Shown one piece after another: positions 1 through 64,000 of a stretch of DNA of 64,000 nt; positions within the stretch are counted from its first letter, which is position 1, and each line of letters begins with the position of its first letter. Source of the stretch: a virus. The translations under genes and the position numbers were made by a program. Where the stretch lies: positions 19,017 to 83,016 of IMG/VR virus record IMGVR_UViG_3300032046_000015; one strand, given 5' to 3'. Under the pieces are notes generated by a model. The model made no database searches. It was given only the letters and a program-made list of their open reading frames with translations, and was not told where the DNA came from.

Positions 1-104
1 ACGTACTGGATGAACTTGTCGCTCTGCATGGGATTGAGTTTGCCGCCAGCAGCCAATTGATCCGCTGCGATGACTGCCTTCTCAACCAATTCCTTGTTTG
101 TCAT
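1..104 (-). CDS. Major capsid protein, N-terminal 34 codons only (runs off window), XkdG-like
   Basis: Manual translation from ATG at 104: MTNKELVEKAVIAADQLAAGGKLNPMQSDKFIQY; AGGAGA RBS upstream; follows scaffold gene; N-terminus typical of PBSX XkdG-type capsids. Confidence 0.75.
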   Translation of the reverse strand, partial: MTNKELVEKAVIAADQLAAGGKLNPMQSDKFIQY

Positions 105-143
105 GATTCTGTGTCTCCTCTCTTGTGTTATTCTGGTTTGGGG

Positions 144-950
144 TCAAACGACATTGCCCCAAAAACCTTTGTCACCTTTTTTGACTTCTGTGGTTTGTCC
201 ATCCTGCCCTGGCTGTTTGCTCACTGCTACTGCACCCTCAATGGTTTCCAAACGTTTTACAACGTCTGAAATCTGAGTGCTGAATTCACCGATTGCTTTT
301 GCCAAGTCAGGTGACGTTGTGTCGGCCTTGGCAGTCGGTTGAGCCACAGGTGGCTGTGTTGCGACTGGTGCCGATGCGACTGGTGCCGATGCCGTTGGCA
401 ACGCATTGACATCCACTCCCAGATCATCCAGGATAGCCTTGAGGCTTTGGTATGCCGTCATGATCTTTTCCATGCGATGCTGGCTGATCTTGGCTCCAGC
501 CTTCTCCACTGATTCTGTCGCCTTGGCTGCTGGTGCCGGATAACCTGCCCCCAGTTTGCCCATCGCTGCTTCCAGCTTTGACATCAGACCTTCAAGCAAC
601 GGTTTCATGGCGCCAAGGGCATCCATTAACGGCTTGACATCTGCATATCCAGCCTTGGAAGCATCGGTTGGGACAGCATCAGGTGAAGTGGCCGCTGGCG
701 CTGGTTGATCATCTGTCTTATGGACAGGTGCCGTGGGCTCACTGGTTGCTTCAGGCACAGGCTCATCGCCTGTTGTCTGTTTCACCCGTTCAACTTCCAT
801 ACTTTTGTCTCCTCTCTTTGATTGTTTTACCACCAAGAATTTATGGCGATTAGCAGCCCTGTCAACAAGGCTGACTTCATCCACTGCTATATCCAACAAC
901 CTTGCTGGGCCTGTTGGTTGATTATCCTCTTTGGTTTTATCCTTGCTCAT
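144..950 (-). CDS. Scaffold protein carrying the EVSLVDxAAN segment of a prohead protease
   Basis: N-terminal LLDIAVDEVSLVDRAAN..FLVVK motif, then Ala/Pro/Thr-rich and coiled-coil segments; lies between protease and capsid genes. Confidence 0.7.
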   Translation of the reverse strand: MSKDKTKEDNQPTGPARLLDIAVDEVSLVDRAANRHKFLVVKQSKRGDKSMEVERVKQTTGDEPVPEATSEPTAPVHKTDDQPAPAATSPDAVPTDASKAGYADVKPLMDALGAMKPLLEGLMSKLEAAMGKLGAGYPAPAAKATESVEKAGAKISQHRMEKIMTAYQSLKAILDDLGVDVNALPTASAPVASAPVATQPPVAQPTAKADTTSPDLAKAIGEFSTQISDVVKRLETIEGAVAVSKQPGQDGQTTEVKKGDKGFWGNVV

Positions 951-3900
951 GCCACACTCCTCTCTGGGCCAAGCCTTCTTGCCACTGCCATACCTTTAAT
1001 GCTGAAGCCAGTCAGTTGATTATTTTCAACTTGTTTCCAAGTCTCATTGTCTGTAACATGAACTGTCATGATCCATGTGCCTGGCTTGACTTGCTGATCA
1101 CCAATCATCATGGTGATCGGTGCTATCCAACTTTCAACCACCTCAATTGGGCGTGAGTAATCTTCATGCATTACACCAGTCTTTGAACCCTTATTGTATT
1201 CAGCCAAGAAATCATGGGCAGCTTTTTCAATAACTGGTGCATCATAAATTTGATCTTGCGCATCGAATGTTTCAGGTTCCAACACAATGCCTGTCACCAA
1301 TCGTTTGACTGTGTCTATCTTGATGATAGTGGTGTTGTAAGCCTTTTGTGTAGGTGCTGTAGCAGGTGGTTTGGCTGTCTCAGGATTGTTTGGAAATTCC
1401 TGATCGGCTGGTCTGGCAATCATCCATTCTCTCCTGCCTGGCCCAACAGGTACAAATTGAAATATCCAACGTCCTTTAAGTAATTTGCCGTCAAACCAAA
1501 ACTCTTTATAATGTGGATCTTGTGTGCCTGCCTTCCACTTGATCTTATCTATGATGGTAAGTCTTGACCAAGCATTAGTAGTGGAACCAACAGCACCTGG
1601 TGGAAAAGATTGAGGCTTGTTGGCCCCAACATTCATCCATGAGAGTGGGCCTTGTATTACTTGACCCGATGCTGCTCCACCTTCATCTGATCTGGCTGTC
1701 TTGAAATTAGCCAGTATCTTGTGTGTTGGATCAAGTTCAATAAATTTGTTAATTTGGAATTGATTGCCTGGCGTGAATCCCTCTCCACCTTCCCAGTATG
1801 GCGCTGTGCCTGGCCGCATCCGTATGTCTGTATGAATGGAAACTGGTTCAACCAAAGCAAGTAATTTCAACTGATCTTTGTTCAACGTGGTTTTGTCTAT
1901 ACCCTTAATCAAGGATGATAGCTGACTACTATCCCCATCGGCTGCGTTGGCAATGGCAGCTGTCCAGTTTCCTTTGGCAATCTGATCCAGTTTAGTTATC
2001 TGTACTGGTGTCAGTTTAATAGGATCAACGCCAAAATGAAAAGTGCCACCCAACAGTTTCACTTGATCCTCTGTCAAACCACGTTCATGCGTCTGTAGGA
2101 TTGCTGTGCCAGAGTCACCAGCCTTGAAATCCAATTGCCCTTCTGTCTGTTTCCTTATGGCCAATCTCTTTTCCACCTTGAAGCCAGATTCCAAAAGTGC
2201 TGCTCTGGTCTCAGGATCAGCTTGTAACACATTTCCTTCATCCGCACGCTGTACAATACTCTTGATGTTCTCTGCCTTGGTTGATCCCACTTCCCTGTCC
2301 CTGACCTTGGGAACCACTGCTGTTATCTTCCACACATCGGCAACATTATCATATTCTGGAATAATCTCTTCAACTCCCAAAGTGATAATGCTTCCATCTG
2401 GTGCGTCCAGATTAGTGTTGAATGTTTTGCCCAACGTAACAAGCTTGCCCTTATCATCCTCATAGGCAACTGTGTAATTCCATGTGCGGGGTGAACCTGA
2501 TACTGTCTGCCTGCTTAACACTTGTACTTTTATCTCAACCAGATTCTTAATCTTTGACCACGCAGGAGTCTGTCCAGTTAGTGGATAATCTGAATTCACT
2601 GCTTTGGCAACAGCCCCTTCTGAACCTGGTTGCTTAGAAACATCTGAGATTATTTTCAACAAAGCAGCTTTGTTATCAACAACATGCTTTGGTGTTATTT
2701 TCATGAACTTGAAATCATACTTACCAAACAAATCCTCCAATATGCCACGTCTTTCTGTCCAAGGTTTGCTGTGTAAATCCTGTCCATCATAATACAATAC
2801 ATCGAACACATGTGCTATTATTGAAGCCTTGGAACCATCAGCCAGAGTCAATTGACCCGACACAGGCACAACTTGGTTACCTGCCCAAGCAGCCAAATCC
2901 TTCCTGGCGACTGGTCTTCCATTATCGTGAACTGCTCCAAGATCAGCATCCAAAATAACTCCTTGACCTATGGCCTTGAGATCATCTACAAGAGATGGAA
3001 ATTGCTTGGAACGATCATCCTTGGAATCTTCAAAGAAAATTAATGTCTTGTCTGCACTGTCTGCTTCCAACACAGTGCGCCAACCGTTATATTTTTGCTC
3101 AACATCAATTCCTATCTTTTCTTTCAACAGTGCTTCAGCCCAACCAGTGTTAAACTCCTCTGGCGTGAAATACTCTTGCTGTGAATATCCGCCAGCAGTC
3201 TTCAATGGTATGAAACGTTGTAATGGTTTCAATGTGTCCGCTTTTGACACATTGATCCTCTTGGCCTCAGGTCTCAGAACAGCCACCAAATCATACAGAG
3301 GAATATGGTCATCATGTGGCCCAGATGCGTGGTACACATAATGAACAAGATGTCTCATACCTTCTGGGATTTGGTTTCGCACTTTCACTTCCAATGCCGA
3401 ATCAGGATTGTCCTGCCTGATGAGCATGTCTATGTCATGAGGTTCTTGCTGCTTAATGGAACCACCAACCAAATTGATATAACCTGGACACAACACCATG
3501 TCGCCCAAACCGTTGAAAATCTGCGCTGGTGCTTCTGCTGTTTTATCAAACACCACAACAGCATTGTTATCCTCTGTTCTGAATATATACTTAGCAACTT
3601 CATATCCTGCCATACAACTACGCAAATCATCCATACTCTTGAATTCACGTTTATGTGTAAGATCAAGCCTTTTACCCAGTGGCACCAAGTGGATGGCTCG
3701 CATCCTGGCAATGCGCAGACTTTCATCTATGGCCGCATTTGGATCAGATAGATGTTCCAGAGTGTGCATGCTTAGCACAGTGTCAAATGCCCCATCAGGA
3801 TATGACAGCTTGTTGACATCCTCTTTTTTCACTTTGTGATTGTGTTGCCCGCACAGCTTCATAGCTGTTATGGAATTGTCCACGCCTTCCACATTGAACC

Positions 3901-4303
3901 CTGACTTGGATAGAACATCCAATTCACGTCCTGCTCCGCATCCCATCACTAACACATCCTGTCCTTGGATGTATGGACTGATGGCCGCAAAATCTCTTAT
4001 GAATAAATCTGTAACATCAATCAGCCCAGGGCTGAAATAGTTTTCACCATACTCTTCATCTGTTGGCATTGATGTTGCCTTCCCAAGTTGCGTGTAGTTC
4101 AGACCACGCTTTATCATCTCATCTCTCAATATATTAAACTTGTTCAGAAGTGTAGCCACAGTCAATCCATCGGTGGACTTACCATCGCCAGCCCCTCCTT
4201 CAGTTAACAGTGCATACAACTGGTGACAGCGCCAATGTAAGTTCAACAACTCCTGGTTGTCCACCGCTGCTAGACTGTCTTTTGTGATATCGTTTATTTT
4301 CAT
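947..4303 (-). CDS. Polyprotein: SAM methyltransferase + nucleotidyltransferase-like + ATP-dependent DNA ligase + LigD phosphoesterase-like + XkdF-type prohead protease
   Basis: VLVMGCGAG/GVDNS/FDTVLSMHTLEH (MTase); LVGGS..HDIDMLIR (Pol-beta fold); EQKYNGWR, ILDAD, VFDVLYYDG, EGAVAK, WSKIK (ligase); HTDIR..EFWFDGKLLKGRWIF (PE-like); LVTGIVLEP..IEKAAHDFL..VVESWIAP..GFSIKG (XkdF). Confidence 0.8.
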   Translation of the reverse strand: MKINDITKDSLAAVDNQELLNLHWRCHQLYALLTEGGAGDGKSTDGLTVATLLNKFNILRDEMIKRGLNYTQLGKATSMPTDEEYGENYFSPGLIDVTDLFIRDFAAISPYIQGQDVLVMGCGAGRELDVLSKSGFNVEGVDNSITAMKLCGQHNHKVKKEDVNKLSYPDGAFDTVLSMHTLEHLSDPNAAIDESLRIARMRAIHLVPLGKRLDLTHKREFKSMDDLRSCMAGYEVAKYIFRTEDNNAVVVFDKTAEAPAQIFNGLGDMVLCPGYINLVGGSIKQQEPHDIDMLIRQDNPDSALEVKVRNQIPEGMRHLVHYVYHASGPHDDHIPLYDLVAVLRPEAKRINVSKADTLKPLQRFIPLKTAGGYSQQEYFTPEEFNTGWAEALLKEKIGIDVEQKYNGWRTVLEADSADKTLIFFEDSKDDRSKQFPSLVDDLKAIGQGVILDADLGAVHDNGRPVARKDLAAWAGNQVVPVSGQLTLADGSKASIIAHVFDVLYYDGQDLHSKPWTERRGILEDLFGKYDFKFMKITPKHVVDNKAALLKIISDVSKQPGSEGAVAKAVNSDYPLTGQTPAWSKIKNLVEIKVQVLSRQTVSGSPRTWNYTVAYEDDKGKLVTLGKTFNTNLDAPDGSIITLGVEEIIPEYDNVADVWKITAVVPKVRDREVGSTKAENIKSIVQRADEGNVLQADPETRAALLESGFKVEKRLAIRKQTEGQLDFKAGDSGTAILQTHERGLTEDQVKLLGGTFHFGVDPIKLTPVQITKLDQIAKGNWTAAIANAADGDSSQLSSLIKGIDKTTLNKDQLKLLALVEPVSIHTDIRMRPGTAPYWEGGEGFTPGNQFQINKFIELDPTHKILANFKTARSDEGGAASGQVIQGPLSWMNVGANKPQSFPPGAVGSTTNAWSRLTIIDKIKWKAGTQDPHYKEFWFDGKLLKGRWIFQFVPVGPGRREWMIARPADQEFPNNPETAKPPATAPTQKAYNTTIIKIDTVKRLVTGIVLEPETFDAQDQIYDAPVIEKAAHDFLAEYNKGSKTGVMHEDYSRPIEVVESWIAPITMMIGDQQVKPGTWIMTVHVTDNETWKQVENNQLTGFSIKGMAVARRLGPERSVA

Positions 4304-4566
4304 ACCATTTCAATTGCTTGTGTTCTTGAGCCAGAAAAGTTCAGAAACAAAGCATGTAAAAATTCCTCACCATCATCCGGTGTGACTAGCTTGTTGAATG
4401 AACCATCTTCATTGAAGACAGGCATTCCATTCTTGAACCTATCTTTGAGCATCTGATCATTGTAATCAGCAACCACCTTGTCTCCATCCAACTTGAAAGT
4501 TGCCAATACTTGATGGGTAGTTGGCATGTCGTTGAATATGACTTGTACTGCTTTCACGTTATCCAC
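4300..4566 (-). CDS. Hypothetical protein downstream of MuF
   Basis: 88-aa ORF overlapping both neighbours. Confidence 0.6.
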   Translation of the reverse strand: MDNVKAVQVIFNDMPTTHQVLATFKLDGDKVVADYNDQMLKDRFKNGMPVFNEDGSFNKLVTPDDGEEFLHALFLNFSGSRTQAIEMV

Positions 4567-5869
4567 CGTCCATAGGTTTCACAACGGCTTGGGAATCTCC
4601 AAACTCATAGAATTTGGTTTCATTAGCAGAATAATCCATTGCACTTGATCTGGGTAAAAGCCTTGGATCAGCTTCCAGCAATCTTGTCTCAATCGGATTG
4701 GCCCTGGGCGGTGGTGGCGCTGCTGGGCCAGTTGTTGGCACCTGCCAAGTCTTGTTAGTAGTCACAACAATAGTACGACAATGGAAATGATAAGGTGGAA
4801 AAGCCAAACCACCTTCTGCCATGGCAGTCGCTGTTGCTGTGGATGGAAGTGCTCCAGCACTTATTCCAAACTTTTGAGAAGCATCTCCTGCTGACATCCA
4901 ACCTGCTGCTGCCTTCACTCCACCTGGCGTGACAGAGTTCAAAACCTTATCACGTTGTTCCAATCCCAGTGGCACGCTGAATTCCTTGCCATTCATCAAT
5001 CGGCATATTTCACTTGTGCGTTCATCCAGCACAGCGTCAATCCGATAAACTTCAACCCCTGCCGTGGCAAACGTTTCAAGGTTTGCCCACGTGGTTGCCC
5101 GTGTCGCAGCGTTGGCAGTGAGACCTTCAAAATATAAGTCTGTTGGCCCTCTCCATCCTGGTGGCGGAACACCAACAGCTGCTGGCAGCGTGCCATTTCT
5201 TATTTGGTTGGCTAGATTATGTTGTAACTCTCTCGCAGCTTCTTCACGGCTGAGACCTTGAGTCAACATCGTGTTGTTAACGTCCTCATGCACTAGTGTT
5301 TGTAAATTGTCGCCATAGAAATTACCAATCCAGTGCATGTTATCTTTTCTCATCCAATCAATGGCTTCAGAATCAACCAGATTGAAATTGGGAGCAACTT
5401 TCAATTTATCGGAAAAACCAGCACGCTGAAGATTGTACATTAAGCCTGTGGCCTTTAACACTTCATTCCTGACCTTCTCAGGATATGTGTCCAGAGTTGT
5501 GTCGAATATGCGGTTGAACAGTTTGGCATCATTTTGTGTGAGTGGCCCTTTGCGTCCTTTCAATTCACCCAGAGCACGTTGAACTGCTTGTTGGACTGTG
5601 ATATCAAACTTACCATTCAATAATTTATTCAAACTTGTCTCAATGGTTCCGACATTGGGTGCTGCCATGATTACCACATCAGTAATCAAGTCATCCAGCA
5701 TATGGACAACATGCTTGGCTTGGTGCTTATCCTTGAAGTGGATACCACCGACAACCAGTGGTTGATCATTTTCCGTTATCACGCACACGCTTGAACCATC
5801 TCCATTTGCCATTGGACTTGGACTGTTCTTTTGTTGTGTTAGCTTCACAGCCTTCTTTGAAGCACGCAA
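4559..5869 (-). CDS. Head morphogenesis protein (MuF/SPP1 gp7-like); likely start near 5812
   Basis: AVLDERTSEICRLMNGK and PPYHFHCRT motifs; position after portal. Confidence 0.85.
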   Translation of the reverse strand: MRASKKAVKLTQQKNSPSPMANGDGSSVCVITENDQPLVVGGIHFKDKHQAKHVVHMLDDLITDVVIMAAPNVGTIETSLNKLLNGKFDITVQQAVQRALGELKGRKGPLTQNDAKLFNRIFDTTLDTYPEKVRNEVLKATGLMYNLQRAGFSDKLKVAPNFNLVDSEAIDWMRKDNMHWIGNFYGDNLQTLVHEDVNNTMLTQGLSREEAARELQHNLANQIRNGTLPAAVGVPPPGWRGPTDLYFEGLTANAATRATTWANLETFATAGVEVYRIDAVLDERTSEICRLMNGKEFSVPLGLEQRDKVLNSVTPGGVKAAAGWMSAGDASQKFGISAGALPSTATATAMAEGGLAFPPYHFHCRTIVVTTNKTWQVPTTGPAAPPPPRANPIETRLLEADPRLLPRSSAMDYSANETKFYEFGDSQAVVKPMDGG

Positions 5870-5987
5870 CTGGCTGTTTAACTAAACACTGATCTTTTGG
5901 AATGCCTATACTCGCACACAATTCATTGACTACCTGGCGTTGTGTGTTCACTAGACTTTCCAATTGATCGTGACCTTTTTTGCTCAC
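5766..5987 (-). CDS. Hypothetical protein
   Basis: 73-aa ORF with ATGA overlap to upstream ORF. Confidence 0.45.
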   Translation of the reverse strand: MSKKGHDQLESLVNTQRQVVNELCASIGIPKDQCLVKQPVACFKEGCEANTTKEQSKSNGKWRWFKRVRDNGK

Positions 5988-6187
5988 GTCACGTTGCCTC
6001 TTTTTGTTTCGATGTAAGTCTTCAACGCCACCAACGCTGATGTGTTATTTGTTACAGTTTCAATGAGACATGAAAGCAAATTCTCTTCACGTCTGCTCTG
6101 CTCTCTATATTGAAGATACCAGAATATCAACACAACGCCAGCTGGCCCACTGTATTGAAGTATCAACTTGAGGTATTCCAATATCAT
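5984..6187 (-). CDS. Small single-TM membrane protein (BhlA/holin-like)
   Basis: GPAGVVLIFWYL hydrophobic segment followed by REENLL..TNNTSAL coiled segment. Confidence 0.5.
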   Translation of the reverse strand: MILEYLKLILQYSGPAGVVLIFWYLQYREQSRREENLLSCLIETVTNNTSALVALKTYIETKRGNVT

Positions 6188-7884
6188 TTAATATCCTCTC
6201 CATCGATGATTGCTTGGGCAACCGCTGTGCGAAGTGCCATCAATGCTTGGACAACATCTCCACCATCGATGATTGCTTTTTGAACTATTGATTTCATGGG
6301 TGCTATTGTGCCCATGTTAATTGGCCCAGTATTCTTGGCTGCTTCTGCCACTTGGATAGTGAATGGAACATCTGGATCAATCGCAGTCACTTTTCCAAGA
6401 TTGGTACCAAAGATGTCTGACATGATATTCCTGGCAATCTGTGGCGTCAACCCGCCTGTACCTTCTGATGCTGCTAGCATCTTGGTCAGGCTTTCACTGT
6501 CTGTAACGTTTGGGCCATTGGAAATAAAACGGTGATACACGATGCCTAGCCTTGGCAGTATCTGGCTATTCATGAAAGCATCAAAAGCAGTGCGCTCAGG
6601 AGCAAACACCTGCTCATCAGCTAACTGTCGGCTGGCTTCTGCTGTTGCTCTGGAATAGTCTTCAGCCTTGCCAACAAATATCGGTGGCAGTCTAAAGGCA
6701 CCACGCACCTTGTCACGATTGTTCGCATCATAAGATTGAAACATCGCATCTTTGATTTGTTGGTTAGTCAATGGCGTGATACTTATCTTGATAGCATCCG
6801 ACTGTCCAGGCATGGGCGCAACCTCAACTGGCTCAGCTTCCAGAATAAGGAATTTGCTATAATTGCTGCTGCCCTTAATATTGGATTCAACAAACTGTTC
6901 GATGCGCTTGATCGTGCCAGTGGTCAACATACCACCACCGGACACAGTCACTACCATGGATGGCACGTTGTTGTTTTTTAACGTAGTGTAGTTGATCTCC
7001 TCTGCCGCACGACTGCCGAATATGCTGAACAGATTGCCAATAAACCTTGGCAACCCATATGGTGTTCTGGCCGATGGTATCCTGAAGTGATGCATGGAAT
7101 TGGCTCTGTACTTGATCTCAATAGGATTGTTTGAATATTCACCCGTCTCACAGTTCAAATTTCTTGGATCACCCAGCTGCTTGAAATATACCTTCTGCCC
7201 CTCTCTGATCTGTATGAAACGTCTGAAGCGCACCATCCTCTTAACCTTCACCAAAACTGGCACGCCATTCTGATCCACTTCTATCTGTGGCACTTCCACC
7301 ATGACTGGAGTTGTGTCCAATGGTGTAAGTCTAACTGTCCAAGCTGGTGCCCACTCCAACCATCTGATCGCACCTTGAGTATCCTCAATAATTTCCCAGT
7401 ATCCGTTGCCTGTGAGTTCCAAATCACGTCTGGTCAACCTGCGCAATGATATGAAATTACTGTTGAAGCAACAGTTGTTGAAAAAGTTGGCCAGCTTGAT
7501 TCTTTCAACTTCCATTGTCTTTAGGATTTCAGGATTGGCCTCAATTGCTTGTGGCAGAGTAACAGGAACAATGCGATGGCCAAAACCTTCTATGTTCACT
7601 TCCATGGCCTCAACTGTAGGTTGTAGCTCACTGTTATTCTCAATCAGCATTGACAATGGCAGTGGATCAAGTGGTGGCTCGACAACAGTCTTGCTGTTTA
7701 CCAAAGTTGCCCAAGGATCATCTTGAGATAGTTGCTTGCTGTAAGCAGATTCAGATTCAGCAACATCACCTATCTGTTTAGTGATCCCAACAATCGTTGC
7801 CCTGACTGCTCTAGCATTTGGATTATCAACACCCGCTGTCACCACAGTTAGTCTGTTAACCTTTTGTCTTTGGACGTCACTCAT
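6184..7884 (-). CDS. Portal protein (PBSX family)
   Basis: DLELTGNGYWE, YGLPRF, AFRLPPIFVG, YSRATAEAS..VFAPER motifs; follows terminase. Confidence 0.9.
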   Translation of the reverse strand: MSDVQRQKVNRLTVVTAGVDNPNARAVRATIVGITKQIGDVAESESAYSKQLSQDDPWATLVNSKTVVEPPLDPLPLSMLIENNSELQPTVEAMEVNIEGFGHRIVPVTLPQAIEANPEILKTMEVERIKLANFFNNCCFNSNFISLRRLTRRDLELTGNGYWEIIEDTQGAIRWLEWAPAWTVRLTPLDTTPVMVEVPQIEVDQNGVPVLVKVKRMVRFRRFIQIREGQKVYFKQLGDPRNLNCETGEYSNNPIEIKYRANSMHHFRIPSARTPYGLPRFIGNLFSIFGSRAAEEINYTTLKNNNVPSMVVTVSGGGMLTTGTIKRIEQFVESNIKGSSNYSKFLILEAEPVEVAPMPGQSDAIKISITPLTNQQIKDAMFQSYDANNRDKVRGAFRLPPIFVGKAEDYSRATAEASRQLADEQVFAPERTAFDAFMNSQILPRLGIVYHRFISNGPNVTDSESLTKMLAASEGTGGLTPQIARNIMSDIFGTNLGKVTAIDPDVPFTIQVAEAAKNTGPINMGTIAPMKSIVQKAIIDGGDVVQALMALRTAVAQAIIDGEDIK

Positions 7885-9296
7885 TATAGCAACCCTGGTT
7901 CCTCTCTTGTTTTCCTTACACGCCTCAGTGTAGCCATGCTGATAGCAAAATCAAGAGCATCAATAATATCGTCATGTTCTCCATTTGGGAATGATAACAG
8001 TTCATCTTCCAACTCCGGCATATCACGTCCCATCAGTATTTCACCATTCTCAAATTTCTGTGCTAGCTTTGTCATTCTGGTCAGCTTGTCCAATGATGTG
8101 AATATCGGATGGGCACGAACAAACTTGTATTGCGGCTGACTTTTCAATTCCTGATAAACTGCCTTCTGATATGCGTTGGATTCTATCCCAGCCCTGATGG
8201 GCTCATATTGTTTGAACATTTTAACAATCAATTTTATCTGTTCAGGAAATGGGGTATGAACACGCTGATATTCTACAAGATAAAACTTGTTTGCCAGCCT
8301 GTCATAAGCAATTGTGAATATAACAAAGAAGTCATGGAATAGTTGCTGACCGATAGCCAAGTCAACTCCTTGATAGTATTCCAGCCCCTTTGGCACCTCA
8401 TCATAATATTGAAAGTGTTCATCGTTAAACACGTTGCCCATCATGGCTTGCGTGTCCAACATGTACTGGCAGTTAAACACAATGCTGCCACTTGCTCTGC
8501 GCTTGCCTTCAAACCAGACTGGTGGATGACGCTCTGGCCATGGGCTGCGTCCTTGTGAATCTAGTGCTGGAATGACAAGATGGTTCTTGGCAAACTCATT
8601 CTTGATCAAGTGGCCATATAGATCATGGTAATGATAACGTGTTCCAATGATCCATTCCTTGCCACCCTCTTCCAACGTTGGCTCCAACTCAGTGTAGTAC
8701 CATTCCTTAACCTTCTCACGTTGACCGTATGTCCTGCTGTTTTCTATTGACACCAAGTCATCCGCTATTATCATGTCAAAGTGCCGACTGACTACACCAC
8801 CATCTATGCCAACTGTGGTTATGTTGCTCTCCATGGCAGATGTGGTACGATTGGCAACATTGATTTCACGTGTGTCCCACTTGTCCCCTACTTGGTTGCC
8901 AAATATCTCTGTCAACTGTCTCTCTTGTAGCCTGTTCTTGATACCACGCAAAAAGGTTTCAGCCTGTGTACATGTCCTTGAACTCAGCAATATCCTGATG
9001 TTTGGATCCACCAAGACTTGCAACACAGACTGACCAATGGTTAATGGCTGAGTTTTTCCTGCTCCACGATATGCCAGGATAACTCCACGTGGATGATTGC
9101 GTTGAAACTCCATCATCTGGTGGTGGAACGGCTTGATGATTAGTGCTGGGCTATCAAACACAAACTTGCAAAGCACATCCAATCGCTTGTCTTCTAACAC
9201 AGCCTGACGGATGTACTCATTGCGCATTTCACGCTTGTGCTGCCACTGTTGGACTAGTGTGTCCCGTTCTGGCGTTGATATTTGTAAGCCTGGCAC
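7884..9296 (-). CDS. terL: Terminase large subunit
   Basis: Walker A YRGAGKT, Walker B IIADD, IGTRYH, nuclease GVDLAI and HDDIIDA. Confidence 0.93.
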   Translation of the reverse strand: MPGLQISTPERDTLVQQWQHKREMRNEYIRQAVLEDKRLDVLCKFVFDSPALIIKPFHHQMMEFQRNHPRGVILAYRGAGKTQPLTIGQSVLQVLVDPNIRILLSSRTCTQAETFLRGIKNRLQERQLTEIFGNQVGDKWDTREINVANRTTSAMESNITTVGIDGGVVSRHFDMIIADDLVSIENSRTYGQREKVKEWYYTELEPTLEEGGKEWIIGTRYHYHDLYGHLIKNEFAKNHLVIPALDSQGRSPWPERHPPVWFEGKRRASGSIVFNCQYMLDTQAMMGNVFNDEHFQYYDEVPKGLEYYQGVDLAIGQQLFHDFFVIFTIAYDRLANKFYLVEYQRVHTPFPEQIKLIVKMFKQYEPIRAGIESNAYQKAVYQELKSQPQYKFVRAHPIFTSLDKLTRMTKLAQKFENGEILMGRDMPELEDELLSFPNGEHDDIIDALDFAISMATLRRVRKTREEPGLL

Positions 9297-9441
9297 TGTG
9301 TAAATTCCTCAACAATCGTGGCCAGCTGCTGGCGGTGTGTGAGGCGGTGGACGGAATCACCGCCAGTCAGCTGGGCCATCCGGTTTGCTATGTTACCCTT
9401 GAGGGAAGTGGTGGATGCTCGCAAACCAGACCGTGTGTGTA

Positions 9442-9768
9442 TTATCCTTCCAGAGCGATGAATGTGTATTCATCGTTCAGCTTGTTCACTGTGACGTCTG
9501 TGCCCAAGCTGAATTTGAAGAAGTCAGCGACAGTCCCACGACCTGCCGCAACCTGCTCTGGGATGCTAATTCCTTCTGTGGCGATCATGGCATCTCCTGT
9601 CGCATCGAAATGCACACCTGCCGGCATCTGATCGCTCTTGACCGACATGTTGGGCGTGGTCTTGTCGATGATCACGACTGCTTTGGGCGCAAACGGCAGC
9701 TTGACTTCCAAGGCTGCTCCTGTGCCTTTGTAATTTCCAGTTGCAACTTTTGCTACTCCACTTGACAT
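9442..9768 (-). CDS. Putative small virion/head decoration protein
   Basis: TGNYKGTG..LPFAPKAV beta-rich pattern; AGAGGAGA RBS. Confidence 0.5.
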   Translation of the reverse strand: MSSGVAKVATGNYKGTGAALEVKLPFAPKAVVIIDKTTPNMSVKSDQMPAGVHFDATGDAMIATEGISIPEQVAAGRGTVADFFKFSLGTDVTVNKLNDEYTFIALEG

Positions 9769-9990
9769 TTGAATGTCTCCTCTCTTTGTTTGTATTTAGC
9801 TTGACTCAAGCCTTTTGCTTCTGCTTTTTTATCGGCATCTGCTTCATGCTGAGCAGTGCCTGACTGTGTTTTTCTGTTTGACTCTTCTGCTCTTTTAATA
9901 ATCTAAAGATTATTAAAAGAGCAGAAGTCATGTTCCACACCGCAACAATCGGCCATGTAATAGTGGCAGCGACTGTTTTGGTTAATTTGA

Positions 9991-10518
9991 TCAATCGTGA
10001 CTGCTCCATCCGCCCAACACGCACTTGTTGGTGAGATCAGGCGCAGGGCCATCCGATTTTTGAACCTGGTTCTTGTGCTCTTCCACGATTGCCTTGAGCT
10101 CATCAAAGCCCAGCGTCTTATGGACAACGCCATCGGGCATTTGAATGGTGTGAACGTGAGCGCCACTGCGTACTGTTTCACCGTTGGGCAGAGTGATGTG
10201 CTGGTGATAACCGCCAACGCCTGGGTCAGCGCCATCCAGTGGCTGGGTCATTGCCTTGCGCCCATCCGGCATCACAATCTCATGAACGTGTGGGCCACCT
10301 GGCTGTAGCAGACCTTGGGTGTTTGGCAACACGTCCTTTTCCAAATCGTGACCGTGCGCTCCACCCTTCAGGATGGTCATCATATCGTCAAGGATATGTG
10401 TGTGCTCTCCACCGATCAGTTTGCCTTCAGGCAACTCTTCATGCCAGTGTGCTCCTGCCTCATTATAATCCATCCACATCATAGGTTGACAACCACCCTT
10501 CTCAACTGCTGTTTCCAT
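9991..10518 (-). CDS. His-rich HxH-repeat putative metal-binding protein
   Basis: Repeated GxHxH motifs (AHWH, EHTH, AHGH, PHVH, YHQH, AHVH); AAGGA RBS. Confidence 0.65.
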   Translation of the reverse strand: METAVEKGGCQPMMWMDYNEAGAHWHEELPEGKLIGGEHTHILDDMMTILKGGAHGHDLEKDVLPNTQGLLQPGGPHVHEIVMPDGRKAMTQPLDGADPGVGGYHQHITLPNGETVRSGAHVHTIQMPDGVVHKTLGFDELKAIVEEHKNQVQKSDGPAPDLTNKCVLGGWSSHD

Positions 10519-10530
10519 TTGCTGTTTCCT

Positions 10531-10734
10531 TTATGGCCAGTGATTAGCTTCATCATCGTGGACAGAACACTCCACCACGATTAGCTTGCCATTGCCGTGC
10601 TTCATCTCTTTTATCGTTTGATTGATTGTTACCACCAGCGCACGCTTTGTCTCACACACAAAGCGCTTCATACATCGTTTACAAAGTGACGCTGCCTTCA
10701 TGTGTATTCCTTTTTCATCCAATTCCCAGGCCAT
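10531..10734 (-). CDS. Small Cys-containing hypothetical protein
   Basis: CKRC..C..C; GGAGG RBS. Confidence 0.55.
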   Translation of the reverse strand: MAWELDEKGIHMKAASLCKRCMKRFVCETKRALVVTINQTIKEMKHGNGKLIVVECSVHDDEANHWP

Positions 10735-10789
10735 GTAACGTCCTCCAGGACACCGAATGGCCGTGACACCTGCTGGCAGATTGCGTGGC

Positions 10790-11392
10790 TCATGAGTCCA
10801 AGACCTTCTGCCGCTGTATTACCAATCCGGCATCCTCTGGCGTGACATCGATGATCTGTCCACCTGTTAGCTGTTCCAGTTGTTTCAATTCTGTCCTGAC
10901 ACGGATTGCTATGTCAATGTTGGTCATGCCTCTTATGTCAATACCAGCAATGATCCTGCTGGACTTATCCTTGCGAAGCACGCCCAACTCCTCTCCTCTT
11001 TTAATTATCTTGTCAATGATGTCGCTCTTGGCTCGCACAGCCCCTACAATAGCATTGGACTGATTGTTTGTCTTGTATGTCCGTATGATTTCTTCAAGGA
11101 CACTCACGCACCCACGTTGCGCCACACAGTAATCAATGAACAACTCAATGTTGCTCTTGTCTGTTGTTTCCTTTGCCTCATACTCATACATCCATCTCTT
11201 GACTTCAGTCAACGCCTTGAGATCACGCAGGTTCATCTGTTCCATGATCTCTATTTCTTTGAGACCTTGCGCCAGGAATGCGATGAATGTCGCCACCAGT
11301 ATCCTTTTTTCATGCTCTGACTTCTTGCCAAAGAATACTGGCACATTGGGATTGGTTGCCTTCTGCCGATTCACTGCTGAACTCACTGCCAT
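10790..11392 (-). CDS. Putative terminase small subunit
   Basis: N-terminal HTH-like segment, helical middle, C-terminal IIDVTP; upstream of terL. Confidence 0.55.
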   Translation of the reverse strand: MAVSSAVNRQKATNPNVPVFFGKKSEHEKRILVATFIAFLAQGLKEIEIMEQMNLRDLKALTEVKRWMYEYEAKETTDKSNIELFIDYCVAQRGCVSVLEEIIRTYKTNNQSNAIVGAVRAKSDIIDKIIKRGEELGVLRKDKSSRIIAGIDIRGMTNIDIAIRVRTELKQLEQLTGGQIIDVTPEDAGLVIQRQKVLDS

Positions 11393-11393
11393 C

Positions 11394-11708
11394 TCAAACT
11401 CCCATGAAACATATGGCCAGGAATGATATCACACAGGATGCTGACCATTTGTGGATTGGCATGTTTGGCAATTGAACCTTTAACACGTTATCAATGAAGT
11501 CATACACGCATTCCTCTATGGCAGTGCCAATTGCGCTGAGCTGTGCTGAGGGTTGGATGATCATTGGGCATTGGACTGACACAACAATTAAATCATTCAT
11601 AAAAAATGAAATGAAAAGTAATCCGTCAAATGGTCTTTGTGTACTCTGGAACAATGAACTGTCCTTGTGTATCTGTTGTGCGATCTGTGCTTGTGTGCTT
11701 GGTGTCAT
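11394..11708 (-). CDS. Hypothetical protein (start MTPSTQ at 11708)
   Basis: ATGA overlap with upstream ORF stop; ends 1 nt before putative terS start. Confidence 0.4.
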   Translation of the reverse strand: MTPSTQAQIAQQIHKDSSLFQSTQRPFDGLLFISFFMNDLIVVSVQCPMIIQPSAQLSAIGTAIEECVYDFIDNVLKVQLPNMPIHKWSASCVISFLAICFMGV

Positions 11709-13081
11709 TGCATTGCCCTGTGTAACGATTGGGGTTTGGGTGTGGGTGCAAATTGCAGTGTTGCATCTGCATTGTGCTGGCCAAGCGTGCATGGCACGCA
11801 CTGTGTAGAAAACACATGCCAGTGGGGTGTTGTGTCGGGTACACATGCGCTGAGGTGTCGTGGCGCCATGGCGCAGGATTTTTTATTGCGCACACAACCA
11901 CCAAGCACACAAGACACACTGGCGTCACTGCGCTCATCCGGTTCATCGATGGCGTCAATGGTTCCAGATGCTAGCAGACCTTGCATATGGTCTGTAGCAC
12001 TTGCATCTCTGAAAGCCTTCTGTCCCCATATGTTAAAAGGTATTGACATGTGTAAGCAGAACGTCCTTGGCCTGTCCATCCCTGTACTGGTCTGTACGCT
12101 ATCCCCAGGTGTTAACTCCTCTGAACAGGTGGCATGGGTTCTGGTGCCAGGTGTTAACTCCTCTATGGATGTGTATGTAGAACGTCCTTGGTCTGTAGCC
12201 TTGTCCCCTGAAATAATTTTTTTCATCATGGTGTTTTTATTTATTGGCTCAGGCTGACATGTGTAAGCAGAACGTCCTTGGCCTTGCCGCCCAGGTGTTA
12301 ACTCCTCTGTACAGATGAGCATTGGATCATTGGCCTTCACCCGATGATTGACACCCTCATTCCTGTAGCCATCTGGCGCACCTGAAAGCCTTATGGAATT
12401 GTCCATGTTCAAAATGTGGCCGTTTGATTTTGAATGGAATGTGTAAGCAACACACGCAGTACACGCAATTGTGTGTACTACATTTTTCTTATCGTGGTGC
12501 TTCTGTGCGTCATCTCCTCCATGCTTCATGTTGCGTGGGCGTGTGTATGTTACAGGATGGGGTTGTGGCTTTGGAATTACACATTGAGTGCATGTTGAGA
12601 ATGCAGTGCTTGTTGGTATTACACACTGTGCTTCTGTGCATAATGCGCACATAATGCGCTGTGTGTAATTTGTGTTGACCACCTGGTGGACACATAGACA
12701 CATGGCACATATGTGTGGTGCTAGACAACTCAAGCACTTTGACTCAAGCACAGCAAGCACAGCAAGCACAGCAATCACACAATCAGCGCCAGCGTGCTTC
12801 TCTACCATGACAGGGACAAATTCAACTTCATTGTGTTCGGATACATCGCAACCAACAGACATCAGAACAAAGGCAGAGGATTGAGCAAGGACAAAAGAAT
12901 TGCACAAGTCATCAACCAAACAACAGTGCGACCGCTCACTGTGTATATGTTTGGCGATGTTGTTAGCTTGGGATATGGGCTTGGGCGATTGGTAGGAACA
13001 GAAGATGTGGTTGTTCTCTCCTGTATGATTGGGATAGGATAAGAATGAGGATTGATCTTTGTTTCTGTTTACTGAGCTCAT
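11705..13081 (-). CDS. Atypical 458-codon Cys/His-rich ORF spanning a repeat region; coding status uncertain
   Basis: Long open frame, AAAGGT before ATG, ATGA coupling to next ORF, but composition unlike other genes. Confidence 0.3.
   Translation of the reverse strand: MSSVNRNKDQSSFLSYPNHTGENNHIFCSYQSPKPISQANNIAKHIHSERSHCCLVDDLCNSFVLAQSSAFVLMSVGCDVSEHNEVEFVPVMVEKHAGADCVIAVLAVLAVLESKCLSCLAPHICAMCLCVHQVVNTNYTQRIMCALCTEAQCVIPTSTAFSTCTQCVIPKPQPHPVTYTRPRNMKHGGDDAQKHHDKKNVVHTIACTACVAYTFHSKSNGHILNMDNSIRLSGAPDGYRNEGVNHRVKANDPMLICTEELTPGRQGQGRSAYTCQPEPINKNTMMKKIISGDKATDQGRSTYTSIEELTPGTRTHATCSEELTPGDSVQTSTGMDRPRTFCLHMSIPFNIWGQKAFRDASATDHMQGLLASGTIDAIDEPDERSDASVSCVLGGCVRNKKSCAMAPRHLSACVPDTTPHWHVFSTQCVPCTLGQHNADATLQFAPTPKPQSLHRAMQ
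12044..12308. repeat. Interleaved direct repeats
   Basis: TGACATGTGTAAGCAGAACGTCCTTGGCCT at 12044-12073 and 12255-12284 (degenerate copy ~12169-12194); CCAGGTGTTAACTCCTCT at 12105, 12147, 12291. Confidence 0.9.
12745..12771. repeat. Tandem 9-mer CAAGCACAG x3
   Basis: Read directly. Confidence 0.85.
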
Positions 13082-13592
13082 TACCTTTACACTGTTGTTA
13101 ATCCTTTGTGTGCTGCCTTCTCAAAGATGCAATTGGTGCTTTGGTATGTCTATGAAGATACTATACAGGAATCAATTGCGCTATACTTTATTTGGCTATT
13201 ATGGTGGCTGGTTGAATGTGATTGTGTTGTGTTAGGAATTGTTCTGTTGTTGGTTGTGCTTACTGTAGGCAAAAATCTTTTGATGGGTACTACAATTGAT
13301 GGATGTGTACGATTATGTCAAGATGTAAGTGCGTGTGTAGGCAGACAAGCAACGTGCGGCTTGATCTGAAGTTGAAAGGATGGCAAGACTTCAAATTGGC
13401 CGCACGTGCTTCACGAGTATAGAATGACAACAAGGAGCAGGGAACATCGGTGTAACAGACTCAACACTAATGGAACCATGGCTGAAAATGTTCTTGGCTG
13501 TCTGTGACCTTGTGGAATCTGTTTCATGTCAGCTCAACCTGCTCCTTGTCTTATTATATGTGTTGTTCTCTCTTTGGGTGGCCTTCCACGGT

Positions 13593-13829
13593 TCAGATGG
13601 CTTGCTCTTGATATGATTTTGTTTTCTTATCAAAGAACATCTTGGACACTATGATCCCTTTGTCTTCAAGATAGATTGTGGCGCCTGTCCTCATAGCTTC
13701 CACTGCCTGTTCCAACTCAACACCGTCTCCAACTAGACATCTGCCGTATTCATCACGATCAAGCAATATTCCTTTTGAGTGTAGGATCAATTTGTTTCTA
13801 TTGACTACTATCCTTGCTTTGTTACCCAT
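13593..13829 (-). CDS. Hypothetical protein
   Basis: 78 aa, GGAGA RBS. Confidence 0.6.
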   Translation of the reverse strand: MGNKARIVVNRNKLILHSKGILLDRDEYGRCLVGDGVELEQAVEAMRTGATIYLEDKGIIVSKMFFDKKTKSYQEQAI

Positions 13830-13920
13830 GTGTTATCTCCAAGTGCAAATGAACTTGAAAAATATAGCGTTGATCAATTGGTGTTGATCAACGCTATCAA
13901 TCAATATGTTGCCGATTGAT

Positions 13921-14193
13921 TCAGTTCAAGTCTGCCAGGAAGCTGGCGACTGCCAGTGTCTTACCCAGCTGTTCAATCGTTGGTTTAATGTCTGGTGGAG
14001 TGGATGGCTGGCACGCTGCTAACTGGCCGATGTCTTCAATGACTGCGCCAAACTCCTGTTGGCACTTATCATGAAACTCCAGTTTGCGTCTGATCGCTTT
14101 TGCCTCAGCATGAAAGCCTTCTGCGTCTGCCTTTGCTGCCAGCTTTTCCAAATCCTCTTTGAGCTTGATCAATAAATCCCATCCGTTGCCCAT
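13921..14193 (-). CDS. Hypothetical protein
   Basis: 90 aa, GAGGTGA RBS. Confidence 0.6.
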   Translation of the reverse strand: MGNGWDLLIKLKEDLEKLAAKADAEGFHAEAKAIRRKLEFHDKCQQEFGAVIEDIGQLAACQPSTPPDIKPTIEQLGKTLAVASFLADLN

Positions 14194-14263
14194 TCTTCTT
14201 CACCTCACTTTCATTGTGTATTTGTTTGTACAGTTGAACATGCTGTACTAACATTGTGTGTTA

Positions 14264-14957
14264 TCAATACCTTTTGAACTTGAGACTTGGATTGAAGTGT
14301 TCGTGTACACATCCTTGATCGCAACAACCTTCTGTACACAGTGGAACATCCTCATCCTTGCCTTTAATCCCAAGCATTTCTTTGGCTATGGCCTTGATCT
14401 CATCGATGGTAAAGATGGTGAAGTGTTGCATCCCTGCTTCCTGTATTGCCATGTCGCCACCCTCTCCACGGTCAACTACAGATAGAACAGCGACAGGCTT
14501 GTTGCCTTCTGCGTGCTTCTTCAGTGCGTCTGCTGCTCGCAGGACAGATGAAGCTGTAGTTATCACATCTTCTACCAACACCACATTATCCTTGGGATAG
14601 ACTGTACCTTCAATCAACTTGCCTGTGCCATGTTCCTTCTGTTGTTTCCGCACAATGAACCCACGCAAAGGATAACTGTAATGCCCAGCCAATTGTAGCA
14701 GAGCACCGATGATTGGATCAGCACCCAGTGTCAATCCGCCCACAGCTTCAACATGAAGTTGTCCTATCAACGGCATCATCATGAGTGCTATACAATGTGC
14801 CCCTTCTGATCGCAACGTGACCAAGCGCAAGTCAATGTAGTAATCGGATTCACGACCTGACGACAGAGTGAAACTTGCCTTCTCTGTAGGAATGGGCAAC
14901 AATCAACTTGCCCAATTGCTGCTTGGCAAAGTTGTTATGGTTGATTTTGTTTGCCAT
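14264..14957 (-). pseudogene. pyrE: Orotate phosphoribosyltransferase with a +1 frameshift near 14870
   Basis: FTLSSGRESDYYIDLR, RKQQKEHGTGKLIEG, VEDVITT motifs; ATG at 14957 with RBS gives MANK..LGKLIVAHSYREGK-F in another frame, joined at AAG TTT C ACT. Confidence 0.8.
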
Positions 14958-14958
14958 G

Positions 14959-15168
14959 TTATTCCTTCTTATCTTCAAAAGCCATATCAACTTCAAGCAA
15001 CGATTGTATGGCAGTTAAGCACAATGCTGATGCCTCTTTTGTGGAATGTATTGCCCTCAAGAATAATTTAGCACACCATTCACGTATATCTTCTTGAGTA
15101 AAGTTGCCTATAGAGTGTGTAGCGTTTTTGGCTTCACCTGCTGCTATCTTTTCTACTTCATCCATCAC
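14959..15168 (-). CDS. Hypothetical protein
   Basis: 69 aa, GAGGAG RBS. Confidence 0.5.
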   Translation of the reverse strand: MMDEVEKIAAGEAKNATHSIGNFTQEDIREWCAKLFLRAIHSTKEASALCLTAIQSLLEVDMAFEDKKE

Positions 15169-15177
15169 CCTCTCCTC

Positions 15178-15528
15178 TTATGCGAGTGGATCTGCCATCC
15201 CACGGCTCATGTTTTCACGCTCCACAATCAACGTGTGTAATATCAACAGATAGTTGACTGCGTCAGCTATGCGTGATTTGATTGGTTCAGACTTGACTGC
15301 TCTGTCGTTGAGCCATGTTTCTATGGCATCCATGTGCTTGCCAAAATAGATAGCCCAGACATCAATCTCATCAATGCCTCTCTTGTGTAATCGCTTGGCA
15401 CCTGTTTTGAAGTTGGAGTTGGCATCATTGCTTCCCTGTGTATAGTCATGCCCCTTTGTATCCAGCAACGGCAAACACTCCTCTTCAAAAAATTTCTTGA
15501 TCAACTCAATCCTTTTATTTGGTTCCAT
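15178..15528 (-). CDS. All-alpha nucleotide-modification-associated protein (DUF1599-like)
   Basis: KGHDYT..DANSNF..KH.DAI..EPIKSRIADAVNYLLIL pattern. Confidence 0.6.
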   Translation of the reverse strand: MEPNKRIELIKKFFEEECLPLLDTKGHDYTQGSNDANSNFKTGAKRLHKRGIDEIDVWAIYFGKHMDAIETWLNDRAVKSEPIKSRIADAVNYLLILHTLIVERENMSRGMADPLA

Positions 15529-16394
15529 CGTTGGGCCACTCCTCTCAATTGCTCTTTGCCTTTGTTTTCCAAGTCACGCACCTTTGTCCATATCTTTGTG
15601 TTGATCTGCGCTGTTATCTCTCTCTCAACTAGATCAACCAAGACATGTGGATCAAGTGCGTCCAACTCCCATGACTCTGTTCCAAACTGTTTAACGTATG
15701 TTTCAAACCTTGAATCGCTTGTTTTGGCAGGATTGGGTGGTGGACTGTATTGTAGTATCTGATCCCATGATAGTGCCAGCCTTCTGACTTCCACGTCAGC
15801 CCCAAACAAAGCAAATCTATCAGTGATGTCTCTGGTCATGTCCAAACCGGATGGATCATGGTCACCCAAGTAAAGCAATATCCCATATTTGCCTTCAAGT
15901 GTAGTTGCCATGAATCGTTGTGCTGCCTGCCACATCTCTGATTGCGATACATAACCACGACAAGAAAAGTATGGGACATCGTATTGGTTGCAAATTCCTT
16001 CTATCACTCCAATCAAGGCATCCTTCTCAATCCACACTTCCATGTGTACCATCTGTGTCTTCCACTTGTCCATTCTGAACTGTTCAGCGCACACATTAAC
16101 TATGTCTTGTGGACTATCCCAATGAGATAGACTGCGGACAAATCTGCTTCTATCCTCAATGGCCAACCAGTCAATCTCTCCAGCTAGTCTGGCATCATTG
16201 ATCACTCCACCCAGTCTGTTGTAATATATCTGTCTGTTTGGTATTAGACCACGTGCTACAAATTGATAATACAATTGTCTCAAAGTCAGAGTGAAGCCAG
16301 ACTTGCTGTACTCATCGATGATATCATTGGCTGTTCTGATTATCGCAAGATTGTCTTTTGAGAAATTTCTTTCAATGTATTTTAGTCTGGGCAC
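15501..16394 (-). CDS. wHTH + TOPRIM protein (Topo VI-A/DUF2399-like)
   Basis: TLRQLYYQ, VWIEKDAL, CRGYVS, YLGDHDPSG, WELDAL. Confidence 0.75.
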   Translation of the reverse strand: MPRLKYIERNFSKDNLAIIRTANDIIDEYSKSGFTLTLRQLYYQFVARGLIPNRQIYYNRLGGVINDARLAGEIDWLAIEDRSRFVRSLSHWDSPQDIVNVCAEQFRMDKWKTQMVHMEVWIEKDALIGVIEGICNQYDVPYFSCRGYVSQSEMWQAAQRFMATTLEGKYGILLYLGDHDPSGLDMTRDITDRFALFGADVEVRRLALSWDQILQYSPPPNPAKTSDSRFETYVKQFGTESWELDALDPHVLVDLVEREITAQINTKIWTKVRDLENKGKEQLRGVAQRWNQIKGLS

Positions 16395-16800
16395 CCTCTC
16401 TCCTCTCTTTCAGAAGCAATTGAAGTGCTTCGCAATTCTGTCTCAAGGCAGCATTCTCTTGTATGATATCAGCACTTGAGCACGCTGTCTCCAAGTCATG
16501 GATGTAGCTTCTGACTGGCTGTGGTAGGTTGTTGATGTTCTCTGCTGTTGGCCGCCACCACGTCCAATCACCCATACTATTCTTGCCCCAATACACCCAA
16601 CCATATATGGCTGTAAGTATAAAGTAACAAAACAATGCCCCTTGCCAATAGTGTGTATAGTATATGTCAAAGATGATCCACAAGATGTTAGCCAACAAGT
16701 ATAACACAAAGCCTTGTCGCTTTTGGATTGATACCAAGTATGCTCCCACCACTGCCAATAGCGTTGCTGATAGCTCAATCATCCACATATCAATCACCAT
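16372..16800 (-). CDS. PnuC-like small membrane protein with soluble C-terminal extension
   Basis: Three hydrophobic segments, ANILWI, AIYGWVYW. Confidence 0.55.
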   Translation of the reverse strand: MVIDMWMIELSATLLAVVGAYLVSIQKRQGFVLYLLANILWIIFDIYYTHYWQGALFCYFILTAIYGWVYWGKNSMGDWTWWRPTAENINNLPQPVRSYIHDLETACSSADIIQENAALRQNCEALQLLLKERREGAQTKIH

Positions 16801-17152
16801 CGTCTGCTATGTGACAGTGGAATTTGTCCCGATAATCCAACTCAGCTTCTGCTGCCTCAATCAACTCCTCATCTTTATCGCCATCCAACTCCTCCACCAT
16901 CCAACGCAGATAGCCAGATGGAATCTCTTCAATGGTTTTGTTCTTGTGTTTGCCGAATGGCATCACCAATTCTGGATTGGCCATATTGCCCACCTTTCCA
17001 ACAGCATAACTGGTTAACACTTCACCATGTTCTATCCGTTGGGTGAACATGATGAACACATTCTTAGGTATTGCCGTTGTTGTGATTAACTTGAACATAT
17101 CTTTTTGGCCATTAAATCGCATCCAGGCCAAAATTCTAATCTGTGATACCAT
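16790..17152 (-). CDS. DUF3820-like protein (true start probably at MANPEL, ~16984)
   Basis: MPFGKHKNKTIEEIPSGYLRW motif. Confidence 0.7.
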   Translation of the reverse strand: MVSQIRILAWMRFNGQKDMFKLITTTAIPKNVFIMFTQRIEHGEVLTSYAVGKVGNMANPELVMPFGKHKNKTIEEIPSGYLRWMVEELDGDKDEELIEAAEAELDYRDKFHCHIADDGD

Positions 17153-17322
17153 GGCATTTGAAATTTACCACGCATATACTTTATCAATTCCGTTGCGTAA
17201 TCATTTACACCATACTCATATCCATCAAAAATAAAAACACGCATTCCAGCAGATTCTGCTTGCTTGAATACTGTTTCAAATTCATCCAATCTATCTCTAG
17301 TGAATGTAACAACTTCATACAT
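17086..17322 (-). CDS. Hypothetical protein immediately downstream of tRNA
   Basis: MYEVVTFTRD..FIFDGYEY..YATELIKY; the longer ORF call runs through the tRNA. Confidence 0.5.
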   Translation of the reverse strand: MYEVVTFTRDRLDEFETVFKQAESAGMRVFIFDGYEYGVNDYATELIKYMRGKFQMPWYHRLEFWPGCDLMAKKICSS

Positions 17323-17324
17323 AA

Positions 17325-17398
17325 TCAGGGTGAGTGGATTTGAACCACCGACCACTTGCGCCCAAGGCAAGTGCGCTACCAGGCTGCGCCACACCCTG
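17325..17398 (-). tRNA. tRNA-Pro(UGG), CCA not encoded
   Basis: CAGGGTG/CACCCTG acceptor stem, GCGC D-stem, CTTGC-CTTGGGC-GCAAG anticodon arm, GGTTCAAATCC T-loop. Confidence 0.93.
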
Positions 17399-17404
17399 AC
17401 ACAC

Positions 17405-17902
17405 TCATATGCCTGTTAGCAACTCCAACATCTTCTTGTCATCTATCCTCTTTGTGTGTAATTCTCTGGCTAGACAACCATTGCTCTTACAAGCATACTT
17501 ACTGGACACAATCTCCAGCTTGACTCTGACTCCACCCGCTTTGTGTTGAGTGATTGACCATAAGCTGTATGGCATCATGTCAATACACCTGCTTTTGGCT
17601 TGCGGCCCACGATCAAAGATAATGACAACAGTGCTTTGGCCATACTTGGGATGTTTAGGATTATTGTTGGTCACTCTGACGATGGTACCAAATGGCAGAG
17701 TCTTGTGCGCTGCTGTTGGATCGTGGCAGTTGACTACTATCCCACTTGCTCCTACACGGCCATTCCAACCGCAACCATAATGTGTCGCTATCCCACTCAT
17801 TTGGTGTTGGACAAGCTTTGACATGAATAACAACAGTAATATGGTTTCCATCAATACACTCCTGTTCTGGTACAGTTGTGGAAATGGTCTGTCTTCACCC
17901 AC
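17405..17902 (-). CDS. RlpA-like lytic transglycosylase (DPBB); likely start ~17852
   Basis: TAAHKTLPFGTIVRVTN and IFDRGP..CIDM. Confidence 0.85.
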   Translation of the reverse strand: MGEDRPFPQLYQNRSVLMETILLLLFMSKLVQHQMSGIATHYGCGWNGRVGASGIVVNCHDPTAAHKTLPFGTIVRVTNNNPKHPKYGQSTVVIIFDRGPQAKSRCIDMMPYSLWSITQHKAGGVRVKLEIVSSKYACKSNGCLARELHTKRIDDKKMLELLTGI

Positions 17903-18078
17903 TTGCGTCCAAGATATAATTCAAACTTACACAGTGCCATATCCTTCTTGACTGATATGATCCTGCCATAACTCCATTTAATGTGGTGGATTCTATCACC
18001 TGGAAAATTATCGCAAGGAATGAATGCCCTCAACAGAGTGTGTAGCTGTCTGAATAATCTGCGTAACATCCTTTTCAT
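17851..18078 (-). CDS. Hypothetical protein (SH3-like)
   Basis: FPGDRIHHIKWSYGRI pattern; coupled to neighbours. Confidence 0.45.
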   Translation of the reverse strand: MKRMLRRLFRQLHTLLRAFIPCDNFPGDRIHHIKWSYGRIISVKKDMALCKFELYLGRKWVKTDHFHNCTRTGVY

Positions 18079-18440
18079 GCTTGTTCTGGCTCCACGCCTT
18101 CCATTGATATCATTTCCATAGGCTGCTTGTCTGCTATGGTTGTTACTCCATCTTGCTGTGTAATAGTCAATCGCTTCAACAGTTCATGGCCTGTGAACAA
18201 ATAGATGGCTTCCATATCGGACATACCAAAATCCTTGATGGCGTTGATAACATCGATGGCGTTGGCTGTACTCTCCTCTGTATTGAAAATACTCATCAAA
18301 CCATCGGATGCTATTGGGCAAAAATTATCCTCTTTTAATGATGTGGCCAAACGTTGAACCAAAATCATGAACTGGCTCTTTTCCATCGCTTTAAGGAATA
18401 CACTTTCACCTTTGACCTTTTCATCTTCCATATTAGCCAC
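18075..18440 (-). CDS. Hypothetical protein
   Basis: 121-aa ORF in operon. Confidence 0.55.
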   Translation of the reverse strand: MANMEDEKVKGESVFLKAMEKSQFMILVQRLATSLKEDNFCPIASDGLMSIFNTEESTANAIDVINAIKDFGMSDMEAIYLFTGHELLKRLTITQQDGVTTIADKQPMEMISMEGVEPEQA

Positions 18441-18924
18441 CCACCCTCTGGCGTTGTATTCCTGTGGTGGATAATCGGTCAGGTGGAATTACTTGCGGTG
18501 CTTCTGCTGGCATAGCTGTGGCAGATGGCCTTGTAGCAAGATGTACAGCTACCACAATATTGTGTAGCCTTAATTTGTCATGTAATATGGATACAGGCAA
18601 TGTGTCGTTGACGATGTGAAGCAATTTTCCATCTAGGATCAGCGCCACCTTCCCACGGTGATCCATTCCTATCTTATGGAATAAATCACCTTCCAGCGTT
18701 GCCATAAGTTGCTTGGCTATCTTTGCCTTGATGCCAGCCTTTGTGGTTAAGGCCAAGGCAACTCTGGCTTGACCCAGATGTGATAATCGGAGTTTGTCTG
18801 TATGAATATCGCAATCAATCAACAAGCCATCTGTGATTAGCTTGTACAACTGTGCTTCTGTTATTCCGCACTCACCGCAAAATGCTGTTTTGGTATATTT
18901 GCGTCCCATGTGTAACCTCAACAA
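18433..18924 (-). CDS. Hypothetical protein, possible N-terminal HTH
   Basis: CGITEAQLYKLITDGLL MerR-like segment. Confidence 0.5.
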   Translation of the reverse strand: MLRLHMGRKYTKTAFCGECGITEAQLYKLITDGLLIDCDIHTDKLRLSHLGQARVALALTTKAGIKAKIAKQLMATLEGDLFHKIGMDHRGKVALILDGKLLHIVNDTLPVSILHDKLRLHNIVVAVHLATRPSATAMPAEAPQVIPPDRLSTTGIQRQRVGG

Positions 18925-18954
18925 GAAGGCATGTGCCCTTGATCCATGGGCACC

Positions 18955-19251
18955 TTAATGAATCATGATCTTGGGAGTGATCTTTTCAACCATTCCCTCA
19001 ATCTCAGTCGTCAAACAGGCAGATACTGCCATACCAAATGACAGATACACTATTTGTTCTGGCGACATCTTGCACTGCTCTGTCAATTCCTTACACAACA
19101 AAAGCAGTTTGTTGCGTCTGTGTGGATCTGCCACATCCTTTGCTACCTTATTAAGTAGTGGCTCACCCTGTGTATTAGCCACCATATCAACAAGGCAACG
19201 TTCAACTTCACTCTTTGCTTCATTATCATCCATGATTCCATCTCCTCTCAT
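18955..19251 (-). CDS. Hypothetical protein
   Basis: ORF with GAGGAG RBS before MDDNE. Confidence 0.55.
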   Translation of the reverse strand: MRGDGIMDDNEAKSEVERCLVDMVANTQGEPLLNKVAKDVADPHRRNKLLLLCKELTEQCKMSPEQIVYLSFGMAVSACLTTEIEGMVEKITPKIMIH

Positions 19252-19283
19252 AGTGTTGTGATTTGCCTTATTATATGTGGCAT

Positions 19284-19787
19284 TTAACTCTTGGCCAATC
19301 CTTCCAAGTCAAAAGACATTTGATCAGTTGCCTTGATACGCCAGTCAATAACATCCTCAGGTTCAAATATCAAATCATTCACCCTTAATTCCTTGGGTGT
19401 TGACTTGGTGCTTGCTTGTATGACGCACCTGATTATACCTGTGTTAATTATGATGCGGACGCACCACTCACATATGTGTGTGTATCCGTACATATAAAGT
19501 GTAGCACCCATAGCACGTTCACGTCCTGCATGTAGACAAGCATTTGTCTCAGCATGAACTGAACGACATTTGAGATAATCGCTGCCGTGTGGTATGTTGT
19601 TATCCTCTCTGAAGCATTTGCCTATCTTCAAGCAATCCAACCGTTTGCGTGGAGCACCGTTGTAGCCAGTTGAAATGATCTGATCATCCTTGACTACAAC
19701 AGCACCCACTTGCCCTCTCAAGCACTTGGCATTTGAGCCCACTTCCCTGGCAATGCGCAAATAGTATTTGTCCTTGTCTGAAATCAT
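19284..19787 (-). CDS. dCMP deaminase
   Basis: VGAVVV..STGYNG, HAETNA, ICEWC zinc motifs. Confidence 0.9.
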   Translation of the reverse strand: MISDKDKYYLRIAREVGSNAKCLRGQVGAVVVKDDQIISTGYNGAPRKRLDCLKIGKCFREDNNIPHGSDYLKCRSVHAETNACLHAGRERAMGATLYMYGYTHICEWCVRIIINTGIIRCVIQASTKSTPKELRVNDLIFEPEDVIDWRIKATDQMSFDLEGLAKS

Positions 19788-20173
19788 GGTTTGCCATCCA
19801 TCTGTTTATCACCTGGACGTTTGACAGGTCTGTGTTTATTGAACTCCAACTTGGACGCCACTGCTGTGGCCAAATCTATGTCCAAATGCGCTGATATGTC
19901 GCAAGTGCGAATGATCACGTTGGCTAACTTGGCCGCCAGTGCGTCCATATCGTTTATGTAGATGGCCTCAATCGCTTTGCCAACTTCACTGGCCAACTTA
20001 GCCAGCCAACTCATGATCAACCGCATCTTGCCTTGGGTTATGTGTTGATACTCCACATCGGCTTGGTGCCAACCTTTGCCCTCTGAAGTTGCGTATGCTT
20101 CCTGGCAAACCTTTGATATGGTCAGATTGTGTGGAGTATCAACATCATCTGTCTTGAGGTAGTTGCGCTTCAC
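19784..20173 (-). CDS. MazG-like protein with degenerate acidic motif
   Basis: KGWH..SEVGKAIEA..KLANVIIRTCD..IDLATAVASKLEFNKHRP. Confidence 0.7.
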   Translation of the reverse strand: MKRNYLKTDDVDTPHNLTISKVCQEAYATSEGKGWHQADVEYQHITQGKMRLIMSWLAKLASEVGKAIEAIYINDMDALAAKLANVIIRTCDISAHLDIDLATAVASKLEFNKHRPVKRPGDKQMDGKP

Positions 20174-21210
20174 CGTGTGTTTTCCTTATCTGTTCCTGTC
20201 GCTGCTTTGATGTCCCATCCTGTGAAGTCAGGATTATCAAGAAGTGATGGCGCCACTATGAACCACTTTATGGCACTTCCTGCCAATGGACGTTTGCGGT
20301 GGTCTAGTCTATTGCCCACATTCGCTTCACAGCAGATAACCGCAACTCCATGGCCTTCTTGGTCATAAATAGACTTGGACACAGAACCAGTATGGCCACG
20401 TGTCCCACCATAGTTCATAACCATGGCAGCGCCAGTGGGCAACTTAACCTTGCCGGATAACACAGCCCCAACAGGAATGACCCAACCCATGTTTGGTATG
20501 TAGTAATCCTTGTGCTTATCTGGCACAGGTTGCTTCTTGGCCCATACCATGTTTCCGTAACACAATCCCATGCGCCCTTTACTGTTGACCCAACCTTCTT
20601 TGCCTGTCACAAGACCATAAGCCTCATGTTCCACTGAACATCTGGTCAAGCAACAATAAGCTGGGCCATCCCCTTTTTTCTCAGGTGGCATGCTCACCCA
20701 GAAATTGATACCACCGTGCGGTACACCGCTCCAAACTGGTGGAACGTATGGGCCACGGTTGGAGCCATTGGGAATCTCTTTGATACCAAGCTTGATGTAG
20801 TAATTAAACACAGTCACAATTTCAACACCCAATCCTGGTGTTAATACTTGTTTGGTTGCCACCACCAGTCCTTGTGTCGGTGATTGATCCTTATCAAGCA
20901 ACTCCAAAGCATCCCATGTTTTCTGATCACACACTCCTGCCATAATTTGCCCATCCAATGGCATCTTGTTGTCGCTATCTAGCAACTGTAACTGCGCCAT
21001 GCCGACTGCTTCTTCAGTCCATTGGCCATAATCGCCATCCAACCAAAAGCCTTTTGCTTCTGGTTGTGTAGGAGATGTTATGTTATGGCTGTGTGCGATG
21101 TTGCTATCCCAGAATGGATTGTCTGGGCCAACAAAGCCATGATTCCACAACAACTCTTGTAGTTGTTTAACTTCTGTTCCTTTGTCACCACGTTTCAACA
21201 CATTGTGCAT
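20170..21210 (-). CDS. Endolysin: peptidoglycan-binding domain + CHAP-like peptidase
   Basis: LKRGDKGTEVKQLQELL..DGDYG..T; EIPNGSNRG, AYCC, GHTG, EAN. Confidence 0.8.
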   Translation of the reverse strand: MHNVLKRGDKGTEVKQLQELLWNHGFVGPDNPFWDSNIAHSHNITSPTQPEAKGFWLDGDYGQWTEEAVGMAQLQLLDSDNKMPLDGQIMAGVCDQKTWDALELLDKDQSPTQGLVVATKQVLTPGLGVEIVTVFNYYIKLGIKEIPNGSNRGPYVPPVWSGVPHGGINFWVSMPPEKKGDGPAYCCLTRCSVEHEAYGLVTGKEGWVNSKGRMGLCYGNMVWAKKQPVPDKHKDYYIPNMGWVIPVGAVLSGKVKLPTGAAMVMNYGGTRGHTGSVSKSIYDQEGHGVAVICCEANVGNRLDHRKRPLAGSAIKWFIVAPSLLDNPDFTGWDIKAATGTDKENTR

Positions 21211-21228
21211 TGAGTTGTCTCCTCTCTG

Positions 21229-22080
21229 TTATGGTCTTATAAATTTGCGTTGTTGGCTGTCCCAGAACCATTCACCTATGATTCTCTGTTCGTGTTTGAT
21301 CAAAGACAGCGCCATCATTTTCTTAAACATGCGAAATAACTTGTACTCTGAAAATACCTTTTCAACCTTTGGATTGACTTTCATGGCAGATAATAAGTTA
21401 TTGCGCAAAAAGTGTAGTTTTCTACACACATATCTGAAATCGCATTTCAAACACCTATCCACTCTGTCTTCATACTCTTTTCCAAAGCATTCAACAGAAC
21501 CACCCGTGGCCAGGAATAAAGCTGATTGAGTGGTAAATGTTTCACCAGTGTGTATTCTAAACAACCGTTTGTCCTCATGCGAAGTGATAAAATTATTGTA
21601 TTCATTAAGACCAAAGAGGACACATGTATTCAACATGCTACTTGGATTGTACATGAATTCAAATGATATTTCTACACACTCTGCTTCTAATGGCATGCTC
21701 AAGTGTCCAAGTACAACATCGTTGTGGTATGCTTTAACAATCAACTGTGGTGTTGGTAAATCTTCCAATCTGGGATGAGGCCAAGGAATTTTCATCATGG
21801 TGGTGCGCCGTTTTGAAGCAACCAAATGATCTTCCAAATCTGCCAGAATCATCTTGGCACGTTCATCTAGTGGCCTTTCAATTTTGCTACCATCTGGCAA
21901 AGTTTCATATGTGTATTTGGGTATATTCTTGCCCATAATATACACAAGATAATTCACCAAATCCTGATTTGTGAATCTATCCAGCAGCCTCATGTCATGT
22001 CTCCTCTTGTGTAACTTCCTGTCTCTTGGCAAAGTCACATGCTTCCAGCTTGACCTCTTTTTTGAACAAAGCCTTCTCAA
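21229..22080 (-). CDS. Hypothetical protein with Cys cluster (likely start ~21993)
   Basis: CFGKEY..CLKCDFRYVC. Confidence 0.6.
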   Translation of the reverse strand: MRRLCSKKRSSWKHVTLPRDRKLHKRRHDMRLLDRFTNQDLVNYLVYIMGKNIPKYTYETLPDGSKIERPLDERAKMILADLEDHLVASKRRTTMMKIPWPHPRLEDLPTPQLIVKAYHNDVVLGHLSMPLEAECVEISFEFMYNPSSMLNTCVLFGLNEYNNFITSHEDKRLFRIHTGETFTTQSALFLATGGSVECFGKEYEDRVDRCLKCDFRYVCRKLHFLRNNLLSAMKVNPKVEKVFSEYKLFRMFKKMMALSLIKHEQRIIGEWFWDSQQRKFIRP

Positions 22081-22492
22081 TCATCTCTTGCGGAAAGTCA
22101 CGCAGTGTCAACCAGATTGCTATGGGGCATGTAAGGAATCCATCAGGCGATGTTCTTGCGCATGGCACACCTTTCACATCGGTTGCCAACTGTTCATGCC
22201 CCACTCCTCTCTGTAGCATCTTGCTGATTAACTTACAGGTCATTAGCAATCCACCAGAGCACAGTGCCCCTTCACGTTCCAGTGATCCTGTGGCAGCGAA
22301 CAATTCAACCATGCGTACACGTCCTTGAAATAATCCGATGGACACAGTGAGGTAGAAATTGCCGCATGGCGTCTTGATTTTTTGTGTGTAAGATGGTAAC
22401 ACGTCTGGCCTTCTGAAATCTTCACCTGTTAATTCTACAGGTGGTATCAAGCCCATGCCTTCAAATAATTTTTCATCCAATGGCATTGTCAA
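21995..22492 (-). CDS. Stand-alone TSCPD domain (class II RNR C-terminal-like)
   Basis: RPDVLPSYTQKIKTPCGNFYLTV..LISKMLQRG..KGVPC..TCP. Confidence 0.75.
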   Translation of the reverse strand: MTMPLDEKLFEGMGLIPPVELTGEDFRRPDVLPSYTQKIKTPCGNFYLTVSIGLFQGRVRMVELFAATGSLEREGALCSGGLLMTCKLISKMLQRGVGHEQLATDVKGVPCARTSPDGFLTCPIAIWLTLRDFPQEMIEKALFKKEVKLEACDFAKRQEVTQEET

Positions 22493-22809
22493 ACTCTCTT
22501 TCTGGTCACCGTTTGTGTCGGTTGTTGTTCGTTTTGATATGATAACAGTTTGTTGTGTATCTTAACACGTATGAAACTATAATCATTACAAATCAATTCC
22601 TTGATACCAAATTCAACTGGCATGCCATCCATACGGTGCGCCACAATGGCATCCTTATCCGATAATATGGTGAAACCAAATCCATGATCAGATAGGATTT
22701 TCAGACTGGCCAGAAATGGTTGAGCTTCATGGCTTCCAATTGGTCTCATGTTAATTCCTTGTTGGCCCATCATATCGCCAGAATAATCTGGCTTGAACTG
22801 GACTAACAT
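22489..22809 (-). CDS. Hypothetical protein
   Basis: ORF in operon. Confidence 0.45.
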   Translation of the reverse strand: MLVQFKPDYSGDMMGQQGINMRPIGSHEAQPFLASLKILSDHGFGFTILSDKDAIVAHRMDGMPVEFGIKELICNDYSFIRVKIHNKLLSYQNEQQPTQTVTRKRV

Positions 22810-22999
22810 ATTTACGCAAATCCCTCTTGTGTACTATCATGGGCAATTCCAGTTTACTCCAATCAACATCGTGAATCAAATACACCTTATCACGACTGAT
22901 CAACTTGGCAGGATTGCTTGATATTAACACAACATACTTGTTTGGTTTACCTTTAAGTTTGTGTTCTCTCATGAATGCTTTGATCACTGTCACCGACAT
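22751..22999 (-). CDS. Hypothetical protein
   Basis: ORF in operon. Confidence 0.45.
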   Translation of the reverse strand: MSVTVIKAFMREHKLKGKPNKYVVLISSNPAKLISRDKVYLIHDVDWSKLELPMIVHKRDLRKYVSPVQARLFWRYDGPTRN

Positions 23000-23604
23000 G
23001 GTACACCTGTCCTGGCTATTTCCAAAGCCTTTAACAGATCAACTACAAACTGCCCTTCATAAGTATCTGCCTCACGTCCTTGTTTCCTTAACAGATAAGC
23101 AGGATGCCATGTTGATACTGCTTTATATATGTGTCCAGTTATGGATACTGTACTCACCCTGCCCCTTATGACAGACATGTTATCATCCACACCTAACACA
23201 TAGAATGCCGATATGCGTCCAAGCGTCACTATGGCTTTAGGAGACACAGCATTGATCTGCCTTACCAAACGTTGACGGCATGACGCACCCCAATTCAAAT
23301 CTTGTATTTTGTTATCTGGTGGACGGCACATCAAAACGTTTGTTATGTAGGATTGTTCCAAGTCAACTCCTGCTGTATCTGCCAAACGTTCTAACATAGC
23401 ACCAGCCCTGCCCACAAACGGAACACCCTGTCTGTCTTCATTTGCTCCTGGTGCCTCTCCTATAAACATGATCTCAGGATTGATGCGCCCCTTCCCAAAA
23501 ACAACATTCTGTCTAGTCTTATGTAACTCACACAGTGTACAAGACTTGTACTTCTCTTGTATCCTCAGTATGCTAGGCATGTGTTGCCTCCATACTGTTT
23601 TCAT
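22990..23604 (-). CDS. Uracil-DNA glycosylase family 4
   Basis: CTLC, IGEAPG, PFVGRAG, TNVLMCRPP, HPAYLLR. Confidence 0.92.
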   Translation of the reverse strand: MKTVWRQHMPSILRIQEKYKSCTLCELHKTRQNVVFGKGRINPEIMFIGEAPGANEDRQGVPFVGRAGAMLERLADTAGVDLEQSYITNVLMCRPPDNKIQDLNWGASCRQRLVRQINAVSPKAIVTLGRISAFYVLGVDDNMSVIRGRVSTVSITGHIYKAVSTWHPAYLLRKQGREADTYEGQFVVDLLKALEIARTGVPCR

Positions 23605-24715
23605 ACTGTACCCTTATCCCAATAAGTTGTGGCGTTGGACAAGAATTATGGCAATATTCATTCCCCAGAACAGCACTGATGTCTCTGGTCAGATAATATG
23701 TACACATCTCCTGTATTTGATTTCTGGTGTAATGCTTAGCACCCCTTGGACACACAATCTCTCCATCTCTGGCAACTCCCAATGATAACAACTTTTCAAA
23801 ATTGGACGGTGATAGCATAGTCTTGAAGTCAAGCACTTGTAGCATTTCTTGGGATTTTTCCAGATCACGCACAGACACCATAAATTTCATGTTGTCGTTA
23901 CAATCAAATAATCGGATCAATTTGAGATTGCGCACCACTTGATCTTTGTGTTCTCTTATGGCCAATCTGAGTCTGCTGGCTATTCCATCCCATTGTGCGC
24001 TATCAACATCAAGACTATTAAGCACATTATTCAAATTGCCAAAAGCCTGTATAATCTTTGTTGCGTATGTCTTGCCTATTCCTGGCACGCCAGGCACATT
24101 ATCGCTGGTACAACCACTCAAGCATTTGGCATCACTGAATTGACTTGGTGTTAATCCTTTCAAATCCATAAGCCTTTGTTCATTTACACACTCATCATCA
24201 GTCTTGCGTTTTGATAACACCACAGTCCTGTTTGGGCCAACAGCCTGTAACAAGTCTTCATCTCCTGTGTATATAACAACATTAAAGCCAACTTCAGAAT
24301 AACGTTTGGCCAATGTATATAATACATCATCTGCTTCATATCCATCCGCTGATGCCTGTCTTATCCCCAAATAAGATAACAGCCTAATGGCAATTGGTTC
24401 CTGTTCGTGTACTGATGCTGTCAATTCATCGTACTGGGCAGATGGCTTGTGGCCTTTATATGTTGGCAGCGTCTGTCTCCTGATGTTGTGAATACTATCC
24501 CATACCACAACCATGCTTCCACCATAAGTCTCATGTATTTTAAGAATTTGCCTCAAGAAGCCATACACTCCACCTGTTCTCACTGTTGATCCTTCCCACT
24601 CAGTGGTCAGACTATTGAAAGCATAAGCTGCCTTGAATAAAAGGAATTTGGCATCCAGCAATAGTAAATCACAATTCATGAAAATATGCCCATCACACTG
24701 TACATGTTTTCCCAA
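23573..24715 (-). CDS. 5'-3' exonuclease (PolA N-terminal/FEN-like)
   Basis: YEADD, TGDEDLLQ, SDNVPGVPGIGKT. Confidence 0.9.
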   Translation of the reverse strand: MGKHVQCDGHIFMNCDLLLLDAKFLLFKAAYAFNSLTTEWEGSTVRTGGVYGFLRQILKIHETYGGSMVVVWDSIHNIRRQTLPTYKGHKPSAQYDELTASVHEQEPIAIRLLSYLGIRQASADGYEADDVLYTLAKRYSEVGFNVVIYTGDEDLLQAVGPNRTVVLSKRKTDDECVNEQRLMDLKGLTPSQFSDAKCLSGCTSDNVPGVPGIGKTYATKIIQAFGNLNNVLNSLDVDSAQWDGIASRLRLAIREHKDQVVRNLKLIRLFDCNDNMKFMVSVRDLEKSQEMLQVLDFKTMLSPSNFEKLLSLGVARDGEIVCPRGAKHYTRNQIQEMCTYYLTRDISAVLGNEYCHNSCPTPQLIGIRVQYENSMEATHA

Positions 24716-25251
24716 CAGCCAGGTGCGTGAAAGAATTTGAAGCCTTGTTCTTTGTATGCGTCTGCCACAGTGAGATCATCATCAATCGCATACAAACTGC
24801 TGCCCATATCATGTGCTAGTTTAATGGATGATAACACTCCTCTCTTATAATCTTGATCGTGATCTGTGGTTGTTCTCATGTGTAAACTTATGGTCATCTT
24901 GACACCAAACACATCTTTCAACCATATTGTTGTAGCCTGTCGCACCTTCTCATTGCGTCCTGTAAGGAACACAATGTCATGGTACATAACTGCAGTTGCC
25001 AATACTTCTTGGCTATATGGAATGATCCCATCCTGTAGTATCAATTCAGGATTGAGAAAATTATCCCATTGATCTTGGGTGATGTGTTTCTTATCACACG
25101 ATGCTTGCTTCAAACAGAATGGTTCAAGCAAGTCTGGTTGTAGGTATGGACACTTGATCTGGCGACAAGCATCCAAGTCTAGCACAGGCTTTAACAAGTG
25201 TTGTCGGTGCCTGTTGTCTGCTATGGTGCCATCAATATCAACAACTATCAT
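24676..25251 (-). CDS. HAD-family phosphatase (PNKP phosphatase-like)
   Basis: DIDGT, LTGR, IDDD. Confidence 0.8.
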   Translation of the reverse strand: MIVVDIDGTIADNRHRQHLLKPVLDLDACRQIKCPYLQPDLLEPFCLKQASCDKKHITQDQWDNFLNPELILQDGIIPYSQEVLATAVMYHDIVFLTGRNEKVRQATTIWLKDVFGVKMTISLHMRTTTDHDQDYKRGVLSSIKLAHDMGSSLYAIDDDLTVADAYKEQGFKFFHAPGCWENMYSVMGIFS

Positions 25252-25823
25252 TTGCTGTCTCCTGTGTGCGATTTACAACGCTGTATAGCCAATGGCTTTA
25301 GTGCTTCTTTGATTGCCCAAGGTGGTACCATCGCCAGAAAATCCTTGAGGATAAACACAACTATGGAGTATGGTTTGACCCAACATTCCATTCTGTTAGG
25401 ATTGACTGGCTTCATGCTGGCTATAGCGTGCCATGTTTCCGCATCCATCAATAAGTAATCTGTCTCCATGTTCCTGCTCATGATATACCACAATCGCTTG
25501 TTACTATCCTTTGTCTCCAACCCGTCTTGCCACCATCTCATGACTACAGCATCTTTGATTATAAAAGACAGGTCAAACTCCTCTCTCTTGCGCAATTCAA
25601 AGTGTATTGGAAAATTGGGTTCAGGAGCAAGCAAATCGCCAGCAGCAAATCGTTTGTCCCAACCACCACTCATCACTGTTCTCTTAAACACCTTAGTTGA
25701 CTTGGTTGATTTGCCATCAGTCCACCATAGTGATAGGATGTGTGCTATTCTGTTTTCATATGACGCACCCTTCTGCCTGGACATCCTTCCAACTTGACTT
25801 GCTGTTCGTTTCATTCCACCCAT
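25248..25823 (-). CDS. Holliday junction resolvase-like PD-(D/E)XK nuclease
   Basis: SRQKGASYENRIA..SGG..GDL..FELRK. Confidence 0.75.
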   Translation of the reverse strand: MGGMKRTASQVGRMSRQKGASYENRIAHILSLWWTDGKSTKSTKVFKRTVMSGGWDKRFAAGDLLAPEPNFPIHFELRKREEFDLSFIIKDAVVMRWWQDGLETKDSNKRLWYIMSRNMETDYLLMDAETWHAIASMKPVNPNRMECWVKPYSIVVFILKDFLAMVPPWAIKEALKPLAIQRCKSHTGDSK

Positions 25824-27739
25824 GATTTGCCTCCAGCACGTTTGATAAATATGGTATCATCAAAATATCCTCTTACATTGGGATCATGTGTAATAACTGT
25901 GACGCAACCATATTGGCCTTTTAATGTGTTAAGTAGTGGGCCATAGAATCTCTCTTTGCCTGCTGTATCTAGCCCAACATCAGGTTCATCCAAGAATAAG
26001 TTGGCAATACTGGCGCCTGTTCTTGCTCTGACCAAAGACATCAAAGCCAACGATACAGCAAGTGAAATCCTCTTGGCCTGTCCACCCGATGGCGTCACAT
26101 CTCCCAAATTTTCTATGTTCAGTTTGAACCCAAGTTTATCTACAGCCTTGCCACTTTTGAGTTTGCTTCTTGTGTCTAATTCCAGTGTTATGCTGCCATC
26201 AGTTAACAGCCCCAGATATTGGTTGGCCGATGACTCCAACGTTGGCAGCACCTGTAGAATGGCCCAGTTAATCAGCCCTTCATTTCCATAAGCATCTACC
26301 CAAAATTCAGTCAACCTTAATCGGTCAGACAATTCCTTAATCTTGCTTTGAGCTTGAGACCTCAACCGTTTGTGCTCACGCAATCGCTGTTCTAATTGTG
26401 TGGTGTTACCAGTATGTGGACACTTTTCTGCTCTGGTTTCATTTAGTTGCTTTTTTAACCTTACAATTTCAGATATCAATTGGTTGTTGACTTTTATGTC
26501 AGATTGATACTTGTGTAGTAAACCAATGGCCTTATTGTGTAATGCTTGGCAATCCTTGATGTCAGTATTGATAGAATCTAAAACAACATTTGATGCTTCT
26601 ATTTCTTGTCGTTTTACAACCATGTCATTATCTATGATTCTTAACACAGCACACTGTTCCTTGATCTGTTTGTACAACTGTTCTTTATAATCCTTGGCTT
26701 CACCAACAGAAAGTGGACTGTTACAAGTTGGACACCGCTCACCAGTCAGTTGGTGAAGTCTATCATTTAGTCCATGTAATTGTGTCTCTTTTGAAGCTTG
26801 GTCACGCACTAAAACGGTGTGTTCATCTCTCAACTGTTCGTGAACCTTCTTGGCTTCAAGCAATTGTTTGTTTGCTATTTCTAACTGAGCAACAGACTTG
26901 GACACACTTGTTTGAGCACTTGTCGCTTTAACATCTATACTCAACGGTTCAACTGCTTGACTAGCCAATGTATCTAGTTGTGTATTTATCTCATTTATGT
27001 GTAATTGATGTTTATATTCCCAATCCTTTACTTTGCCTTGTGATAAATCAATATCCAATTCCAATGTGGAAATGTTGGATGATATGCCACTCATTTTAAC
27101 GTTCCATTCAGCCAATTCTGTCTTGATGGATGATACCCTTTTTCTGGCTACAACAGCGCAATCAGACATTACATCCAAGTTGAGTATCCTTCTCAATATG
27201 GACTTGCGCTCAGCATCTGTTGTGTTAGGGTCAGCAAATCGTTTGTAATCACCTTGACAATACATGGTGGTATTCTTGAACGTTTGCCAATCCATTCCAA
27301 GCAACTTTTCAACTGCTTCTACAGTCTGCTTATGCCCTGTGACTTCATTAATTGTTGTGCCTTTGCTGTCCAATATCTGTAATGTAGCATCAGTCTGTCC
27401 CTTGCCTCTGGAACGTTCTATGTATATGTCATTGGTGTTGTCCTTAATGTGTAGCTTGACAACAGCCTGTTTTGAATGTTTATTTACAACATCATCTCCT
27501 GTATCTCCATCTGCTGTTTCACCGTATAAACACCAAGCCAAAGCCTTATACAATGAGCTTTTGCCCACTCCATTACTCTCTGCTGATGTAGCAGTTGTGT
27601 TATGTCCTAACACAAGCATTGATGGCTTGTTCAGAAATATAGTCTGGTGTTCTGTGAAAGGACAAAAGCCTTGAACATCCAATTGTTCAAATACTATCAT
27701 GATCTTGCCTCTCCCAATATATCCATACCTATCTGCCAA
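25811..27739 (-). CDS. sbcC: SbcC/Rad50-like ATPase
   Basis: NGVGKSS, CPTC zinc hook, PSGGQ, LFLDEP, ITH. Confidence 0.9.
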   Translation of the reverse strand: MADRYGYIGRGKIMIVFEQLDVQGFCPFTEHQTIFLNKPSMLVLGHNTTATSAESNGVGKSSLYKALAWCLYGETADGDTGDDVVNKHSKQAVVKLHIKDNTNDIYIERSRGKGQTDATLQILDSKGTTINEVTGHKQTVEAVEKLLGMDWQTFKNTTMYCQGDYKRFADPNTTDAERKSILRRILNLDVMSDCAVVARKRVSSIKTELAEWNVKMSGISSNISTLELDIDLSQGKVKDWEYKHQLHINEINTQLDTLASQAVEPLSIDVKATSAQTSVSKSVAQLEIANKQLLEAKKVHEQLRDEHTVLVRDQASKETQLHGLNDRLHQLTGERCPTCNSPLSVGEAKDYKEQLYKQIKEQCAVLRIIDNDMVVKRQEIEASNVVLDSINTDIKDCQALHNKAIGLLHKYQSDIKVNNQLISEIVRLKKQLNETRAEKCPHTGNTTQLEQRLREHKRLRSQAQSKIKELSDRLRLTEFWVDAYGNEGLINWAILQVLPTLESSANQYLGLLTDGSITLELDTRSKLKSGKAVDKLGFKLNIENLGDVTPSGGQAKRISLAVSLALMSLVRARTGASIANLFLDEPDVGLDTAGKERFYGPLLNTLKGQYGCVTVITHDPNVRGYFDDTIFIKRAGGKSWVE

Positions 27740-28773
27740 GCCTGTTTCTTGTCCTCATCTGATAGGCCTGAAACTTCAACCATGTACTTATCCAACATGG
27801 ATTCTATCGTTGGCAGAGCAGCCATTTCTGATGCCGTTGGAATGGCTTTCTGGGTATCTGCCTGTGTTATAGTCCAAGTCAACATCCTCACATTTTCTGG
27901 TAATTTATCGGATACAGTGTTCAACGCTGCCTTTTGTGTGTTAACATCACCAGCATTGACAATGATATGTAGATGGACATATACCTTATCCTTGGCCAAT
28001 GCCTCCAACACTTCCAACAAACCTTTGGCATTGTGACAACCTTTAATTTCTGTTGTTCTGAATTCTGGTGATTTTATAGGCTGGAATTCTTTGTGTATTA
28101 CTTGTCCATTATCAAAAGTGATAAGCCAATAACCTTTGTTGTTTGATTCCTGGAAGGATAGTGGCAACGGTGAGCCAACATACATTCCTTTGTGAAACTC
28201 TTGACTTTCATGAAAGTGTCCTGATAGAACATAATTGAAGTGGTCATAATCTTTGACTTCAATACCAAACTTATTCACCCAACCATTATTCCTACAGCCT
28301 ACAAACGATTGGTGGCAGAGCAGCACATCCCCACGCAGCTGTTGGATAATTTCTTTGGCTTTGCGGTCAGGCAGATAAGGTAATGCTATCAAAGTTGTAT
28401 TGCTAAATTCCAAAGCATCACCTTCATTGAGAACGTTAATGTTGCGATTGTCCAAGTAATCCACATTATAATGCTGTCCAAAAGCATCATGGGCATCGTG
28501 ATTGCCAGGTAATATGTATATGTTCTTGTCTCCGTGATCTTCAAATGTTCTGCCTATTTTCTTCAGTGTGGGGGCATCTAACAATCTATTATGGTATAAA
28601 TCTCCAAGAATTAACACATCAATAACACTCTTATCGCTTAACACAATATCTAACACATGATTGACATCCAACAACCTGTCTGTGTAACCTTCTGATGTCG
28701 GTTTGGCCAAGTACAGGTTGTTGGTAGCATGTAAATCAGCTGTCACGGCCACTGTGTATCCTTTGTTGCTCAC
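27697..28773 (-). CDS. sbcD: SbcD/Mre11-like nuclease
   Basis: ADLH, GDLYH, GNHD, SGHFH. Confidence 0.9.
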   Translation of the reverse strand: MSNKGYTVAVTADLHATNNLYLAKPTSEGYTDRLLDVNHVLDIVLSDKSVIDVLILGDLYHNRLLDAPTLKKIGRTFEDHGDKNIYILPGNHDAHDAFGQHYNVDYLDNRNINVLNEGDALEFSNTTLIALPYLPDRKAKEIIQQLRGDVLLCHQSFVGCRNNGWVNKFGIEVKDYDHFNYVLSGHFHESQEFHKGMYVGSPLPLSFQESNNKGYWLITFDNGQVIHKEFQPIKSPEFRTTEIKGCHNAKGLLEVLEALAKDKVYVHLHIIVNAGDVNTQKAALNTVSDKLPENVRMLTWTITQADTQKAIPTASEMAALPTIESMLDKYMVEVSGLSDEDKKQAWQIGMDILGEARS

Positions 28774-29840
28774 AGCATCCTTCTTATCTTGTCAGCTATG
28801 TCCTTGTGTTCCTTCAGGTATTCTTTGGCATTCTCCAAGCCTTGTCCTATGCGTTCACCTTGAAATGAATACCACGCACCCGATTGTTCGATGATTTTTG
28901 CTTCTACACCCAGAGCAACTATCTCATGGATGATGTCTATGCCTTTGCCAAATTCTATCACAAATTCACCCTTCTTGAAAGGGACAGCAATCTGGTTTTT
29001 CCACACATATCCCTCACAAACGTGCGCTTTGTCGTTGTTGGCTAATGCCCCTTTGCGCTTGATGTTGATCCCAAGGCTGGCATAAAATCTTGGTGCTTTG
29101 CCACAAGTTGTATCATCCTTATTTCCAAACATCACTCCTATCTTTTCACGCAATTGACTTATAAACACAAGTGCCACACGCTCTGATGATACATCACGGA
29201 TGATGTGTTTAAGCCCAGATGACATGACATTGGCTTGAGGAGCATAATGCTTGTCGCCAAGTTCACCTTCTATCTCACACTTGGCAGGACAAGCAGTCAT
29301 GGAATCTAACACAACCAGAATGGGTATATCAATTTTTTGTTCTTTGCGCATCGCTGATATCCGCTTGACCGTTGACATGATAATACCCAATGCCTGCTCA
29401 AGATGTAGTGGCTGTGATATGATCATGTCTTGGATGTTGACTCCTATCTTTTGGGCATAGCCTGGATCCAATTTATATTCAGCATCTATGTACAACACTA
29501 TGCCATTAGTCCTTTGGCATTCTGCGCACAAGTGTAAGGCAACTGTGGTCTTACCACCACCCTCTGGCCCTGCCAATAAAGTCAAACGGCCATAGGGCAC
29601 TCCATTGCGCCCTATGGCCTTGTCCAAGGCCAAACTTTGTGTAGAACAAACACCCTTTATGTCTATGGACAACTTGTTATCTCCAAGAAGCATGGCTGTG
29701 TCATTGCCATGCTCTTTGCGGATGGTGTTCACCACTTCCTGTGCCGTTTGTGCTGTAACTGGCTTTGATGTTGGCCTTTTGCGCTCCATGTTATACCTTC
29801 TGTCTTGCGGCTGCGGCTGCTTTGCGTTTTTCCAACTCAC
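28770..29840 (-). CDS. recA: RecA recombinase (likely start ~29789)
   Basis: GPEGGGKTT, YIDAE, VLDS, QLREKIGVMFG, KNQIAVPFK, SGAWYSF. Confidence 0.93.
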   Translation of the reverse strand: MSWKNAKQPQPQDRRYNMERKRPTSKPVTAQTAQEVVNTIRKEHGNDTAMLLGDNKLSIDIKGVCSTQSLALDKAIGRNGVPYGRLTLLAGPEGGGKTTVALHLCAECQRTNGIVLYIDAEYKLDPGYAQKIGVNIQDMIISQPLHLEQALGIIMSTVKRISAMRKEQKIDIPILVVLDSMTACPAKCEIEGELGDKHYAPQANVMSSGLKHIIRDVSSERVALVFISQLREKIGVMFGNKDDTTCGKAPRFYASLGINIKRKGALANNDKAHVCEGYVWKNQIAVPFKKGEFVIEFGKGIDIIHEIVALGVEAKIIEQSGAWYSFQGERIGQGLENAKEYLKEHKDIADKIRRML

Positions 29841-30813
29841 GTTCCAGTGCTTCTAACTCTGGATCAGGAGCAGTTGCCTGTGTGGTTGGTGTGTTATTGG
29901 CTGATGCGGTTGTTGTAGCACCTGCTGGCGTTTTGGATCCACAGGCTTCAGCGCAACCTTTGGATTCATCGCACGATTGGCAATCTGTGTCTTTCGCATC
30001 ATAACCTTGGCCGTGGCATGGCTTCTGTTTGTTCTCTTCTGGCTTGGACTGATCCACTTGAATTCCTGTCATCAGAGCAATCAGTTCATCGTGTGTCCGT
30101 GCCAAGTCAACTGCTGCCATGTAAATATCCGCTTTGGCTCCTGGTTCGATGGATTGTTGGATCAAGAATGTGGTTGGTTTGGGAAGTGCGACAGGTGATA
30201 TCAACGATTGTTTGTCCACTTCTATTGTGTATTTGGTGTCGTTTTTCTTGGTGCCAACTCTCTTGACCTTTAGGAACACAGCCCTTTTTGGATCACATGG
30301 ATTGCCAATCTCTGCCAACTCATCTGCGATGCGTTCCCATTGTGTATAGGAACAGTTCCAATTGAGCACCTGTGGATCCAAGTCTTGAAAATCTTTGCCG
30401 TTTGGAATTTTGTACTTGATGGGCACCACAGCAAATACAAAACGTCTGCTGGCCTTGATGTCATCCAACTGTTCCTTGGTCATGTTTTCTGATCCAGCAC
30501 CGCCCCACACAAGGTTACACACTGGGCACCCTTTACCACCTTCAGCCTTCAGATCAAAGCCTTTCATTTCTTGGGCCAAAGCAATAATCCGTGGGTCGGA
30601 CATAGCTGGATTGCGCTGTGTATCCAAACACATACCTGGTATGCGTCTTGGGCCAAGGCCATAATGGACTTGTAATTCCACATAGTTTGACATATCTTCT
30701 GGACGTGAACTGTCGCAAAAGAATAAAACTGTTTCACCTTCTTTGGGTGTAAAGGAATTGCCGCTTGACAATTCCTGCCTGCGTTTGCGCACGGCATCAG
30801 GATTAAATGGCAT
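29791..30813 (-). CDS. ssDNA-binding protein (gp32-like)
   Basis: VHYG..C..CPVC, GTKKNDTKY; position beside recA. Confidence 0.65.
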   Translation of the reverse strand: MPFNPDAVRKRRQELSSGNSFTPKEGETVLFFCDSSRPEDMSNYVELQVHYGLGPRRIPGMCLDTQRNPAMSDPRIIALAQEMKGFDLKAEGGKGCPVCNLVWGGAGSENMTKEQLDDIKASRRFVFAVVPIKYKIPNGKDFQDLDPQVLNWNCSYTQWERIADELAEIGNPCDPKRAVFLKVKRVGTKKNDTKYTIEVDKQSLISPVALPKPTTFLIQQSIEPGAKADIYMAAVDLARTHDELIALMTGIQVDQSKPEENKQKPCHGQGYDAKDTDCQSCDESKGCAEACGSKTPAGATTTASANNTPTTQATAPDPELEALERELEKRKAAAAARQKV

Positions 30814-30828
30814 TTAATAACCTCACTT

Positions 30829-31311
30829 TCATTCCGGTTTTTCTTTGGTGGCCATGCCAGTGGCTGCTGCTTGTGTACGTTCTGTGGCACCCAAACTTCT
30901 GAGGCTTTCAGCTTTGTGTTTAAGTGCTTGACAAAGCCAATAAAGCCTTGAACATATGGATGAAAATTCTGCCGCTTGTTGTTTGAAAGCCTGAAACTGC
31001 GGATCAGCCTCAACCACAGCTTTGGCCTTCCATTCTGATAGTTTTGGATCACTGGTGGTAATGGACACAATTGATTGAGCCTTCCATGATCTGTATGCCG
31101 CATCAATTTTGTCTCTGGCCTTTTCAGCTGCACCCAACAGGCTACCATAGAATGCTATCTCACTAGCCACCTTGGACATACCTTCAGACAAATCGTTGAT
31201 CTGACAAGCTGCCATTGGATTCACTGTGATATTCTGTCCATCGATGTTGATGTCAAAACATTCCATGTTTAACCTGGCTGGCACCTGTGGTTGTTGTTTG
31301 TTCCGTTCCAT
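30829..31311 (-). CDS. UvsY-like recombination mediator
   Basis: Helical protein with EADPQF..ALKHKAESLRSL pattern; TGATG overlap with HU stop. Confidence 0.5.
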   Translation of the reverse strand: MERNKQQPQVPARLNMECFDINIDGQNITVNPMAACQINDLSEGMSKVASEIAFYGSLLGAAEKARDKIDAAYRSWKAQSIVSITTSDPKLSEWKAKAVVEADPQFQAFKQQAAEFSSICSRLYWLCQALKHKAESLRSLGATERTQAAATGMATKEKPE

Positions 31312-31586
31312 CACTTGCTCTTGCCCAACTCCAGGTTGGCCGATTGGTGGAATACCAACACATTCTTGGCTGGTACAGACACCTTCTGTTTGGGGTTTTG
31401 TGGGTTGAAGCATTCTCTGGCTGGACGTTCTTTGACCTTGAACGTTCCAAAGCCTTTGATCATGACTGTCCCACCCTTTATTGAGTTGCTCAGCACGCTA
31501 TCAAACACTGCTTTGACAACGTCCTCACTCACACTCGCACCTTTTGCTACTTCTGGAATACCTGCCATTGTCTCTCTCCTATTCAT
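31311..31586 (-). CDS. HU/IHF DNA-binding protein
   Basis: IKGFGTFKVKERPARECFNPQ. Confidence 0.88.
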   Translation of the reverse strand: MNRRETMAGIPEVAKGASVSEDVVKAVFDSVLSNSIKGGTVMIKGFGTFKVKERPARECFNPQNPKQKVSVPAKNVLVFHQSANLELGKSK

Positions 31587-31613
31587 TTGGTTTGGAAATC
31601 ACTACTGTGATTA

Positions 31614-34600
31614 TTATATGGCCTTGCGCCATGAATACTGTCTCAATATTTCTACATGCGACCTGTCTTCTAATACCAGGCCACCCCTCTCATGCTTAAT
31701 ATCAAACACTGCCACATTGCCCAACACTATCTGTTCTTTGAACTTTAGATAACTGCTGGCAAAGCAAACAGCAGTAAACACACGGTCAATTGTATCAATG
31801 CTAAAGAATGCCATGCCACGTCCATTCTTGTCAATTGTGTGTCGGGCATCTAGGATTAAGCCAGTCATTTCAAATATGTCGTGGCCTTTTTTCTTCACAG
31901 ACTTATTGGTACCAACAGCCTTGGACACAGGATGCTCAATGAAATACTGTTCCCAAAATGTCATTGGCTCACCTGTTATTATCTTGTGTCTTAATATGTC
32001 AAGATTGACAACCATATGAGCCTTCAAACTTTTCCATGTACCATGAGTGGATGCGTGTACCCTTAACACAACAGGAGTGCCCACGCCATCATCAATGACC
32101 TCTCTGAAAATTGGAAATGCATCTATATCCAACTTCACTCTGTTCCATACTCCTGTGGCATCTTCCACATTGAAGTTAGAGTATCTAGCACCCCATCTCA
32201 TCTTTAATCGCTCTTGTTCTGATGGCAATTCTTTGGCACTATAAAAATCACCCACGCAATTATATCTGACATCAATGATTTGTCCATTCAGATACACAGC
32301 ACGATTGGTCTTGAATAAATCTGGGTCATCCATGCTAATGAACTTAACATGCTTGCCCAAGCCTTTCAACACATCTCCATATGCCTCCATTGGGTGTTTA
32401 CCTAATGGCAATGGACTGACTTCAGCTGCCAGCAGAGCAAAATCTGTTTGGTTATAATCTGGTTCCATTTTACTCTTGGTCAAGCACTCCTCTATGGCTG
32501 TCCAATTGCCCTTGTTAGCCATGGCAAATATGTCCTGTTCGTGCTCCAAGAAATACTTGACATTGGGCAATAGATCAGATAGAGCACCAGCCTTTGACAG
32601 TGCCAATAGTGTTGTTCTCTTTACAAGCCGTCTGTCAACCTTCTGTAACATATCAACCAGTGAAGTATATGGTTGATATTTCACAATCTCTTTGATTGAA
32701 CTTTCACCGACACCTTTTATATCCAATAAACTACATCTAATTTGATTGCCCACAATCGTGAAATTCACTCCTGAATGGTTGGTATCTGGCCCAAGCACAT
32801 CTATTCCTTTTGCTCTTGTCTCTTTTATGAACCTTGTGACCTCTTGTCTGTCTGGTTCATTCTTCAACACTGCCCACATGAACTCCATAGGATAATGTAC
32901 CTTCAAAAACATTGTCCAATAAGCAATCACCCCATAAGCGCATGAGTGAGACTTGTTGAATGCGTATGATCCAAAGAATGTAATGCCGTCCATTAGTTTA
33001 TTGGCTTCACCTTCATCCATACCTTTGGACACAGCCCCCACAACAAACCTGTCACGCTCTTTTCCAAGCTTCTCATCACCGTGTTTCTTTGCCACTAGTT
33101 TGCGCAATGAGTCTGCTGTCTCAGGTTCATAGCCAGACAACTCAATAAATATCCTTGTCAGTTGTTCTTGATATACTAACACACCGTATGTCTCTTCACA
33201 TATCTTATCATATATGGGATGGATTGGCTTGATCTTTGTTGGATCATTTTTCCGGTCAATGTAAACGTTTGCCAAGCCACTTCTCATTGTGCCAGGCCTG
33301 TTCAACGCTGTCAATGCTGCCACGTCAGCAAATTGCGTGAATGTTATTTCTTCACACGTCTTGTACATTGATGTAGTGTCAAATTGGAAAATGCCAGCAA
33401 AATCTAAGTCAGTGAAACCTTGTAACACCTTGGGATCATCCAATGGCAATCGCTCCATATCTATGTCCAGATGGTGTCTATCCTTGATTGCTGTCAAGGT
33501 ATCTTTAATGACAGTGAGTGTTCTTAATCCAAGCACATCCAACTTCAACAATCCCATGTCTTCACAACCCCAGAAATTTATTGCCGCAACCCTAACACGT
33601 CTGCCACCTTCATCCTTGGTCTCAATTGGCACAACGTCACATATCGGCACAGGCGATGTCAACACGCCAGCGGCATGTATTCCTGTCTGTCTGACTTGTC
33701 CTTCCAATTCCTTGACAATAGGTAACACATAAGGATAATGGTCATTGAATTTTCTACAAACATCAAATTCCTTGAAACTGTCCTCAATAGTTTGACTGGC
33801 ACGCTCATCACCTGAACTCCTCTCTACAATACTGCTGGTGACTGCGTTCACTTCAGTTAGTGGCACATCTAACACACGGCACACATCCTTCAAACATAAC
33901 TTACCTTTCATAGTAACAGCTGTTCCTATCTGGGAGACATTGCCTATGCCATATTTATCACACAAATGTTGTAATATAAGACCACGCTTGCTGTCTTCAA
34001 AATCCATATCAATATCCGGCATATCTATTCTGGCTGGAGACATGAACCTTTCAAACAATAATCCATGTTCTATCGGATCAAGTGACGTTATGCCCAATAA
34101 GTAACACACAAGTGAACCAGCACTGGAACCACGTCCAGGCCCAACCATGATTCCTTCTTGTCTTGCCCAACCAAATAACTCATGAACCAGAATAAAATAT
34201 CCACTGAATTTCTGTCTCTTCATGGCAGCTAACTCAAGCAATAAACGTTCTGTGTACGTTTTTCTGTGCTGGACTGGATCAATGCCTAATTTGGCAGCCT
34301 TTTGCTCTATCTGATAATCCATATCACGCCACGGCCAACCGTCCAAGCATAATTGGTGTAGATACACATCGTGTGCTTCTGAGTCTGATGACGTTGTGTC
34401 CTTAATGTTCTGAGGTATGACTACAGGTGGAAGCAAACATTTGAACTTATCCATTACAACTTTGGCCTTACATTTCTCAGCAATCTCCATAGTATTACAC
34501 ATAGCATCAGTAATATCTGAACCACTAATGTCATGCTTGGACAGACTTTCCACCATTTCCTTGGGTGTCTTGAACCAAAACTCTTGAGTGTCGAATTTGA

Positions 34601-35381
34601 ATCTGTTCGGATTTGTCATCCTATCGTTTGTCTGGATACATAACAAAATTTCTTGATGTTGAGCATTCTCCTGGCGTATATAGTGGCAATCATTGGTGGC
34701 CACCATCTTAATGTTTAGAGCATGGGCAATCTTGACTAAATGCGGTGTCACTCTTAATTGATCTGGAAAAGTGTGAGGCATTATCTCTATGTAAAAATCA
34801 TCCCCAAAATTATCCTTCCACCACATGGCCTCATCGATGGCATCTATTGAATGGCCTTCCAAAATCAGAGATGGTATGTGCCCAGCTACACAAGCACTGG
34901 TAACAACAATTCCATCCTTATATTCCAACAGTGACTGTTTGTCTATCCTTGGCCTGTGATAGAATCCATCCACCCAAGCCTTGCTTGATAACCTGAACAG
35001 ATTCTTTAATCCATCATTATTCTTGGCAAACGCACACAAATGCCACCGTGGCCTTATCCCCAAACGTTTTTCCACTTCAAATATAGCGTGCTTTTGCTGT
35101 GCTTTTGCTGTCTCATCTATGATTTTGGCTTTCATGTCATCAGGCAAACTTTTAACCTTCATGTCAGAGGACATGTAAAACTCTATGCCGTATATGGGTG
35201 TCATTCCTTCAATACTTTTACAGGTGATTGCCAGATCATAAAATGATCGCATTGAACCATGCTCTGTAACAGCAAAATGTTTGAGTCCTATTTCTTTGGC
35301 ATATTGGACATACTTGGACACACTTCCGCAACCATCCAATAAGCTGTATTCTGTGTGCGTATGTAGGTGTACAAAATCCAT
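31614..35381 (-). CDS. dnaE: DNA polymerase III alpha subunit
   Basis: HLHTHTEYSLLDG PHP, GRGSSAGS, PDIDMDF, KLDVLGL, FNKSHS. Confidence 0.96.
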   Translation of the reverse strand: MDFVHLHTHTEYSLLDGCGSVSKYVQYAKEIGLKHFAVTEHGSMRSFYDLAITCKSIEGMTPIYGIEFYMSSDMKVKSLPDDMKAKIIDETAKAQQKHAIFEVEKRLGIRPRWHLCAFAKNNDGLKNLFRLSSKAWVDGFYHRPRIDKQSLLEYKDGIVVTSACVAGHIPSLILEGHSIDAIDEAMWWKDNFGDDFYIEIMPHTFPDQLRVTPHLVKIAHALNIKMVATNDCHYIRQENAQHQEILLCIQTNDRMTNPNRFKFDTQEFWFKTPKEMVESLSKHDISGSDITDAMCNTMEIAEKCKAKVVMDKFKCLLPPVVIPQNIKDTTSSDSEAHDVYLHQLCLDGWPWRDMDYQIEQKAAKLGIDPVQHRKTYTERLLLELAAMKRQKFSGYFILVHELFGWARQEGIMVGPGRGSSAGSLVCYLLGITSLDPIEHGLLFERFMSPARIDMPDIDMDFEDSKRGLILQHLCDKYGIGNVSQIGTAVTMKGKLCLKDVCRVLDVPLTEVNAVTSSIVERSSGDERASQTIEDSFKEFDVCRKFNDHYPYVLPIVKELEGQVRQTGIHAAGVLTSPVPICDVVPIETKDEGGRRVRVAAINFWGCEDMGLLKLDVLGLRTLTVIKDTLTAIKDRHHLDIDMERLPLDDPKVLQGFTDLDFAGIFQFDTTSMYKTCEEITFTQFADVAALTALNRPGTMRSGLANVYIDRKNDPTKIKPIHPIYDKICEETYGVLVYQEQLTRIFIELSGYEPETADSLRKLVAKKHGDEKLGKERDRFVVGAVSKGMDEGEANKLMDGITFFGSYAFNKSHSCAYGVIAYWTMFLKVHYPMEFMWAVLKNEPDRQEVTRFIKETRAKGIDVLGPDTNHSGVNFTIVGNQIRCSLLDIKGVGESSIKEIVKYQPYTSLVDMLQKVDRRLVKRTTLLALSKAGALSDLLPNVKYFLEHEQDIFAMANKGNWTAIEECLTKSKMEPDYNQTDFALLAAEVSPLPLGKHPMEAYGDVLKGLGKHVKFISMDDPDLFKTNRAVYLNGQIIDVRYNCVGDFYSAKELPSEQERLKMRWGARYSNFNVEDATGVWNRVKLDIDAFPIFREVIDDGVGTPVVLRVHASTHGTWKSLKAHMVVNLDILRHKIITGEPMTFWEQYFIEHPVSKAVGTNKSVKKKGHDIFEMTGLILDARHTIDKNGRGMAFFSIDTIDRVFTAVCFASSYLKFKEQIVLGNVAVFDIKHERGGLVLEDRSHVEILRQYSWRKAI

Positions 35382-35396
35382 ATCAATCCTTATGTG

Positions 35397-36524
35397 TTAG
35401 AATGGTGGTGGAATATAGTTGTTGGCACTCTTCAATAATGATAGTTGGTGACTAACAACCCGCTTCAAGTATTCAGGCAGACTGGTAGTCAACATCCAGT
35501 CCATATATTGCTTGCCTCTATCTGACTTCACTATTTCAGATAATTTTTGACCTTTGAATTTTCCAAATTCCAAACGGGCATCCTTGCCGTCAGGATCAAT
35601 GATGAAATTACTTTTGGCAGCTAACTTATCTGCTGCCACACGTGTATCAGTTTTGATTTTGTTTGCTGCTTGAGCAAATGTTCCTTTTGATTGCTTTTCA
35701 CTCCTCTCATATACCCATATATCTACACAACCAGTTTGGAGTGAAGCCATTATTCTGATGGCTATCTTTTGGTTGCTCATATCATAACACTTGGATACTT
35801 CCTGTAATACCACACCAAGAACATCTACATTTCTGTGGTGTAATAACACATCTTTATCAAGTCCAACTATTTTCTTCAAAGGCATTCCAACAGATTTGCC
35901 AAATTCGTACACAAGCGGTTGGAATGATACATCATAAACATCTCTGGCCGCATCAAATTCAAATTTGATTTCACCATTCGCTATTTGCGCTGTAGTGAAC
36001 CCATGCGACATGATCTGTTCAACGATTATAGTCTCAAGATCATTCCTTGATTGTACAACTACCAGATTGGTAATAGTAAAGAACACAGGTTCAGCGGCCA
36101 TGATTCTGTCCTTGACCTCTCCTCTGTGTTCAGGTTCAACATCAGGCGGCATGTTTACATATTCTCTTTTGAAGTCTATCCTTGCCGGATCAATGCCAAG
36201 ATATTTTCCATCTCCAACGTACACACCATCATGATCTGCTGTAGGAGTTGTGTTGATTGGCTGGTTTGGTTCTTTGTGTGTTTCTTCAACAGGTATCTTG
36301 GACTTGTCTATCTGAAAGGATAGTCCGCACTCAGTACAGGTATAATTGGTGCTGCCCACTGAGCCATACACCCTTTGCATTGTTGCTCCACAAGCTGGAC
36401 ACTTGAAACGGTTTGAGTTGATCCATTCCACTTCCAGTTTATTGCCCTTCTTGACCAGACCTTCTAATTGCCATCGCTTTCTGGCTGATTCCAAGCTCAC
36501 CATGTCCAATTCCTTTTGATCCAA
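35397..36524 (-). CDS. Hypothetical protein with Zn ribbon and C-terminal DUF3820-like motif
   Basis: CPAC..CTEC; FGKFKGQKLSEI..YMDWM. Confidence 0.6.
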   Translation of the reverse strand: MDQKELDMVSLESARKRWQLEGLVKKGNKLEVEWINSNRFKCPACGATMQRVYGSVGSTNYTCTECGLSFQIDKSKIPVEETHKEPNQPINTTPTADHDGVYVGDGKYLGIDPARIDFKREYVNMPPDVEPEHRGEVKDRIMAAEPVFFTITNLVVVQSRNDLETIIVEQIMSHGFTTAQIANGEIKFEFDAARDVYDVSFQPLVYEFGKSVGMPLKKIVGLDKDVLLHHRNVDVLGVVLQEVSKCYDMSNQKIAIRIMASLQTGCVDIWVYERSEKQSKGTFAQAANKIKTDTRVAADKLAAKSNFIIDPDGKDARLEFGKFKGQKLSEIVKSDRGKQYMDWMLTTSLPEYLKRVVSHQLSLLKSANNYIPPPF

Positions 36525-37063
36525 TGAAATACCTGCTTAAAGGTATCATCCTTGGTCGTGTGTGTAGTATCTATTCTCATTTTTGGAAATTGTATCCTTG
36601 TAAATATCTTATGTCCAAGCCTGGTCATCTTGTTATATTGTTGTAAATTGATTGGAATTGTTCCGTTGATTCTATCCTTGGCAGCTTGATATTCGCATTC
36701 CATCCATATTATCACAGCTTTTGCCTGTAACATATTAGAATGCCATAAATTAAACAGAAAATTCCAATCACATTTCAAATCCTGTATTGTACCATACATA
36801 ATTCCAGATGGCAATGACCTGTCCAGTATAACATCGGTTGGAGCCATTCTCAAGAAATCACTAGCATACACATCTTCATGAAAAGTATTGATAGCAATTC
36901 CATTGGCTTGTAATTGTACAGGATCAACACAAAATTCTTTGCTCTGATCAGGTGATACTCTGAAAGCCTTGTAGATAGGAACACACAACTCTTGCGACAG
37001 TCTCAAGGCAACATGAGACTTACCAGCGCCATTCAAACCTTCCAGAATAATAACAGGCATCAC
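36497..37063 (-). CDS. Deoxynucleoside monophosphate kinase (TMK-like)
   Basis: LEGLNGAGKS, ILDRSLPS. Confidence 0.8.
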   Translation of the reverse strand: MMPVIILEGLNGAGKSHVALRLSQELCVPIYKAFRVSPDQSKEFCVDPVQLQANGIAINTFHEDVYASDFLRMAPTDVILDRSLPSGIMYGTIQDLKCDWNFLFNLWHSNMLQAKAVIIWMECEYQAAKDRINGTIPINLQQYNKMTRLGHKIFTRIQFPKMRIDTTHTTKDDTFKQVFHWIKRNWTW

Positions 37064-38250
37064 ACCCTCATTGTCTCTGCCACAGCTTCTTTGAACCTTA
37101 TTAAGCCTGTGTTAATACTTGACAAATCAACATCCAGGTGAGGATAGACACGCATGCGTGTTGATCTAAAACATCCGCATATGAGTCCATGACGCATAGC
37201 CACCTCACCAAATTTCTTAGCATCCAAACCTGGTGTGTCTAGGCACAGCATCAGACCAGTCCACCTGACCTCTCCTAAAACACCCTTGAACTCTCCTCTT
37301 GATAATTGCTCAAACTCTGCCGCCAAATAATCGCCCAACAAATTGATGCGTGTGAAAACATTTGGTTCAGACAACTCATCCAGTACCTTGTGTGCTAGTA
37401 AACATGCTATGTTGTTACCACCAAATGTACTGAATTGGCTGCCAGGAGTAAGCACACAGAATGGTTCTATGGCTAGTGTGGCACCTATGGGTAATCCTGC
37501 GGCCAGTCCTTTAGCAAAGCACATGATATCAGGTTGGACACCATATAAATGTGCCGCTGACCAATCGCCACAACGTCCATGTCCTGATTGAACTTCATCA
37601 AATATCAATGGAATGTTGTGTTTAGCACACATATACCTGATGTGCTTCAACTCCTGTACATCTGGCAAACGCACATCGCTGTTGTCGTATATGGGGGTGA
37701 TCATGACTGCTTGAGCATTGTAAAACTCAATATCATTCACTGTGTCGAATGCCATGAATCCAGACAACTCAGGAGCAAAACCATTGTGGTGATATGGTGT
37801 AATTTCTTGGTTGATTGATGCTGACAAGGCACCATATGTTCTGCCATGAAATGAATTCTTGCGCACCCATATCGTATCACGGCCAGGTGATCCTTTATCA
37901 TGATTGTATTTTCTGGCTAGTTTTATGGCAGTCTCAACAGCCCCAGTCCCATCATTGCTGAAAAATACTTGGTCCATCTTGTGTATGTTACACAAACGTT
38001 CAGCCAATGTCTCTCTTGGTTCAGAATAGAACACGTGGGGTATGTGTACAGGTGGTTGTTTGGTTGCCATGATATCGCACAACCACTGAGTAGCCTTGCT
38101 AAAACTATTGACGCCTGTGTCGCAATACCAGTCAATCACGTTGTTGTATGTTACGTTTGTGACCATATCGTGCGCCACAGTTTTTGGATTGCGTGATATT
38201 ATCTCAAAAGGATAATGGACAACTGTGTCCATGATTCTACTTGGTTTCAT
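37060..38250 (-). CDS. Class III PLP aminotransferase (divergent ArgD-like)
   Basis: SFHGRT, FDEVQSGHGR, PDIMCFAKGL, STFGGN. Confidence 0.88.
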   Translation of the reverse strand: MKPSRIMDTVVHYPFEIISRNPKTVAHDMVTNVTYNNVIDWYCDTGVNSFSKATQWLCDIMATKQPPVHIPHVFYSEPRETLAERLCNIHKMDQVFFSNDGTGAVETAIKLARKYNHDKGSPGRDTIWVRKNSFHGRTYGALSASINQEITPYHHNGFAPELSGFMAFDTVNDIEFYNAQAVMITPIYDNSDVRLPDVQELKHIRYMCAKHNIPLIFDEVQSGHGRCGDWSAAHLYGVQPDIMCFAKGLAAGLPIGATLAIEPFCVLTPGSQFSTFGGNNIACLLAHKVLDELSEPNVFTRINLLGDYLAAEFEQLSRGEFKGVLGEVRWTGLMLCLDTPGLDAKKFGEVAMRHGLICGCFRSTRMRVYPHLDVDLSSINTGLIRFKEAVAETMRV

Positions 38251-39196
38251 TGTTGTTTATCCTCTTGCCTGTCCATACATCCCTGCCCCAGAATGATTGA
38301 TAATCTTCATGGCGTTGAGTTGTGAAACTCCTATATGTTTCAACTGGTGGACGTTGTTGATACAGTTCATAATGTTGGAACAATGGGCACATTGGCATGT
38401 TGTCCTCTCCTGATACACGCCTTTCATTCTCATGAATGAAGTGACAACCGTTATATGTGTCACCTTCCATACATGGTGGACTTGCCATTTCATAAAACAC
38501 TGGATGGACTTTGGTGGCCGTTTCAGACACAATTCCTTGGATGATTGGCCCCCACAATCCCAACTGCAGTATCCAACATGATCTCTTGCCGATTATGTGG
38601 AGCATGCTGTTGATGTTCATCGTCCATGATATTCTGTGTTGCGCTCCAAGTGGCATCAAATCACGGGCATCTTCCATTGGCACTCCAGCATCAACCAAAT
38701 CCTTGTACAGCTTTTGAATCTCTCTCATAGCAATGTGGTATGCGTTGTGTAGGATTGGGTTGCTATGTTGAAGTGCTTTGATTGTGTCGGCAACACGATA
38801 TGCGCCATCATCAGCAAAGTGTTCCATGGATAGTATCCGCATAGATTGACTCCACCAGCTTGAATCTGCTTGGTTGGGCACTATGTCCATTCCTATCCTA
38901 TCATCATGTTTGTGGCCTATTCTGTGTCTGACTGCTTGTTCACGCCAGCTAACACTCACCCCTTCCATCATGAATGTGAAATATATGGATTCACTGACAG
39001 GTATCTTTTGCGCCACCACTTTTCTGAATAAGTCAATCAACCCACCGCTGCCCATGTGATCGTCAGGATCACGTGCGCCTTGAGCAACTTGCTCAGGAGT
39101 GATCAACTGGTTGTTGGTTTTGCTTGCCCACCATATGCTGTATAAGGTTTCAAGCGGCAACCTTGTCCATGATATTAGTGTCACTTTTGGTTCCAT
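38237..39196 (-). CDS. thyX: ThyX-like flavin-dependent thymidylate synthase, divergent
   Basis: EQAVRHR, SQSMR, EDARDLMP, KRSC. Confidence 0.8.
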   Translation of the reverse strand: MEPKVTLISWTRLPLETLYSIWWASKTNNQLITPEQVAQGARDPDDHMGSGGLIDLFRKVVAQKIPVSESIYFTFMMEGVSVSWREQAVRHRIGHKHDDRIGMDIVPNQADSSWWSQSMRILSMEHFADDGAYRVADTIKALQHSNPILHNAYHIAMREIQKLYKDLVDAGVPMEDARDLMPLGAQHRISWTMNINSMLHIIGKRSCWILQLGLWGPIIQGIVSETATKVHPVFYEMASPPCMEGDTYNGCHFIHENERRVSGEDNMPMCPLFQHYELYQQRPPVETYRSFTTQRHEDYQSFWGRDVWTGKRINNNETK

Positions 39197-39209
39197 AGAT
39201 TTTTGCGCC

Positions 39210-40103
39210 TCACTTTTCTTGTTTATTTATTGGCAGCAATTGTGCTATTGCTTTTAACACAGCTGGCCAATTATGTACAATCACTACTTTGCCCATAAAA
39301 GGCTCAAAGGAATGGATGTTGGATTCACTACCATTGTACCATACCACACCCAAACCCATCTTGCTCAAATCATGAACATGCTTGAAGGAATTTTCAACCA
39401 CGCACACTCTATCTAGCTTCAATCTGGACAATGCCTCACACTTGTCCCTCTCCCATAAAATGAAATCAACAACTATATTGTGTTGCTTCAACCACGTCAG
39501 TGTGTCTGTATATATTGTGTTAATTAAGTGTGCTGGTCTGGCTGTTAGTATCCCAACCTGATATCCCAATTCTCTTAAATGCTGTATTCCGTTGACAGCG
39601 CCATCAATAGTAGGCAACAAGCCATAACCACCTACCATCCTAAAGTCATGTTTGGCATCCTCATGATCTTTATGAGTGGGGTTGTCTATCCTTCTGGCTT
39701 GTAGCCACTGCGCTTCATAGGCAGCAAATCCGGTGGCATAATCAGCCACTACATCATCCATGTCTAGCACAATTATCTTATGTGGGCTTGTTATATCGGA
39801 TAACCACCTGACGTCAACCAAATCAGACTTGGCATAAAATGCTTCAGCAAACTCCTCTGGTTCTATGCCTAAGCAAATCATTAAAGCCAGCAGGTGCTTG
39901 TAAACGTCCACGCACTCTATCAAAGCCTGTCTCCTATCTGCTTGGTTGTCCCGCACATTCTGTTTCAACAACCCCAAAGCCTTCTTGATCTCCACTGCCT
40001 CTTCATGCAATCCGTGTATGTGCTCCAAGAGTGCTTGAGATAAATCTACAACAGGCCAGTGTCGTTGTTGAATTTTCTGACGTTCCCACATTTCTTTAAG
40101 CAT
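39210..40103 (-). CDS. All-alpha dNTP pyrophosphatase fused to HAD 5'-nucleotidase
   Basis: EEAVE..ECVDVYKH; DMDDVVAD, LTARP. Confidence 0.75.
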   Translation of the reverse strand: MLKEMWERQKIQQRHWPVVDLSQALLEHIHGLHEEAVEIKKALGLLKQNVRDNQADRRQALIECVDVYKHLLALMICLGIEPEEFAEAFYAKSDLVDVRWLSDITSPHKIIVLDMDDVVADYATGFAAYEAQWLQARRIDNPTHKDHEDAKHDFRMVGGYGLLPTIDGAVNGIQHLRELGYQVGILTARPAHLINTIYTDTLTWLKQHNIVVDFILWERDKCEALSRLKLDRVCVVENSFKHVHDLSKMGLGVVWYNGSESNIHSFEPFMGKVVIVHNWPAVLKAIAQLLPINKQEK

Positions 40104-41101
40104 ACATGCTCCACAAAGTCAGATAGTTTGTCCATGATCTTGTCGACAGTTTCACGTGGATTCCAGGAAGCAAATCTGCCCACTGGTAACACATTAATAG
40201 GATAGTTCAATTTTTCAGTCAATGGATATATGTGTCCAGGCAATGTTGCTCTGACACGTCCCAATCTAGCATCCTTGATTGTTTTTTGGATGATTGTTAT
40301 AGCCTTAATCCAATCTGGTTCTGTCACTCCAGTGATCTCAGCCATCCATACTTTCTGTTCGCAATCGCTGGTTGATATGCGATGTGGTCCACCATTCTCA
40401 GGAAAATACACATACTTATAGCGCCAGAACATTCTGGAGTGTGTGTGTGTATCTGCTATGTGTACTTTATTACACATAGTGTTAGGCATATGCCAAGCTG
40501 CCACTCTCCTAAACAACCAAAGTGGCAAACTGGTCACTACATAATCGAATGTGTCCACTGTATCATCATCCATATCTATGGACACTCCTGTTTGTATCAA
40601 ACTGAGTTCAACAACTTTGGCTAAATGAATGTTGATGTTTTTTCTGGCACGCTGTACAAAAGTATTAAAATCAATATCAATAATTTTTTCCTGCCCTGAG
40701 GCAGCATTCATACAAGTATTTGCGTATCCATCCATGGTTCCTCTTGTTTTCAAAAAATGAGCTTGCTGAATCTTTTCTGTTACCTCACTCAATGGAATGA
40801 TGTGCTCCTTCCACCATACTGCCCCTTCCACTTCATCAACAAAAAAAGGCACCTTCAATTGAGCCAAAAGTTGCTCCAATTGAGGGTGCCATTTCAATAA
40901 TTTCAATCCACCTGATTGCCATGAACCGCCAATCTCTTCTGATATCAGCGTCACATCCAATCCTTGGTTGACTAAATAGTTTGCTGAAACAAGCCCAAGA
41001 ATGCCACCACCTAACACAGCGACCTTGGCTGTGTTAGATGGTGTAGTTTGTGTGCGAGTATAGTGTATCATCTGTGTTAGGATTATATGGGATGAGGCCA
41101 A
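40046..41101 (-). CDS. FAD-dependent oxidoreductase (UGM/PPO-like fold)
   Basis: VLGGGILGL..EEIGG, DYVVTSLP, VGRFASW. Confidence 0.8.
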   Translation of the reverse strand: MASSHIILTQMIHYTRTQTTPSNTAKVAVLGGGILGLVSANYLVNQGLDVTLISEEIGGSWQSGGLKLLKWHPQLEQLLAQLKVPFFVDEVEGAVWWKEHIIPLSEVTEKIQQAHFLKTRGTMDGYANTCMNAASGQEKIIDIDFNTFVQRARKNINIHLAKVVELSLIQTGVSIDMDDDTVDTFDYVVTSLPLWLFRRVAAWHMPNTMCNKVHIADTHTHSRMFWRYKYVYFPENGGPHRISTSDCEQKVWMAEITGVTEPDWIKAITIIQKTIKDARLGRVRATLPGHIYPLTEKLNYPINVLPVGRFASWNPRETVDKIMDKLSDFVEHVCLKKCGNVRKFNNDTGLL

Positions 41102-41119
41102 CTTGTGGCCTCATTCCCT

Positions 41120-42949
41120 TTACACGTGGATGACACCGTCTGTGTTCAGTTTCTGTATAGCCTTGACCACGCCATCGGTATTGGCCTCAACCACGCCCAT
41201 GAGTCTGGCCTTGAACGCTCCATCAAACGCTGTGTCCTTGATGTCTGTCTTGAATGGTACAGCCTTTTGAGCGATATTTGTGTCTGGACATGGCAACCCC
41301 ACATCGATGTTTCCGGTGCGTGGTTTGATATAAAGGATAGCCAGACCTTGCTCCCTGCCTGTAGTCTTATGGCAGTACATGGTCAGGTATCCAGAACCAC
41401 CACCGCCCAATGGCGTCTTGTCGATGATGTAAAAATCGCCATCATTCTGTGCCGCTGCTTTGTCCATTAACGTCTTGCTGAACGCTGCCGCTATCTTGTG
41501 GGCCAGAGTCATGGCCAAGAGTCTGGACGGATTGTTAGGATCAAGCATGCCCGATATGACCTTGGGTTTTGGTTCTGCCTTGGCCTTGGGAGCAGCCTTC
41601 TTTGTCTCCTCTCCTGCTGGTTCTGTCGCTGGCTCAGAAGCATCCGCAGGGGCTGGTTTTTCTTTGGCCTTGGTATCCGATTGAGGCTTGGCTGTTGCTT
41701 TGGCAGCTTTGGGTTTTTCCTTGGCAGCTTTGGGCTTGCTTTTGTCCGGTTTGGCCTTGGCATCTGCTGTTTCCGCAGGAGTTTCAGTTGATGTGTCCGC
41801 TTTGGGTGCTTCCGCTGGCGCTGGCGTTGGTGTGTCCGCTTTGGGTGCTTCCTGTTTAGCCTTCTTGCCTTTGGACTTGCCACCCTTCTTCATCAACTCA
41901 GTTCCCTTCTGAAGCAGTGCGATGATTCCATCCTCTCCTGCTGTTGCGGCTGTTTTGACGATGTTAGTCCATTCGCCACCCTCAGCTTCTGCCACCGCTC
42001 TGGCGGCATCAGCTATAGGTTTGCACTCATCACGTTTGGCACATGGTTCCTTTTCCTTTTCCTGTTTGGCTGATGGGTTGCCATCGCACTCTGCGAGTCC
42101 AACCTCATAAAAGCCAACGCATCCACCACTTCCCTGTTCATCCTTCTGTTCGTCTGACATGTCGTCACCTCCAGTTAAAATTTGGCCAACCAAAGATTGG
42201 CTTGTCAATACACAAGATTTTTCGCCTGTGTCCTTATTATTTGATGTTGTAGCTAAAAGTATCATTTTGGCCTTGATCCTTTTTAAGCTGCTTTTAATTT
42301 GTCCAGTTGTTGCTCCTATCTTTTGAGATAGATAACTGATCACCTGAAAACTGCGAGTCAACACTTCTGCCAAATCCCGCAAGTCTTGTGGTGGATTCAG
42401 AACCATCTGTAGCACCTTCCTGTCTATAGGTTTGTCCAAAGATTCAAACAAACGTTGCCTATTCATTTTGGACACACGATTATGTTCCAAATCCATCAAT
42501 ATGGTTTCTGGTGTATTTCTGTGTACAAGCCAACAATCCTCTCTCTTATGGGCATGGTGGCCTAATGCCAATGGCTCCTCTGCCAACCATTGTTCTGGAC
42601 TTGGATACACAGAATGTGGGCTCAATTGTACTTTGTTGGTTTCGCTGTCTATATAATGTGGATTGCGCTTTTGTGCGAAGTGATATGATATAATCATGGG
42701 CGCCACATTATTCAGAGATTGGTAGAAATATGTGCTAAATTTGACACCTTTGTTGGGATCAAATTTCACCATAGCAGCCATAAGAGTCATCCTGAACATC
42801 TGTTCAATATCTGCCACATCCTCTCCTATCTTGAATGATAGTTGTATGGCCTTCTTGTGTATGAGTGGTGCTACACCATTCAACACCGTCTCAAACTTTT
42901 TTCTCACTTCATCCGGACAAGTGAAATTGTCTGGTACCAATTTGATCAT
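41120..42949 (-). CDS. Sigma-70-like factor fused in frame to a Cys4/Ala-Lys-Pro-rich protein (internal start at 42160)
   Basis: DIEQ..LMAAMVKFDPNKGVKFSTY (region 2); C-terminal HTH-like ISYLSQKIG; GAAAGGA RBS at 42949; GGAGGTGA RBS before 42160. Confidence 0.7.
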   Translation of the reverse strand: MIKLVPDNFTCPDEVRKKFETVLNGVAPLIHKKAIQLSFKIGEDVADIEQMFRMTLMAAMVKFDPNKGVKFSTYFYQSLNNVAPMIISYHFAQKRNPHYIDSETNKVQLSPHSVYPSPEQWLAEEPLALGHHAHKREDCWLVHRNTPETILMDLEHNRVSKMNRQRLFESLDKPIDRKVLQMVLNPPQDLRDLAEVLTRSFQVISYLSQKIGATTGQIKSSLKRIKAKMILLATTSNNKDTGEKSCVLTSQSLVGQILTGGDDMSDEQKDEQGSGGCVGFYEVGLAECDGNPSAKQEKEKEPCAKRDECKPIADAARAVAEAEGGEWTNIVKTAATAGEDGIIALLQKGTELMKKGGKSKGKKAKQEAPKADTPTPAPAEAPKADTSTETPAETADAKAKPDKSKPKAAKEKPKAAKATAKPQSDTKAKEKPAPADASEPATEPAGEETKKAAPKAKAEPKPKVISGMLDPNNPSRLLAMTLAHKIAAAFSKTLMDKAAAQNDGDFYIIDKTPLGGGGSGYLTMYCHKTTGREQGLAILYIKPRTGNIDVGLPCPDTNIAQKAVPFKTDIKDTAFDGAFKARLMGVVEANTDGVVKAIQKLNTDGVIHV

Positions 42950-43052
42950 AATTTGCCATCCTTTCATAAGTGTGCTTGGCCCCACCACTCCAAGCACGTG
43001 TCCCGTTGGACATGACCTTGTGTCCAACTACCATTGGCTGGAAGACTTTGAT

Positions 43053-43127
43053 CTGACTCTATCTCTGTCAGGCTGGAAGCAAGTCAACTTTCCAGCGACA
43101 TCCGCTGTGTGTAGCGGATGTTTCGAT
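43053..43127 (-). ncRNA. Type II hammerhead ribozyme HH1 (variant core CUGACAGA)
   Basis: AUC-GAAA-CAUCCGCU/AGCGGAUG-UC|GCUGGAA/UUCCAGC-CUGACAGA-GAU; loop UGACU pairs with downstream AGUCA; predicted cut 43097/43096. Confidence 0.75.
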
Positions 43128-43164
43128 TGTCTTGACCAAGCCTTCACGGTCATTAATATCTTTG

Positions 43165-43749
43165 TCACTTCATCCGTTCAAGATCATCCCTGCTCCAACT
43201 CCTCTGGTTGGTTATATACCTGGCATAATGCCTGTGTAAACGTTTCATGTCATCCAGATTATCACCGCAAATTTCATTCCAAATATCGTGCCAACCCCAA
43301 TCAAATTTGCGGCCATCGGATAACGTTGGTTTGAATGTGTAGGCATCATGGCAAATGACATGTAACTTGTTTAAGTGTGTAAGGTGTGGCATTACCAAGT
43401 CTATGACTTCAGGTTGAATCTCTATTACCAAAACATATTCAACTTCATCCTTGCTGGCAACCGCACTGGCAATCACACCCAAACCCAATCCTGATATGAA
43501 GACACGACCTTCTGCCTTGTGGTAGAAATGTTGGTGCATCCTCATCTCCATAGGAGTGTCGGTCATCACTATGCCGCCTTGATGTGTCAATCTTGTGTAC
43601 TCTCCTGGATCAACCATAGTCTGTGGCCTTCTGTTGATGAGAGCACGCAAATTGGCAAACTCTGCTTGTTCTTTTGTGATTGTGAACTTATCTATAGCCC
43701 AATCACCCTTCTTGCCTTCTGGCACAATCGCTTTGCTTAACATGGTCAT
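43165..43749 (-). CDS. SAM-dependent methyltransferase-like (spermidine synthase-like fold)
   Basis: VFISGLGLG, VIEIQPEVIDLV, DAY, WHDIW. Confidence 0.75.
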   Translation of the reverse strand: MTMLSKAIVPEGKKGDWAIDKFTITKEQAEFANLRALINRRPQTMVDPGEYTRLTHQGGIVMTDTPMEMRMHQHFYHKAEGRVFISGLGLGVIASAVASKDEVEYVLVIEIQPEVIDLVMPHLTHLNKLHVICHDAYTFKPTLSDGRKFDWGWHDIWNEICGDNLDDMKRLHRHYARYITNQRSWSRDDLERMK

Positions 43750-43758
43750 TCTCTCCTC

Positions 43759-44172
43759 TTAACTGAACTTGTATTCAGGTGGTTCATTAATGTTTTGGAT
43801 TTCATGTTCCTGCTGGTCAACATCGCCAGTGGTGAAGATAGAGACAACATGGCAATATGAAGCATCTGCCAACACTTCCGCAACTTCACTTGCGTAGTCA
43901 ATCAGATCAGACACAAAGCTCAATACTATTTCACCGCCATCAGAAGTGCGGACAACATGCCAGTTATCCCTATCAAACATATATGAATATTCATGTCCTC
44001 TTATCCGCACTGGTTGTTTACCTTCTTCATACAGGAGTGTGTAAAACTCCACAAATTGATCCTTCATATCGTTGATACTGGTTCTGTCATCTATGTCGGT
44101 GCCATATAATTTACACAACAGTATCAGATGTTTTGGATTGATGATATCCTTCTTGCCTGGAATGCTTTTCAT
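43759..44172 (-). CDS. Hypothetical protein
   Basis: 137 aa, GAGGA RBS. Confidence 0.6.
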   Translation of the reverse strand: MKSIPGKKDIINPKHLILLCKLYGTDIDDRTSINDMKDQFVEFYTLLYEEGKQPVRIRGHEYSYMFDRDNWHVVRTSDGGEIVLSFVSDLIDYASEVAEVLADASYCHVVSIFTTGDVDQQEHEIQNINEPPEYKFS

Positions 44173-44187
44173 TTCATCCTCTCCTCT

Positions 44188-44565
44188 TTACTTTCTGGCT
44201 GCGTTGACTATGTTGTTGATTGCTTCATTGATCTTGCTTACAGCAGATGATAAATCTTTGTATGTGGCGAATAGTGTGGCACGCTCTGGTGTAATGTCAT
44301 GAACCTGATTCTTGGGTATGCGAACATAGTCACTTTTATCCACTAATTTCCACACGTCCGTGATCTTTGTTCCCTGTGTTGTTTCTATGTGTCCAATCAG
44401 ACTGTATTTGTCCTCAAGTGTTTTTGGTCCAATTGCGAACACATACTCTGGTGTCTCTTTAACATACACCATCTCTATGATTGCCGGTTGCCAATCGCCA
44501 TACCTTCTGTATGACACCCAATAAAATTTGTCTCCTCTGTTCATTTCCTTGTACCATCCTTTCAT
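44188..44565 (-). CDS. Hypothetical protein
   Basis: ORF directly downstream of HH2. Confidence 0.6.
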   Translation of the reverse strand: MKGWYKEMNRGDKFYWVSYRRYGDWQPAIIEMVYVKETPEYVFAIGPKTLEDKYSLIGHIETTQGTKITDVWKLVDKSDYVRIPKNQVHDITPERATLFATYKDLSSAVSKINEAINNIVNAARK

Positions 44566-44577
44566 GTGTTAAATTCT

Positions 44578-44650
44578 GGTGACTTGCCATCATCAGGCCA
44601 ACGGTGGTCAACCATTGACGACATCCGCTGTGTGTAGCGGATGTTTCGGC
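44578..44650 (-). ncRNA. Type II hammerhead ribozyme HH2
   Basis: GCC-GAAA-CAUCCGCU/AGCGGAUG-UC|GUCAAUGG/CCGUUGGC-CUGAUGA-U-GGC; loop UGAC with downstream GUCA; predicted cut 44620/44619. Confidence 0.88.
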
Positions 44651-44657
44651 ATGCTTG

Positions 44658-44861
44658 TTAACAAATTCCATTCACTTCACCATGCTCCATCTTGCGTTGG
44701 AATTTGATTTTGGGGTGATACCTTTTGGCTGTCTCTTTTATCCTCTTTAATCGTGTGTCCTTGAAACAGTCAATCAACTCCTCTCCATCAAACACTTCAA
44801 CCCTGTATCCTTCCAACTCGCCTGTGTTCTGCCAAACCACTCTTACAATCACTGCTCTCAT
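44658..44861 (-). CDS. Hypothetical protein (MRAVIVRV..)
   Basis: GAAAGGA RBS before ATG 44861. Confidence 0.55.
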   Translation of the reverse strand: MRAVIVRVVWQNTGELEGYRVEVFDGEELIDCFKDTRLKRIKETAKRYHPKIKFQRKMEHGEVNGIC

Positions 44862-45177
44862 TGGACATCCTTTCATATGTGATTTCAGAATACACTCTGA
44901 TTGTTTCATATCTTGATGCGAATCCAAGTGGCCCTTTTTGTGGATAATTCACAGCCAAACCCCAGTGCCTTATTTTTGTCACTTTGGGAGCAGACATTTT
45001 CAGCCACCTATTGCCATGCTTTTGCCAAGCCTTCTGCGCTGCTTCACTCCTGCTATTGGCAAACATTTTCACTGTTTCCATATATAGCGTAACACCTTTG
45101 GGCCAGCTATCCTTTGGAAAATAACACTTTGGTATGCTGACCTTATATAGTTGTGTTCCCTTGGGCGCCATTGGCAT
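44797..45177 (-). CDS. Hypothetical protein
   Basis: GAGGAGAGG RBS. Confidence 0.55.
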   Translation of the reverse strand: MPMAPKGTQLYKVSIPKCYFPKDSWPKGVTLYMETVKMFANSRSEAAQKAWQKHGNRWLKMSAPKVTKIRHWGLAVNYPQKGPLGFASRYETIRVYSEITYERMSNESSDCKSGLAEHRRVGRIQG

Positions 45178-45709
45178 CCTCTCCTCTCCGCATATAGCGT
45201 TGTCTGACCTGATCCAAAGAATTCATGTCCATTTTGGCTTTGTTATCAGTTGACCCCAGCACCGTCTGTTTTCCGTTGTTTCCAACTTTTACCACTTCCA
45301 CAACTCCACCCTTCCAACTGAATGTGGTCTGTTCCTTCTGCGGTTTCATTTCCTTTGTCTCAGGAGTGGCTTCAACTTGTGCTGTGGATTCCGGTGTGTT
45401 GCCGTTATTCTCATTGGCAATCTCTGTCAACTGCTTGCGATATTTGGTCAGCATTTTCCTGATCGCTGCCGCTTGCTTGTCTGTGAAATTCTTGCACTTT
45501 CCAAACGATTCAATCAGTGATCCAGAGAATGGTGCGTCCATCTTGTTGAATCCTCTTTTGTTAGTGATGTGGGTATCATGTGTGCTCTGTTCATCCGTTG
45601 TTTGCCTGTCCCACATTTTATTGAGTGGTCTGATCAAAGCCTTCTTGTCCATTCTTTGAATCAGCGCCACCACCTCATCCTCTGTCCATACCTTGTTCGC
45701 CATTGTCAT
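45143..45709 (-). CDS. Conserved phage hypothetical protein
   Basis: RQTTDEQ..NKRGFNKMDA..KYRKQL pattern; GAGGAG RBS. Confidence 0.7.
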   Translation of the reverse strand: MTMANKVWTEDEVVALIQRMDKKALIRPLNKMWDRQTTDEQSTHDTHITNKRGFNKMDAPFSGSLIESFGKCKNFTDKQAAAIRKMLTKYRKQLTEIANENNGNTPESTAQVEATPETKEMKPQKEQTTFSWKGGVVEVVKVGNNGKQTVLGSTDNKAKMDMNSLDQVRQRYMRRGEDANGAQGNTTI

Positions 45710-45730
45710 TCTCCTCTCTGTGTAGTTATC

Positions 45731-45811
45731 CGTTGATTTGTCTCATCGGCACGCAGGTAATCAACGCTGCGTGGACAGAGGAATGTGGCTGGTCACTCCT
45801 CTGTTTCGACA
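45731..45811 (-). ncRNA. Type II hammerhead ribozyme HH3 (variant core CCGAUGA)
   Basis: UGUC-GAAA-CAGAGGA/UCCUCUG-UC|CACGCAG/CUGCGUG-CCGAUGA-GACA; 8-bp pseudoknot CGUUGAUU/AAUCAACG; predicted cut 45774/45773. Confidence 0.85.
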
Positions 45812-45816
45812 GTTGA

Positions 45817-47865
45817 TCAAATATGTTTGATCATGTGTTTCTTTAGGATGTTTAGAATAACAGCAGGCATCTTGTCCATGTCATTGATCACAGCATACTC
45901 TGGATAGAATTGCTTAACATAGTCAACGTCCAAACCTATGCCAATCAACTCTATTCCTGCTTTGATCACTTTTCTAATGACATTATTCAGATCAGATTTC
46001 AACAAGCTCAAATCGGTGCCCCACTCCAGATTAGGTTGGCCATCCGATAGCACTATCAGCATCTTGCGTTTTTCTGTACGCTCAGCCAAACGTTTGGCTG
46101 CGAACATGATGCTTTCATTATCACAATTACAACTACTACTATTATTATCCAAACCAAGTAATCTATACTTGGCCTGATTATAGTTGTCGTTGAAGGATTT
46201 TGCGATGTAGTGTCGCAATCCCCAATAACGGTTGTAGTGACCATGAGCTTGTTCATAGTGCTTCTGAAATTCTTCAAACTTCTTATCGCCAGACTGTTTG
46301 GCATCGCCACAACGTCTTGGATGTAGTGCGTTGAAGCCAATAATTTCTATGGCAATCCCCAGCTGATTAAGTATTTCAGACAAGATCAACGCTGTCTGCC
46401 TTGCCATATGAATCTTGTTTCCTGCCATGGAACCAGAACAATCAATCAATAGCGTCACAGCAGTATCCAATTCCACTTTAGCAGATGGCTGAAAGAAAAT
46501 TTGTTTGCTTCCAGTCCTTAACCTGTACAGTGCACCGTTGTCCAAGCTGCCGCTATCCTGATCCATGACAGCGCCACGATGAGTGCGTGATCTCAACAGT
46601 GAAATGATCTTTGATCGCAACGCAGACACATTCCGTTTGACAGAATCAAACTCAGCCTTGTAGTGATCGTGTCCAACCGCAAGTGGTGTGATCTCTCTGT
46701 CCAACTTGACAGCTTCAGGATGAGGCAAATGGCGATGCTGTGATTTAGCTGTGTCCATTGCCTTCTGTGCCAACTCATCCTTTGTAGCGTTCATCAGATC
46801 ATCCGTGGTTTTGGTAGTCTCAGCTTCGTCGATGAAATCAGCGATGTCCTTTGGTTCTATTGAGTGATTGTAGTCTATATCACCACCGCTGGACTTATCC
46901 GTCAACTTTTTGCCATCAGATTTGGCATCGCTGCTGTCGTTGCTCTCAACCCCTCTCCCTTGACCTGGGCCATCTTCACCATCCTCATCCTCTTCATCGC
47001 TGTCGCCATCGCTGTCGCTATCCTCTCCAGCGTCACTCTCCTCTTCACCACTCTCCTCTTCAACGTCTTCACCCTCATCCTCTTCATCAGCACCACCGTT
47101 GCCCTGTCCACTCTCCTCTTCACCACTCTCCTCTTCAACATCATCCGGTTGAGGAGTGTTCTTGCCCTTGCCTTTGCCGCTATCCTTCTTGTTATCTTTT
47201 TGCTCTTGAGCTTTCTGCTGTTTAGCTTGCTGTTCCTGCTGCTGTTGTAACTCCTCTTTATAATCGCCCAAAGCCTTGAGTGTGTCTCTGGCTAGATCAA
47301 AAGCCTGTTGGTAATCGGATACAGAATTGGCTTTTGACCAAGTTGGCCTTAAAGCCTCAACGATGGCCTGTGCCTCTTTAGGTAACCACGACACGTCATA
47401 ACCCATCAACCTGCCCAAGATACCCATGCCAATCGCTTTGAACGGATCAATCTGATCTCTATTCCTTTTGGCAGATACAAAACCATGATCATTGGCAGCT
47501 TTGATGTTCTGCGAACAGCCAATCAACTCTCCAGATAGTTCACGTTCAATCCTATAATCCTCAAACACGTTGAACAACTGCTTGAGTTTATTGTCCGTTG
47601 TGTTCTTCAGCAAATCCAACGGTGTAGTGCGCCCAGCTTCTTGTGCCTTGCGCTGTACTTCCACGTGCTTCCACTCATGATCCAACAATCCTTCCAACAC
47701 ACTCGCATCCGCATCCTTCATATCGTCAGCATTGACAGGGATGTTAATGGTGTCTATCATGTTAGTATCACACCTGAAACCAGACAGCTGAACGTTGATG
47801 TTAAAGTTGCGTGAGAACGTCCTTGCTATCTTTGTCCATCTTGTGTCCAATCTGTTACCAGCCAT
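45817..47865 (-). CDS. CobT-like VWA protein with N-terminal HExxH domain and acidic linker
   Basis: LDHEWKH..NVFEDYRIE; LLIDCSGSM MIDAS; VLSDGQP; IGIG. Confidence 0.88.
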   Translation of the reverse strand: MAGNRLDTRWTKIARTFSRNFNINVQLSGFRCDTNMIDTINIPVNADDMKDADASVLEGLLDHEWKHVEVQRKAQEAGRTTPLDLLKNTTDNKLKQLFNVFEDYRIERELSGELIGCSQNIKAANDHGFVSAKRNRDQIDPFKAIGMGILGRLMGYDVSWLPKEAQAIVEALRPTWSKANSVSDYQQAFDLARDTLKALGDYKEELQQQQEQQAKQQKAQEQKDNKKDSGKGKGKNTPQPDDVEEESGEEESGQGNGGADEEDEGEDVEEESGEEESDAGEDSDSDGDSDEEDEDGEDGPGQGRGVESNDSSDAKSDGKKLTDKSSGGDIDYNHSIEPKDIADFIDEAETTKTTDDLMNATKDELAQKAMDTAKSQHRHLPHPEAVKLDREITPLAVGHDHYKAEFDSVKRNVSALRSKIISLLRSRTHRGAVMDQDSGSLDNGALYRLRTGSKQIFFQPSAKVELDTAVTLLIDCSGSMAGNKIHMARQTALILSEILNQLGIAIEIIGFNALHPRRCGDAKQSGDKKFEEFQKHYEQAHGHYNRYWGLRHYIAKSFNDNYNQAKYRLLGLDNNSSSCNCDNESIMFAAKRLAERTEKRKMLIVLSDGQPNLEWGTDLSLLKSDLNNVIRKVIKAGIELIGIGLDVDYVKQFYPEYAVINDMDKMPAVILNILKKHMIKHI
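47034..47139. repeat. 31-bp direct repeat in acidic linker (VEEESGEEES x2)
   Basis: Copies at 47034-47064 and 47109-47139. Confidence 0.8.
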
Positions 47866-47891
47866 TGTCTTGTCCTTTCATGTGTTATTTT

Positions 47892-47965
47892 CTGACAACC
47901 TATCATCGTCAGTTACCAGAGGTCAACCTGGTAAGACAGCCGCACTGTGTACGGCTGTTTCGATA
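47892..47965 (-). ncRNA. Type II hammerhead ribozyme HH4
   Basis: UAUC-GAAA-CAGCCGU/GCGGCUG-UC|UUACCAG/CUGGUAA-CUGACGA-U-GAUA; predicted cut 47935/47934. Confidence 0.88.
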
Positions 47966-47967
47966 TG

Positions 47968-49155
47968 TCAGTATCCAAAGATGCGCTGGACGATGGCTTT
48001 CACATAAGTCTCATCCTCTTTGGATAGTTTGTTAAGAACAGCAACCTGCGCTGCCTTGTGAACTCCCAGTTTACCTATCTTGTTTGCCCACATGATAAGT
48101 CTGCGAGTGGACAGCGTGCAGTGGCATTCCTCATGGATCAATCCGTTGCGAACATACTTGGCCACTTCAACCAGCTTCTTGGCCACATCCAAACCAACAT
48201 TGGCTTTTCTGTGTATTATCATGGCTTCTTGCGTTTGTGGAATGTAATCCTGAAAAATCACCGTTCCAAACCTATCCAAGAAGGCTTCATTGAGTGTGTT
48301 AGTGCCAACATATAATCCAGTGTCATCACCGTGTCCAGTCGTGTTCGCTGTGGATATGATTCTGAAATTCTCATGCGGCTCAACAACCTCACCATGATTC
48401 GCAGTCAATACCAATTGGCCACTATCTAGCACAGACTGTAACACGAACAGGATTTGCGGTGTGGCGGCATCTATCTCATCTAACAGCAACCAGTATCCTC
48501 TCCGCATGGCATCCGGCAGGACACCATCTTTCCAAGAGACAATCGCTTGATTTGTGGATGTCGCTATTTCTACAACCTTTTCACCTACAAAATCGGATGC
48601 CCTGATATCACCATGTAGATTCACACGCTTAACAGGTTGGTTGAGCAGCGCAGCCAATTCCTTAACAGTCGCTGTTTTACCGCAACCTGTCGGGCCAACC
48701 ATCAGAACGTTATCACCTTGCTCTATCCCCAAGGCCAACATTTCCGTGACCGCTGGGTCAAGATCAAAATTTGGATCGTGGTTTGGGATGTGCTTCTTAT
48801 CTATCTCATCCAAACCGTTATCCGGTCTCAAGGACAACTCCGCAGCCCCAAACGTTAATGCCAACCCGTTTGCCACCGCTGGGCTTACAGTTGGCTCAAG
48901 TGTAATAACGTTTGCGCCATTCTCTGGCTTATCAGCGTTGCCATTTAAGTTGTTCAGTTGCTTACCTTTTTGAGCCATGCTTATTTGGTTGCTACCAAAC
49001 AGACTAATCGTGGGTGCCCCAAGATGTTTAGCCTTGTAAGTATGGACATCCATTCCATGTCTGCTTTTGAGGTGGACGGCCAGAGTATGGTACCATCTAC
49101 CACACTCTTGGCATTCGATCATCTCATTGCCATTCCTGTCTAACTTTCCAGCCAT
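47968..49155 (-). CDS. MoxR-family AAA+ ATPase (CobS/CbbQ-like) with N-terminal C2H2 zinc finger
   Basis: CQEC..HLKSRH; GPTGCGKT, LLDEID, TANT, NEAFLDRF, STRRL. Confidence 0.9.
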   Translation of the reverse strand: MAGKLDRNGNEMIECQECGRWYHTLAVHLKSRHGMDVHTYKAKHLGAPTISLFGSNQISMAQKGKQLNNLNGNADKPENGANVITLEPTVSPAVANGLALTFGAAELSLRPDNGLDEIDKKHIPNHDPNFDLDPAVTEMLALGIEQGDNVLMVGPTGCGKTATVKELAALLNQPVKRVNLHGDIRASDFVGEKVVEIATSTNQAIVSWKDGVLPDAMRRGYWLLLDEIDAATPQILFVLQSVLDSGQLVLTANHGEVVEPHENFRIISTANTTGHGDDTGLYVGTNTLNEAFLDRFGTVIFQDYIPQTQEAMIIHRKANVGLDVAKKLVEVAKYVRNGLIHEECHCTLSTRRLIMWANKIGKLGVHKAAQVAVLNKLSKEDETYVKAIVQRIFGY

Positions 49156-49183
49156 GTTCTTATCCTCTTTTCATGTGTTATTT

Positions 49184-49258
49184 TCTGACAACCTATCATC
49201 GTCAGCGTTTGGGTGGTCAATCCCAAACGGACACCCGCTGTGTAGCGGATGTTTCGGC
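49184..49258 (-). ncRNA. Type II hammerhead ribozyme HH5 (weak stem II)
   Basis: GCC-GAAA-CAUCCGCU/AGCGGGUG-UC|CGUUUGGG/CCCAAACG-CUGACGA-U-GAU; predicted cut 49230/49229. Confidence 0.8.
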
Positions 49259-49261
49259 TTG

Positions 49262-49540
49262 TTACTCTGCTATTGTTACTAAAGTCAAATATCCACCGCC
49301 ACGTTGCTTGTTTGTTTGCGTAACATCAAAACCTATGCGCCTCAACATATCCTCTTGTCCAACTGGCCCACCACCTATTCTCCAACGTCTGCCAGACTTG
49401 GGTGAGTATGGACTGCGCCAACTGCCTCTCAGCCCACCTATTACATCAGATATGGCTGCGGCACCGTTTGATTGTTCGATGATTGACTTTATATCCTCTT
49501 TAATCTCAGCAATCATCTTCAATTCCACTTCTTGCCTCAT
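49262..49540 (-). CDS. Hypothetical protein flanked by HH6 and HH5
   Basis: 92 aa, GAAAGGA RBS. Confidence 0.6.
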   Translation of the reverse strand: MRQEVELKMIAEIKEDIKSIIEQSNGAAAISDVIGGLRGSWRSPYSPKSGRRWRIGGGPVGQEDMLRRIGFDVTQTNKQRGGGYLTLVTIAE

Positions 49541-49574
49541 GTCTTTATCATCCTTTCATTGTGTGTAATTATCT

Positions 49575-49657
49575 GGTGACTTGCTTCATCAGCGTCCAGG
49601 TTGTCAACCTGTGACGTACAAGCCAGTGTGTTATTTCAACACCAGCTTGTTTCAGCT
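49575..49657 (-). ncRNA. Type II hammerhead ribozyme HH6 (GUA cleavage triplet)
   Basis: GCU-GAAA-CAAGCU..GGCUUG-UA|CGUC(A)CAGG/CCUGGACG-CUGAUGA-AGC; loop UGAC with downstream GUCA; predicted cut 49617/49616. Confidence 0.88.
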
Positions 49658-49984
49658 TTGTACTCTCTCACATGCGCCACTTTCAGCCCCCATGCGTAAA
49701 CGATTACACATGACGCTCAGCTTATCTGACGCTGTGTTTTCCCTTGTCCCTGTCTCTCTCCTCTTTAAGTCTGTGGGCTTGCTCCCCTGTCCCCACCAGG
49801 CTACACCACTCACCTGTCCACTCCGCACCGTGTGGAAAACTGATTTTTGCTTACTGCCAGACTGGTCTAACTGGCCTCAGGCTTCACCCGTTTTTTGCGT
49901 CAGGCCTGGAAAATCTTAACTTGTCAAAGTGGTGTGGGCGTCCGTTTATCCCGCTCAGGCTTCACTTGTGCACCGCACTATGTC

Positions 49985-50509
49985 TATAAAGTAAAGCGAA
50001 AAACAAGCCGTCTATCCTATATCTTATATATTTTCATCAAAAACTATCCCAATTTTGGCACAATTTGATATCAATATAGTGTGTAATACGAACAATAATA
50101 TGACAATTTTGTACAAAAGACAAAATAATTTTGACATCAAAATTTCCCATATCATAGTATCCCAAATTATAACAATATTGATATAAATTTCTTTACTATC
50201 TCATTGTCCATAACTGTTGTCCAATCTGATGAGCATTCACAATTTATAACAATTTTGATAGTAATATGTGTCCACTTTGATAGTATGTTTTCTTTACTTC
50301 ATAGTAAAGAATCTTTACCAATTTGATTGTGTAATGTTACCTATTTACCCCAACAAATAGTAATTTTTTCTTACCAATCATTACACACATAATATTGTCT
50401 ATAAATGGCGACACAGACAAGATTGGTATTTGACAACAACCTGTCTGTGTAATCGTTGTGTTGATTGACTAAGAAAATTTTAGCTGGCAACTAAGAAAAA
50501 AGTAGCCAA
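49985..50509. promoter_or_regulatory. AT-rich non-coding region (candidate origin/promoter region)
   Basis: No ORF; visibly AT-rich; imperfect repeats TTATAACAAT(A/T)TTGATA x2, TTTCTTTACT x2, ACTAAGAAAA x2. Confidence 0.5.
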
Positions 50510-51535
50510 TTATTGTGTTTTAATTCCTTTATATTTGTCAATGTATTCAGACTTCCAACGCAATAATTGTATGGAATCTATTGATTGAGCATTGGCTATA
50601 GCTTCAGCAACTGTGTCTTTACTTGAAGAATCTGGATCACCAGACTTCAACCATGCCACTTTTGTGGGAATCAATCCTGATGTAATTTGTGCCATTTTGA
50701 TGGCTGTTGGTAGGGCATCAGAATCCAGCATAAAAACAAGGCATTTAGGTTGTAAGGATAGAATCAAGTCAACCCTATAATCAGACAAGCCTTTGCCAAA
50801 TAAGCCCAAAGGATAGTGGCCATAATCATCTAATCTCATAACATCCATTGGCCCTTCACATGGAATTATCCTCTCAACTCCTCTTGGTATGTTATCATAA
50901 TTCATCATAAAGTGGGCCATAGGTGCCTCTTTTGGATTGTCATACTTTGGGCCACGTCCCAAACCTGCTACACTCCTAGCAACAAATGTGGTGCTTCCTG
51001 CTGTAGAAATAGGCCAGAGGATACAACCCGAATAAAAGCCAGATGTGGCATATCCAACTTTGAATTTGGCCAACATCCTGGGCGTCACTCCTCTGTCCCT
51101 TAAATACACAGGCATATTGACTGCTCCTGTTTTCTTGTTAACACAAGGTATGTAACCATCTGGCAAGGATATGCTATATGTCTCTGCGGTTGTTTTGGTT
51201 GTTTGCCCTGTGTCCAATCGTGGTGAAAGTAATTTTGCTTTATTTAACAGATCAACCAATGGTTGTGTAGCCTTATGCTTACCTTCACGCATGAGTCTAG
51301 CAACAACTTGGGATTCAGGTGTGCCTTCAACTTCAGCCAACAATCTGAAAAGCCTTCCTGATTCACCGCATTTGTAACAATTGAACACACGCTTATGTAT
51401 ATTGACATAGCAATGTCCATGAGTATCACCACAGAATGGACATTCAGATAAAACCAATTCACGGTCTTGTTCGTGTCCAGCCCTTCTTTGTATGCCGACA
51501 TTCTCATCAAAATACTCTTCAGGATCAAAGCTCAT
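50510..51535 (-). CDS. DNA primase (Zn finger + TOPRIM)
   Basis: CPFC..CYKC, YLRDRG, CEGPMD, LDSDA, DP. Confidence 0.9.
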   Translation of the reverse strand: MSFDPEEYFDENVGIQRRAGHEQDRELVLSECPFCGDTHGHCYVNIHKRVFNCYKCGESGRLFRLLAEVEGTPESQVVARLMREGKHKATQPLVDLLNKAKLLSPRLDTGQTTKTTAETYSISLPDGYIPCVNKKTGAVNMPVYLRDRGVTPRMLAKFKVGYATSGFYSGCILWPISTAGSTTFVARSVAGLGRGPKYDNPKEAPMAHFMMNYDNIPRGVERIIPCEGPMDVMRLDDYGHYPLGLFGKGLSDYRVDLILSLQPKCLVFMLDSDALPTAIKMAQITSGLIPTKVAWLKSGDPDSSSKDTVAEAIANAQSIDSIQLLRWKSEYIDKYKGIKTQ

Positions 51536-52845
51536 TCCACTATCTCCAAAGGCTTGTTTTCTTGGAACATCATAATGGAGAATGCTGCCTTGAGTGTAAT
51601 GCGCTTTTTGGACTCACCATCCCTGTGTTTAGCTAACCACAAGTCCACTTCCGGTGGTACCATCAACTCTTGCTCCTCTGTTTGATTTAGTGTCAGAATG
51701 ATGTCTGCTATCCTTGCCTTGTCATACGATTCACTAACACCTTCTGAGTGGATTAACTTATATTTCAACTCTGCCTTTGCGTGTGTACTACTCCACACGG
51801 CGCAACCCATCTCTGGATCTTCAGCAAGTGCTTTCAACTCCCAAAAGACAGAGGATGTGTCCAACCTGAAATTTTGTGTTGAACGCACAGGATTCATGTG
51901 ATCACCTGAGTCAACCAATACGACATGAGGCCTGTGCCCCTCTGCTATGCGCTGTTTCATGATATCACGCAAATGTGTAGTATTACATGAGCGCACTGGT
52001 AGGTTGACAATGAACACCTTGTCCTTGAACTCTTTTCTGCGCCTTTCAATGGTGTGTTTGATAAGCTCCTCTTCAATAGGATTCAAGTCATAATTCTTCA
52101 GCTTTTTGTGTGGTATCTTTAACAATCTGGAATCATAGCGTGTCGCTATCTGGTGCGCTGGCATCTCCAGAGTGATGTGTAGAACATTCCAACCCGACAC
52201 TGCCGCCATCAACCCTAAATGTACAAGGAATATGGATTTGCCACGGTTTGTTGTTCCAACCACCAAACCCAATTCACCTTCACGCAGTCCATCTATCACC
52301 TTGTCCAACTCTCTTATCCTGGTAGGGACACAGACAGTGCTGCGTGGATTGATCCGTTGTTGTTTACGTTCTGATTGACGTTGCTCCAATTCTTCAATCC
52401 AATTCACCTCAGTTGTACTCTTGACCTTGCCAGAGTATAACACATCTGTGATCTTATTGTATGCCTGATCAATGTTGCCTTTGCCAAGCTCATCCAACAC
52501 TTCTGTGACCGATGTTTGAAGTAATCTGAACCTAACAAATTGTATCAGTGTGTCTAATGATGACAATGGACTGGATGGTGGGAATTGAAACACGGATTGG
52601 ATGATGGTAGCATATTGTTGTTGCAATGTTTTATCTTTCACCCTGTCAATCGCTGTTTTAGCATACAGCTCAGTTGGCGTCTCAGCGTGAGCTTTATACT
52701 GCTCAAGCATTATCCCAAAAAGCCAACCATGGGCTTTGGACAAGAATAAGTGTTGCTGTAACAGGTTGGATGCCTTGGTCATATACCTGACATCATGAGC
52801 ACAAGCTCTTAACACATCCAGTTCATGTTCCTCAGTGAAAATCAT
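51532..52845 (-). CDS. DnaB-like replicative helicase
   Basis: GTTNRGKS, ITLEM, LVDSGD, KHRDG. Confidence 0.88.
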   Translation of the reverse strand: MIFTEEHELDVLRACAHDVRYMTKASNLLQQHLFLSKAHGWLFGIMLEQYKAHAETPTELYAKTAIDRVKDKTLQQQYATIIQSVFQFPPSSPLSSLDTLIQFVRFRLLQTSVTEVLDELGKGNIDQAYNKITDVLYSGKVKSTTEVNWIEELEQRQSERKQQRINPRSTVCVPTRIRELDKVIDGLREGELGLVVGTTNRGKSIFLVHLGLMAAVSGWNVLHITLEMPAHQIATRYDSRLLKIPHKKLKNYDLNPIEEELIKHTIERRRKEFKDKVFIVNLPVRSCNTTHLRDIMKQRIAEGHRPHVVLVDSGDHMNPVRSTQNFRLDTSSVFWELKALAEDPEMGCAVWSSTHAKAELKYKLIHSEGVSESYDKARIADIILTLNQTEEQELMVPPEVDLWLAKHRDGESKKRITLKAAFSIMMFQENKPLEIVE

Positions 52846-53615
52846 TTTTGCCCCTTCAATAATTCATCCCAACGTTTGCCTTGCTCTTTTCTATAATCGC
52901 CTGGAACAAATCTTAATTGCTTCAGCTTGCCTGTTAGGATACTGGCAACGCTGGAACCAAATGAGTTGAACAACTCCACTTCAGTCATGTTGGTTATGAT
53001 CGTGGTTGGCTTCATGCTCGCAGCCCTGTGGCGCAAAATAGAATCAAGCTTGGATTGTATAAAAGTTGAATCTGTCTTTATGTGTACCTTATCCAACTCA
53101 TCCAACACCATAAAATCGCTGGCCAATCGTTCATCCAATATCGGCAACACATTCTCATCCTTGACGGATAGATACAAGACATCAGCTAGATCATGGCTGG
53201 TGATATAAAATGCTGAATGCTTTTTGCGAATGGCACCGCAAATGATCATGGCACTAGCTGTGGTCTTGCCAACACCATTCTCACCCATCATTAAAAATCC
53301 CAAGCCATACTTCAAAGCATTGTCAATATTTTCAACATATGATTGGACAGCATGGAAGCAATCACGATTGTGTTTAATGCTGGCATTCTCAACATCCCAA
53401 AATTCTCTTGGCAGGTTGGCCTTGATCTGCCACAACCTAAAGTGCCACAGTTCAGAACACTCGCAAGGTACAACATTTGCTGTGAGTGTTTCCGGTTCAA
53501 GAGCATCACCTGTAGAGTATCCTTGACCGCCACATTTAGGACAACCGCTTATGATCTGTGTCTTTATTGTGTTCAACTCTTCCAAGTATGAATTTCTGTC
53601 TAGTGCCAACAACAT
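52842..53615 (-). CDS. DnaC/IstB-like helicase loader
   Basis: CPKC..CEC; GENGVGKT, VLDELD, ITN, GDYR. Confidence 0.85.
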   Translation of the reverse strand: MLLALDRNSYLEELNTIKTQIISGCPKCGGQGYSTGDALEPETLTANVVPCECSELWHFRLWQIKANLPREFWDVENASIKHNRDCFHAVQSYVENIDNALKYGLGFLMMGENGVGKTTASAMIICGAIRKKHSAFYITSHDLADVLYLSVKDENVLPILDERLASDFMVLDELDKVHIKTDSTFIQSKLDSILRHRAASMKPTTIITNMTEVELFNSFGSSVASILTGKLKQLRFVPGDYRKEQGKRWDELLKGQK

Positions 53616-53646
53616 ACTGCCACCTATTCTTGGTTATAACCCACTT

Positions 53647-54651
53647 TCATCGTTGAGTCTGTTTCATAGTGTGTAGCTTATTGGCCACCACTTTTATCTC
53701 TTTGTTAAACGGAACATTGTCCAAGTTGACATTTCCGAACACAATGAAGTCATTTGCCGTTGTCTCAATAAATCTACACTCATCCTTTGTGTATTCTCTT
53801 TGGGTGAAACCACTCTCAGTTAATATGTCTATAATATGGGGTGACGCTGGCTTGTAGTGCTTACCACCCAACTGCCGCTTGACACCTTTGGATAGCCAAC
53901 GATTGGCCAGCCAATCACCAGCGATATTTGGGGGTGTTGGAAATGATTTAGTCCAAGAGTATTCTACAACAGCAAATCGCACATAATCCTCTGGCTCAAC
54001 GCCATGCTCATGACAGAACATAGCAGCCCTGAAAAAGTGATTGTCTTGGGAACCATTCCTGTTGTAGTGCCTGGGTGCTCCACTCTCCTCTCTCACTGTG
54101 GCATATGAAATTTCAAATTTGTGTGCTATGTTTTTCTTGACTAAACTGAATCTTGGATGTTTGGGATTATTGGCTATTTTCCACTTATCATAAGATTGAT
54201 CTGGGTTCATTGTGTTAGTATTTGAATTTGATTGATTGCCATTTTGTATTTGTGTAATAGCCTTATTATCTTTGAATTTCTTAACTCTCTGAATAAAATT
54301 ATCATCTCTATTTATAATATAAGACACATGTTGCTCTGTGTTATCCCTACACACTCGTTGACACCCACGTGATACCACCACTTTTTGAGTCAATAGCCTG
54401 GGTTCAACCATCAAATACACATGATAATGATCTTTGTGCTTAATTAGAGTGTGTATTATGTGTTTGTATTCCAGCCTTTTGAGAGCAGATTTCACCTGTA
54501 TAGAATGTGGTGTCCTATCTTTAATCAAGACAGATAACTGTGTAACGGTCACACTCACTTGTTTAGACAGTGCTCTGTACACAATTTGCTCAATCAAAGA
54601 CATCTTGGGTTTATCAAATAATACACCTTTGGCTTGGATGTGTATCTTCAT
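53647..54651 (-). CDS. Hypothetical protein, possible replication initiator (N-terminal wHTH)
   Basis: Basic wHTH-like N-terminus; directly upstream of loader/helicase. Confidence 0.5.
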   Translation of the reverse strand: MKIHIQAKGVLFDKPKMSLIEQIVYRALSKQVSVTVTQLSVLIKDRTPHSIQVKSALKRLEYKHIIHTLIKHKDHYHVYLMVEPRLLTQKVVVSRGCQRVCRDNTEQHVSYIINRDDNFIQRVKKFKDNKAITQIQNGNQSNSNTNTMNPDQSYDKWKIANNPKHPRFSLVKKNIAHKFEISYATVREESGAPRHYNRNGSQDNHFFRAAMFCHEHGVEPEDYVRFAVVEYSWTKSFPTPPNIAGDWLANRWLSKGVKRQLGGKHYKPASPHIIDILTESGFTQREYTKDECRFIETTANDFIVFGNVNLDNVPFNKEIKVVANKLHTMKQTQR

Positions 54652-56087
54652 GTATTTACTTTGATGTTGAACATTGGCTCTGTTTTGTATGTGTGTATCC
54701 GTTCCAGAGCATGATCAGCTAGATATTTGTTTTGTAAATCGGCAAAATCAATTAGTACAGCCTTGTGCTTGCCATCGTGTGTTGTGAGATTCCTGATGCG
54801 TTGCATAGTTGATATTTCACTCTTGCCGCCAGCAGCATTAATTACACAGTCACATTCTGGTATGTCAACACCTTCACCAAATAAATTTCCAAGTAATATC
54901 CTCACTGTCCCTTCTTGGAATTCAGCAACACGTTGACGCCTGTGTGTAGTACTGGTCTCACCGATCATAACATGATGCTTAGCACCCAAAGTATCCAACA
55001 TCTCAGACAGTATGGATATGTGATCTAATCTTATGGCATGAATCAACACCAGACCATTTTTAGATAACTCCATTGCCTTGTTGATTATTATGGCATTCCT
55101 GACCATGTTGTTTATTATCCCAGATTCATATGGCAAAGGCCATTTGCCTTTCACTGTGGCAGTCCTTATGGGAATGATGATAACATCCAATGGTACCAGA
55201 TAACCTTGTTGGATTAAGTGTGAGGCAGATACCTCATAAGATATTGGCCCACAACAAGCCTTCAACCAGATGGTACCACGCTCTGTCTCACCTTCTGGTG
55301 CTAGATATGCTGTGGCAGATAAGCCAATCCTATACCTGGCATTGCTGTGTAATAGTATGTCCTTCCACAGCTTTGCTTCCAAGTGATGGCACTCATCAAA
55401 AAATATAAGATCAACATTTGCCATTAAATCCACAAACTCTGGTGTTGGTTGGACAGCCTTCTTGCCTGGTTCTGCTTTGCGTGGCCCACGTTCAACCAGA
55501 GTCTGTATGGTGGCAACTGTTATATCTCTCCTCTCCCAAACACCTGAACCCACTTGACCAATATCCGTTTGAAAGTGCTTTTGGAATACCTTGATGGTTT
55601 GATTCAACAGCATTTCACTGTTTACTATAAACAGTGCTCTGACACTGTACTCTGATATGATTTTTGCTGCTGTCAAAGTTTTGCCAGAACGTATGGGCAT
55701 CTTCAGTATGAGCCTTCCACGATTCATGCCATCAGTTGTGGCTATCCTTATGGCTTCCTGCTGGTAATCTCTTAAAGTGATGTTATTATCTGACCATTTG
55801 ATTGATATGGTATTTGGTGTGCTACGATTGTCTTCAATGACATGAGGTGAGTTTGTGCTGTTTAAGATGTGGACAACGTCTGCTAACAGCCCTGTTGGAA
55901 AGTGGTACCCATGATTTCTGTTGTACCTTAACAAGTGATCCTTCCCATCCCAAGCATGAGCCTTGTACACTTTTGAGTGTTTGTAGTTCTTGGTATGATA
56001 ACTCGTGTGTAAATCTATGATCTTTAACAGACGTTGATCCACACCTGTTATCGTTGTGTAATCGTTGTGTACTAGCAGTTGTATCAT
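54648..56087 (-). CDS. SF2 helicase (UvsW-like)
   Basis: LRDYQ, SGKT, DECHH, SAT, EGVDIP, QRIR. Confidence 0.9.
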   Translation of the reverse strand: MIQLLVHNDYTTITGVDQRLLKIIDLHTSYHTKNYKHSKVYKAHAWDGKDHLLRYNRNHGYHFPTGLLADVVHILNSTNSPHVIEDNRSTPNTISIKWSDNNITLRDYQQEAIRIATTDGMNRGRLILKMPIRSGKTLTAAKIISEYSVRALFIVNSEMLLNQTIKVFQKHFQTDIGQVGSGVWERRDITVATIQTLVERGPRKAEPGKKAVQPTPEFVDLMANVDLIFFDECHHLEAKLWKDILLHSNARYRIGLSATAYLAPEGETERGTIWLKACCGPISYEVSASHLIQQGYLVPLDVIIIPIRTATVKGKWPLPYESGIINNMVRNAIIINKAMELSKNGLVLIHAIRLDHISILSEMLDTLGAKHHVMIGETSTTHRRQRVAEFQEGTVRILLGNLFGEGVDIPECDCVINAAGGKSEISTMQRIRNLTTHDGKHKAVLIDFADLQNKYLADHALERIHTYKTEPMFNIKVNT

Positions 56088-56119
56088 CTGCTAGTATTCT
56101 ATGGTATCACGTTGAATTG

Positions 56120-56485
56120 TTAGTGGTGATCGTCCAATTGGCCAGCACCCCACACAGAAAAGACCATGAAAATGGCTCCAATAAAAAAGCCAACTCCTTG
56201 ATTGAAGCCTGGACGCTGATACCACTTCACTTTGAGAGCACGTTGATATTCTGTTGTTTCGATGTCTCTCATGCGTTCGCACAAATCCAATTTGGTTTTG
56301 AGCTCATCCCGTTCTATTTCTGCGGCCAGCAACTCTTGTACCCTTCCAGGTGATATCAAAACGCCATCGAATGGCGCTGTTTCACCTTGTTTAAGCGGCA
56401 CAGCCTTTGGCTCAGCTGCCATTGCCAATATTGTTCCTTGGAATAGGATACAGAGACATAACATTACTGCCAGAAACTGTCTCAC
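56120..56485 (-). CDS. Exported protein with C-terminal TM (spanin-like)
   Basis: Signal peptide, APFDGVL, coiled coil, KWYQRP + hydrophobic tail. Confidence 0.55.
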   Translation of the reverse strand: MRQFLAVMLCLCILFQGTILAMAAEPKAVPLKQGETAPFDGVLISPGRVQELLAAEIERDELKTKLDLCERMRDIETTEYQRALKVKWYQRPGFNQGVGFFIGAIFMVFSVWGAGQLDDHH

Positions 56486-56776
56486 GGTTTGCCTCCCTGC
56501 TTGTTGACTAGATCAGCCAAGGCATTTAGTTTATCATCGGTGTTTTTTGTGTTAGCTGCTTGGTTCAACTCATCCTTGCGTTTTTGTACATTCAACGCAG
56601 CCAAATCGCTTTCAGCCTTTAATTGTGCCTCTTTGGCATCAATGCGCTCTTTGGCTTGTTCGGCTGTGGTATCCTTTGGCTTGCGAGTGAACCATGCTCT
56701 GACTCCATAAAATACAAGGGCAGCCACTGCTGCCCCTGCTACTATCCAAATTGCCGCTGTGAGCGTTGGACTCATG
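56482..56776 (-). CDS. Inner-membrane spanin-like protein (start MSPTLT)
   Basis: N-terminal TM then coiled coil; overlaps neighbours. Confidence 0.5.
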
Positions 56777-57332
56777 GCGTGGCACCACCCGTTGTGTCGC
56801 TGCCCTGCTTTCCTTTGATCGTGTACGTCCATATTTGATGGTAAAGCAAGGCAAAGATACCAGAGTCAATCATGATATTCACAGCATTACCCCAACCGCC
56901 TGAGAACCAGCCCCAGGCAACACCCACAATAGCACCCAGAATAAGTGGGATGAATGGCATGACACGTTTGGGTATAAATTTGCCCCATACCTTCTCAGAT
57001 AATCCTCTGGCAAAGCCCACCACGATAACCAGAAGCAACGCTATGGCAGCTGGCCACTTCTGCTGTTTGATTTGTTCAACCAGCTGAGGTATGAGTTGTA
57101 ATACTTGGTCAGGTTGAACTTGTGGTGGTAGGTTGATTTCACCTGTTGCTGGTGGTGAGGCCAACGGTTGTGTCGGTGCTGGTGTTGCTGGCTGTATTGC
57201 TGGTGGTTGTGTCGGCTGTGTAACCGCTGGTGGTTGGGTAACTGCGGGTTGCGCTTGAGCTATGGTTGTGTATCCGAAACACACGGACAACACCAATATC
57301 ATAGCAATGATTGTACTCTTGTGTCCCTTCAT
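56772..57332 (-). CDS. Holin-like membrane protein with Pro/Gln-rich N-terminal extension
   Basis: Signal-like N-terminus, QPPAVT repeats, 2-3 TMs (IPKRVMPFIPLILG). Confidence 0.55.
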   Translation of the reverse strand: MKGHKSTIIAMILVLSVCFGYTTIAQAQPAVTQPPAVTQPTQPPAIQPATPAPTQPLASPPATGEINLPPQVQPDQVLQLIPQLVEQIKQQKWPAAIALLLVIVVGFARGLSEKVWGKFIPKRVMPFIPLILGAIVGVAWGWFSGGWGNAVNIMIDSGIFALLYHQIWTYTIKGKQGSDTTGGATP

Positions 57333-57661
57333 GATTTTCCTCCAGTGCTTTTTTTTGGCTTGTTTGGTTTAATCTCTTTCACATTTGAAGGCTCAGGGAT
57401 AGTTGGCTGTTGTTTGGTGTGTTCATTCCACAACAACTCTGCCAACTCTCTTATGATTGCTTTGCCTGCCCCCATATCCTTTTGTATGGTTGTGGCTTCT
57501 TCAATCATGGCATCAAGCCTTTTTTCATGTCTTGAGAATTCATCCATCTTATTCTTGATTGAAGGAATCAGTGTGGCTGCCAAGCCTTCTAACACAGCCC
57601 CTGGCTTCAACAATGATTGGATGTATTCTGCCTTGGCCTTATTTGTGTCTGTATCGCTCAT
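57329..57661 (-). CDS. Hypothetical coiled-coil protein
   Basis: 110-aa ORF after tail genes. Confidence 0.55.
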   Translation of the reverse strand: MSDTDTNKAKAEYIQSLLKPGAVLEGLAATLIPSIKNKMDEFSRHEKRLDAMIEEATTIQKDMGAGKAIIRELAELLWNEHTKQQPTIPEPSNVKEIKPNKPKKSTGGKS

Positions 57662-57702
57662 GTTTTATTATTTGAGGCAGAGTCAATCTGCTTGCTACAA
57701 CA

Positions 57703-58731
57703 TTAAATGGTCTCCACATCTTGTCTGGCAGATGCTACAGTTTCACTGTCCAATGTAATTATTGTGACGCCAACTGATGTTCCTGAATAGATGTAACCTT
57801 GTGCCTCACCATCCTCAAGATTGCCTTGAGCAGTCTGACCTTGAACATCTATTGTGTACAATATTGACATTGAGCTATCCATGTCAGGTAATGTGTAAAC
57901 TCTGACTTTTTTAGATTCTATAACATCATACTCAGCGACATCCAACACAGTGCCATCTATTATCACAGCCATTTGCGATGTGTTGATTGCTTTGGTTGTT
58001 TCATAGATGTCGTTGATCCACACAGCCAAAACGTCTGTTCTGTTCACACCAGGCAATGAAGCTGGTGTAACTGTAACATCGATTGTGCTGCCTCCATTAG
58101 CAGTCAAAGTAAATGCTCCACCAGCCCCTACATTAACTGCCACACCAGGAACAACCTCTGTAGGTGGTTGCCAAGCCAACGTTGTTCCAGCTACAGTGAA
58201 AATCAATTGACCACCTGCTCCAGTTGGAGTGTTGCTTGATATGGCATCTATCACAACGCCTGTGACTAATGTAGGTGGATCAGACAGTTTGACTATCTGA
58301 GATTTTACATCATCACTTTTGAATCCTCTTTCCACTCCATCCACTCCGCCAGCAACCGCATCTCCACCAGCATATCCTACATAGAATAAGTCATCATCAC
58401 TTGGATCAGTGTGATAATTGCCTTGGATGTCTTTTTTCTTCAATGTGAGTAAGAACCTGTCGCTGCCACCCTTATTGAGTCTTGGGATGCCTGTAGCTGG
58501 ATTGTGTTGAACGGCATCCTCTGTTATCTCCAAGAAATAATATTGCTTGGCATTGATAATAAGAGCACCCAAAAGAGTGAATTTGTATTTGCTACTGAAG
58601 ATGGTAACATCCTCTTCAGGTATGCTCACCGACACAACTTCCTGGTTGGCTCCTGGATCATACACGCCACCCCAAGATAATATGGCCTTGGTAGTGGCAT
58701 CTCTCAAAACGCTCAAATCAACATTAGCCAT
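57703..58731 (-). CDS. Putative tail/virion structural protein
   Basis: Gly/Val/Thr-rich beta protein after tail fibre; GAGGAG RBS. Confidence 0.6.
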   Translation of the reverse strand: MANVDLSVLRDATTKAILSWGGVYDPGANQEVVSVSIPEEDVTIFSSKYKFTLLGALIINAKQYYFLEITEDAVQHNPATGIPRLNKGGSDRFLLTLKKKDIQGNYHTDPSDDDLFYVGYAGGDAVAGGVDGVERGFKSDDVKSQIVKLSDPPTLVTGVVIDAISSNTPTGAGGQLIFTVAGTTLAWQPPTEVVPGVAVNVGAGGAFTLTANGGSTIDVTVTPASLPGVNRTDVLAVWINDIYETTKAINTSQMAVIIDGTVLDVAEYDVIESKKVRVYTLPDMDSSMSILYTIDVQGQTAQGNLEDGEAQGYIYSGTSVGVTIITLDSETVASARQDVETI

Positions 58732-58747
58732 CGTTGTCTCCTCTGTG

Positions 58748-61471
58748 TTACGTTAACATGCCGTTCATTAAGTCTTCAACCCAACCAACACGCCATGTGT
58801 AAGATATAACAGATGCACCACCAGTGTATGTGTTGGTGACATAATAATCCCTGTCTGATCCTAATTCCAATGTAAACATACAAGCATGGTGATTGGCATG
58901 TACTTCACCTGAACCTGCATTGCCTGCCCATACATCTGTAAATCCCCAATTAGTTGTTGCTGGTGCGACTGGTGCCCACCAAATGCTGGCGCTGCCAGCA
59001 GAAGCATAAACTTGTCCGGTCATTTCTTCAGATAGTATGATCATCTTGGCTGTTTTAGGGACAACATATTCAGCCCCTTCAACGCAAGTCATGTGAACGT
59101 CTGTGGCAGCGCCACCATGAGCAACTGGATTAGGATGGCGTGGCACTTTGACAATATTCTCCACTCTATAGAATTTGACCACGTTTTGCGAACCATCTGT
59201 TACAAATGCTCCCATGTACATCCATCTCTCTTTACCAGATGCTGTGTGAAATCCACGCACAGGTGCAACATTGCTTATCTTGCCTGAAAATGTTTTCAAC
59301 GGTGATGTGGCAGGTACAGCATAAACATAGTATGCTCTGTATGCCAACCTATCCACACCTGAATCCAAATCGCTCCAAGACAAGGATAAGTCACTTGTAT
59401 TCTGTCTGATAAATCCTTTACAGTTGATGGCTTGCGCTGGAATGGATGCGTGCGTTCCATTGAAATATATGGGCAATGGTGGCTTCCAATTAGAGTTCAA
59501 TAAAATACACAAATCATCAATCACACCTTTTGCTCTGATGTTTTCCCAAGCACCGTTGTTTAGATTGGCATGACCTATCAGATATGTTCCCAATGCTGCA
59601 TCGCCTTGATTGCCCAATTGTGGCTTGGTGAAATACCTTCCATCGTGATCTGAATTGGTTCCTGATATGTCTGGCATATCACCCAACTCTATATGGTTGA
59701 TAGGAGATGTTGCCACTTCATTTATGGCACCTATAATGTTTTGTTTGGTAGTGACAAGTGCTGTGTCCGTTGGTGAAGAGAATGGTATGGCAGCTGGTGT
59801 ATCCACATCCTTGAATTGAAGAATGTTCGTTGCTGATAGAATGCCAGGTGTTCCTGAAATGATTAACTCCCAAGCCTTCATGGCAGCAGTGCCTGTGCCA
59901 TCATTCAATATCTCCAATATGAGCTTGTTTGGAGTGTTGACTGTGCCACGCACCTCCAACACATTCCCAACGCCACGTGCTGTGATTGGAGAATATCCTG
60001 TTTGTAAAAATTTCAGATATGGACTGGGTGAAACAGAAGCATCACCAATTAACACATCCCCTGTCCTATTGATCTGACTCACTCCATTGGCACCCTTCAA
60101 ATCACCTTGTACTAACACATTGAGAACACCACCAGCAACATTGCTGTTAAGTATCCTTAGAATGCTTTCAGCAGCGTTGGCATCGTTGCGTGCTATGTAC
60201 AGATCATTCCCATTCCTGTAATTCTTTATGGATGCGAATGGAGCACCAGCAGAGTGCCAATCTATGGCTGGACTGATGGCAAATCCGTTATCCATTACCA
60301 AGTCTGAAATGATGTAGGCCAGCACAGATAAGGTATCAGATGAATCATTCCCCAATATTGTGTTGCCTAACACATCTAAAATGTTATTGACAGTTATGTT
60401 GTGAGCCGTAACATCACCTGCTGGCGTGATCCACGCTGTGTCGGCACCTGTATGATCCTTCATTAAGAATTTTTTGATTGCGTCATCGGCCAGATCAAAA
60501 CCTTGCATGGTTGATTGTGTGCCTGCCAATATCTTAGCAATCAGAGTATCATATGTCACATCGGCATGTGTATAATCTGTTTCATTGTGCTCTTGTTTCC
60601 ACCAGTATTCTATGGGGTTGCTGAACTTGGGATTGCCATCATTTGGAAATGTTGGATCAATGTACACATCCTTGAAGATGGTTCCAAGATTAAGCGCAAC
60701 ATTTGGATCACTGGCCAGAAGGTTTTGATTTGTGTAGTTAAACACAGCAGGAATGTTACCTGGCCCTGCGCCTGTTACTCTGCCAATGTAAGCATAATCG
60801 CTATCGCTGTGCAGATCAGATATATGGATGGTTGGCCCTTGCTCCCAAAGCATGTAATCATAGTGCCAAGTGGAAATGATTGTTTGTCCTAATGGCCCAG
60901 TTGTAGTTATCTTGTTGTTGACTCCATCCCAAACAACTACACAATCCTCATACCAATCCACAACGTTTATCGGATTGACAATCCAAACACGAACAGTTCT
61001 ACCAGCATGTGATACACCTGCTTCACACACATTATCCACTATAAATGTGATGGTATTATCGCCATTATCCGTCAGAGAATCTGGTGGCATGGTTCGGCCA
61101 ACACTTTCTTGGATGTTGCGATACTCCACAATTCCTGTTCTGGGATTGATTTCAGCTTGATAAGGAATTTCAGCAAGCTTCAATCCAACATAATAGAACA
61201 CACCAAGAGCATTAGCAAATGGAACGTTGGAATATGCCACAGGGCCAATGATGTTACTCACACCATCCTGACCATGACTACCTGAAACACTCACAGCATC
61301 AGCCAAAATACTTGACAAGATTACAGGGCTGAAAAAACCATCACTGGCATAGATGGTCTGTTGGCTGCCCCTTATTAGTTTGTGTAGATACTTCAAGAAG
61401 TGGTCAGACAATGATTCCTGATCCATGATCTTCTTGTTGTATATGTTAGTGTAAATATCTCCAGTTGCCAT
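58748..61471 (-). CDS. Putative tail fibre protein
   Basis: 907 aa; LVTTKQNIIGAINEV, HDGRYFTK fibre motifs; follows baseplate genes. Confidence 0.7.
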   Translation of the reverse strand: MATGDIYTNIYNKKIMDQESLSDHFLKYLHKLIRGSQQTIYASDGFFSPVILSSILADAVSVSGSHGQDGVSNIIGPVAYSNVPFANALGVFYYVGLKLAEIPYQAEINPRTGIVEYRNIQESVGRTMPPDSLTDNGDNTITFIVDNVCEAGVSHAGRTVRVWIVNPINVVDWYEDCVVVWDGVNNKITTTGPLGQTIISTWHYDYMLWEQGPTIHISDLHSDSDYAYIGRVTGAGPGNIPAVFNYTNQNLLASDPNVALNLGTIFKDVYIDPTFPNDGNPKFSNPIEYWWKQEHNETDYTHADVTYDTLIAKILAGTQSTMQGFDLADDAIKKFLMKDHTGADTAWITPAGDVTAHNITVNNILDVLGNTILGNDSSDTLSVLAYIISDLVMDNGFAISPAIDWHSAGAPFASIKNYRNGNDLYIARNDANAAESILRILNSNVAGGVLNVLVQGDLKGANGVSQINRTGDVLIGDASVSPSPYLKFLQTGYSPITARGVGNVLEVRGTVNTPNKLILEILNDGTGTAAMKAWELIISGTPGILSATNILQFKDVDTPAAIPFSSPTDTALVTTKQNIIGAINEVATSPINHIELGDMPDISGTNSDHDGRYFTKPQLGNQGDAALGTYLIGHANLNNGAWENIRAKGVIDDLCILLNSNWKPPLPIYFNGTHASIPAQAINCKGFIRQNTSDLSLSWSDLDSGVDRLAYRAYYVYAVPATSPLKTFSGKISNVAPVRGFHTASGKERWMYMGAFVTDGSQNVVKFYRVENIVKVPRHPNPVAHGGAATDVHMTCVEGAEYVVPKTAKMIILSEEMTGQVYASAGSASIWWAPVAPATTNWGFTDVWAGNAGSGEVHANHHACMFTLELGSDRDYYVTNTYTGGASVISYTWRVGWVEDLMNGMLT

Positions 61472-61472
61472 A

Positions 61473-62636
61473 TTACTCTCCTTCAGGTTGTACAGTCAAT
61501 CCTCTGGGTTGGATAGGATAAACTCTCAAAAAATCACACCACAATTCAGCACTAAAAAGATTTTGGAAATGAATAGTGCCACTATTCCATGGTATAATTG
61601 TGTCCACTTCGTTGTCTTGTATTCTTTTACCATCCGCATACAAGATGAAGTGCTTGCTTTCATCTGGCATACCACTGTGTTTAGTCTGTACGATAATGGT
61701 GAAAGTGTACCACACATCTAAGTCTATGTATTCATAACTGGGTGCTAATATCATGGGATACCATACACCAGCAATCACTTTATAAAATATCTGTAAATCT
61801 CTGTGTAACCATAACACATAACCGTTTTGTTCCACAGCATCCATATTAAAATACACAAGAGCACCACGTGATGATCCTGTATGGAATTTGATCTTGAATT
61901 TTATAACCTTATCAAAATCAGACATAGGTGGCACATCTAATTTCCAACGTGAATTACCTGATGTGAATTTCATATATCCATCTTCCACCTTGGCTGTCCC
62001 GATGCCACTTATCTTTGTCCAACGGAACATGTCATCAAAATTCTCCAATATATCCAAAAGTAATATATCAAACCTTTCAGAAATTGGTCTGCCCAAATTG
62101 GCCAGATTCCTCAACACAGTCTGATTGATATTGTGCTCTGTGTCTTCTATCAACATCAAGCTGCGGTATTCATCATAATAAGGATCACGTGGATCCAATA
62201 CCCAAGAGTCCAAACCATCCCATAATTCAGACAGTGAACTCTCATTCACGATCCATCTGAAAAAAAAGTAATCATAAAAATCCACATATTTCTTGGCAAG
62301 AGTGAACCTGATCAAATCAACCACAGCTGCTTGTGTCCCCTTCTGTTTCCAAAAGGCCATCATCACCGATGCCAAACGTCTCATGTCATTATATGATAGG
62401 CCAGCAACCAGATAGTCATATTCACTTGTCAAGCCAACGTGCCATAACAAATACCTTATTGCCTTGTCTGGTGTCCTCTCCCAATCAGATATTTCAGGAA
62501 TGCTCTTGATTTTATCGTATGTGGTATTCCAAGTCAATTGCATTCCATGCATAAATCTCTGTAACAACAGACCTGGTTGATCTGCTGTCCTGATTGGTTC
62601 TATTATGAATTTGTAAATATCGTATGGCGCACTCAT
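61473..62636 (-). CDS. Baseplate wedge/tail protein (P2 gpI-like) with lectin-like C-terminus
   Basis: DWERTPDKAIRYLLWHVG..WKQKGT pattern. Confidence 0.7.
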   Translation of the reverse strand: MSAPYDIYKFIIEPIRTADQPGLLLQRFMHGMQLTWNTTYDKIKSIPEISDWERTPDKAIRYLLWHVGLTSEYDYLVAGLSYNDMRRLASVMMAFWKQKGTQAAVVDLIRFTLAKKYVDFYDYFFFRWIVNESSLSELWDGLDSWVLDPRDPYYDEYRSLMLIEDTEHNINQTVLRNLANLGRPISERFDILLLDILENFDDMFRWTKISGIGTAKVEDGYMKFTSGNSRWKLDVPPMSDFDKVIKFKIKFHTGSSRGALVYFNMDAVEQNGYVLWLHRDLQIFYKVIAGVWYPMILAPSYEYIDLDVWYTFTIIVQTKHSGMPDESKHFILYADGKRIQDNEVDTIIPWNSGTIHFQNLFSAELWCDFLRVYPIQPRGLTVQPEGE

Positions 62637-62637
62637 G

Positions 62638-63999
62638 TTATGGCTCCACTGTTATGACGATTGATCCTGCCATGGGTAATTCTTTGGGCAGGAGTGTTAT
62701 GTCAGTTGATGGTGTAGTTATTACCACTTTGCGCACTCCAGCTACAGTGAATATTTCTGATATCAAACGTGAGCGTGGCACTTCATCACCAAAATCCCAT
62801 TCATAGCGCAAACCATCCGATGTTTTAGCTTCTGGATGTAGCAGTGCTGTTATGGCATTGACAATTTCATCTAGTGTTCCGCCATACACAGTAGCCACAA
62901 TGTCTATGGTCTTGGGTGAATAGTCCATAGCGAACACACGATGATTGAGTACAAGCACTCCATCAATTCCTGCTGTGGCGTTGCCATTGAAATAATTCTC
63001 CAACTCCTCTTTTACAGCCAATGGCAGTATGGATCCACCTGTTCCTACCAACACAGCGCCAACAGTCTTGACTCCAAATGCTTCTTCAATAGTGAGTGCT
63101 CTGCTGATAGGTTTGGATCCACCAGAAGTGATAAAGCCAACAGCCAAAGCCTCAACATCGGCTGGGCCAACAGCACGTCCCAGTGTGGACACAGTTGCTG
63201 GGCCTTCTACTTTTACCAATTCCAAATCCTCTGGAGTGTCACCACGCCTTGCTGTCCAACCATAAGCTGCTTTTGGGTTGGTGATACGATTGATGAATGC
63301 TACCCCAGAACCATTGACAACTATTGTGCCAGCGCCAACATTTCCATCTTGGCTGGCTCCAACACGATAATCTGCTGTTACATTATCCGCACCAGCTGGT
63401 GGTATGCGACCATTGATGCCGTTGCCAAACTTTACAACGCCATATCCATCATCATCCGATTCAAATGTGTAGTGTTTGTCTGATACCCCAGAGTTCAAGA
63501 ATGTTTGGACTTCTGTCCACTCCTCATCATCAACATATATTGTTTGACTACCTTGGATGAGATCATTTTGTAGTGTCTTAAATGTTTGATTTGCCAGGCC
63601 AGTTGAACTGCCCATCACTTCTTCAAGCACGCTGCTACCTTGATCTGCCTCCACTATGACATATTGCTTGCCCTCAGATATACCAACAAGATCAATGGAT
63701 GGAGACACAGGAGTTGTTGTATTTACAATGCGATACCTGATCCAATAAGCATTGTGTCCGTTAACAACAGACTTGTTCCAACTCTTTAAGAGTGTTACAG
63801 GCAAATCATAATCTACATTGCCTGAGGATTGTAAGTTGGTGGTACCATCAATGCTTGTGTCTAAATCAGCCAATGGATGCCATAGCACTCCCACTGTGTA
63901 ATCGCTTGTGGTTAATGATGGAGTTGTTTGCCCCAACAGGGATGTTGTGATATAATTGGTTCCATCCCATTCACTGAGAACATCCTCATATGCGCCAGT
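62638..63999 (-). CDS. Baseplate J-like protein (5' end outside window)
   Basis: GSSTGLANQTF, VKFGNGINGRIPP, YRVG..GNV, RAV..DVE, FGDEV..VAGV; frame open to window edge. Confidence 0.85.
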   Translation of the reverse strand, partial: TGAYEDVLSEWDGTNYITTSLLGQTTPSLTTSDYTVGVLWHPLADLDTSIDGTTNLQSSGNVDYDLPVTLLKSWNKSVVNGHNAYWIRYRIVNTTTPVSPSIDLVGISEGKQYVIVEADQGSSVLEEVMGSSTGLANQTFKTLQNDLIQGSQTIYVDDEEWTEVQTFLNSGVSDKHYTFESDDDGYGVVKFGNGINGRIPPAGADNVTADYRVGASQDGNVGAGTIVVNGSGVAFINRITNPKAAYGWTARRGDTPEDLELVKVEGPATVSTLGRAVGPADVEALAVGFITSGGSKPISRALTIEEAFGVKTVGAVLVGTGGSILPLAVKEELENYFNGNATAGIDGVLVLNHRVFAMDYSPKTIDIVATVYGGTLDEIVNAITALLHPEAKTSDGLRYEWDFGDEVPRSRLISEIFTVAGVRKVVITTPSTDITLLPKELPMAGSIVITVEP

Positions 64000-64000
64000 T

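Follow-up and report, generated by a model that had tools for sequence, protein, structure and literature searches.

Why would a phage place an aminotransferase and a flavoprotein among enzymes of pyrimidine nucleotide metabolism, near the gene for its own DNA polymerase, DnaE? The phage in question is an uncultured sediment virus of 83 kb, known only from assembled contigs. The window considered here is a stretch of 64,000 nt, positions 19,017 to 83,016 of IMGVR_UViG_3300032046_000015, and all coordinates refer to it (Table 1). A first, sequence-only reading took five of its genes for a pathway that makes an amine-bearing pyrimidine. I propose, at a little short of an even chance, that they serve to make, before replication, a C5-modified, probably amine-bearing, deoxyuridine nucleotide and to clear dTTP and dTMP. 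The conserved module, its catalytic residues, the MazG/NT5C protein and the kinase all speak for that first reading; the argument it drew from the spacing of ThyX motifs has fallen away, and the linkage of the genes is weak as independent support.

A conserved module of five genes

The five enzyme genes at 36497-41101 are co-oriented on the minus strand and either overlap by 4-58 nt or are separated by a 13 nt gap, with no promoter or terminator signals above chance inside the block. Open reading frames and domain calls thus agree with the tight packing first noticed. The block had also been placed upstream of dnaE, which is right as to the region, but a gene for a Zn-ribbon protein intervenes between the kinase and DnaE. 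That protein is poorly conserved among relatives and probably stands outside the pathway; DnaE is the presumed user of the module's product.

Table 1. Positions of the module genes and of other genes discussed, in window coordinates
Feature	Position	Strand	Basis or remark
Flavoprotein, ~340 aa	40046..41101	-	likelier start ATG at 41071
MazG-like + NT5C-type HAD fusion	39210..40103	-	orthologue Pfam matches, conserved motifs
Long ThyX-fold protein, 319 aa	38237..39196	-	Thy1 match, fold match
Class III aminotransferase, ArgD lineage	37060..38250	-	Aminotran_3 219 bits
P-loop dNMP / deoxynucleoside kinase, 188 aa	36497..37063	-	phrog_761, PDB profile matches
Zn-ribbon protein, 375 aa	35397..36524	-	weak ExoX-like C-terminal match
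DnaE, Pol III alpha with PHP domain	31614..35381	-	domain match; syntenic in relatives
dCMP deaminase	19284..19787	-	presumed dUMP supply
Uracil-DNA glycosylase superfamily protein	22990..23604	-	

The same five families are clustered in about 30 other viral contigs, from uncultured DnaE phages of 80-116 kb, so the clustering is not due to chance. Identity across the relatives of the module is 25-35% (30-37% for the transaminase, 23-28% for the flavoprotein), and all five proteins retain their catalytic residues. The genes occur in three internal orders, with the module still contiguous. In one complete genome (G016) it is split, with ThyX, transaminase and kinase at 13-16 kb and MazG/NT5C beside DnaE at 39-43 kb, and even there its parts are retained. 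The five genes are one operon-like, deeply conserved, phage-only module.

The association is also specific to subfamilies. Transaminases that score at least 360 bits on the family HMM always have the long ThyX adjacent, and generic class III enzymes (at most 296 bits) never do. In some relatives the module has taken in further genes, methyltransferase-like ones or an additional class III transaminase, the pattern that a tailoring pathway would be expected to leave. Co-occurrence had been put forward as a check on the pathway, and the clustering is there; however, the ThyX proteins that accompany a transaminase group in a single clade. The linkage thus traces to a single origin and could be inherited synteny, which makes it weak as independent evidence.

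The wider gene content is as follows. ThyA is found in none of 19 related genomes and trimeric dUTPase was not found in 15 of 16; one relative has a canonical ThyX in addition to the long one; and dCMP deaminase occurs in 7 of the 12 complete genomes that bear the module. The known post-replicative hypermodification genes (5-HMUDK, aGPT-Pplase and the ThyA-type synthase) are absent, and this genome has neither a member of the 5-hmdU DNA kinase family nor a homologue of the amino-acid:DNA transferase M6 gp51.

The five enzymes

The ThyX-fold protein matches Thy1 at 69 bits and TIGR02170 at 61, below the cut-off of 87.9, and resembles ThyX structures with a TM-score (by target) of 0.55-0.71. It carries RHR at residues 90-92 and then S118-M-R120. 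The unusual spacing first remarked on, about 25 residues in place of about 7, is real: 25 were counted, against 7 in the aligned ThyX of T. maritima. They form an insert between RHR and SQSMR, and the protein also has four invariant cysteines and a C-terminal extension. The arginines and serine that bind dUMP are all retained, while the Tyr that follows SxR in T. maritima ThyX (Tyr91) and the positions of its His53 and Ser55 have no equivalent. At least 359 homologues exist, and the spacing is the hallmark of a large, virus-only ThyX branch, found also in complete small PolA phages that lack any transaminase. It is therefore no particular sign of an amine pathway, and the enzyme may simply make dTMP.

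The aminotransferase matches Aminotran_3 as given in Table 1, and the best NCBIfam ArgD models at 232 bits, where the cut-offs are at least 372. Its identity to cellular ArgD is 33-38%; it stands as near to those enzymes as to its phage relatives, which I count against the proposal. Secondary matches are to putrescine, ornithine and diaminobutyrate aminotransferases. The PLP residues and both arginines are conserved (K247, D218, Q221, R137, R362), as is T275. The altered segments pointed out earlier are present, ITPIYDNSDV aligning to IQGEGGV or PIQGESGI and NDGTGA to NSGTE of solved ArgD enzymes; across the family (A/T)P(V/I)xGNNDV replaces EPIQGEGG, and the Glu switch is missing. These changes suggest a remodelled substrate pocket, and two arginines with no Glu switch would favour a substrate carrying negative charge over an uncharged nucleoside.

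What had been read as a dNTPase-HAD protein is a fusion: residues 1-100 or so form a MazG-like, all-alpha NTP pyrophosphohydrolase, and about 105-297 an NT5C-type pyrimidine 5'-deoxynucleotidase of the HAD class, a 5'(3')-deoxyribonucleotidase. This assignment is compatible with pool clearing. In Pfam, 17 of 19 orthologues match NT5C (best 3.7e-17), six MazG, five PRA-PH and two dUTPase_2, and the motifs EExxE...ExxD and DxDxV, T, K, ED are conserved. The kinase, which the first reading took for a dNMP kinase, is TMPK/dNK-like and not a DNA 5-hmdU kinase. It matches phrog_761, thymidylate kinase, at 9.8e-14; its profile finds SPbeta YorR first in the PDB, then Tmk and dNK; and among 19 members 14 match Thymidylate_kin, eight dNK and none PF18748, the 5-hmdU DNA kinase family.

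The flavoprotein family has been seen only in module-bearing contigs. It has an FAD Rossmann fold with GxGxxG, its matches to DAO and NAD_binding_8 are weak, and its invariant residues include H115, K118, T119, R120, N132, Y232, H290, R309, W313 and R316. The AF2 model (pLDDT 82) finds PF1083, L-amino-acid oxidase, NicA2 and renalase as best Foldseek matches, with putrescine and polyamine oxidases also among its structural neighbours; VIA-align gives Z 22.8 against UGM 4dsg and about 21 against protoporphyrinogen oxidase (PPO). In the Atlas, viral clusters lie nearest to it, followed by Amino_oxidase (PF01593) families. As modelled, the fold is that of UGM, PPO and the amine oxidases. Such enzymes usually oxidise C-N or C-C bonds, or are mutases, and the fold is not among the known classes of alcohol oxidase, a point against the pathway proposed below.

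A proposed pathway and its competitors

The following steps are drawn from domain identities. Between them, dCMP deaminase and MazG-like domain would yield dUMP, plus dTMP from dTTP, and the NT5C domain would remove canonical pyrimidine dNMP. Using flavin chemistry, the ThyX-fold enzyme would attach a one-carbon unit at C5 of dUMP and stop short of a methyl group, giving 5-hydroxymethyl-dUMP or a trapped methylene intermediate. The flavoprotein might then oxidise the side chain to an aldehyde, which the transaminase, with glutamate as donor, could convert to 5-aminomethyl-dUMP or a related amine side chain. The module kinase would make the diphosphate and host NDP kinase the triphosphate, for incorporation by the phage DnaE. 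In some relatives the methyltransferase-like genes or second transaminase may tailor the side chain further.

I count in favour of this pathway the anatomy of the module, its conservation through changes of order, its subfamily specificity and tailoring genes, the individual enzymes, the lack of ThyA and trimeric dUTPase, the extra canonical ThyX of one relative, and the precedents of SP-15 and SapB/SapH. Against it stand the ThyX branch without transaminase, the single-clade linkage, the fold class of the flavoprotein and the layout in Pbunavirus.

Except for the fold class, those same objections favour a plainer explanation, ordinary nucleotide supply, which I judge unlikely though it deserves weight. 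The long ThyX would then be an ordinary flavin-dependent thymidylate synthase that belongs to a viral lineage, beside a dTMP kinase, a MazG-like dUTPase and an NT5C domain that salvages host nucleotides; the transaminase and flavoprotein would be unrelated enzymes, auxiliary metabolic genes (of amino-acid or polyamine metabolism, for example) travelling with the replication module. The intact dUMP-binding residues suit this view, as does the long ThyX being the sole thymidylate-synthase homologue in the complete transaminase-free small phages; the MazG domain could take the role of the absent trimeric dUTPase, and the transaminase is 33-35% identical to cellular ArgD over its full length. However, if a dUTPase were joined to a pyrimidine 5'-deoxynucleotidase, the pair would squander the substrate or product of a thymidylate synthase, dUMP or dTMP. 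Nor does ordinary supply suit transaminase and flavoprotein subfamilies not found apart from the long ThyX, a module that survives rearrangement and gains genes, or a relative that has a canonical ThyX besides. The transaminase is far under every ArgD equivalog cut-off and lacks the Glu switch, and the ThyX has no Tyr91 or His53 equivalent and falls below its own cut-off.

It is a good deal less probable that the amine goes onto the sugar, as in pseudouridimycin. The FAD oxidase SapB and the fold-type I, BioA-like transaminase SapH (PumI/PumG) turn the 5'-OH of uridine or pseudouridine into an aldehyde and then an amine, in a cluster that also encodes a kinase homologue and an enzyme that works on C5 of uracil (PMC10127198). 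By analogy, MazG and NT5C would strip ThyX-made pyrimidine dNTP or dNMP to the free deoxynucleoside, flavoprotein and transaminase would act in turn on its 5'-OH, and the dNK/TMPK-like kinase may follow; the 5'-amino-5'-deoxynucleoside could inhibit host nucleotide enzymes or be a precursor of phosphoramidate-linked DNA. This gives NT5C a direct role, freeing the 5'-OH, and the kinase family is as similar to deoxynucleoside kinases and YorR as to Tmk. But the precedent is a bacterial antibiotic pathway whose substrate is a ribonucleoside, modified at its 5' carbon; its oxidase is of the GMC family, where the phage flavoprotein has the UGM/PPO/amine-oxidase fold, and its transaminase is of another class III lineage (BioA/LipO, not ArgD). 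The phage transaminase would prefer an anionic substrate, and it is hard to see what a replicative polymerase would gain from a neighbouring source of 5'-amino nucleoside.

I give equally little credence to the idea that the free amine or aldehyde which transaminase and flavoprotein would synthesise or trim is a polyamine or a derivative of an amino acid, to be attached to DNA or nucleotide by another enzyme as in putrescinyl- and diaminopropanyl-thymine phages: the secondary transaminase matches, the polyamine-oxidase neighbours of the flavoprotein and a diaminopropane-thymine pathway fed by host diaminobutyrate aminotransferase (PMC13458397) agree with it, but the genome lacks the DNA kinase family, the gp51 homologue and the ThyA-type hydroxymethylase, and the module kinase lies outside PF18748.

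Comparison with known systems

The proposed pathway resembles those of SPO1, SP8 and phi-e (5-hydroxymethyl-dU) and of T4 (5-hydroxymethyl-dC) in its C5 synthase homologue acting on the monophosphate, phage dNMP kinase, hydrolysis of canonical dNTP and dNMP, dCMP deaminase and phage polymerase. It differs in that its synthase is a ThyX-fold flavoenzyme and theirs a ThyA homologue, in the fusion of both clearing activities in one protein, and in a transaminase and flavoprotein without counterpart there. Hydroxymethyluracil phages clear canonical nucleotides with a dTTPase-dUTPase and a dTMPase, and clearing by MazG-like and NT5C domains would follow the same logic. Phage phiW-14 has a dTTPase (PMC5977210).

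Bacillus phage SP-15 makes 5-(4',5'-dihydroxypentyl)uracil as the nucleoside triphosphate before replication, and its gp130 is a divergent second Thy1 paralogue that the authors guessed was not a thymidylate synthase (PMC5977210). Its gp134 and gp135 match the kinase and HAD profiles of the module, and gp127, gp129 and gp130 (deoxyribosyltransferase, SDR, Thy1) resemble a neighbourhood in the small phages with long ThyX. However, gp130 is at best a very distant relative of the branch with the long ThyX (hhalign probability 9%), and the 45-kb stretch scanned contains no transaminase or flavoprotein of the module families.

The post-replicative pathways of M6, ViI and PaMx11 (5-NmdU, 5-AcNmdU) also lead, among other products, to dU with an amine on its C5 side chain, and involve a flavoenzyme (PaMx11 gp47) and PLP enzymes (PMC8989533). 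They modify DNA, whereas the module is proposed to act before replication; they require a ThyA-type dUMP hydroxymethylase, the 5-hmdU DNA kinase (PF18748) and aGPT-Pplase, none of them here; and gp47 is MnmC1/DAO-like, the module flavoprotein UGM/PPO/MAO-like. In tRNA xm5U synthesis (MnmEG, MnmC1, MnmC2), flavin/folate methylene transfer to uracil C5 is followed by an FAD oxidoreductase that leaves aminomethyl and then a SAM methyltransferase (PMC8989533), three enzyme types that recur in the extended modules of relatives; the substrate, however, is RNA, the enzymes are unrelated (MnmG, DAO-type MnmC1) and there is no transaminase.

A distant, cultured group, Pbunavirus (PB1-like), offers a layout that favours ordinary supply. 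Genes 091, 085, 083 and 081 of Pseudomonas phage 109 form one block that encodes a small flavoprotein (annotated polyamine oxidase), a ThyX of 305 aa, an HAD phosphatase and DnaE, and no report of DNA modification was found in the literature searched. This ThyX can be aligned with the long-ThyX profile at 98% probability, and the flavoprotein aligns weakly, but the block has neither transaminase nor kinase, its HAD protein is PNKP-type and not MazG+NT5C, and in its ThyX the first motif is RTR and the spacing canonical. Phages including one Pbunavirus have been typed by HindIII, EcoRI and XbaI restriction maps (PMC6521218).

Layout of the module

The window takes in bases 19017-83016 of a complete viral genome of 83,016 bp with direct terminal repeats, taken from a sediment metagenome. 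Among sequencing runs, only Logan contigs from three sediment metagenomes contain the stretch, and none of the runs listed is RNA. Nearly all genes of the window lie on the minus strand. The module fills 36497-41101 with consecutive ORFs, which overlap by 4-58 nt or are parted by a gap of 13 nt. Upstream come a sigma-like protein and then a CobT/MoxR-like pair, which is syntenic with the module in most relatives; downstream lie RecA and SbcCD-like genes. The Zn-ribbon protein encoded next to the kinase is poorly conserved, and in relatives just its C-terminal 13-23% is recognisable. A scan for promoter and terminator consensus sequences gave no signal above chance inside the module, with counts near the shuffled expectation, and hence defines no operon boundaries.

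An imperfect inverted repeat (GGGAATGAGGCC ... TGGCCTCATCCC, at about 41094-41125) separates the end of the sigma-like gene from the flavoprotein gene; it spans the TTG at 41101, and TATAAT comes next. It may form an RNA hairpin or serve as a regulatory site at the module's head. Both the alignment with relatives and a hairpin upstream favour the ATG at 41071 as the start of the flavoprotein. Among the early and replication ORFs of the window, Pfam matches include a TSCPD domain, an NMN-transporter-like protein, a HAD_PNKP phosphatase and a PDDEXK_15 nuclease.

Features of the window and of related loci (rows without a prefix are window positions; L numbers are loci in other viral sequences, L131 being Pseudomonas phage 109)
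Feature	Position	Strand	Basis or remark
Flavoprotein	40046-41101	-	Rossmann GxGxxG and modelled fold
Two-domain hydrolase (MazG-like + NT5C)	39210-40103	-	orthologue domain matches
ThyX-like protein	38237-39196	-	Thy1 match and ThyX fold (modelled)
Class III aminotransferase	37060-38250	-	Aminotran_3
P-loop kinase	36497-37063	-	thymidylate/deoxynucleoside kinase relatives
Zn-ribbon protein, weak ExoX-like C-terminal motif	35397-36524		between kinase and DnaE
DnaE	31614-35381		beyond Zn-ribbon gene
Sigma-like protein, 635 aa	41120-43027		directly upstream of module; sigma-70 region 2/ECF-type match, N-terminal quarter only
CobT-like VWA protein	45817-47865		pairs with MoxR/CbbQ-type ATPase
MoxR/CbbQ-type AAA+ ATPase	47968-49155		pairs with CobT-like VWA protein
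~260-aa methyltransferase-like gene	L011:9186-9998; L013:6430-7200; L014:9180-9983; L016:11136-11888
Methyltransf_11 gene	L010:180-1070		beside ThyX; unrelated to ~260-aa family
Second class III aminotransferase	L031:8686-9912		inside module
'Polyamine oxidase' flavoprotein	L131:6635-7636
305-aa ThyX	L131:8845-9762
HAD_PNKP phosphatase	L131:9958-10995
DnaE	L131:11071-14732

What the five proteins resemble

As modelled, the ThyX-like protein has the ThyX fold: its AF2 model (pLDDT 82) matches many ThyX structures with a Foldseek probability of 1.00 and a TM by target of 0.55-0.71. By sequence it scores 69.1 bits against Pfam Thy1, where the cut-off is 24.8, and falls below that of the NCBIfam equivalog TIGR02170 (61.2 vs 87.9). 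It departs from the RHR-x7-S-x-R-Y signature in two ways. There are 25 residues from RHR to SxR (24-33 across the virus-only branch of long ThyX proteins to which it belongs), a loop that is modelled as disordered, and the residue following SxR in that branch is Ile, Val or Leu, not Tyr. Seven residues, Q87, R90, R92, S118, R120, R178 and R205, do not vary among 30-40 sequences, and they correspond to the dUMP-binding set of T. maritima (Q75, R78, R80, S88, R90, R147, R174). The N-terminal GHxSxxEH motif, on the His53 side at the flavin/folate site, is lacking. With the register taken from E69 (T. maritima E58), His53 becomes a variable K64 and Ser55 an invariant P66. There are besides four invariant cysteines (C207, C242, C251, C270) and a C-terminal extension.

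The motif details that the sequence-only reading quoted for this protein and for the aminotransferase are all present in the sequence. It is too much, however, to take the ThyX spacing as the sign of an amine pathway that it was held to be, since the spacing is a family trait. Small PolA phages (37-59 kb) carry a long ThyX with the same insert, SQSMR(I/V/L) and the same four cysteines, and several of them are complete, with no class III aminotransferase anywhere in the genome. There the long ThyX lies beside a YfbR-like HD 5'-deoxynucleotidase, a nucleoside-deoxyribosyltransferase-like protein, an SDR or DUF6378. In two of these phages (L041:7608-11272 and L044:8824-11251) it directly follows the deoxyribosyltransferase-like, YfbR-like HD and SDR (or DUF6378) genes. 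The grouping of deoxyribosyltransferase, SDR and ThyX may represent another tailoring module round the same enzyme type, one that lacks a transaminase. The product of long ThyX is probably the same in these small phages as in the module-bearing ones.

At least 359 ThyX homologues occur in a collection of 5.8 billion proteins; most share 45-66% identity with it, and many come from contigs 85-116 kb long. A scan of cellular genomes of 185,579 species with patterns from the ThyX alignment met no relative, which, being limited by the pattern, is weak evidence of absence. One module-bearing genome, G032 (that of L016), has a second ThyX of canonical length, with the full Thy1 profile at 119 bits, about 20 kb from the long one (G032:C1:71777-72358).

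The aminotransferase matches Aminotran_3 at 219 bits. Its PLP lysine K247, D218 (the Asp that contacts the pyridine N) and Q221 are invariant, and its family also conserves T275 and the two substrate arginines, R362 and R137, the latter within FHGRT. By sequence it belongs to the ArgD lineage and falls far below every ArgD-type cut-off, the best score being 232 bits vs 372; against all 25 models listed it scores below the cut-off. In ArgD-type enzymes the Glu of EPIQGEGG normally shields the C-terminal Arg. That segment, Glu included, is replaced throughout the family, by TPIYDNSD in this phage and by APVxGNND in the family.

For the flavoprotein, sequence alone gives a Rossmann GxGxxG and nothing more. 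A model made from 17 orthologues (pLDDT 82) matches the UGM/protoporphyrinogen oxidase (PPO)/amine oxidase/renalase superfamily, with a Z of 22.8 for UGM 4dsg (310 positions aligned, rmsd 3.5) and of about 21 for PPO; renalase and L-amino-acid oxidases reach 18-19. The predicted two-domain FAD fold with its N-terminal GxGxxG thus places the protein at the level of the flavin amine oxidase/PPO/UGM superfamily, not of a subfamily. Many basic residues are invariant in the family (H115, K118, R120, H290, R309, R316), which suggests that the substrate is anionic.

The window's copy of the hydrolase matches generic HAD models only. Among 19 orthologues, 17 have a match to NT5C, a family of pyrimidine 5'(3')-deoxyribonucleotidases, and the N-terminal 100 residues resemble MazG, PRA-PH or dimeric dUTPase models. 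Both domains keep their metal and nucleophile motifs, so that a single polypeptide should be able to convert a pyrimidine dNTP first into its monophosphate and then into the nucleoside. The kinase finds its best structural relatives, by sequence, in SPbeta YorR, thymidylate kinases and deoxynucleoside kinases, and 14 of its 19 orthologues match Thymidylate_kin.

A possible route to a modified dUMP

I propose, as a reading that falls just short of probable, that the module makes a 5-aminomethyl-type dUMP for DnaE, pre-replicatively; I infer every step of the route. The dCMP deaminase and the MazG domain would supply dUMP, and the MazG/NT5C fusion would destroy dTTP and dTMP. The ThyX-fold enzyme would put a one-carbon unit on C5, the final reduction being omitted, and the flavoprotein would oxidise the side chain to an aldehyde. 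The transaminase, with glutamate as donor and both arginines retained for the dicarboxylate, would then give the 5-aminomethyl-type dUMP; the loss of the Glu switch may free R362 to take the substrate's phosphate. The kinase and the host's NDP kinase would supply the triphosphate to DnaE. In relatives, methyltransferases or a second transaminase would lengthen the side chain.

Two published precedents lend the chemistry plausibility. One is the Bacillus phage SP-15, which has a second Thy1 paralogue and makes its hypermodified dUTP pre-replicatively (PMC5977210). The other is pseudouridimycin biosynthesis, in which an FAD oxidase and a BioA-like transaminase turn a nucleoside alcohol into an amine (PMC10127198). 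The oxidase of that pathway, SapB, is a GMC-family FAD alcohol oxidase, whereas the phage flavoprotein has a UGM/PPO/MAO-like fold and so lies outside the GMC family. The flavoprotein's fold class is not known to oxidise alcohols, and this speaks against a modification pathway.

Were the product of ThyX plain dTMP, the module would be a conserved but ordinary block for nucleotide supply, with two unexplained passenger enzymes. The hydrolase fusion would then work against ThyX, which argues for modification instead. So does the fidelity of the two other enzymes to the module. Transaminase scores on the family HMM are bimodal: every locus at 360 bits or more has a long ThyX alongside, and none of the ~49 loci at 296 bits or less lies beside one. 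The flavoprotein family is almost confined to module-bearing contigs. One member of it (L159:7983-9071, 255 bits) lies near a contig end and is followed by 1.5 kb without a MazG/NT5C match; this locus may be a variant arrangement.

The module also behaves like a biosynthetic cluster, which again favours modification. It is rearranged internally, relatives having the orders ThyX-transaminase-kinase, transaminase-ThyX-kinase and transaminase-kinase-ThyX. It is split but kept in one complete genome (G016): one block, at 13-16 kb, holds ThyX, transaminase and kinase, and another, beside DnaE at 39-43 kb, holds the MazG/NT5C fusion and a weak flavoprotein-like ORF. It has gained genes as well: four lineages carry within it members of a ~260-aa family that match TRM5/TYW2 and DUF938 methyltransferases weakly, and single relatives carry another methyltransferase or a second transaminase. 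The extra canonical ThyX of G032 speaks on the same side, as does the nucleotide metabolism of these phages: ThyA (PF00303) is absent from all 19 genomes searched, 15 of them at least 90% complete, a trimeric dUTPase was found in just 1 of 16, and the window genome additionally encodes a dCMP deaminase and UDG.

Against this stand further points. The sequence-only reading treated the five genes as one pathway, and they do lie together, all five families side by side and adjoining DnaE in about 30 distinct IMG/VR contigs. However, when a quick maximum-likelihood tree is built, the ThyX proteins that are linked to a transaminase come out as essentially a single clade nested within the long ThyX of small phages. 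The association of ThyX with the transaminase therefore arose once, the counts are not of independent events, and such a single origin weighs against a modification pathway. So does the fact that the aminotransferase is 33-38% identical to its phage relatives and to cellular ArgD alike.

A different chemistry for the same enzymes strikes me as quite unlikely. Here long ThyX would act not as a folate-dependent methylase but as a flavin-iminium 'reductive alkylase', coupling C5 of dUMP with an aldehyde; the transaminase, the flavoprotein or both would make an amino-aldehyde, and the product would be a C-C linked 5-(omega-aminoalkyl)-dUMP. Putrescine or ornithine aminotransferases and oxidases do produce amino-aldehydes. 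With other partners (SDR, deoxyribosyltransferase-like protein, HD nucleotidase) the small PolA phages would arrive at different side chains, and the scheme could also explain how SP-15 builds its ribose-derived dihydroxypentyl-uracil nucleotide.

If the module does make a modified thymidine, it would bring two firsts, a DNA-modification pathway founded on a ThyX-fold enzyme and one in which a transaminase acts at the level of the nucleotide pool, and so a new enzymatic route beside the few known pre-replicative base replacements in phages. It would assign a function to the virus-only ThyX branch, now annotated as thymidylate synthase, explain restriction evasion by a widespread group of ~100-kb soil and sediment phages, and offer a ready enzyme source for amine-functionalised dNTPs.

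Comparison with known phage systems

Pre-replicative base replacement is a known kind of system; the present enzyme set is not a known one. In the T4/SPO1/PurZ type one finds a synthase homologue, a dNMP kinase, one or more hydrolases of canonical nucleotides and the phage's own polymerase, all of which are adjacent here, a match of parts only, by domain identities. Thymine exclusion is the classical logic of hydroxymethyluracil phages, and the MazG-NT5C fusion, C5 synthase and dNMP kinase repeat it. A search of the accessible library found no literature linking a ThyX homologue, a transaminase and phage DNA modification.

Post-replicative hypermodification of thymidine requires a ThyA-type dUMP hydroxymethylase and a PF18748 kinase (Lee et al. 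2018, 2021), both of which are absent here. PF18748, the 5-hmdU DNA kinase family, is matched by M6 gp54, by none of the 19 kinase orthologues and by nothing in the phage's complete genome, which rules out the kinase as a 5-hmdU DNA kinase; its likeness to gp54 (hhalign 96%) goes no deeper than shared membership of the P-loop kinase superfamily. M6 gp51 (aGPT-Pplase/amino-acid:DNA transferase) had no match in the phage's own genome, in a single-sequence search run with no positive control. Judged by these searches, the post-replicative route, with its PF18748 kinase, gp51-like transferase and ThyA-type synthase, is absent.

Cultured phages have no close relative of any of the five proteins. 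Megablast of the region and tblastn of the flavoprotein found nothing among them, and tblastn of ThyX, the transaminase and the MazG/HAD protein gave remote or host-derived matches only. The cultured Pbunavirus group (PB1-like) has a flavoprotein, ThyX, HAD and DnaE in one block. That ThyX has RTR, vs RHR, and the block is transaminase-free; it is a distant analogue only. The existence of this block speaks against a modification pathway, and the searchable literature yielded no report of DNA modification in Pbunavirus. In one paper, HindIII, EcoRI and XbaI restriction maps were used to type phages, one of them a Pbunavirus (PMC6521218).

SP-15 has at L049:33730-36911 the same trio as the small PolA phages: the deoxyribosyltransferase gp127, the SDR gp129 and the Thy1 paralogue gp130. 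As a close relative of the long ThyX branch gp130 was rejected, with an hhalign probability of 9% and a marginal BLASTP match. Three kb downstream of it, the hypothetical protein gp134 and the 'polynucleotide kinase' gp135 (L049:39919-41103) match the kinase HMM (E 1.9e-6) and the HAD part of the MazG/NT5C HMM (E 1.6e-9).

Follow-up and report, generated by a model that had tools for sequence, protein, structure and literature searches.

The operon described here raises the question of whether its transcript cuts itself, as six short intergenic elements on its coding (minus) strand had been taken, in a sequence-only reading, for type II hammerhead ribozymes punctuating a run of phage genes. 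The source phage is uncultured, comes from sediment and has a complete genome of 83,016 bp; "the window" denotes the whole stretch of 64,000 nucleotides that was analysed, and all coordinates are window positions. The operon belongs to the replication/early module of the phage, and all six elements (HH1 to HH6) lie in it within 6.6 kb (Table 1).

The genome was searched with a strict descriptor (GAAA, a stem III hairpin closed by A15.1-U16.1, H17, a stem I hairpin, C[U/C]GA-N1-2-GA and a stem II of at least 3 bp) and, filter-free, with two covariance models, R1 and R2. The descriptor yielded exactly six hammerheads in the 83,016 bp, compared to a mean of 0.13 per shuffled genome, and none on the plus strand. 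R1, trained on four copies with HH1 and HH4 held out, retrieved both HH4 (34.9 bits, E 2.6e-8) and HH1 (34.5 bits, E 3.5e-8); beyond the six elements, no further match to R1 or R2 was found anywhere in the genome. The descriptor and the two models returned the same six elements that the sequence-only reading had listed, with the cleavage sites where it had placed them. A search with Rfam models had also been proposed in that reading. At the gathering score of the type II hammerhead family RF02276 (37 bits) none of the six window copies was reported, while sub-threshold, full-length matches were obtained for HH3 (35.7 bits, E 1.7e-4, just short of that score), HH5 (28.7 bits) and HH2 (23.4 bits); HH1, HH4 and HH6 had no RF02276 match at E <=10.

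Table 1. Predicted hammerheads and neighbouring features of the operon (window positions; predicted cuts fall between N17 and the nucleotide after it)
Feature	Position	Strand	Cut between	Basis or remarks
HH1, type II hammerhead motif	49577..49656	-	49617 and 49616	descriptor, R1, R2
HH2, type II hammerhead motif	49186..49259	-	49230 and 49229	core CUGACGA
HH3, type II hammerhead motif	47893..47965	-	47935 and 47934	CobS-like/CobT-like gap
HH4, type II hammerhead motif, variant	45731..45811	-	45774 and 45773	after CobT-like gene
HH5, type II hammerhead motif	44580..44651	-	44620 and 44619	
HH6, type II hammerhead motif, variant	43054..43127	-	43097 and 43096	leader of sigma-like gene
AT-rich (24-32% GC), repeat-rich, ORF-poor stretch upstream of HH1	50000..50500	-		composition
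92-aa ORF, HH1-HH2 unit	49262..49540	-		ORF list
CobS-like MoxR-type AAA+ ATPase, 395 aa, HH2-HH3 unit	47968..49155	-		PF07728 1e-24, PF08406 4e-10, phrog_249 1.2e-64
CobT-like VWA protein, 682 aa, HH3-HH4 unit	45817..47865	-		PF11775 3.4e-25, phrog_1576 2.3e-65
Three small ORFs, HH4-HH5	44658..45709	-		188 aa (phrog_21015), 126 aa, up to 89 aa (start uncertain)
Three ORFs, HH5-HH6	43165..44565	-		125 aa, 137 aa, 194-aa methyltransferase (phrog_15480)
Sigma-factor-like protein, up to 635 aa (start uncertain)	41120..43027	-		phrog_351 1.9e-8; first gene after HH6

The full conserved core (C3 U4 G5 A6 N7 G8 A9, G12 A13 A14, A15.1-U16.1, H17) is present in HH1, HH2, HH3 and HH5. HH4 and HH6 miss it and were classed as variants: the CUGANGA core earlier ascribed to all six is replaced by CCGAUGA (U4C) in HH4 and by CUGACAGA in HH6, that is, CUGA-CA-GA with one nucleotide extra at N7, between A6 and G8. 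HH1 joins the cleavage triplet GUA and the core CUGAUGA to a stem II of GCU/AGC (A10.1-U11.1), a 12-bp stem III and an 8-bp stem I with one A bulged, and scored 62.3 bits with R2 (fold z -4.7). In HH3 (core CUGACGA, stem II UAUC/GAUA) and HH5 (core CUGAUGA, stem II UGCC/GGCA, stems I and III of 9 bp each) one U is inserted between A9 and stem II, an insertion tolerated in hammerheads. Stem II is (U)GUC/GAC(A) in HH4 and AUC/GAU in HH6. The stem II ascribed to every copy needs a bulge in HH2, where the normal register gives 1 bp only and 4 bp (AGCC/GGUU) form if 5 nt, UGAUA, bulge out. Three of the six copies (HH2, HH4 and HH6) consequently deviate in core or stem II, and the array is not canonical throughout.

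Stems I and III are those of the minimum free energy fold in all six copies (z -3.0 to -5.0). That fold is the full hammerhead secondary structure in HH5; in HH2 it pairs GCC/GGU, and in HH3 and HH4 a competing helix replaces stem II. Covariation was assessed in an alignment of nine sequences, the six window copies and three from L082, a related metagenome contig with a CobS about 60% and a CobT 38% identical. In this alignment 93.8% of the cells were paired, as compared to 29-46% with the partners slid, and compensatory changes were seen in 17 of 21 stem pairs, spread over all three stems and at a level reached by 0 of 500 shuffles; 11 core positions were kept while the stems covaried. Loop I carries UUGA(C/U) in all six window copies, as first described, with a complementary tract 0-4 nt past stem II. 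The resulting pseudoknot between loop I and the 3' tail has 4-8 bp in 9/9 copies, a lone 4-bp match not being significant by itself. It reads UGAC/GUCA in HH1 and HH3 and UGACU/AGUCA in HH6, covaries to UGAU/AUCA in HH4 and is lengthened to UGACC/GGUCA in L082. In HH4 it extends to 8 bp (CGUUGAUU/AAUCAACG), a length equalled in 8 of 2000 tail shuffles.

Synteny in a relative was also observed. On L082 one hammerhead precedes CobS, a second separates CobS from CobT and a third lies downstream of CobT; the RF02276 scores of the three are 44.2 and 42.6 bits, both above the gathering score, and 34.6 bits. The first two occupy junctions matching those of the window phage (before CobS and in the CobS/CobT gap), and the core of the third is canonical, unlike that of HH4. 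The CobT-like proteins are 38% identical over their full length, and the small ORFs adjoining CobS and CobT, which are themselves conserved, are not the same in the window phage and L082; the 92-aa ORF had no Pfam or PHROG match and is unrelated to the L082 ORF in the same place. Taken together, the recovery of held-out copies by the covariance model, the covariation and the placement kept in the relative give good support to the prediction that the six elements are type II hammerheads with a loop I/3'-tail pseudoknot.

The six copies bound units of 1, 1, 1, 3 and 3 ORFs. Gaps of 2, 2, 5 and 6 nt separate HH2, HH3, HH4 and HH5, the four copies that had been noted for their closeness to a stop, from the stop codon upstream of each, and the corresponding gap for HH6 is 37 nt. 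Measured from the cleavage site, the preceding stop codon is about 30-70 nt away and the next start codon 55-77 nt away in every copy. HH1 overlaps a doubtful 58-aa ORF. The AT-rich stretch upstream of HH1 is likely to be the promoter or regulatory region of the operon. No terminator-like site was detected on the minus strand in any gap between the units; sigma-70-like promoter matches occurred at chance level only, so that internal promoters may still exist. The sigma-factor-like protein itself scored 21.6 bits against Sigma70_r2, short of the cut-off.

We consider it likely that these motifs are genuine pseudoknot-stabilised hammerheads which would cut the operon transcript into units, so that one long transcript is probably chopped into shorter messages. 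This reading rests on hammerhead chemistry and on a published precedent, triple arrays for which cleavage was seen both in vitro and in vivo; in the same work fast cleavage needed the pseudoknot (PMC3088659). Each ribozyme would fold as the long transcript emerges and then cut after N17. The message upstream of each cut would retain its stop codon and have the stem III hairpin (9-12 bp) and a 2',3'-cyclic phosphate at its 3' end; the message downstream would start within the stem I hairpin at a 5'-OH and continue through an A-rich leader to a Shine-Dalgarno site. The units released would be the 92-aa ORF, the CobS-like gene, the CobT-like gene, three ORFs, three further ORFs, and the sigma-like gene and beyond, and the stability and translation of each could become independent of its neighbours. 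Stabilisation of the mRNA is an assumption here, as the effect of a 5'-OH depends on the RNases of the host.

Processing of the operon is probably uneven, since HH2, HH4 and HH6 deviate from the consensus in ways that may slow their cleavage. A sizeable chance, somewhat short of even, is given to a situation in which only some copies are active, HH2, HH4 and HH6 being in decay or deliberately slow or conditional; three to four sites would then be cut, or all to unequal extents, giving nested transcripts and graded expression. The CCGAUGA core of HH4, the core insertion of HH6 and the 1-bp stem II of HH2 without its bulge all point this way, as does the canonical core of the L082 copy downstream of CobT. 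In earlier work U4C much lowered activity in vitro and yet worked in vivo, an insertion after A6 led to low activity, and core variants like those of HH4 and HH6 were found in natural hammerheads which still cleave, though more slowly; it was suggested that slow phage variants might be conditional (PMC3088659). However, stems I and III are intact and covary in the variant copies and the pseudoknot of HH4 is the longest of all, which argues against simple decay. A more elaborate proposal, which we regard as speculative and improbable, is that the six copies are unequal cutters and together make up a kinetic programme: canonical HH1, HH3 and HH5 would alternate with weakened HH2, HH4 and HH6, and units would be released at different rates or conditionally, depending on Mg2+ or on translation of the upstream ORF ending 2-6 nt from the ribozyme. 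If true, the relative amounts of the CobS-like, CobT-like, methyltransferase and sigma-like products, or their timing, would be fixed in this way.

Cleavage could instead mainly destabilise or shut off the downstream messages, the 5'-OH products being degraded and the array serving to limit expression. Bacillus offers a precedent, as the 5'-OH product of the glmS ribozyme is degraded by RNase J1 in B. subtilis. In every copy of the array, however, the stem I hairpin (7-9 bp) keeps the new 5' end paired, which would be expected to hinder 5'-end-dependent decay, and the elements precede replication-module genes that are apparently needed, in a placement kept in L082; we thus judge such a role unlikely.

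Still less probable is that the ribozyme halves serve as junctions for RNA circularisation or splicing, or that the exact repeats of 30-37 bp are recombination points for cassette exchange. HH2 and HH3 share an exact match of 37 nt on their 3' side, and HH5 and HH6 one of 30 nt on their 5' side; the 3' half of HH2 pairs 4 bp with the 5' strand of HH3 as compared to 1 bp with its own, the 3' half of HH3 pairs 5 bp with the 5' strand of HH4, and the differing small ORFs beside CobS and CobT would fit cassette exchange. One possibility is that the CobS-like unit is closed into a circle through ligation by a hybrid ribozyme made of the HH2 3' half and the HH3 5' half. Yet a compatible hybrid stem II exists in only 2/5 adjacent units, and non-adjacent combinations are equally compatible, so that no systematic design is apparent; recent gene conversion between copies is a simpler explanation of the repeats, and circular or spliced products sought from such arrays were not detected (PMC3088659). 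That the elements lack any catalytic role, being inert palindromes, terminators or fortuitous resemblances, agrees with the lack of any window copy at the Rfam gathering score but is hardly credible given the core positions kept while the stems covary, six copies observed against 0.13 per shuffled genome, no U-tract after the hairpins and equivalent L082 copies exceeding the Rfam threshold.

The leaders predicted to be left by cleavage resemble those of RiboJ-type synthetic insulators, in which a hammerhead before the ribosome-binding site trims off the RNA upstream, so that the leader starts as a defined hairpin with a 5'-OH; these are engineered from a type III satellite ribozyme, and the likeness is a functional analogy only. 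Like RF02276, the window copies have an open stem II, stems I and III closed as hairpins, the core GAAA / GUH / CUGANGA, a stem II of 3-4 bp and a pseudoknot of 4-8 bp from loop I to a tract past stem II; unlike it, they carry the extra U after A9 (HH3, HH5), U4C (HH4), an extra core nucleotide (HH6) or a bulged stem II (HH2), and the best of them scores 35.7 against a threshold of 37. As the gathering threshold misses 6/6 copies, routine annotation probably undercounts such arrays.

Neither the layout nor its interpretation as processing is new, both having been published in 2011: Perreault et al. described hammerheads in clusters around phage genes, and also the pseudoknot and core variants of this kind (PMC3088659). 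Their triple arrays in Agrobacterium tumefaciens (ardA), Azorhizobium caulinodans and Clostridium scindens likewise place several hammerheads on one polycistronic phage-type transcript, flanking one gene or a short block, and processing into gene- or operon-length mRNAs was proposed there as here; cleavage of the prophage arrays was demonstrated both in vitro and inside E. coli cells (PMC3088659), whereas the window array is known from sequence. What sets the latter apart is its six type II copies around a CobS/CobT/methyltransferase/sigma-like module and its place in the complete genome of an uncultured phage. HHphage of haloviruses HF1/HF2 also has a variant core and, at the head of a polycistronic transcript, lies a few nt in front of an early replication gene, with a mapped 5' end adjoining the cleavage site (PMC3088659), but it is a single copy from halophiles and its core insertion is another one (2a, 2b). 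The type II hammerheads of Desulfovibrio vulgaris, found by cyPhyRNA-seq, are similarly located beside phage-like genes and cleave in vivo, but at three dispersed loci and not as a single-operon array (PMC8782182). For work on the biological purpose of phage hammerhead arrays, the window array is an uncluttered natural example backed by a complete genome. With six copies, covariation with the copies at matching junctions in L082 and a series of core variants (U4C, N7 insertion, bulged stem II) beside canonical copies on one transcript, it would offer a compact test bed for relating cleavage rate to gene output.

The six hammerhead elements (HH1 to HH6, numbered from the most upstream copy in the operon) were searched for with Rfam, a structural descriptor and two covariance models. 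At Rfam gathering thresholds the tRNA gene alone was reported from the window, with none of the six hammerheads; at a permissive threshold three of them appeared as full-length Hammerhead_II (RF02276) matches, scoring 35.7, 28.7 and 23.4 bits against a gathering score of 37. A strict descriptor of the type II architecture, written after all six minus-strand gaps had been read, matched six elements and no others across the complete genome, each of them on the minus strand, compared to a mean of 0.13 matches in 30 shuffled genomes. R1, a covariance model built from HH2, HH3, HH5 and HH6 only, recovered the held-out HH4 (34.9 bits) and HH1 (34.5 bits) with E values of ~3e-8, while its next-best match, at 14.9 bits, was without a core; a second model (R2), run over the whole genome with filters off, returned the same six elements. 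Their presence, far beyond chance, is confirmed. The sequence-only reading had claimed this number, strand and architecture, and the cleavage sites that it named coincide with the descriptor N17 at all six positions; the Rfam search that it proposed supports it in part, by full-length matches that stay below the gathering score.

Positions of the hammerhead elements and of features discussed in the text (window coordinates unless contig L082 is named)
Feature	Position	Strand	Remark
HH1, N17	49617	minus	
HH2, N17	49230	minus	
HH3, N17	47935	minus	
HH4, N17	45774	minus	
HH5, N17	44620	minus	
HH6, N17	43097	minus	
CobS-like AAA+ ATPase gene	47968-49155	minus	between HH2 and HH3
CobT-like VWA protein gene	45817-47865	minus	between HH3 and HH4
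HH2/HH3 repeat at assembly breaks	47883-47905; 49176-49198		37-nt repeat
Leader upstream of HH1	49660-50000		~50% GC, purine-rich
Exact 12-nt repeat in leader upstream of HH1	49876-49887; 49954-49965		
AT-rich stretch	50000-50500		24-32% GC
Palindromes in AT-rich stretch	around 50154-50199		
ACACA...GAGGA leader before other genes	17446-17465; 19243-19262	minus	
tRNA gene	17325-17398	minus	64.5 bits
L082, CobT stop to third hammerhead	4062-4233 of L082		170-nt gap
L082, GC-rich hairpin in this gap	around 4120-4145 of L082		

Each element runs from an open stem II of 3-4 bp through GAAA, a stem III hairpin of 9-12 bp, the cleavage triplet (GUC in HH2-HH6, GUA in HH1), a stem I hairpin of 7-9 bp and the CUGANGA strand to the return strand of stem II. 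The minimum free energy fold of all six contains stems I and III (z -3.0 to -5.0). As had been proposed, the stem I sequence is unique to each copy and yet pairs in each, and every loop I carries UUGA(C/U), with a complementary tract 0-4 nt beyond the stem II return strand. The shared CUGANGA core holds for HH1, HH2, HH3 and HH5, but not for HH4, which has CCGAUGA (U4C), or for HH6, whose core, CUGACAGA, has one extra nucleotide at N7. One extra U follows A9 in HH3 and HH5, and stem II of HH2 forms 1 bp in the normal register, its AGCC/GGUU pairing requiring a 5-nt bulge (UGAUA). The variant copies HH2, HH4 and HH6 probably cut more slowly. In published work an insertion after A6 led to low activity, and U4C considerably decreased activity in vitro, yet left it sufficient in vivo (PMC3088659).

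Relatives of the array were sought by DNA, protein and structure. A blastn search of GenBank phages with the region found no similar DNA, and the nearest CobS homologs were 59% identical (the closest long one, P0003, at 59% identity, is encoded on a 94-kb contig, which neither a metagenome scan nor a viral scan recovered). A Walker-A motif scan of genome contigs gave distant AAA+ genes only, among the matches listed; no IMG/VR match came from a stem III probe, and the 16 contigs obtained with a degenerate 3'-half probe were rejected as chance matches, none holding a hammerhead by R2. Three type II hammerheads with canonical cores (RF02276 scores 44.2, 42.6 and 34.6 bits) were found on L082, a related metagenome contig whose CobS and CobT are ~60% and 38% identical to the window proteins. 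One lies immediately upstream of CobS, one separates CobS from CobT, and the third follows CobT at a distance of ~170 nt; the gap in front of this third copy also holds a GC-rich hairpin. An L082-type probe yielded two further phage contigs with one hammerhead copy each, and in both the stop codon is followed by the ribozyme, a short leader, the Shine-Dalgarno sequence and the start codon. Synteny in related phages, which the sequence-only reading had proposed as a check, is seen in L082; no hammerhead was found by descriptor, covariance model or Rfam at 80 IMG/VR loci with CobS-like genes (≤49% identity), nor any ribozyme at these junctions in the cultured phages RHEph10, nickie and ANB28, which carry a CobT-CobS-(sigma)-DnaE module.

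When the six window copies and the three of L082 were aligned, 93.8% of cells paired, compared to 29-46% with partners slid, and 17 of 21 pairs showed compensatory change on both sides; fitting this alignment to the model tilts it somewhat towards the structure. Covariation extends to the pseudoknot, which reads UGAC/GUCA in most copies, UGACC/GGUCA in L082 and, as part of a helix of 8 bp, UGAU/AUCA in HH4. The motif and its conservation are shown by the analysis.

The type II permutation, the pseudoknot between loop I and the 3' tail, and core variants like those of the window copies were already described in phage contexts by Perreault et al. 2011 (PMC3088659), and the array therefore joins a known class. 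The same authors showed cleavage of triple hammerhead arrays both in vitro and in E. coli (PMC3088659), and type II copies near phage-like genes cleave in vivo in Desulfovibrio (PMC8782182). The value of the present array is modest: a complete genome, a relative with hammerheads at matching junctions, a natural series of core variants within one putative transcript, and window copies that all lie below the Rfam threshold.

The elements separate a 92-aa ORF, the CobS-like ATPase, the CobT-like VWA protein, three small ORFs, three ORFs of which the last is a methyltransferase, and a sigma-factor-like gene. These units match those of the sequence-only reading, which had also placed four elements within about 10 nt of the upstream stop codon; HH2-HH5 begin 2-6 nt past it, and the next start codon lies 55-77 nt downstream of the cleavage site in all six cases. 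No terminator-like site was found on the minus strand in any of the gaps, and sigma-70 promoter and terminator scans gave matches at chance level. An A-rich ACACA...GAGGA leader follows five of the six ribozymes; it was rejected as ribozyme-specific because genes near 17.4 and 19.2 kb have it upstream as well, and is a general translation-initiation leader of the phage rather than part of a ribozyme cassette.

We infer that the region would be a single transcript cut by each copy, with the new ends stabilising the messages. By hammerhead chemistry, cutting after N17 would leave a 2',3'-cyclic phosphate on the upstream fragment, which would retain its stop codon and terminate in the stem III hairpin, and a 5'-OH on the downstream fragment, which would start within the stem I hairpin and bear the leader and ribosome-binding site. 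The copies are mosaic, with the 3' 37 nt identical in HH2 and HH3 and the 5' 30 nt identical in HH5 and HH6. One could read the HH2/HH3 repeat as a design for circularisation of the units, but this is very improbable: a compatible hybrid stem II is available in only two of the five adjacent units, no better than for non-adjacent pairs, and the repeat is explained more simply by recent gene conversion between copies.

The operon may plausibly start in the AT-rich stretch upstream of HH1. These 500 nt, located between HH1 and the primase gene, are ORF-poor and rich in direct and inverted repeats (e.g., palindromes, and 48-nt units spaced 77 nt from each other), and probably serve the operon that bears the ribozymes as promoter/regulatory region, or else are an origin. 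For the leader of 350 nt upstream of HH1, the predicted fold is not significant compared to shuffles (z -0.46), and the HH1 cut would remove this leader from the first message.

The window covers bases 19017-83016 of an IMG/VR virus record that is complete at 83,016 bp, has direct terminal repeats and stems from a sediment metagenome assembly; the minus strand carries essentially all of the long ORFs. DNA contigs from public runs that belong to this phage added no variation. Breaks in public assemblies of short reads from the source sample fall exactly at the HH2/HH3 repeat of 37 nt, so repeated ribozymes can lead to fragmented assemblies in phages of this type.

Several features of the encoded products were also noted. 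Residues ~205-335 of the CobT-like protein form a long linker of low complexity with many Asp, Glu and Lys residues; a linker of this type is present in the L082 homolog too, but its sequence is not conserved. Residues 6-44 of the CobS-like ATPase hold an N-terminal Cys/His cluster (C15, C18, H28 and H33) that is invariant among 22 homologs, and the region gives weak ROS_MUCR and PHD-finger matches, which suggests that the proteins of this phage clade have a zinc-finger-like domain in addition to the AAA+ core. The anticodon of the tRNA, read off its loop, appears to be UGG (Pro).

Follow-up and report, generated by a model that had tools for sequence, protein, structure and literature searches.

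The hammerhead ribozyme HH5, predicted upstream of a CobS-like gene in an uncultivated phage, is chimeric: it combines a 5′ module of the HH2 type with a 3′ module identical to that of HH4, as the initial annotation of this DNA had proposed, and its halves thus derive from different neighbors. Recombination between ribozyme copies appears to be the best explanation of HH5, because HH5 is a mosaic and its positional counterpart in a relative (contig L203) is self-consistent. On balance we favor a reading, somewhat probable rather than secure, in which short-tract recombination homogenizes the modules of these ribozymes, HH5 is a probably weakened scar, and the six hammerheads of the array likely cut an operon transcript.

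The DNA belongs to a virus record of 83 kb that is complete, carries terminal repeats, and stems from a sediment metagenome. Coordinates refer to the window, which is the whole 64,000-nucleotide stretch of this record that was analyzed, and all array features are on the minus strand. When the six ribozymes were aligned with MAFFT, the structure was too poor for a covariance model, and a descriptor scanner was used instead, with the following elements: GAAA, a stem III hairpin closed by A-U, a cleavage nucleotide other than G, a stem I hairpin, and CUGANGA or near variants. The scan found six type II hammerheads in the window and the same six in the entire 83-kb genome, all co-oriented and together spanning 6.6 kb, as shown in Table 1. 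Stems I and III are at least 8 bp long in all six (range 8–12 bp, with differing sequences) and are closed by loops, whereas stem II is open; in 30 dinucleotide shuffles of the genome there was no hammerhead with both stems of at least 8 bp.

Table 1. Positions of the ribozyme array and its genes in the window, and of repeated intergenic cassettes in hammerhead-free relatives (coordinates of the respective contigs).
Feature	Position	Strand	Details
HH6, first ribozyme of the array	49575..49657	-	triplet GUA; stem II GCU/AGC; predicted cut after 49617
92-aa ORF between HH6 and HH5	49262..49540	-	without homologue in relative L203
HH5, upstream of the CobS-like gene	49185..49259	-	5′ strand AGCC; predicted cut after 49230; stem III 9 bp; stem I 8 bp with loop AUUGACCA; stem II mismatched, 1 pair in register
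20-nt HH5 tract, identical to HH2 44631–44650	49239..49258	-	stem II 5′ strand, GAAA, 5′ half of stem III
37-nt exact repeat, copy 1 (HH5 3′ module)	49169..49205	-	
CobS/MoxR-like AAA+ ATPase, 395 aa	47968..49155	-	N-terminal zinc-finger region; starts MAGK
Predicted excised CobS-like mRNA, 1295 nt	47935..49229	-	predicted from hammerhead chemistry
HH4, between the CobS-like and VWA genes	47892..47965	-	stem II UAUC/GAUA, 4 bp; predicted cut after 47935
37-nt exact repeat, copy 2 (HH4 3′ module)	47876..47912	-	
CobT-like VWA protein, 682 aa, partner of the AAA+ gene	45817..47865	-	starts MAGN
HH3	45731..45811	-	core CCGAUGA; stem II UGUC/GACA; predicted cut after 45774
HH2	44577..44651	-	stem II UGCC/U-GGCA; predicted cut after 44620
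HH1	43053..43127	-	core CUGACAGA; stem II AUC/GAU; predicted cut after 43097
Repeated cassettes, L207	9700–10010 and 11195–11460		
Repeated cassettes, L204	9630–10010 and 11140–11300		
Repeated cassettes, L206	3890–4060 and 5245–5490		
Repeated cassettes, L208	8300–8475 and 10130–10270		

Each ribozyme can be described as three modules: a 5′ module (stem II 5′ strand, GAAA, and stem III), stem I, and a 3′ module (CUGANGA, stem II 3′ strand, pseudoknot strand, and leader). The conserved core of HH4 and HH5 consists of CUGACGA, GAAA, and the cleavage triplet GUC, and core variants are present in HH1 and HH3. Against the Rfam model Hammerhead_II (RF02276), HH4 scores 35.7 bits and HH5 23.4 bits, both below the gathering cut-off of 37 bits. 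A pseudoknot of 4–7 bp is formed between a UUGAC-type loop I and a GUCA-type tail located 3′ of stem II; in HH3 it covaries, giving an 8-bp pairing. Next to the core, stem II has 3–4 bp in HH1–HH4 and HH6, and only the 10.1–11.1 pair in register in HH5.

HH2–HH5 begin 6–10 nt past the upstream stop codon, HH1 begins 40 nt past its stop, and HH6 is preceded by an 856-nt non-coding stretch. All six end 24–45 nt ahead of the next start codon, and HH2–HH5 occupy the gap between a stop codon and the next ribosome-binding site. The genes among the ribozymes code for the 92-aa ORF, the CobS/MoxR-like AAA+ ATPase, the CobT-like VWA protein, several small ORFs, and a sigma-like protein. A promoter and terminator scan across the array gave no enrichment, and a DNA search of a phage database with the array gave no match. 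We note that the 856-nt stretch (49654–50509) separates a primase-like gene from HH6; it is AT-rich with repeated promoter-like words and then GC-rich over its last approximately 340 nt, where the motif GUGAAGCCUGAG occurs twice. The last 337 nt upstream of HH6 fold no better than shuffles (z = 0.5). Elsewhere in the window, at 12044–12317, there is a local cluster of direct repeats unrelated to the ribozymes, with an exact 30-nt pair (12044–12073 and 12255–12284) and a second family at 12104–12317.

The two copies of the 37-nt repeat noticed in the initial annotation are indeed identical: no match was found in 100 shuffles, and none is expected by chance. The repeat reaches 40 nt with one mismatch (family D2) and takes in the core strand CUGACGA, a bulged U, GAUA as the 3′ strand of stem II, the strand that forms the pseudoknot, and the leader as far as the ribosome-binding site. 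At its other end, HH5 (49258–49239) is identical to HH2 (44650–44631) over 20 nt, a match to HH2 in the 5′ half having been noted in the annotation, and 18 nt of this tract are found in HH1 too. HH1 and HH2 in turn have an exact tract of 30 nt in common (43096–43125 and 44619–44648). Of the three exact dispersed repeats of at least 30 nt in the window, two lie within ribozyme modules, and the exact tracts of 37, 30, and 20 nt are restricted to these modules. Taken module by module, the 5′ module of HH5 is 87% identical to that of HH2 and 84% to that of HH1, and its 3′ module is 100% identical to that of HH4, compared with approximately 75% in other pairs of paralogues. The identity of stem I among the ribozymes is at most 62%.

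The two halves of HH5 do not fit each other. Its stem II strands, AGCC and U-GAUA, form a single Watson–Crick pair, whereas UAUC of HH4 forms four with U-GAUA, in agreement with the mismatch and the cross-fit first described for this locus. Because its halves are mismatched, HH5 would probably be a slow or impaired cleaver. Perreault et al. found that changes in pseudoknot spacing or in the length of stem II strongly lower the cleavage rate, in the case of spacing by orders of magnitude (PMC3088659). RNAfold predicts an alternative register of the HH5 stem II, AGCC/GGUU with a 5-nt bulge, by which HH5 could stay partly active.

Duplication of a whole segment, comprising a gene together with its ribozyme, was considered and ruled out, because the homology does not reach the upstream genes. 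The ORFs upstream of HH5 and HH2 have no protein similarity, and the DNA similarity of HH5, HH2, and HH1 stops at the ribozyme, with none upstream of the common 5′ modules into the genes. At the other side of the ribozymes, ATGGCTGG (MAG) is the start of both the CobS-like and the VWA gene, in the window (47862–47865 and 49152–49155) as in L203 (749–757 and 2026–2034); the common MAG start had been pointed out for the window. This common start does not hold for the hammerhead-free relatives, and the copied unit of ribozyme and leader may once have included the first codons.

We compared the array with relatives of the CobS-like protein, of which there are hundreds on phage-sized contigs of 80–110 kb; the closest proteins are P0002 and P0003 (contig size 94 kb). 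Protein searches of IMG/VR with the window protein, P0003, and P0002 found no close relative, and among the matches listed in a search with a 25-protein alignment, the relatives were 30–37% identical and had no hammerheads. A lineage-specific pattern of the 3′ module had no match in IMG/VR and nine in GTDB genomes, all of them chance matches. The sole ribozyme-bearing relative reached, by a metagenome scan with P0003, was L203, a metagenome contig of 4.3 kb encoding a CobS-like protein with 58% identity. The same three junctions are occupied by type II hammerheads there, one ahead of CobS, one between CobS and VWA, and one behind VWA, and two of them pass the Rfam cut-off (44.2 and 42.6 bits). 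We note that the third hammerhead of L203 is separated from the VWA stop codon by a 176-nt gap with a GC-rich hairpin (4062–4237), and that the counterpart in the window is located 9 nt past the stop codon.

The CobS-upstream ribozyme of L203 has an intact stem II, AAUC/GAUA, with the same GAUA 3′ strand as HH5. The two ribozymes also have the same stem I loop, which in the window is found in HH5 only. Because the L203 counterpart is intact and has the same 3′ strand, GAUA appears to be native to the CobS leader and the 5′ module of HH5 to have been replaced; we infer that the 5′ module is the changed part, with the polarity taken from L203 as the single outgroup. Between the first and second ribozymes of L203, the third pair of stem II changes from A-U to G-C, and the change is compensated within each ribozyme; read across the gene, it gives only a G-U pair. 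Two 3′ modules of one genome are more similar (100% in the window, 83% in L203) than 3′ modules at matching positions of the two genomes (75–78%), which, judged from these identities, is a signature of concerted evolution. Exact tracts in the 5′ or 3′ modules next to divergent stem I sequences occur elsewhere as well, with lengths of 24, 21, and 18 nt in the array of L127 and of 20 and 17 nt in L203.

We propose that the six hammerheads would cut one long operon transcript into gene-length messages, each with a stem I hairpin at its start and a stem III hairpin at its end. The bounds of the CobS-like message that had been suggested, 49229–47935, agree with the predicted cuts; the message would have a 5′-OH and the HH5 stem I hairpin at its head, and its tail would be the HH4 stem III hairpin with GUC and a 2′,3′-cyclic phosphate. 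The 5′ and 3′ modules would be kept alike within the genome by short-tract recombination, either gene conversion or exchange with co-infecting relatives, with stem I free to diverge. On this proposal the stem I and GAUA strand of HH5 would be native to the CobS leader, and its 5′ module would have been overwritten by a module of the HH1/HH2 type, with HH2 the likely type of donor; its 3′ module now matches that of HH4 at every letter. The fit between the HH5 strand and the HH4 strand would be a side effect of this common module and not a selected device for circularization.

The same fit had prompted, as one of two options, the idea that the excised AAA+ message reconstitutes a ribozyme across its ends and circularizes. 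In this reading, after cleavage at HH5 and HH4, the 1295-nt CobS-like message would re-form a nicked hybrid hammerhead (GAUA/UAUC), which would be sealed by reverse catalysis or by an RtcB-type ligase to give a circular mRNA. We consider this very improbable, and hold in equally low regard the extension that the circle would be translatable and the 37-nt repeat kept as a guarantee of the fit between HH5 head and HH4 tail. The topology of a type II hammerhead is correct for such a hybrid, and 5′-OH and 2′,3′-cyclic phosphate ends suit ligation. The stem II of the hybrid is perfect over 4 bp and extends to 7 bp with one mismatch. To put this pairing in context, we scored all 36 combinations of stem II 3′ and 5′ strands with a threshold of at least 3 bp, which was reached by the own two strands of a ribozyme in five of six cases, by adjacent ribozymes across a gene in two of five, and by all combinations of different ribozymes in 10 of 30. 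As had been described, the AAA+ and VWA units cross-pair well and the other three poorly; however, pairing between neighbors is at the background level, and the HH5–HH4 fit arises because the 37-nt repeat gives both ribozymes the GAUA strand. The HH4–HH3 fit relies on this same strand, and the stem II strands of the array are a small set of related tetramers. Cofolding of the HH5 head with the HH4 tail gives approximately −3.9 kcal/mol, not counting the penalty for closing a 1.2-kb loop, equal to the value for the products of HH4 itself and the same as for any cleaved hammerhead here. For natural head and tail fragments, cofolding does not tell halves of one ribozyme from halves of different ones. 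Beyond the contact of 4–7 bp across 1.2 kb, the ends of the CobS-like unit have no further complementarity to each other. Both the 92-aa ORF and the CobS-like gene end in a stop codon 6 nt from the G12 of the next hammerhead (49255–49264 and 47961–47970), so a terminating ribosome would cover stem II and the GAAA strand, and with them the junction; translation could for this reason modulate cleavage. The compensatory change in L203 gives a Watson–Crick pair inside each ribozyme, whereas strands from the two sides of the gene form only a G-U pair. All members of two unrelated phage arrays, L127 and L196, have GCC/GGC or ACC/GGU as stem II, and cross-pairing is therefore trivially universal there. 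Circular products were raised as a possibility for phage arrays by Perreault et al. (2011), who sought spliced or circular products and detected none (PMC3088659). The cross-pairing is thus better read as a by-product of the repeat than as evidence for a circle, and circularization finds no support in these comparisons.

The remaining alternatives concern the identity of the leaders and the integrity of the DNA itself. The exact identity of the two leaders could reflect selection instead of recombination, for matched processing and translation initiation of the CobS-like and CobT-like partners. The two genes form a conserved adjacent pair in all relatives examined, both start with MAG in the window and in L203, and the two leaders of L203 are also alike (83%). 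The L203 pair nevertheless differs at several positions, which shows that exact identity is not required, and the identity in the window includes spacer positions that differ between the two phages. Selection also leaves unexplained the HH2-type 5′ module and broken stem II of HH5, and the 30-nt tract that HH1 and HH2 have beside unrelated genes, and we regard it as unlikely to be the main cause. Less likely again is mobility at the DNA level, in which the 37-bp direct repeats would let the CobS-like gene loop out as a 1293-bp mini-circle, be deleted, or be swapped between co-infecting phages, in the manner of the PeSL cassettes. Repeated intergenic cassettes do shuffle genes and make mini-circles in T4-type phages (Arbiol et al., 2010; PMC2839356), the gene order of the window and L203 breaks at HH5, and the Logan graph collapses at the repeat, so that the contigs are compatible with a circle. 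However, the unitig of the CobS-like gene has a depth of 28.7, nearly equal to its flanks (30.3 and 32.6), no deletion joint is present in the Logan contigs, the CobS-VWA adjacency is kept in every relative, and 37 bp is a short substrate for recombination. Finally, repeats longer than the word size of an assembler break assembly graphs, and a mis-join at the repeat might have produced a chimeric HH5 artificially. This is scarcely credible, given that independent Logan unitigs of the source run have no differences across the 5′ half of HH5 and the CobS-like gene, that the only equal-depth path using all the pieces is the order of the window, and that L203 has the same gene order. Contigs of a second sediment run cover only small pieces, which are near-identical. 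We also note imperfect tandem and dispersed repeats at 47034–47145, inside the acidic, low-complexity coding sequence of the VWA gene, where the Logan contigs break.

Recombination between ribozyme copies, the reading that we prefer, bears on gene order. The order primase, CobS, VWA is kept in L204, L206–L210, and L002, and CobS and VWA are adjacent in every relative examined. Because this order is conserved and the AAA+ gene is half of a conserved pair, it is not a free cassette. In L203 the CobS-like and VWA genes are still flanked by hammerheads, and the gene order of the window and of L203 breaks exactly at the CobS-upstream ribozyme: upstream of it the window has the 92-aa ORF, and in L203 this place is taken by an unrelated 101-aa ORF that follows a homologue of gp188, a gene that in the window is located after HH3. 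Recombination within ribozymes would be expected to leave a chimeric ribozyme where gene order breaks, as is seen here in one comparison. The ribozyme fills the whole intergenic gap, however, and any intergenic breakpoint would fall within it. Of the earlier proposal that recombination within ribozymes shuffles gene cassettes, the exchange of modules is borne out by the HH5 mosaic and its intact L203 counterpart. The shuffling of cassettes is the thinner part: the CobS and VWA content between ribozymes is unchanged in L203, and the unit upstream of the CobS hammerhead differs, with the gp188-like gene relocated. With one relative compared, cassette exchange between ribozymes is plausible.

The relatives L204, L206–L210, and L002, whose CobS-like proteins are approximately 45–50% identical, have no hammerheads. 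These hammerhead-free relatives have near-identical promoter- or terminator-like intergenic cassettes before both the CobS-like and the VWA genes (Table 1), and the presence of such cassettes at the same junctions fits a role of the ribozymes in making separate messages.

An array of co-oriented type II hammerheads flanking phage genes is a layout known since 2011, when clustered hammerheads of this type were described in phages and prophages, processing of long transcripts was proposed, and spliced or circular products were considered (Perreault et al., 2011; PMC3088659). The function of such arrays was still listed as open in a 2019 review (PMC6765202). As in those arrays, co-oriented type II hammerheads are clustered here over a few kb on either side of single genes or short gene blocks, a pseudoknot joins loop I to the 3′ tail, and natural core variants stand side by side. 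Unlike in those arrays, one member has a broken stem II and halves from different neighbors, exact tracts of 30 and 37 nt link the members, and a relative has an intact hammerhead at this position. The instructive detail here is a naturally mismatched hammerhead in a known type of array.

Among repeated intergenic cassettes that act as recombination sites, the closest analogues are the PeSLs of T4-type phages (PMC2839356; Comeau et al., 2014, PMC4122927), which are short, stand at gene boundaries, and provide homology usable for recombination, the shuffling of gene blocks, and loop-out. PeSLs are DNA elements made of a promoter and a terminator, whereas the repeated unit here is predicted to be a self-cleaving RNA with its leader; shuffling is supported here by a single comparison, and no mini-circle is seen in the contigs. 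With the circular RNAs of viroids, satellites, and retrozymes the locus has in common a unit between two hammerhead cuts that carries a permuted but complete ribozyme and has ends suited to ligation. In those RNAs the two flanking ribozymes are identical, the ends are held together by extensive self-complementarity, and circles have been demonstrated; here, in contrast, the flanking ribozymes differ, the ends share 4–7 bp, and the unit is a protein-coding message of 1.3 kb.

The locus is a natural experiment, in which one ribozyme lost its stem II complement by a module swap and the counterpart in a relative stayed intact. Comparison of HH5 with this counterpart bears on the importance of stem II in the pseudoknotted type II form, and on whether every cut in an array is selected. 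The mosaic suggests that units of ribozyme and leader act like the repeated promoter cassettes of other phages, being homogenized inside each genome and available as sites of recombination. Confirmation in many arrays would link RNA processing elements to the mosaicism of phage genomes.
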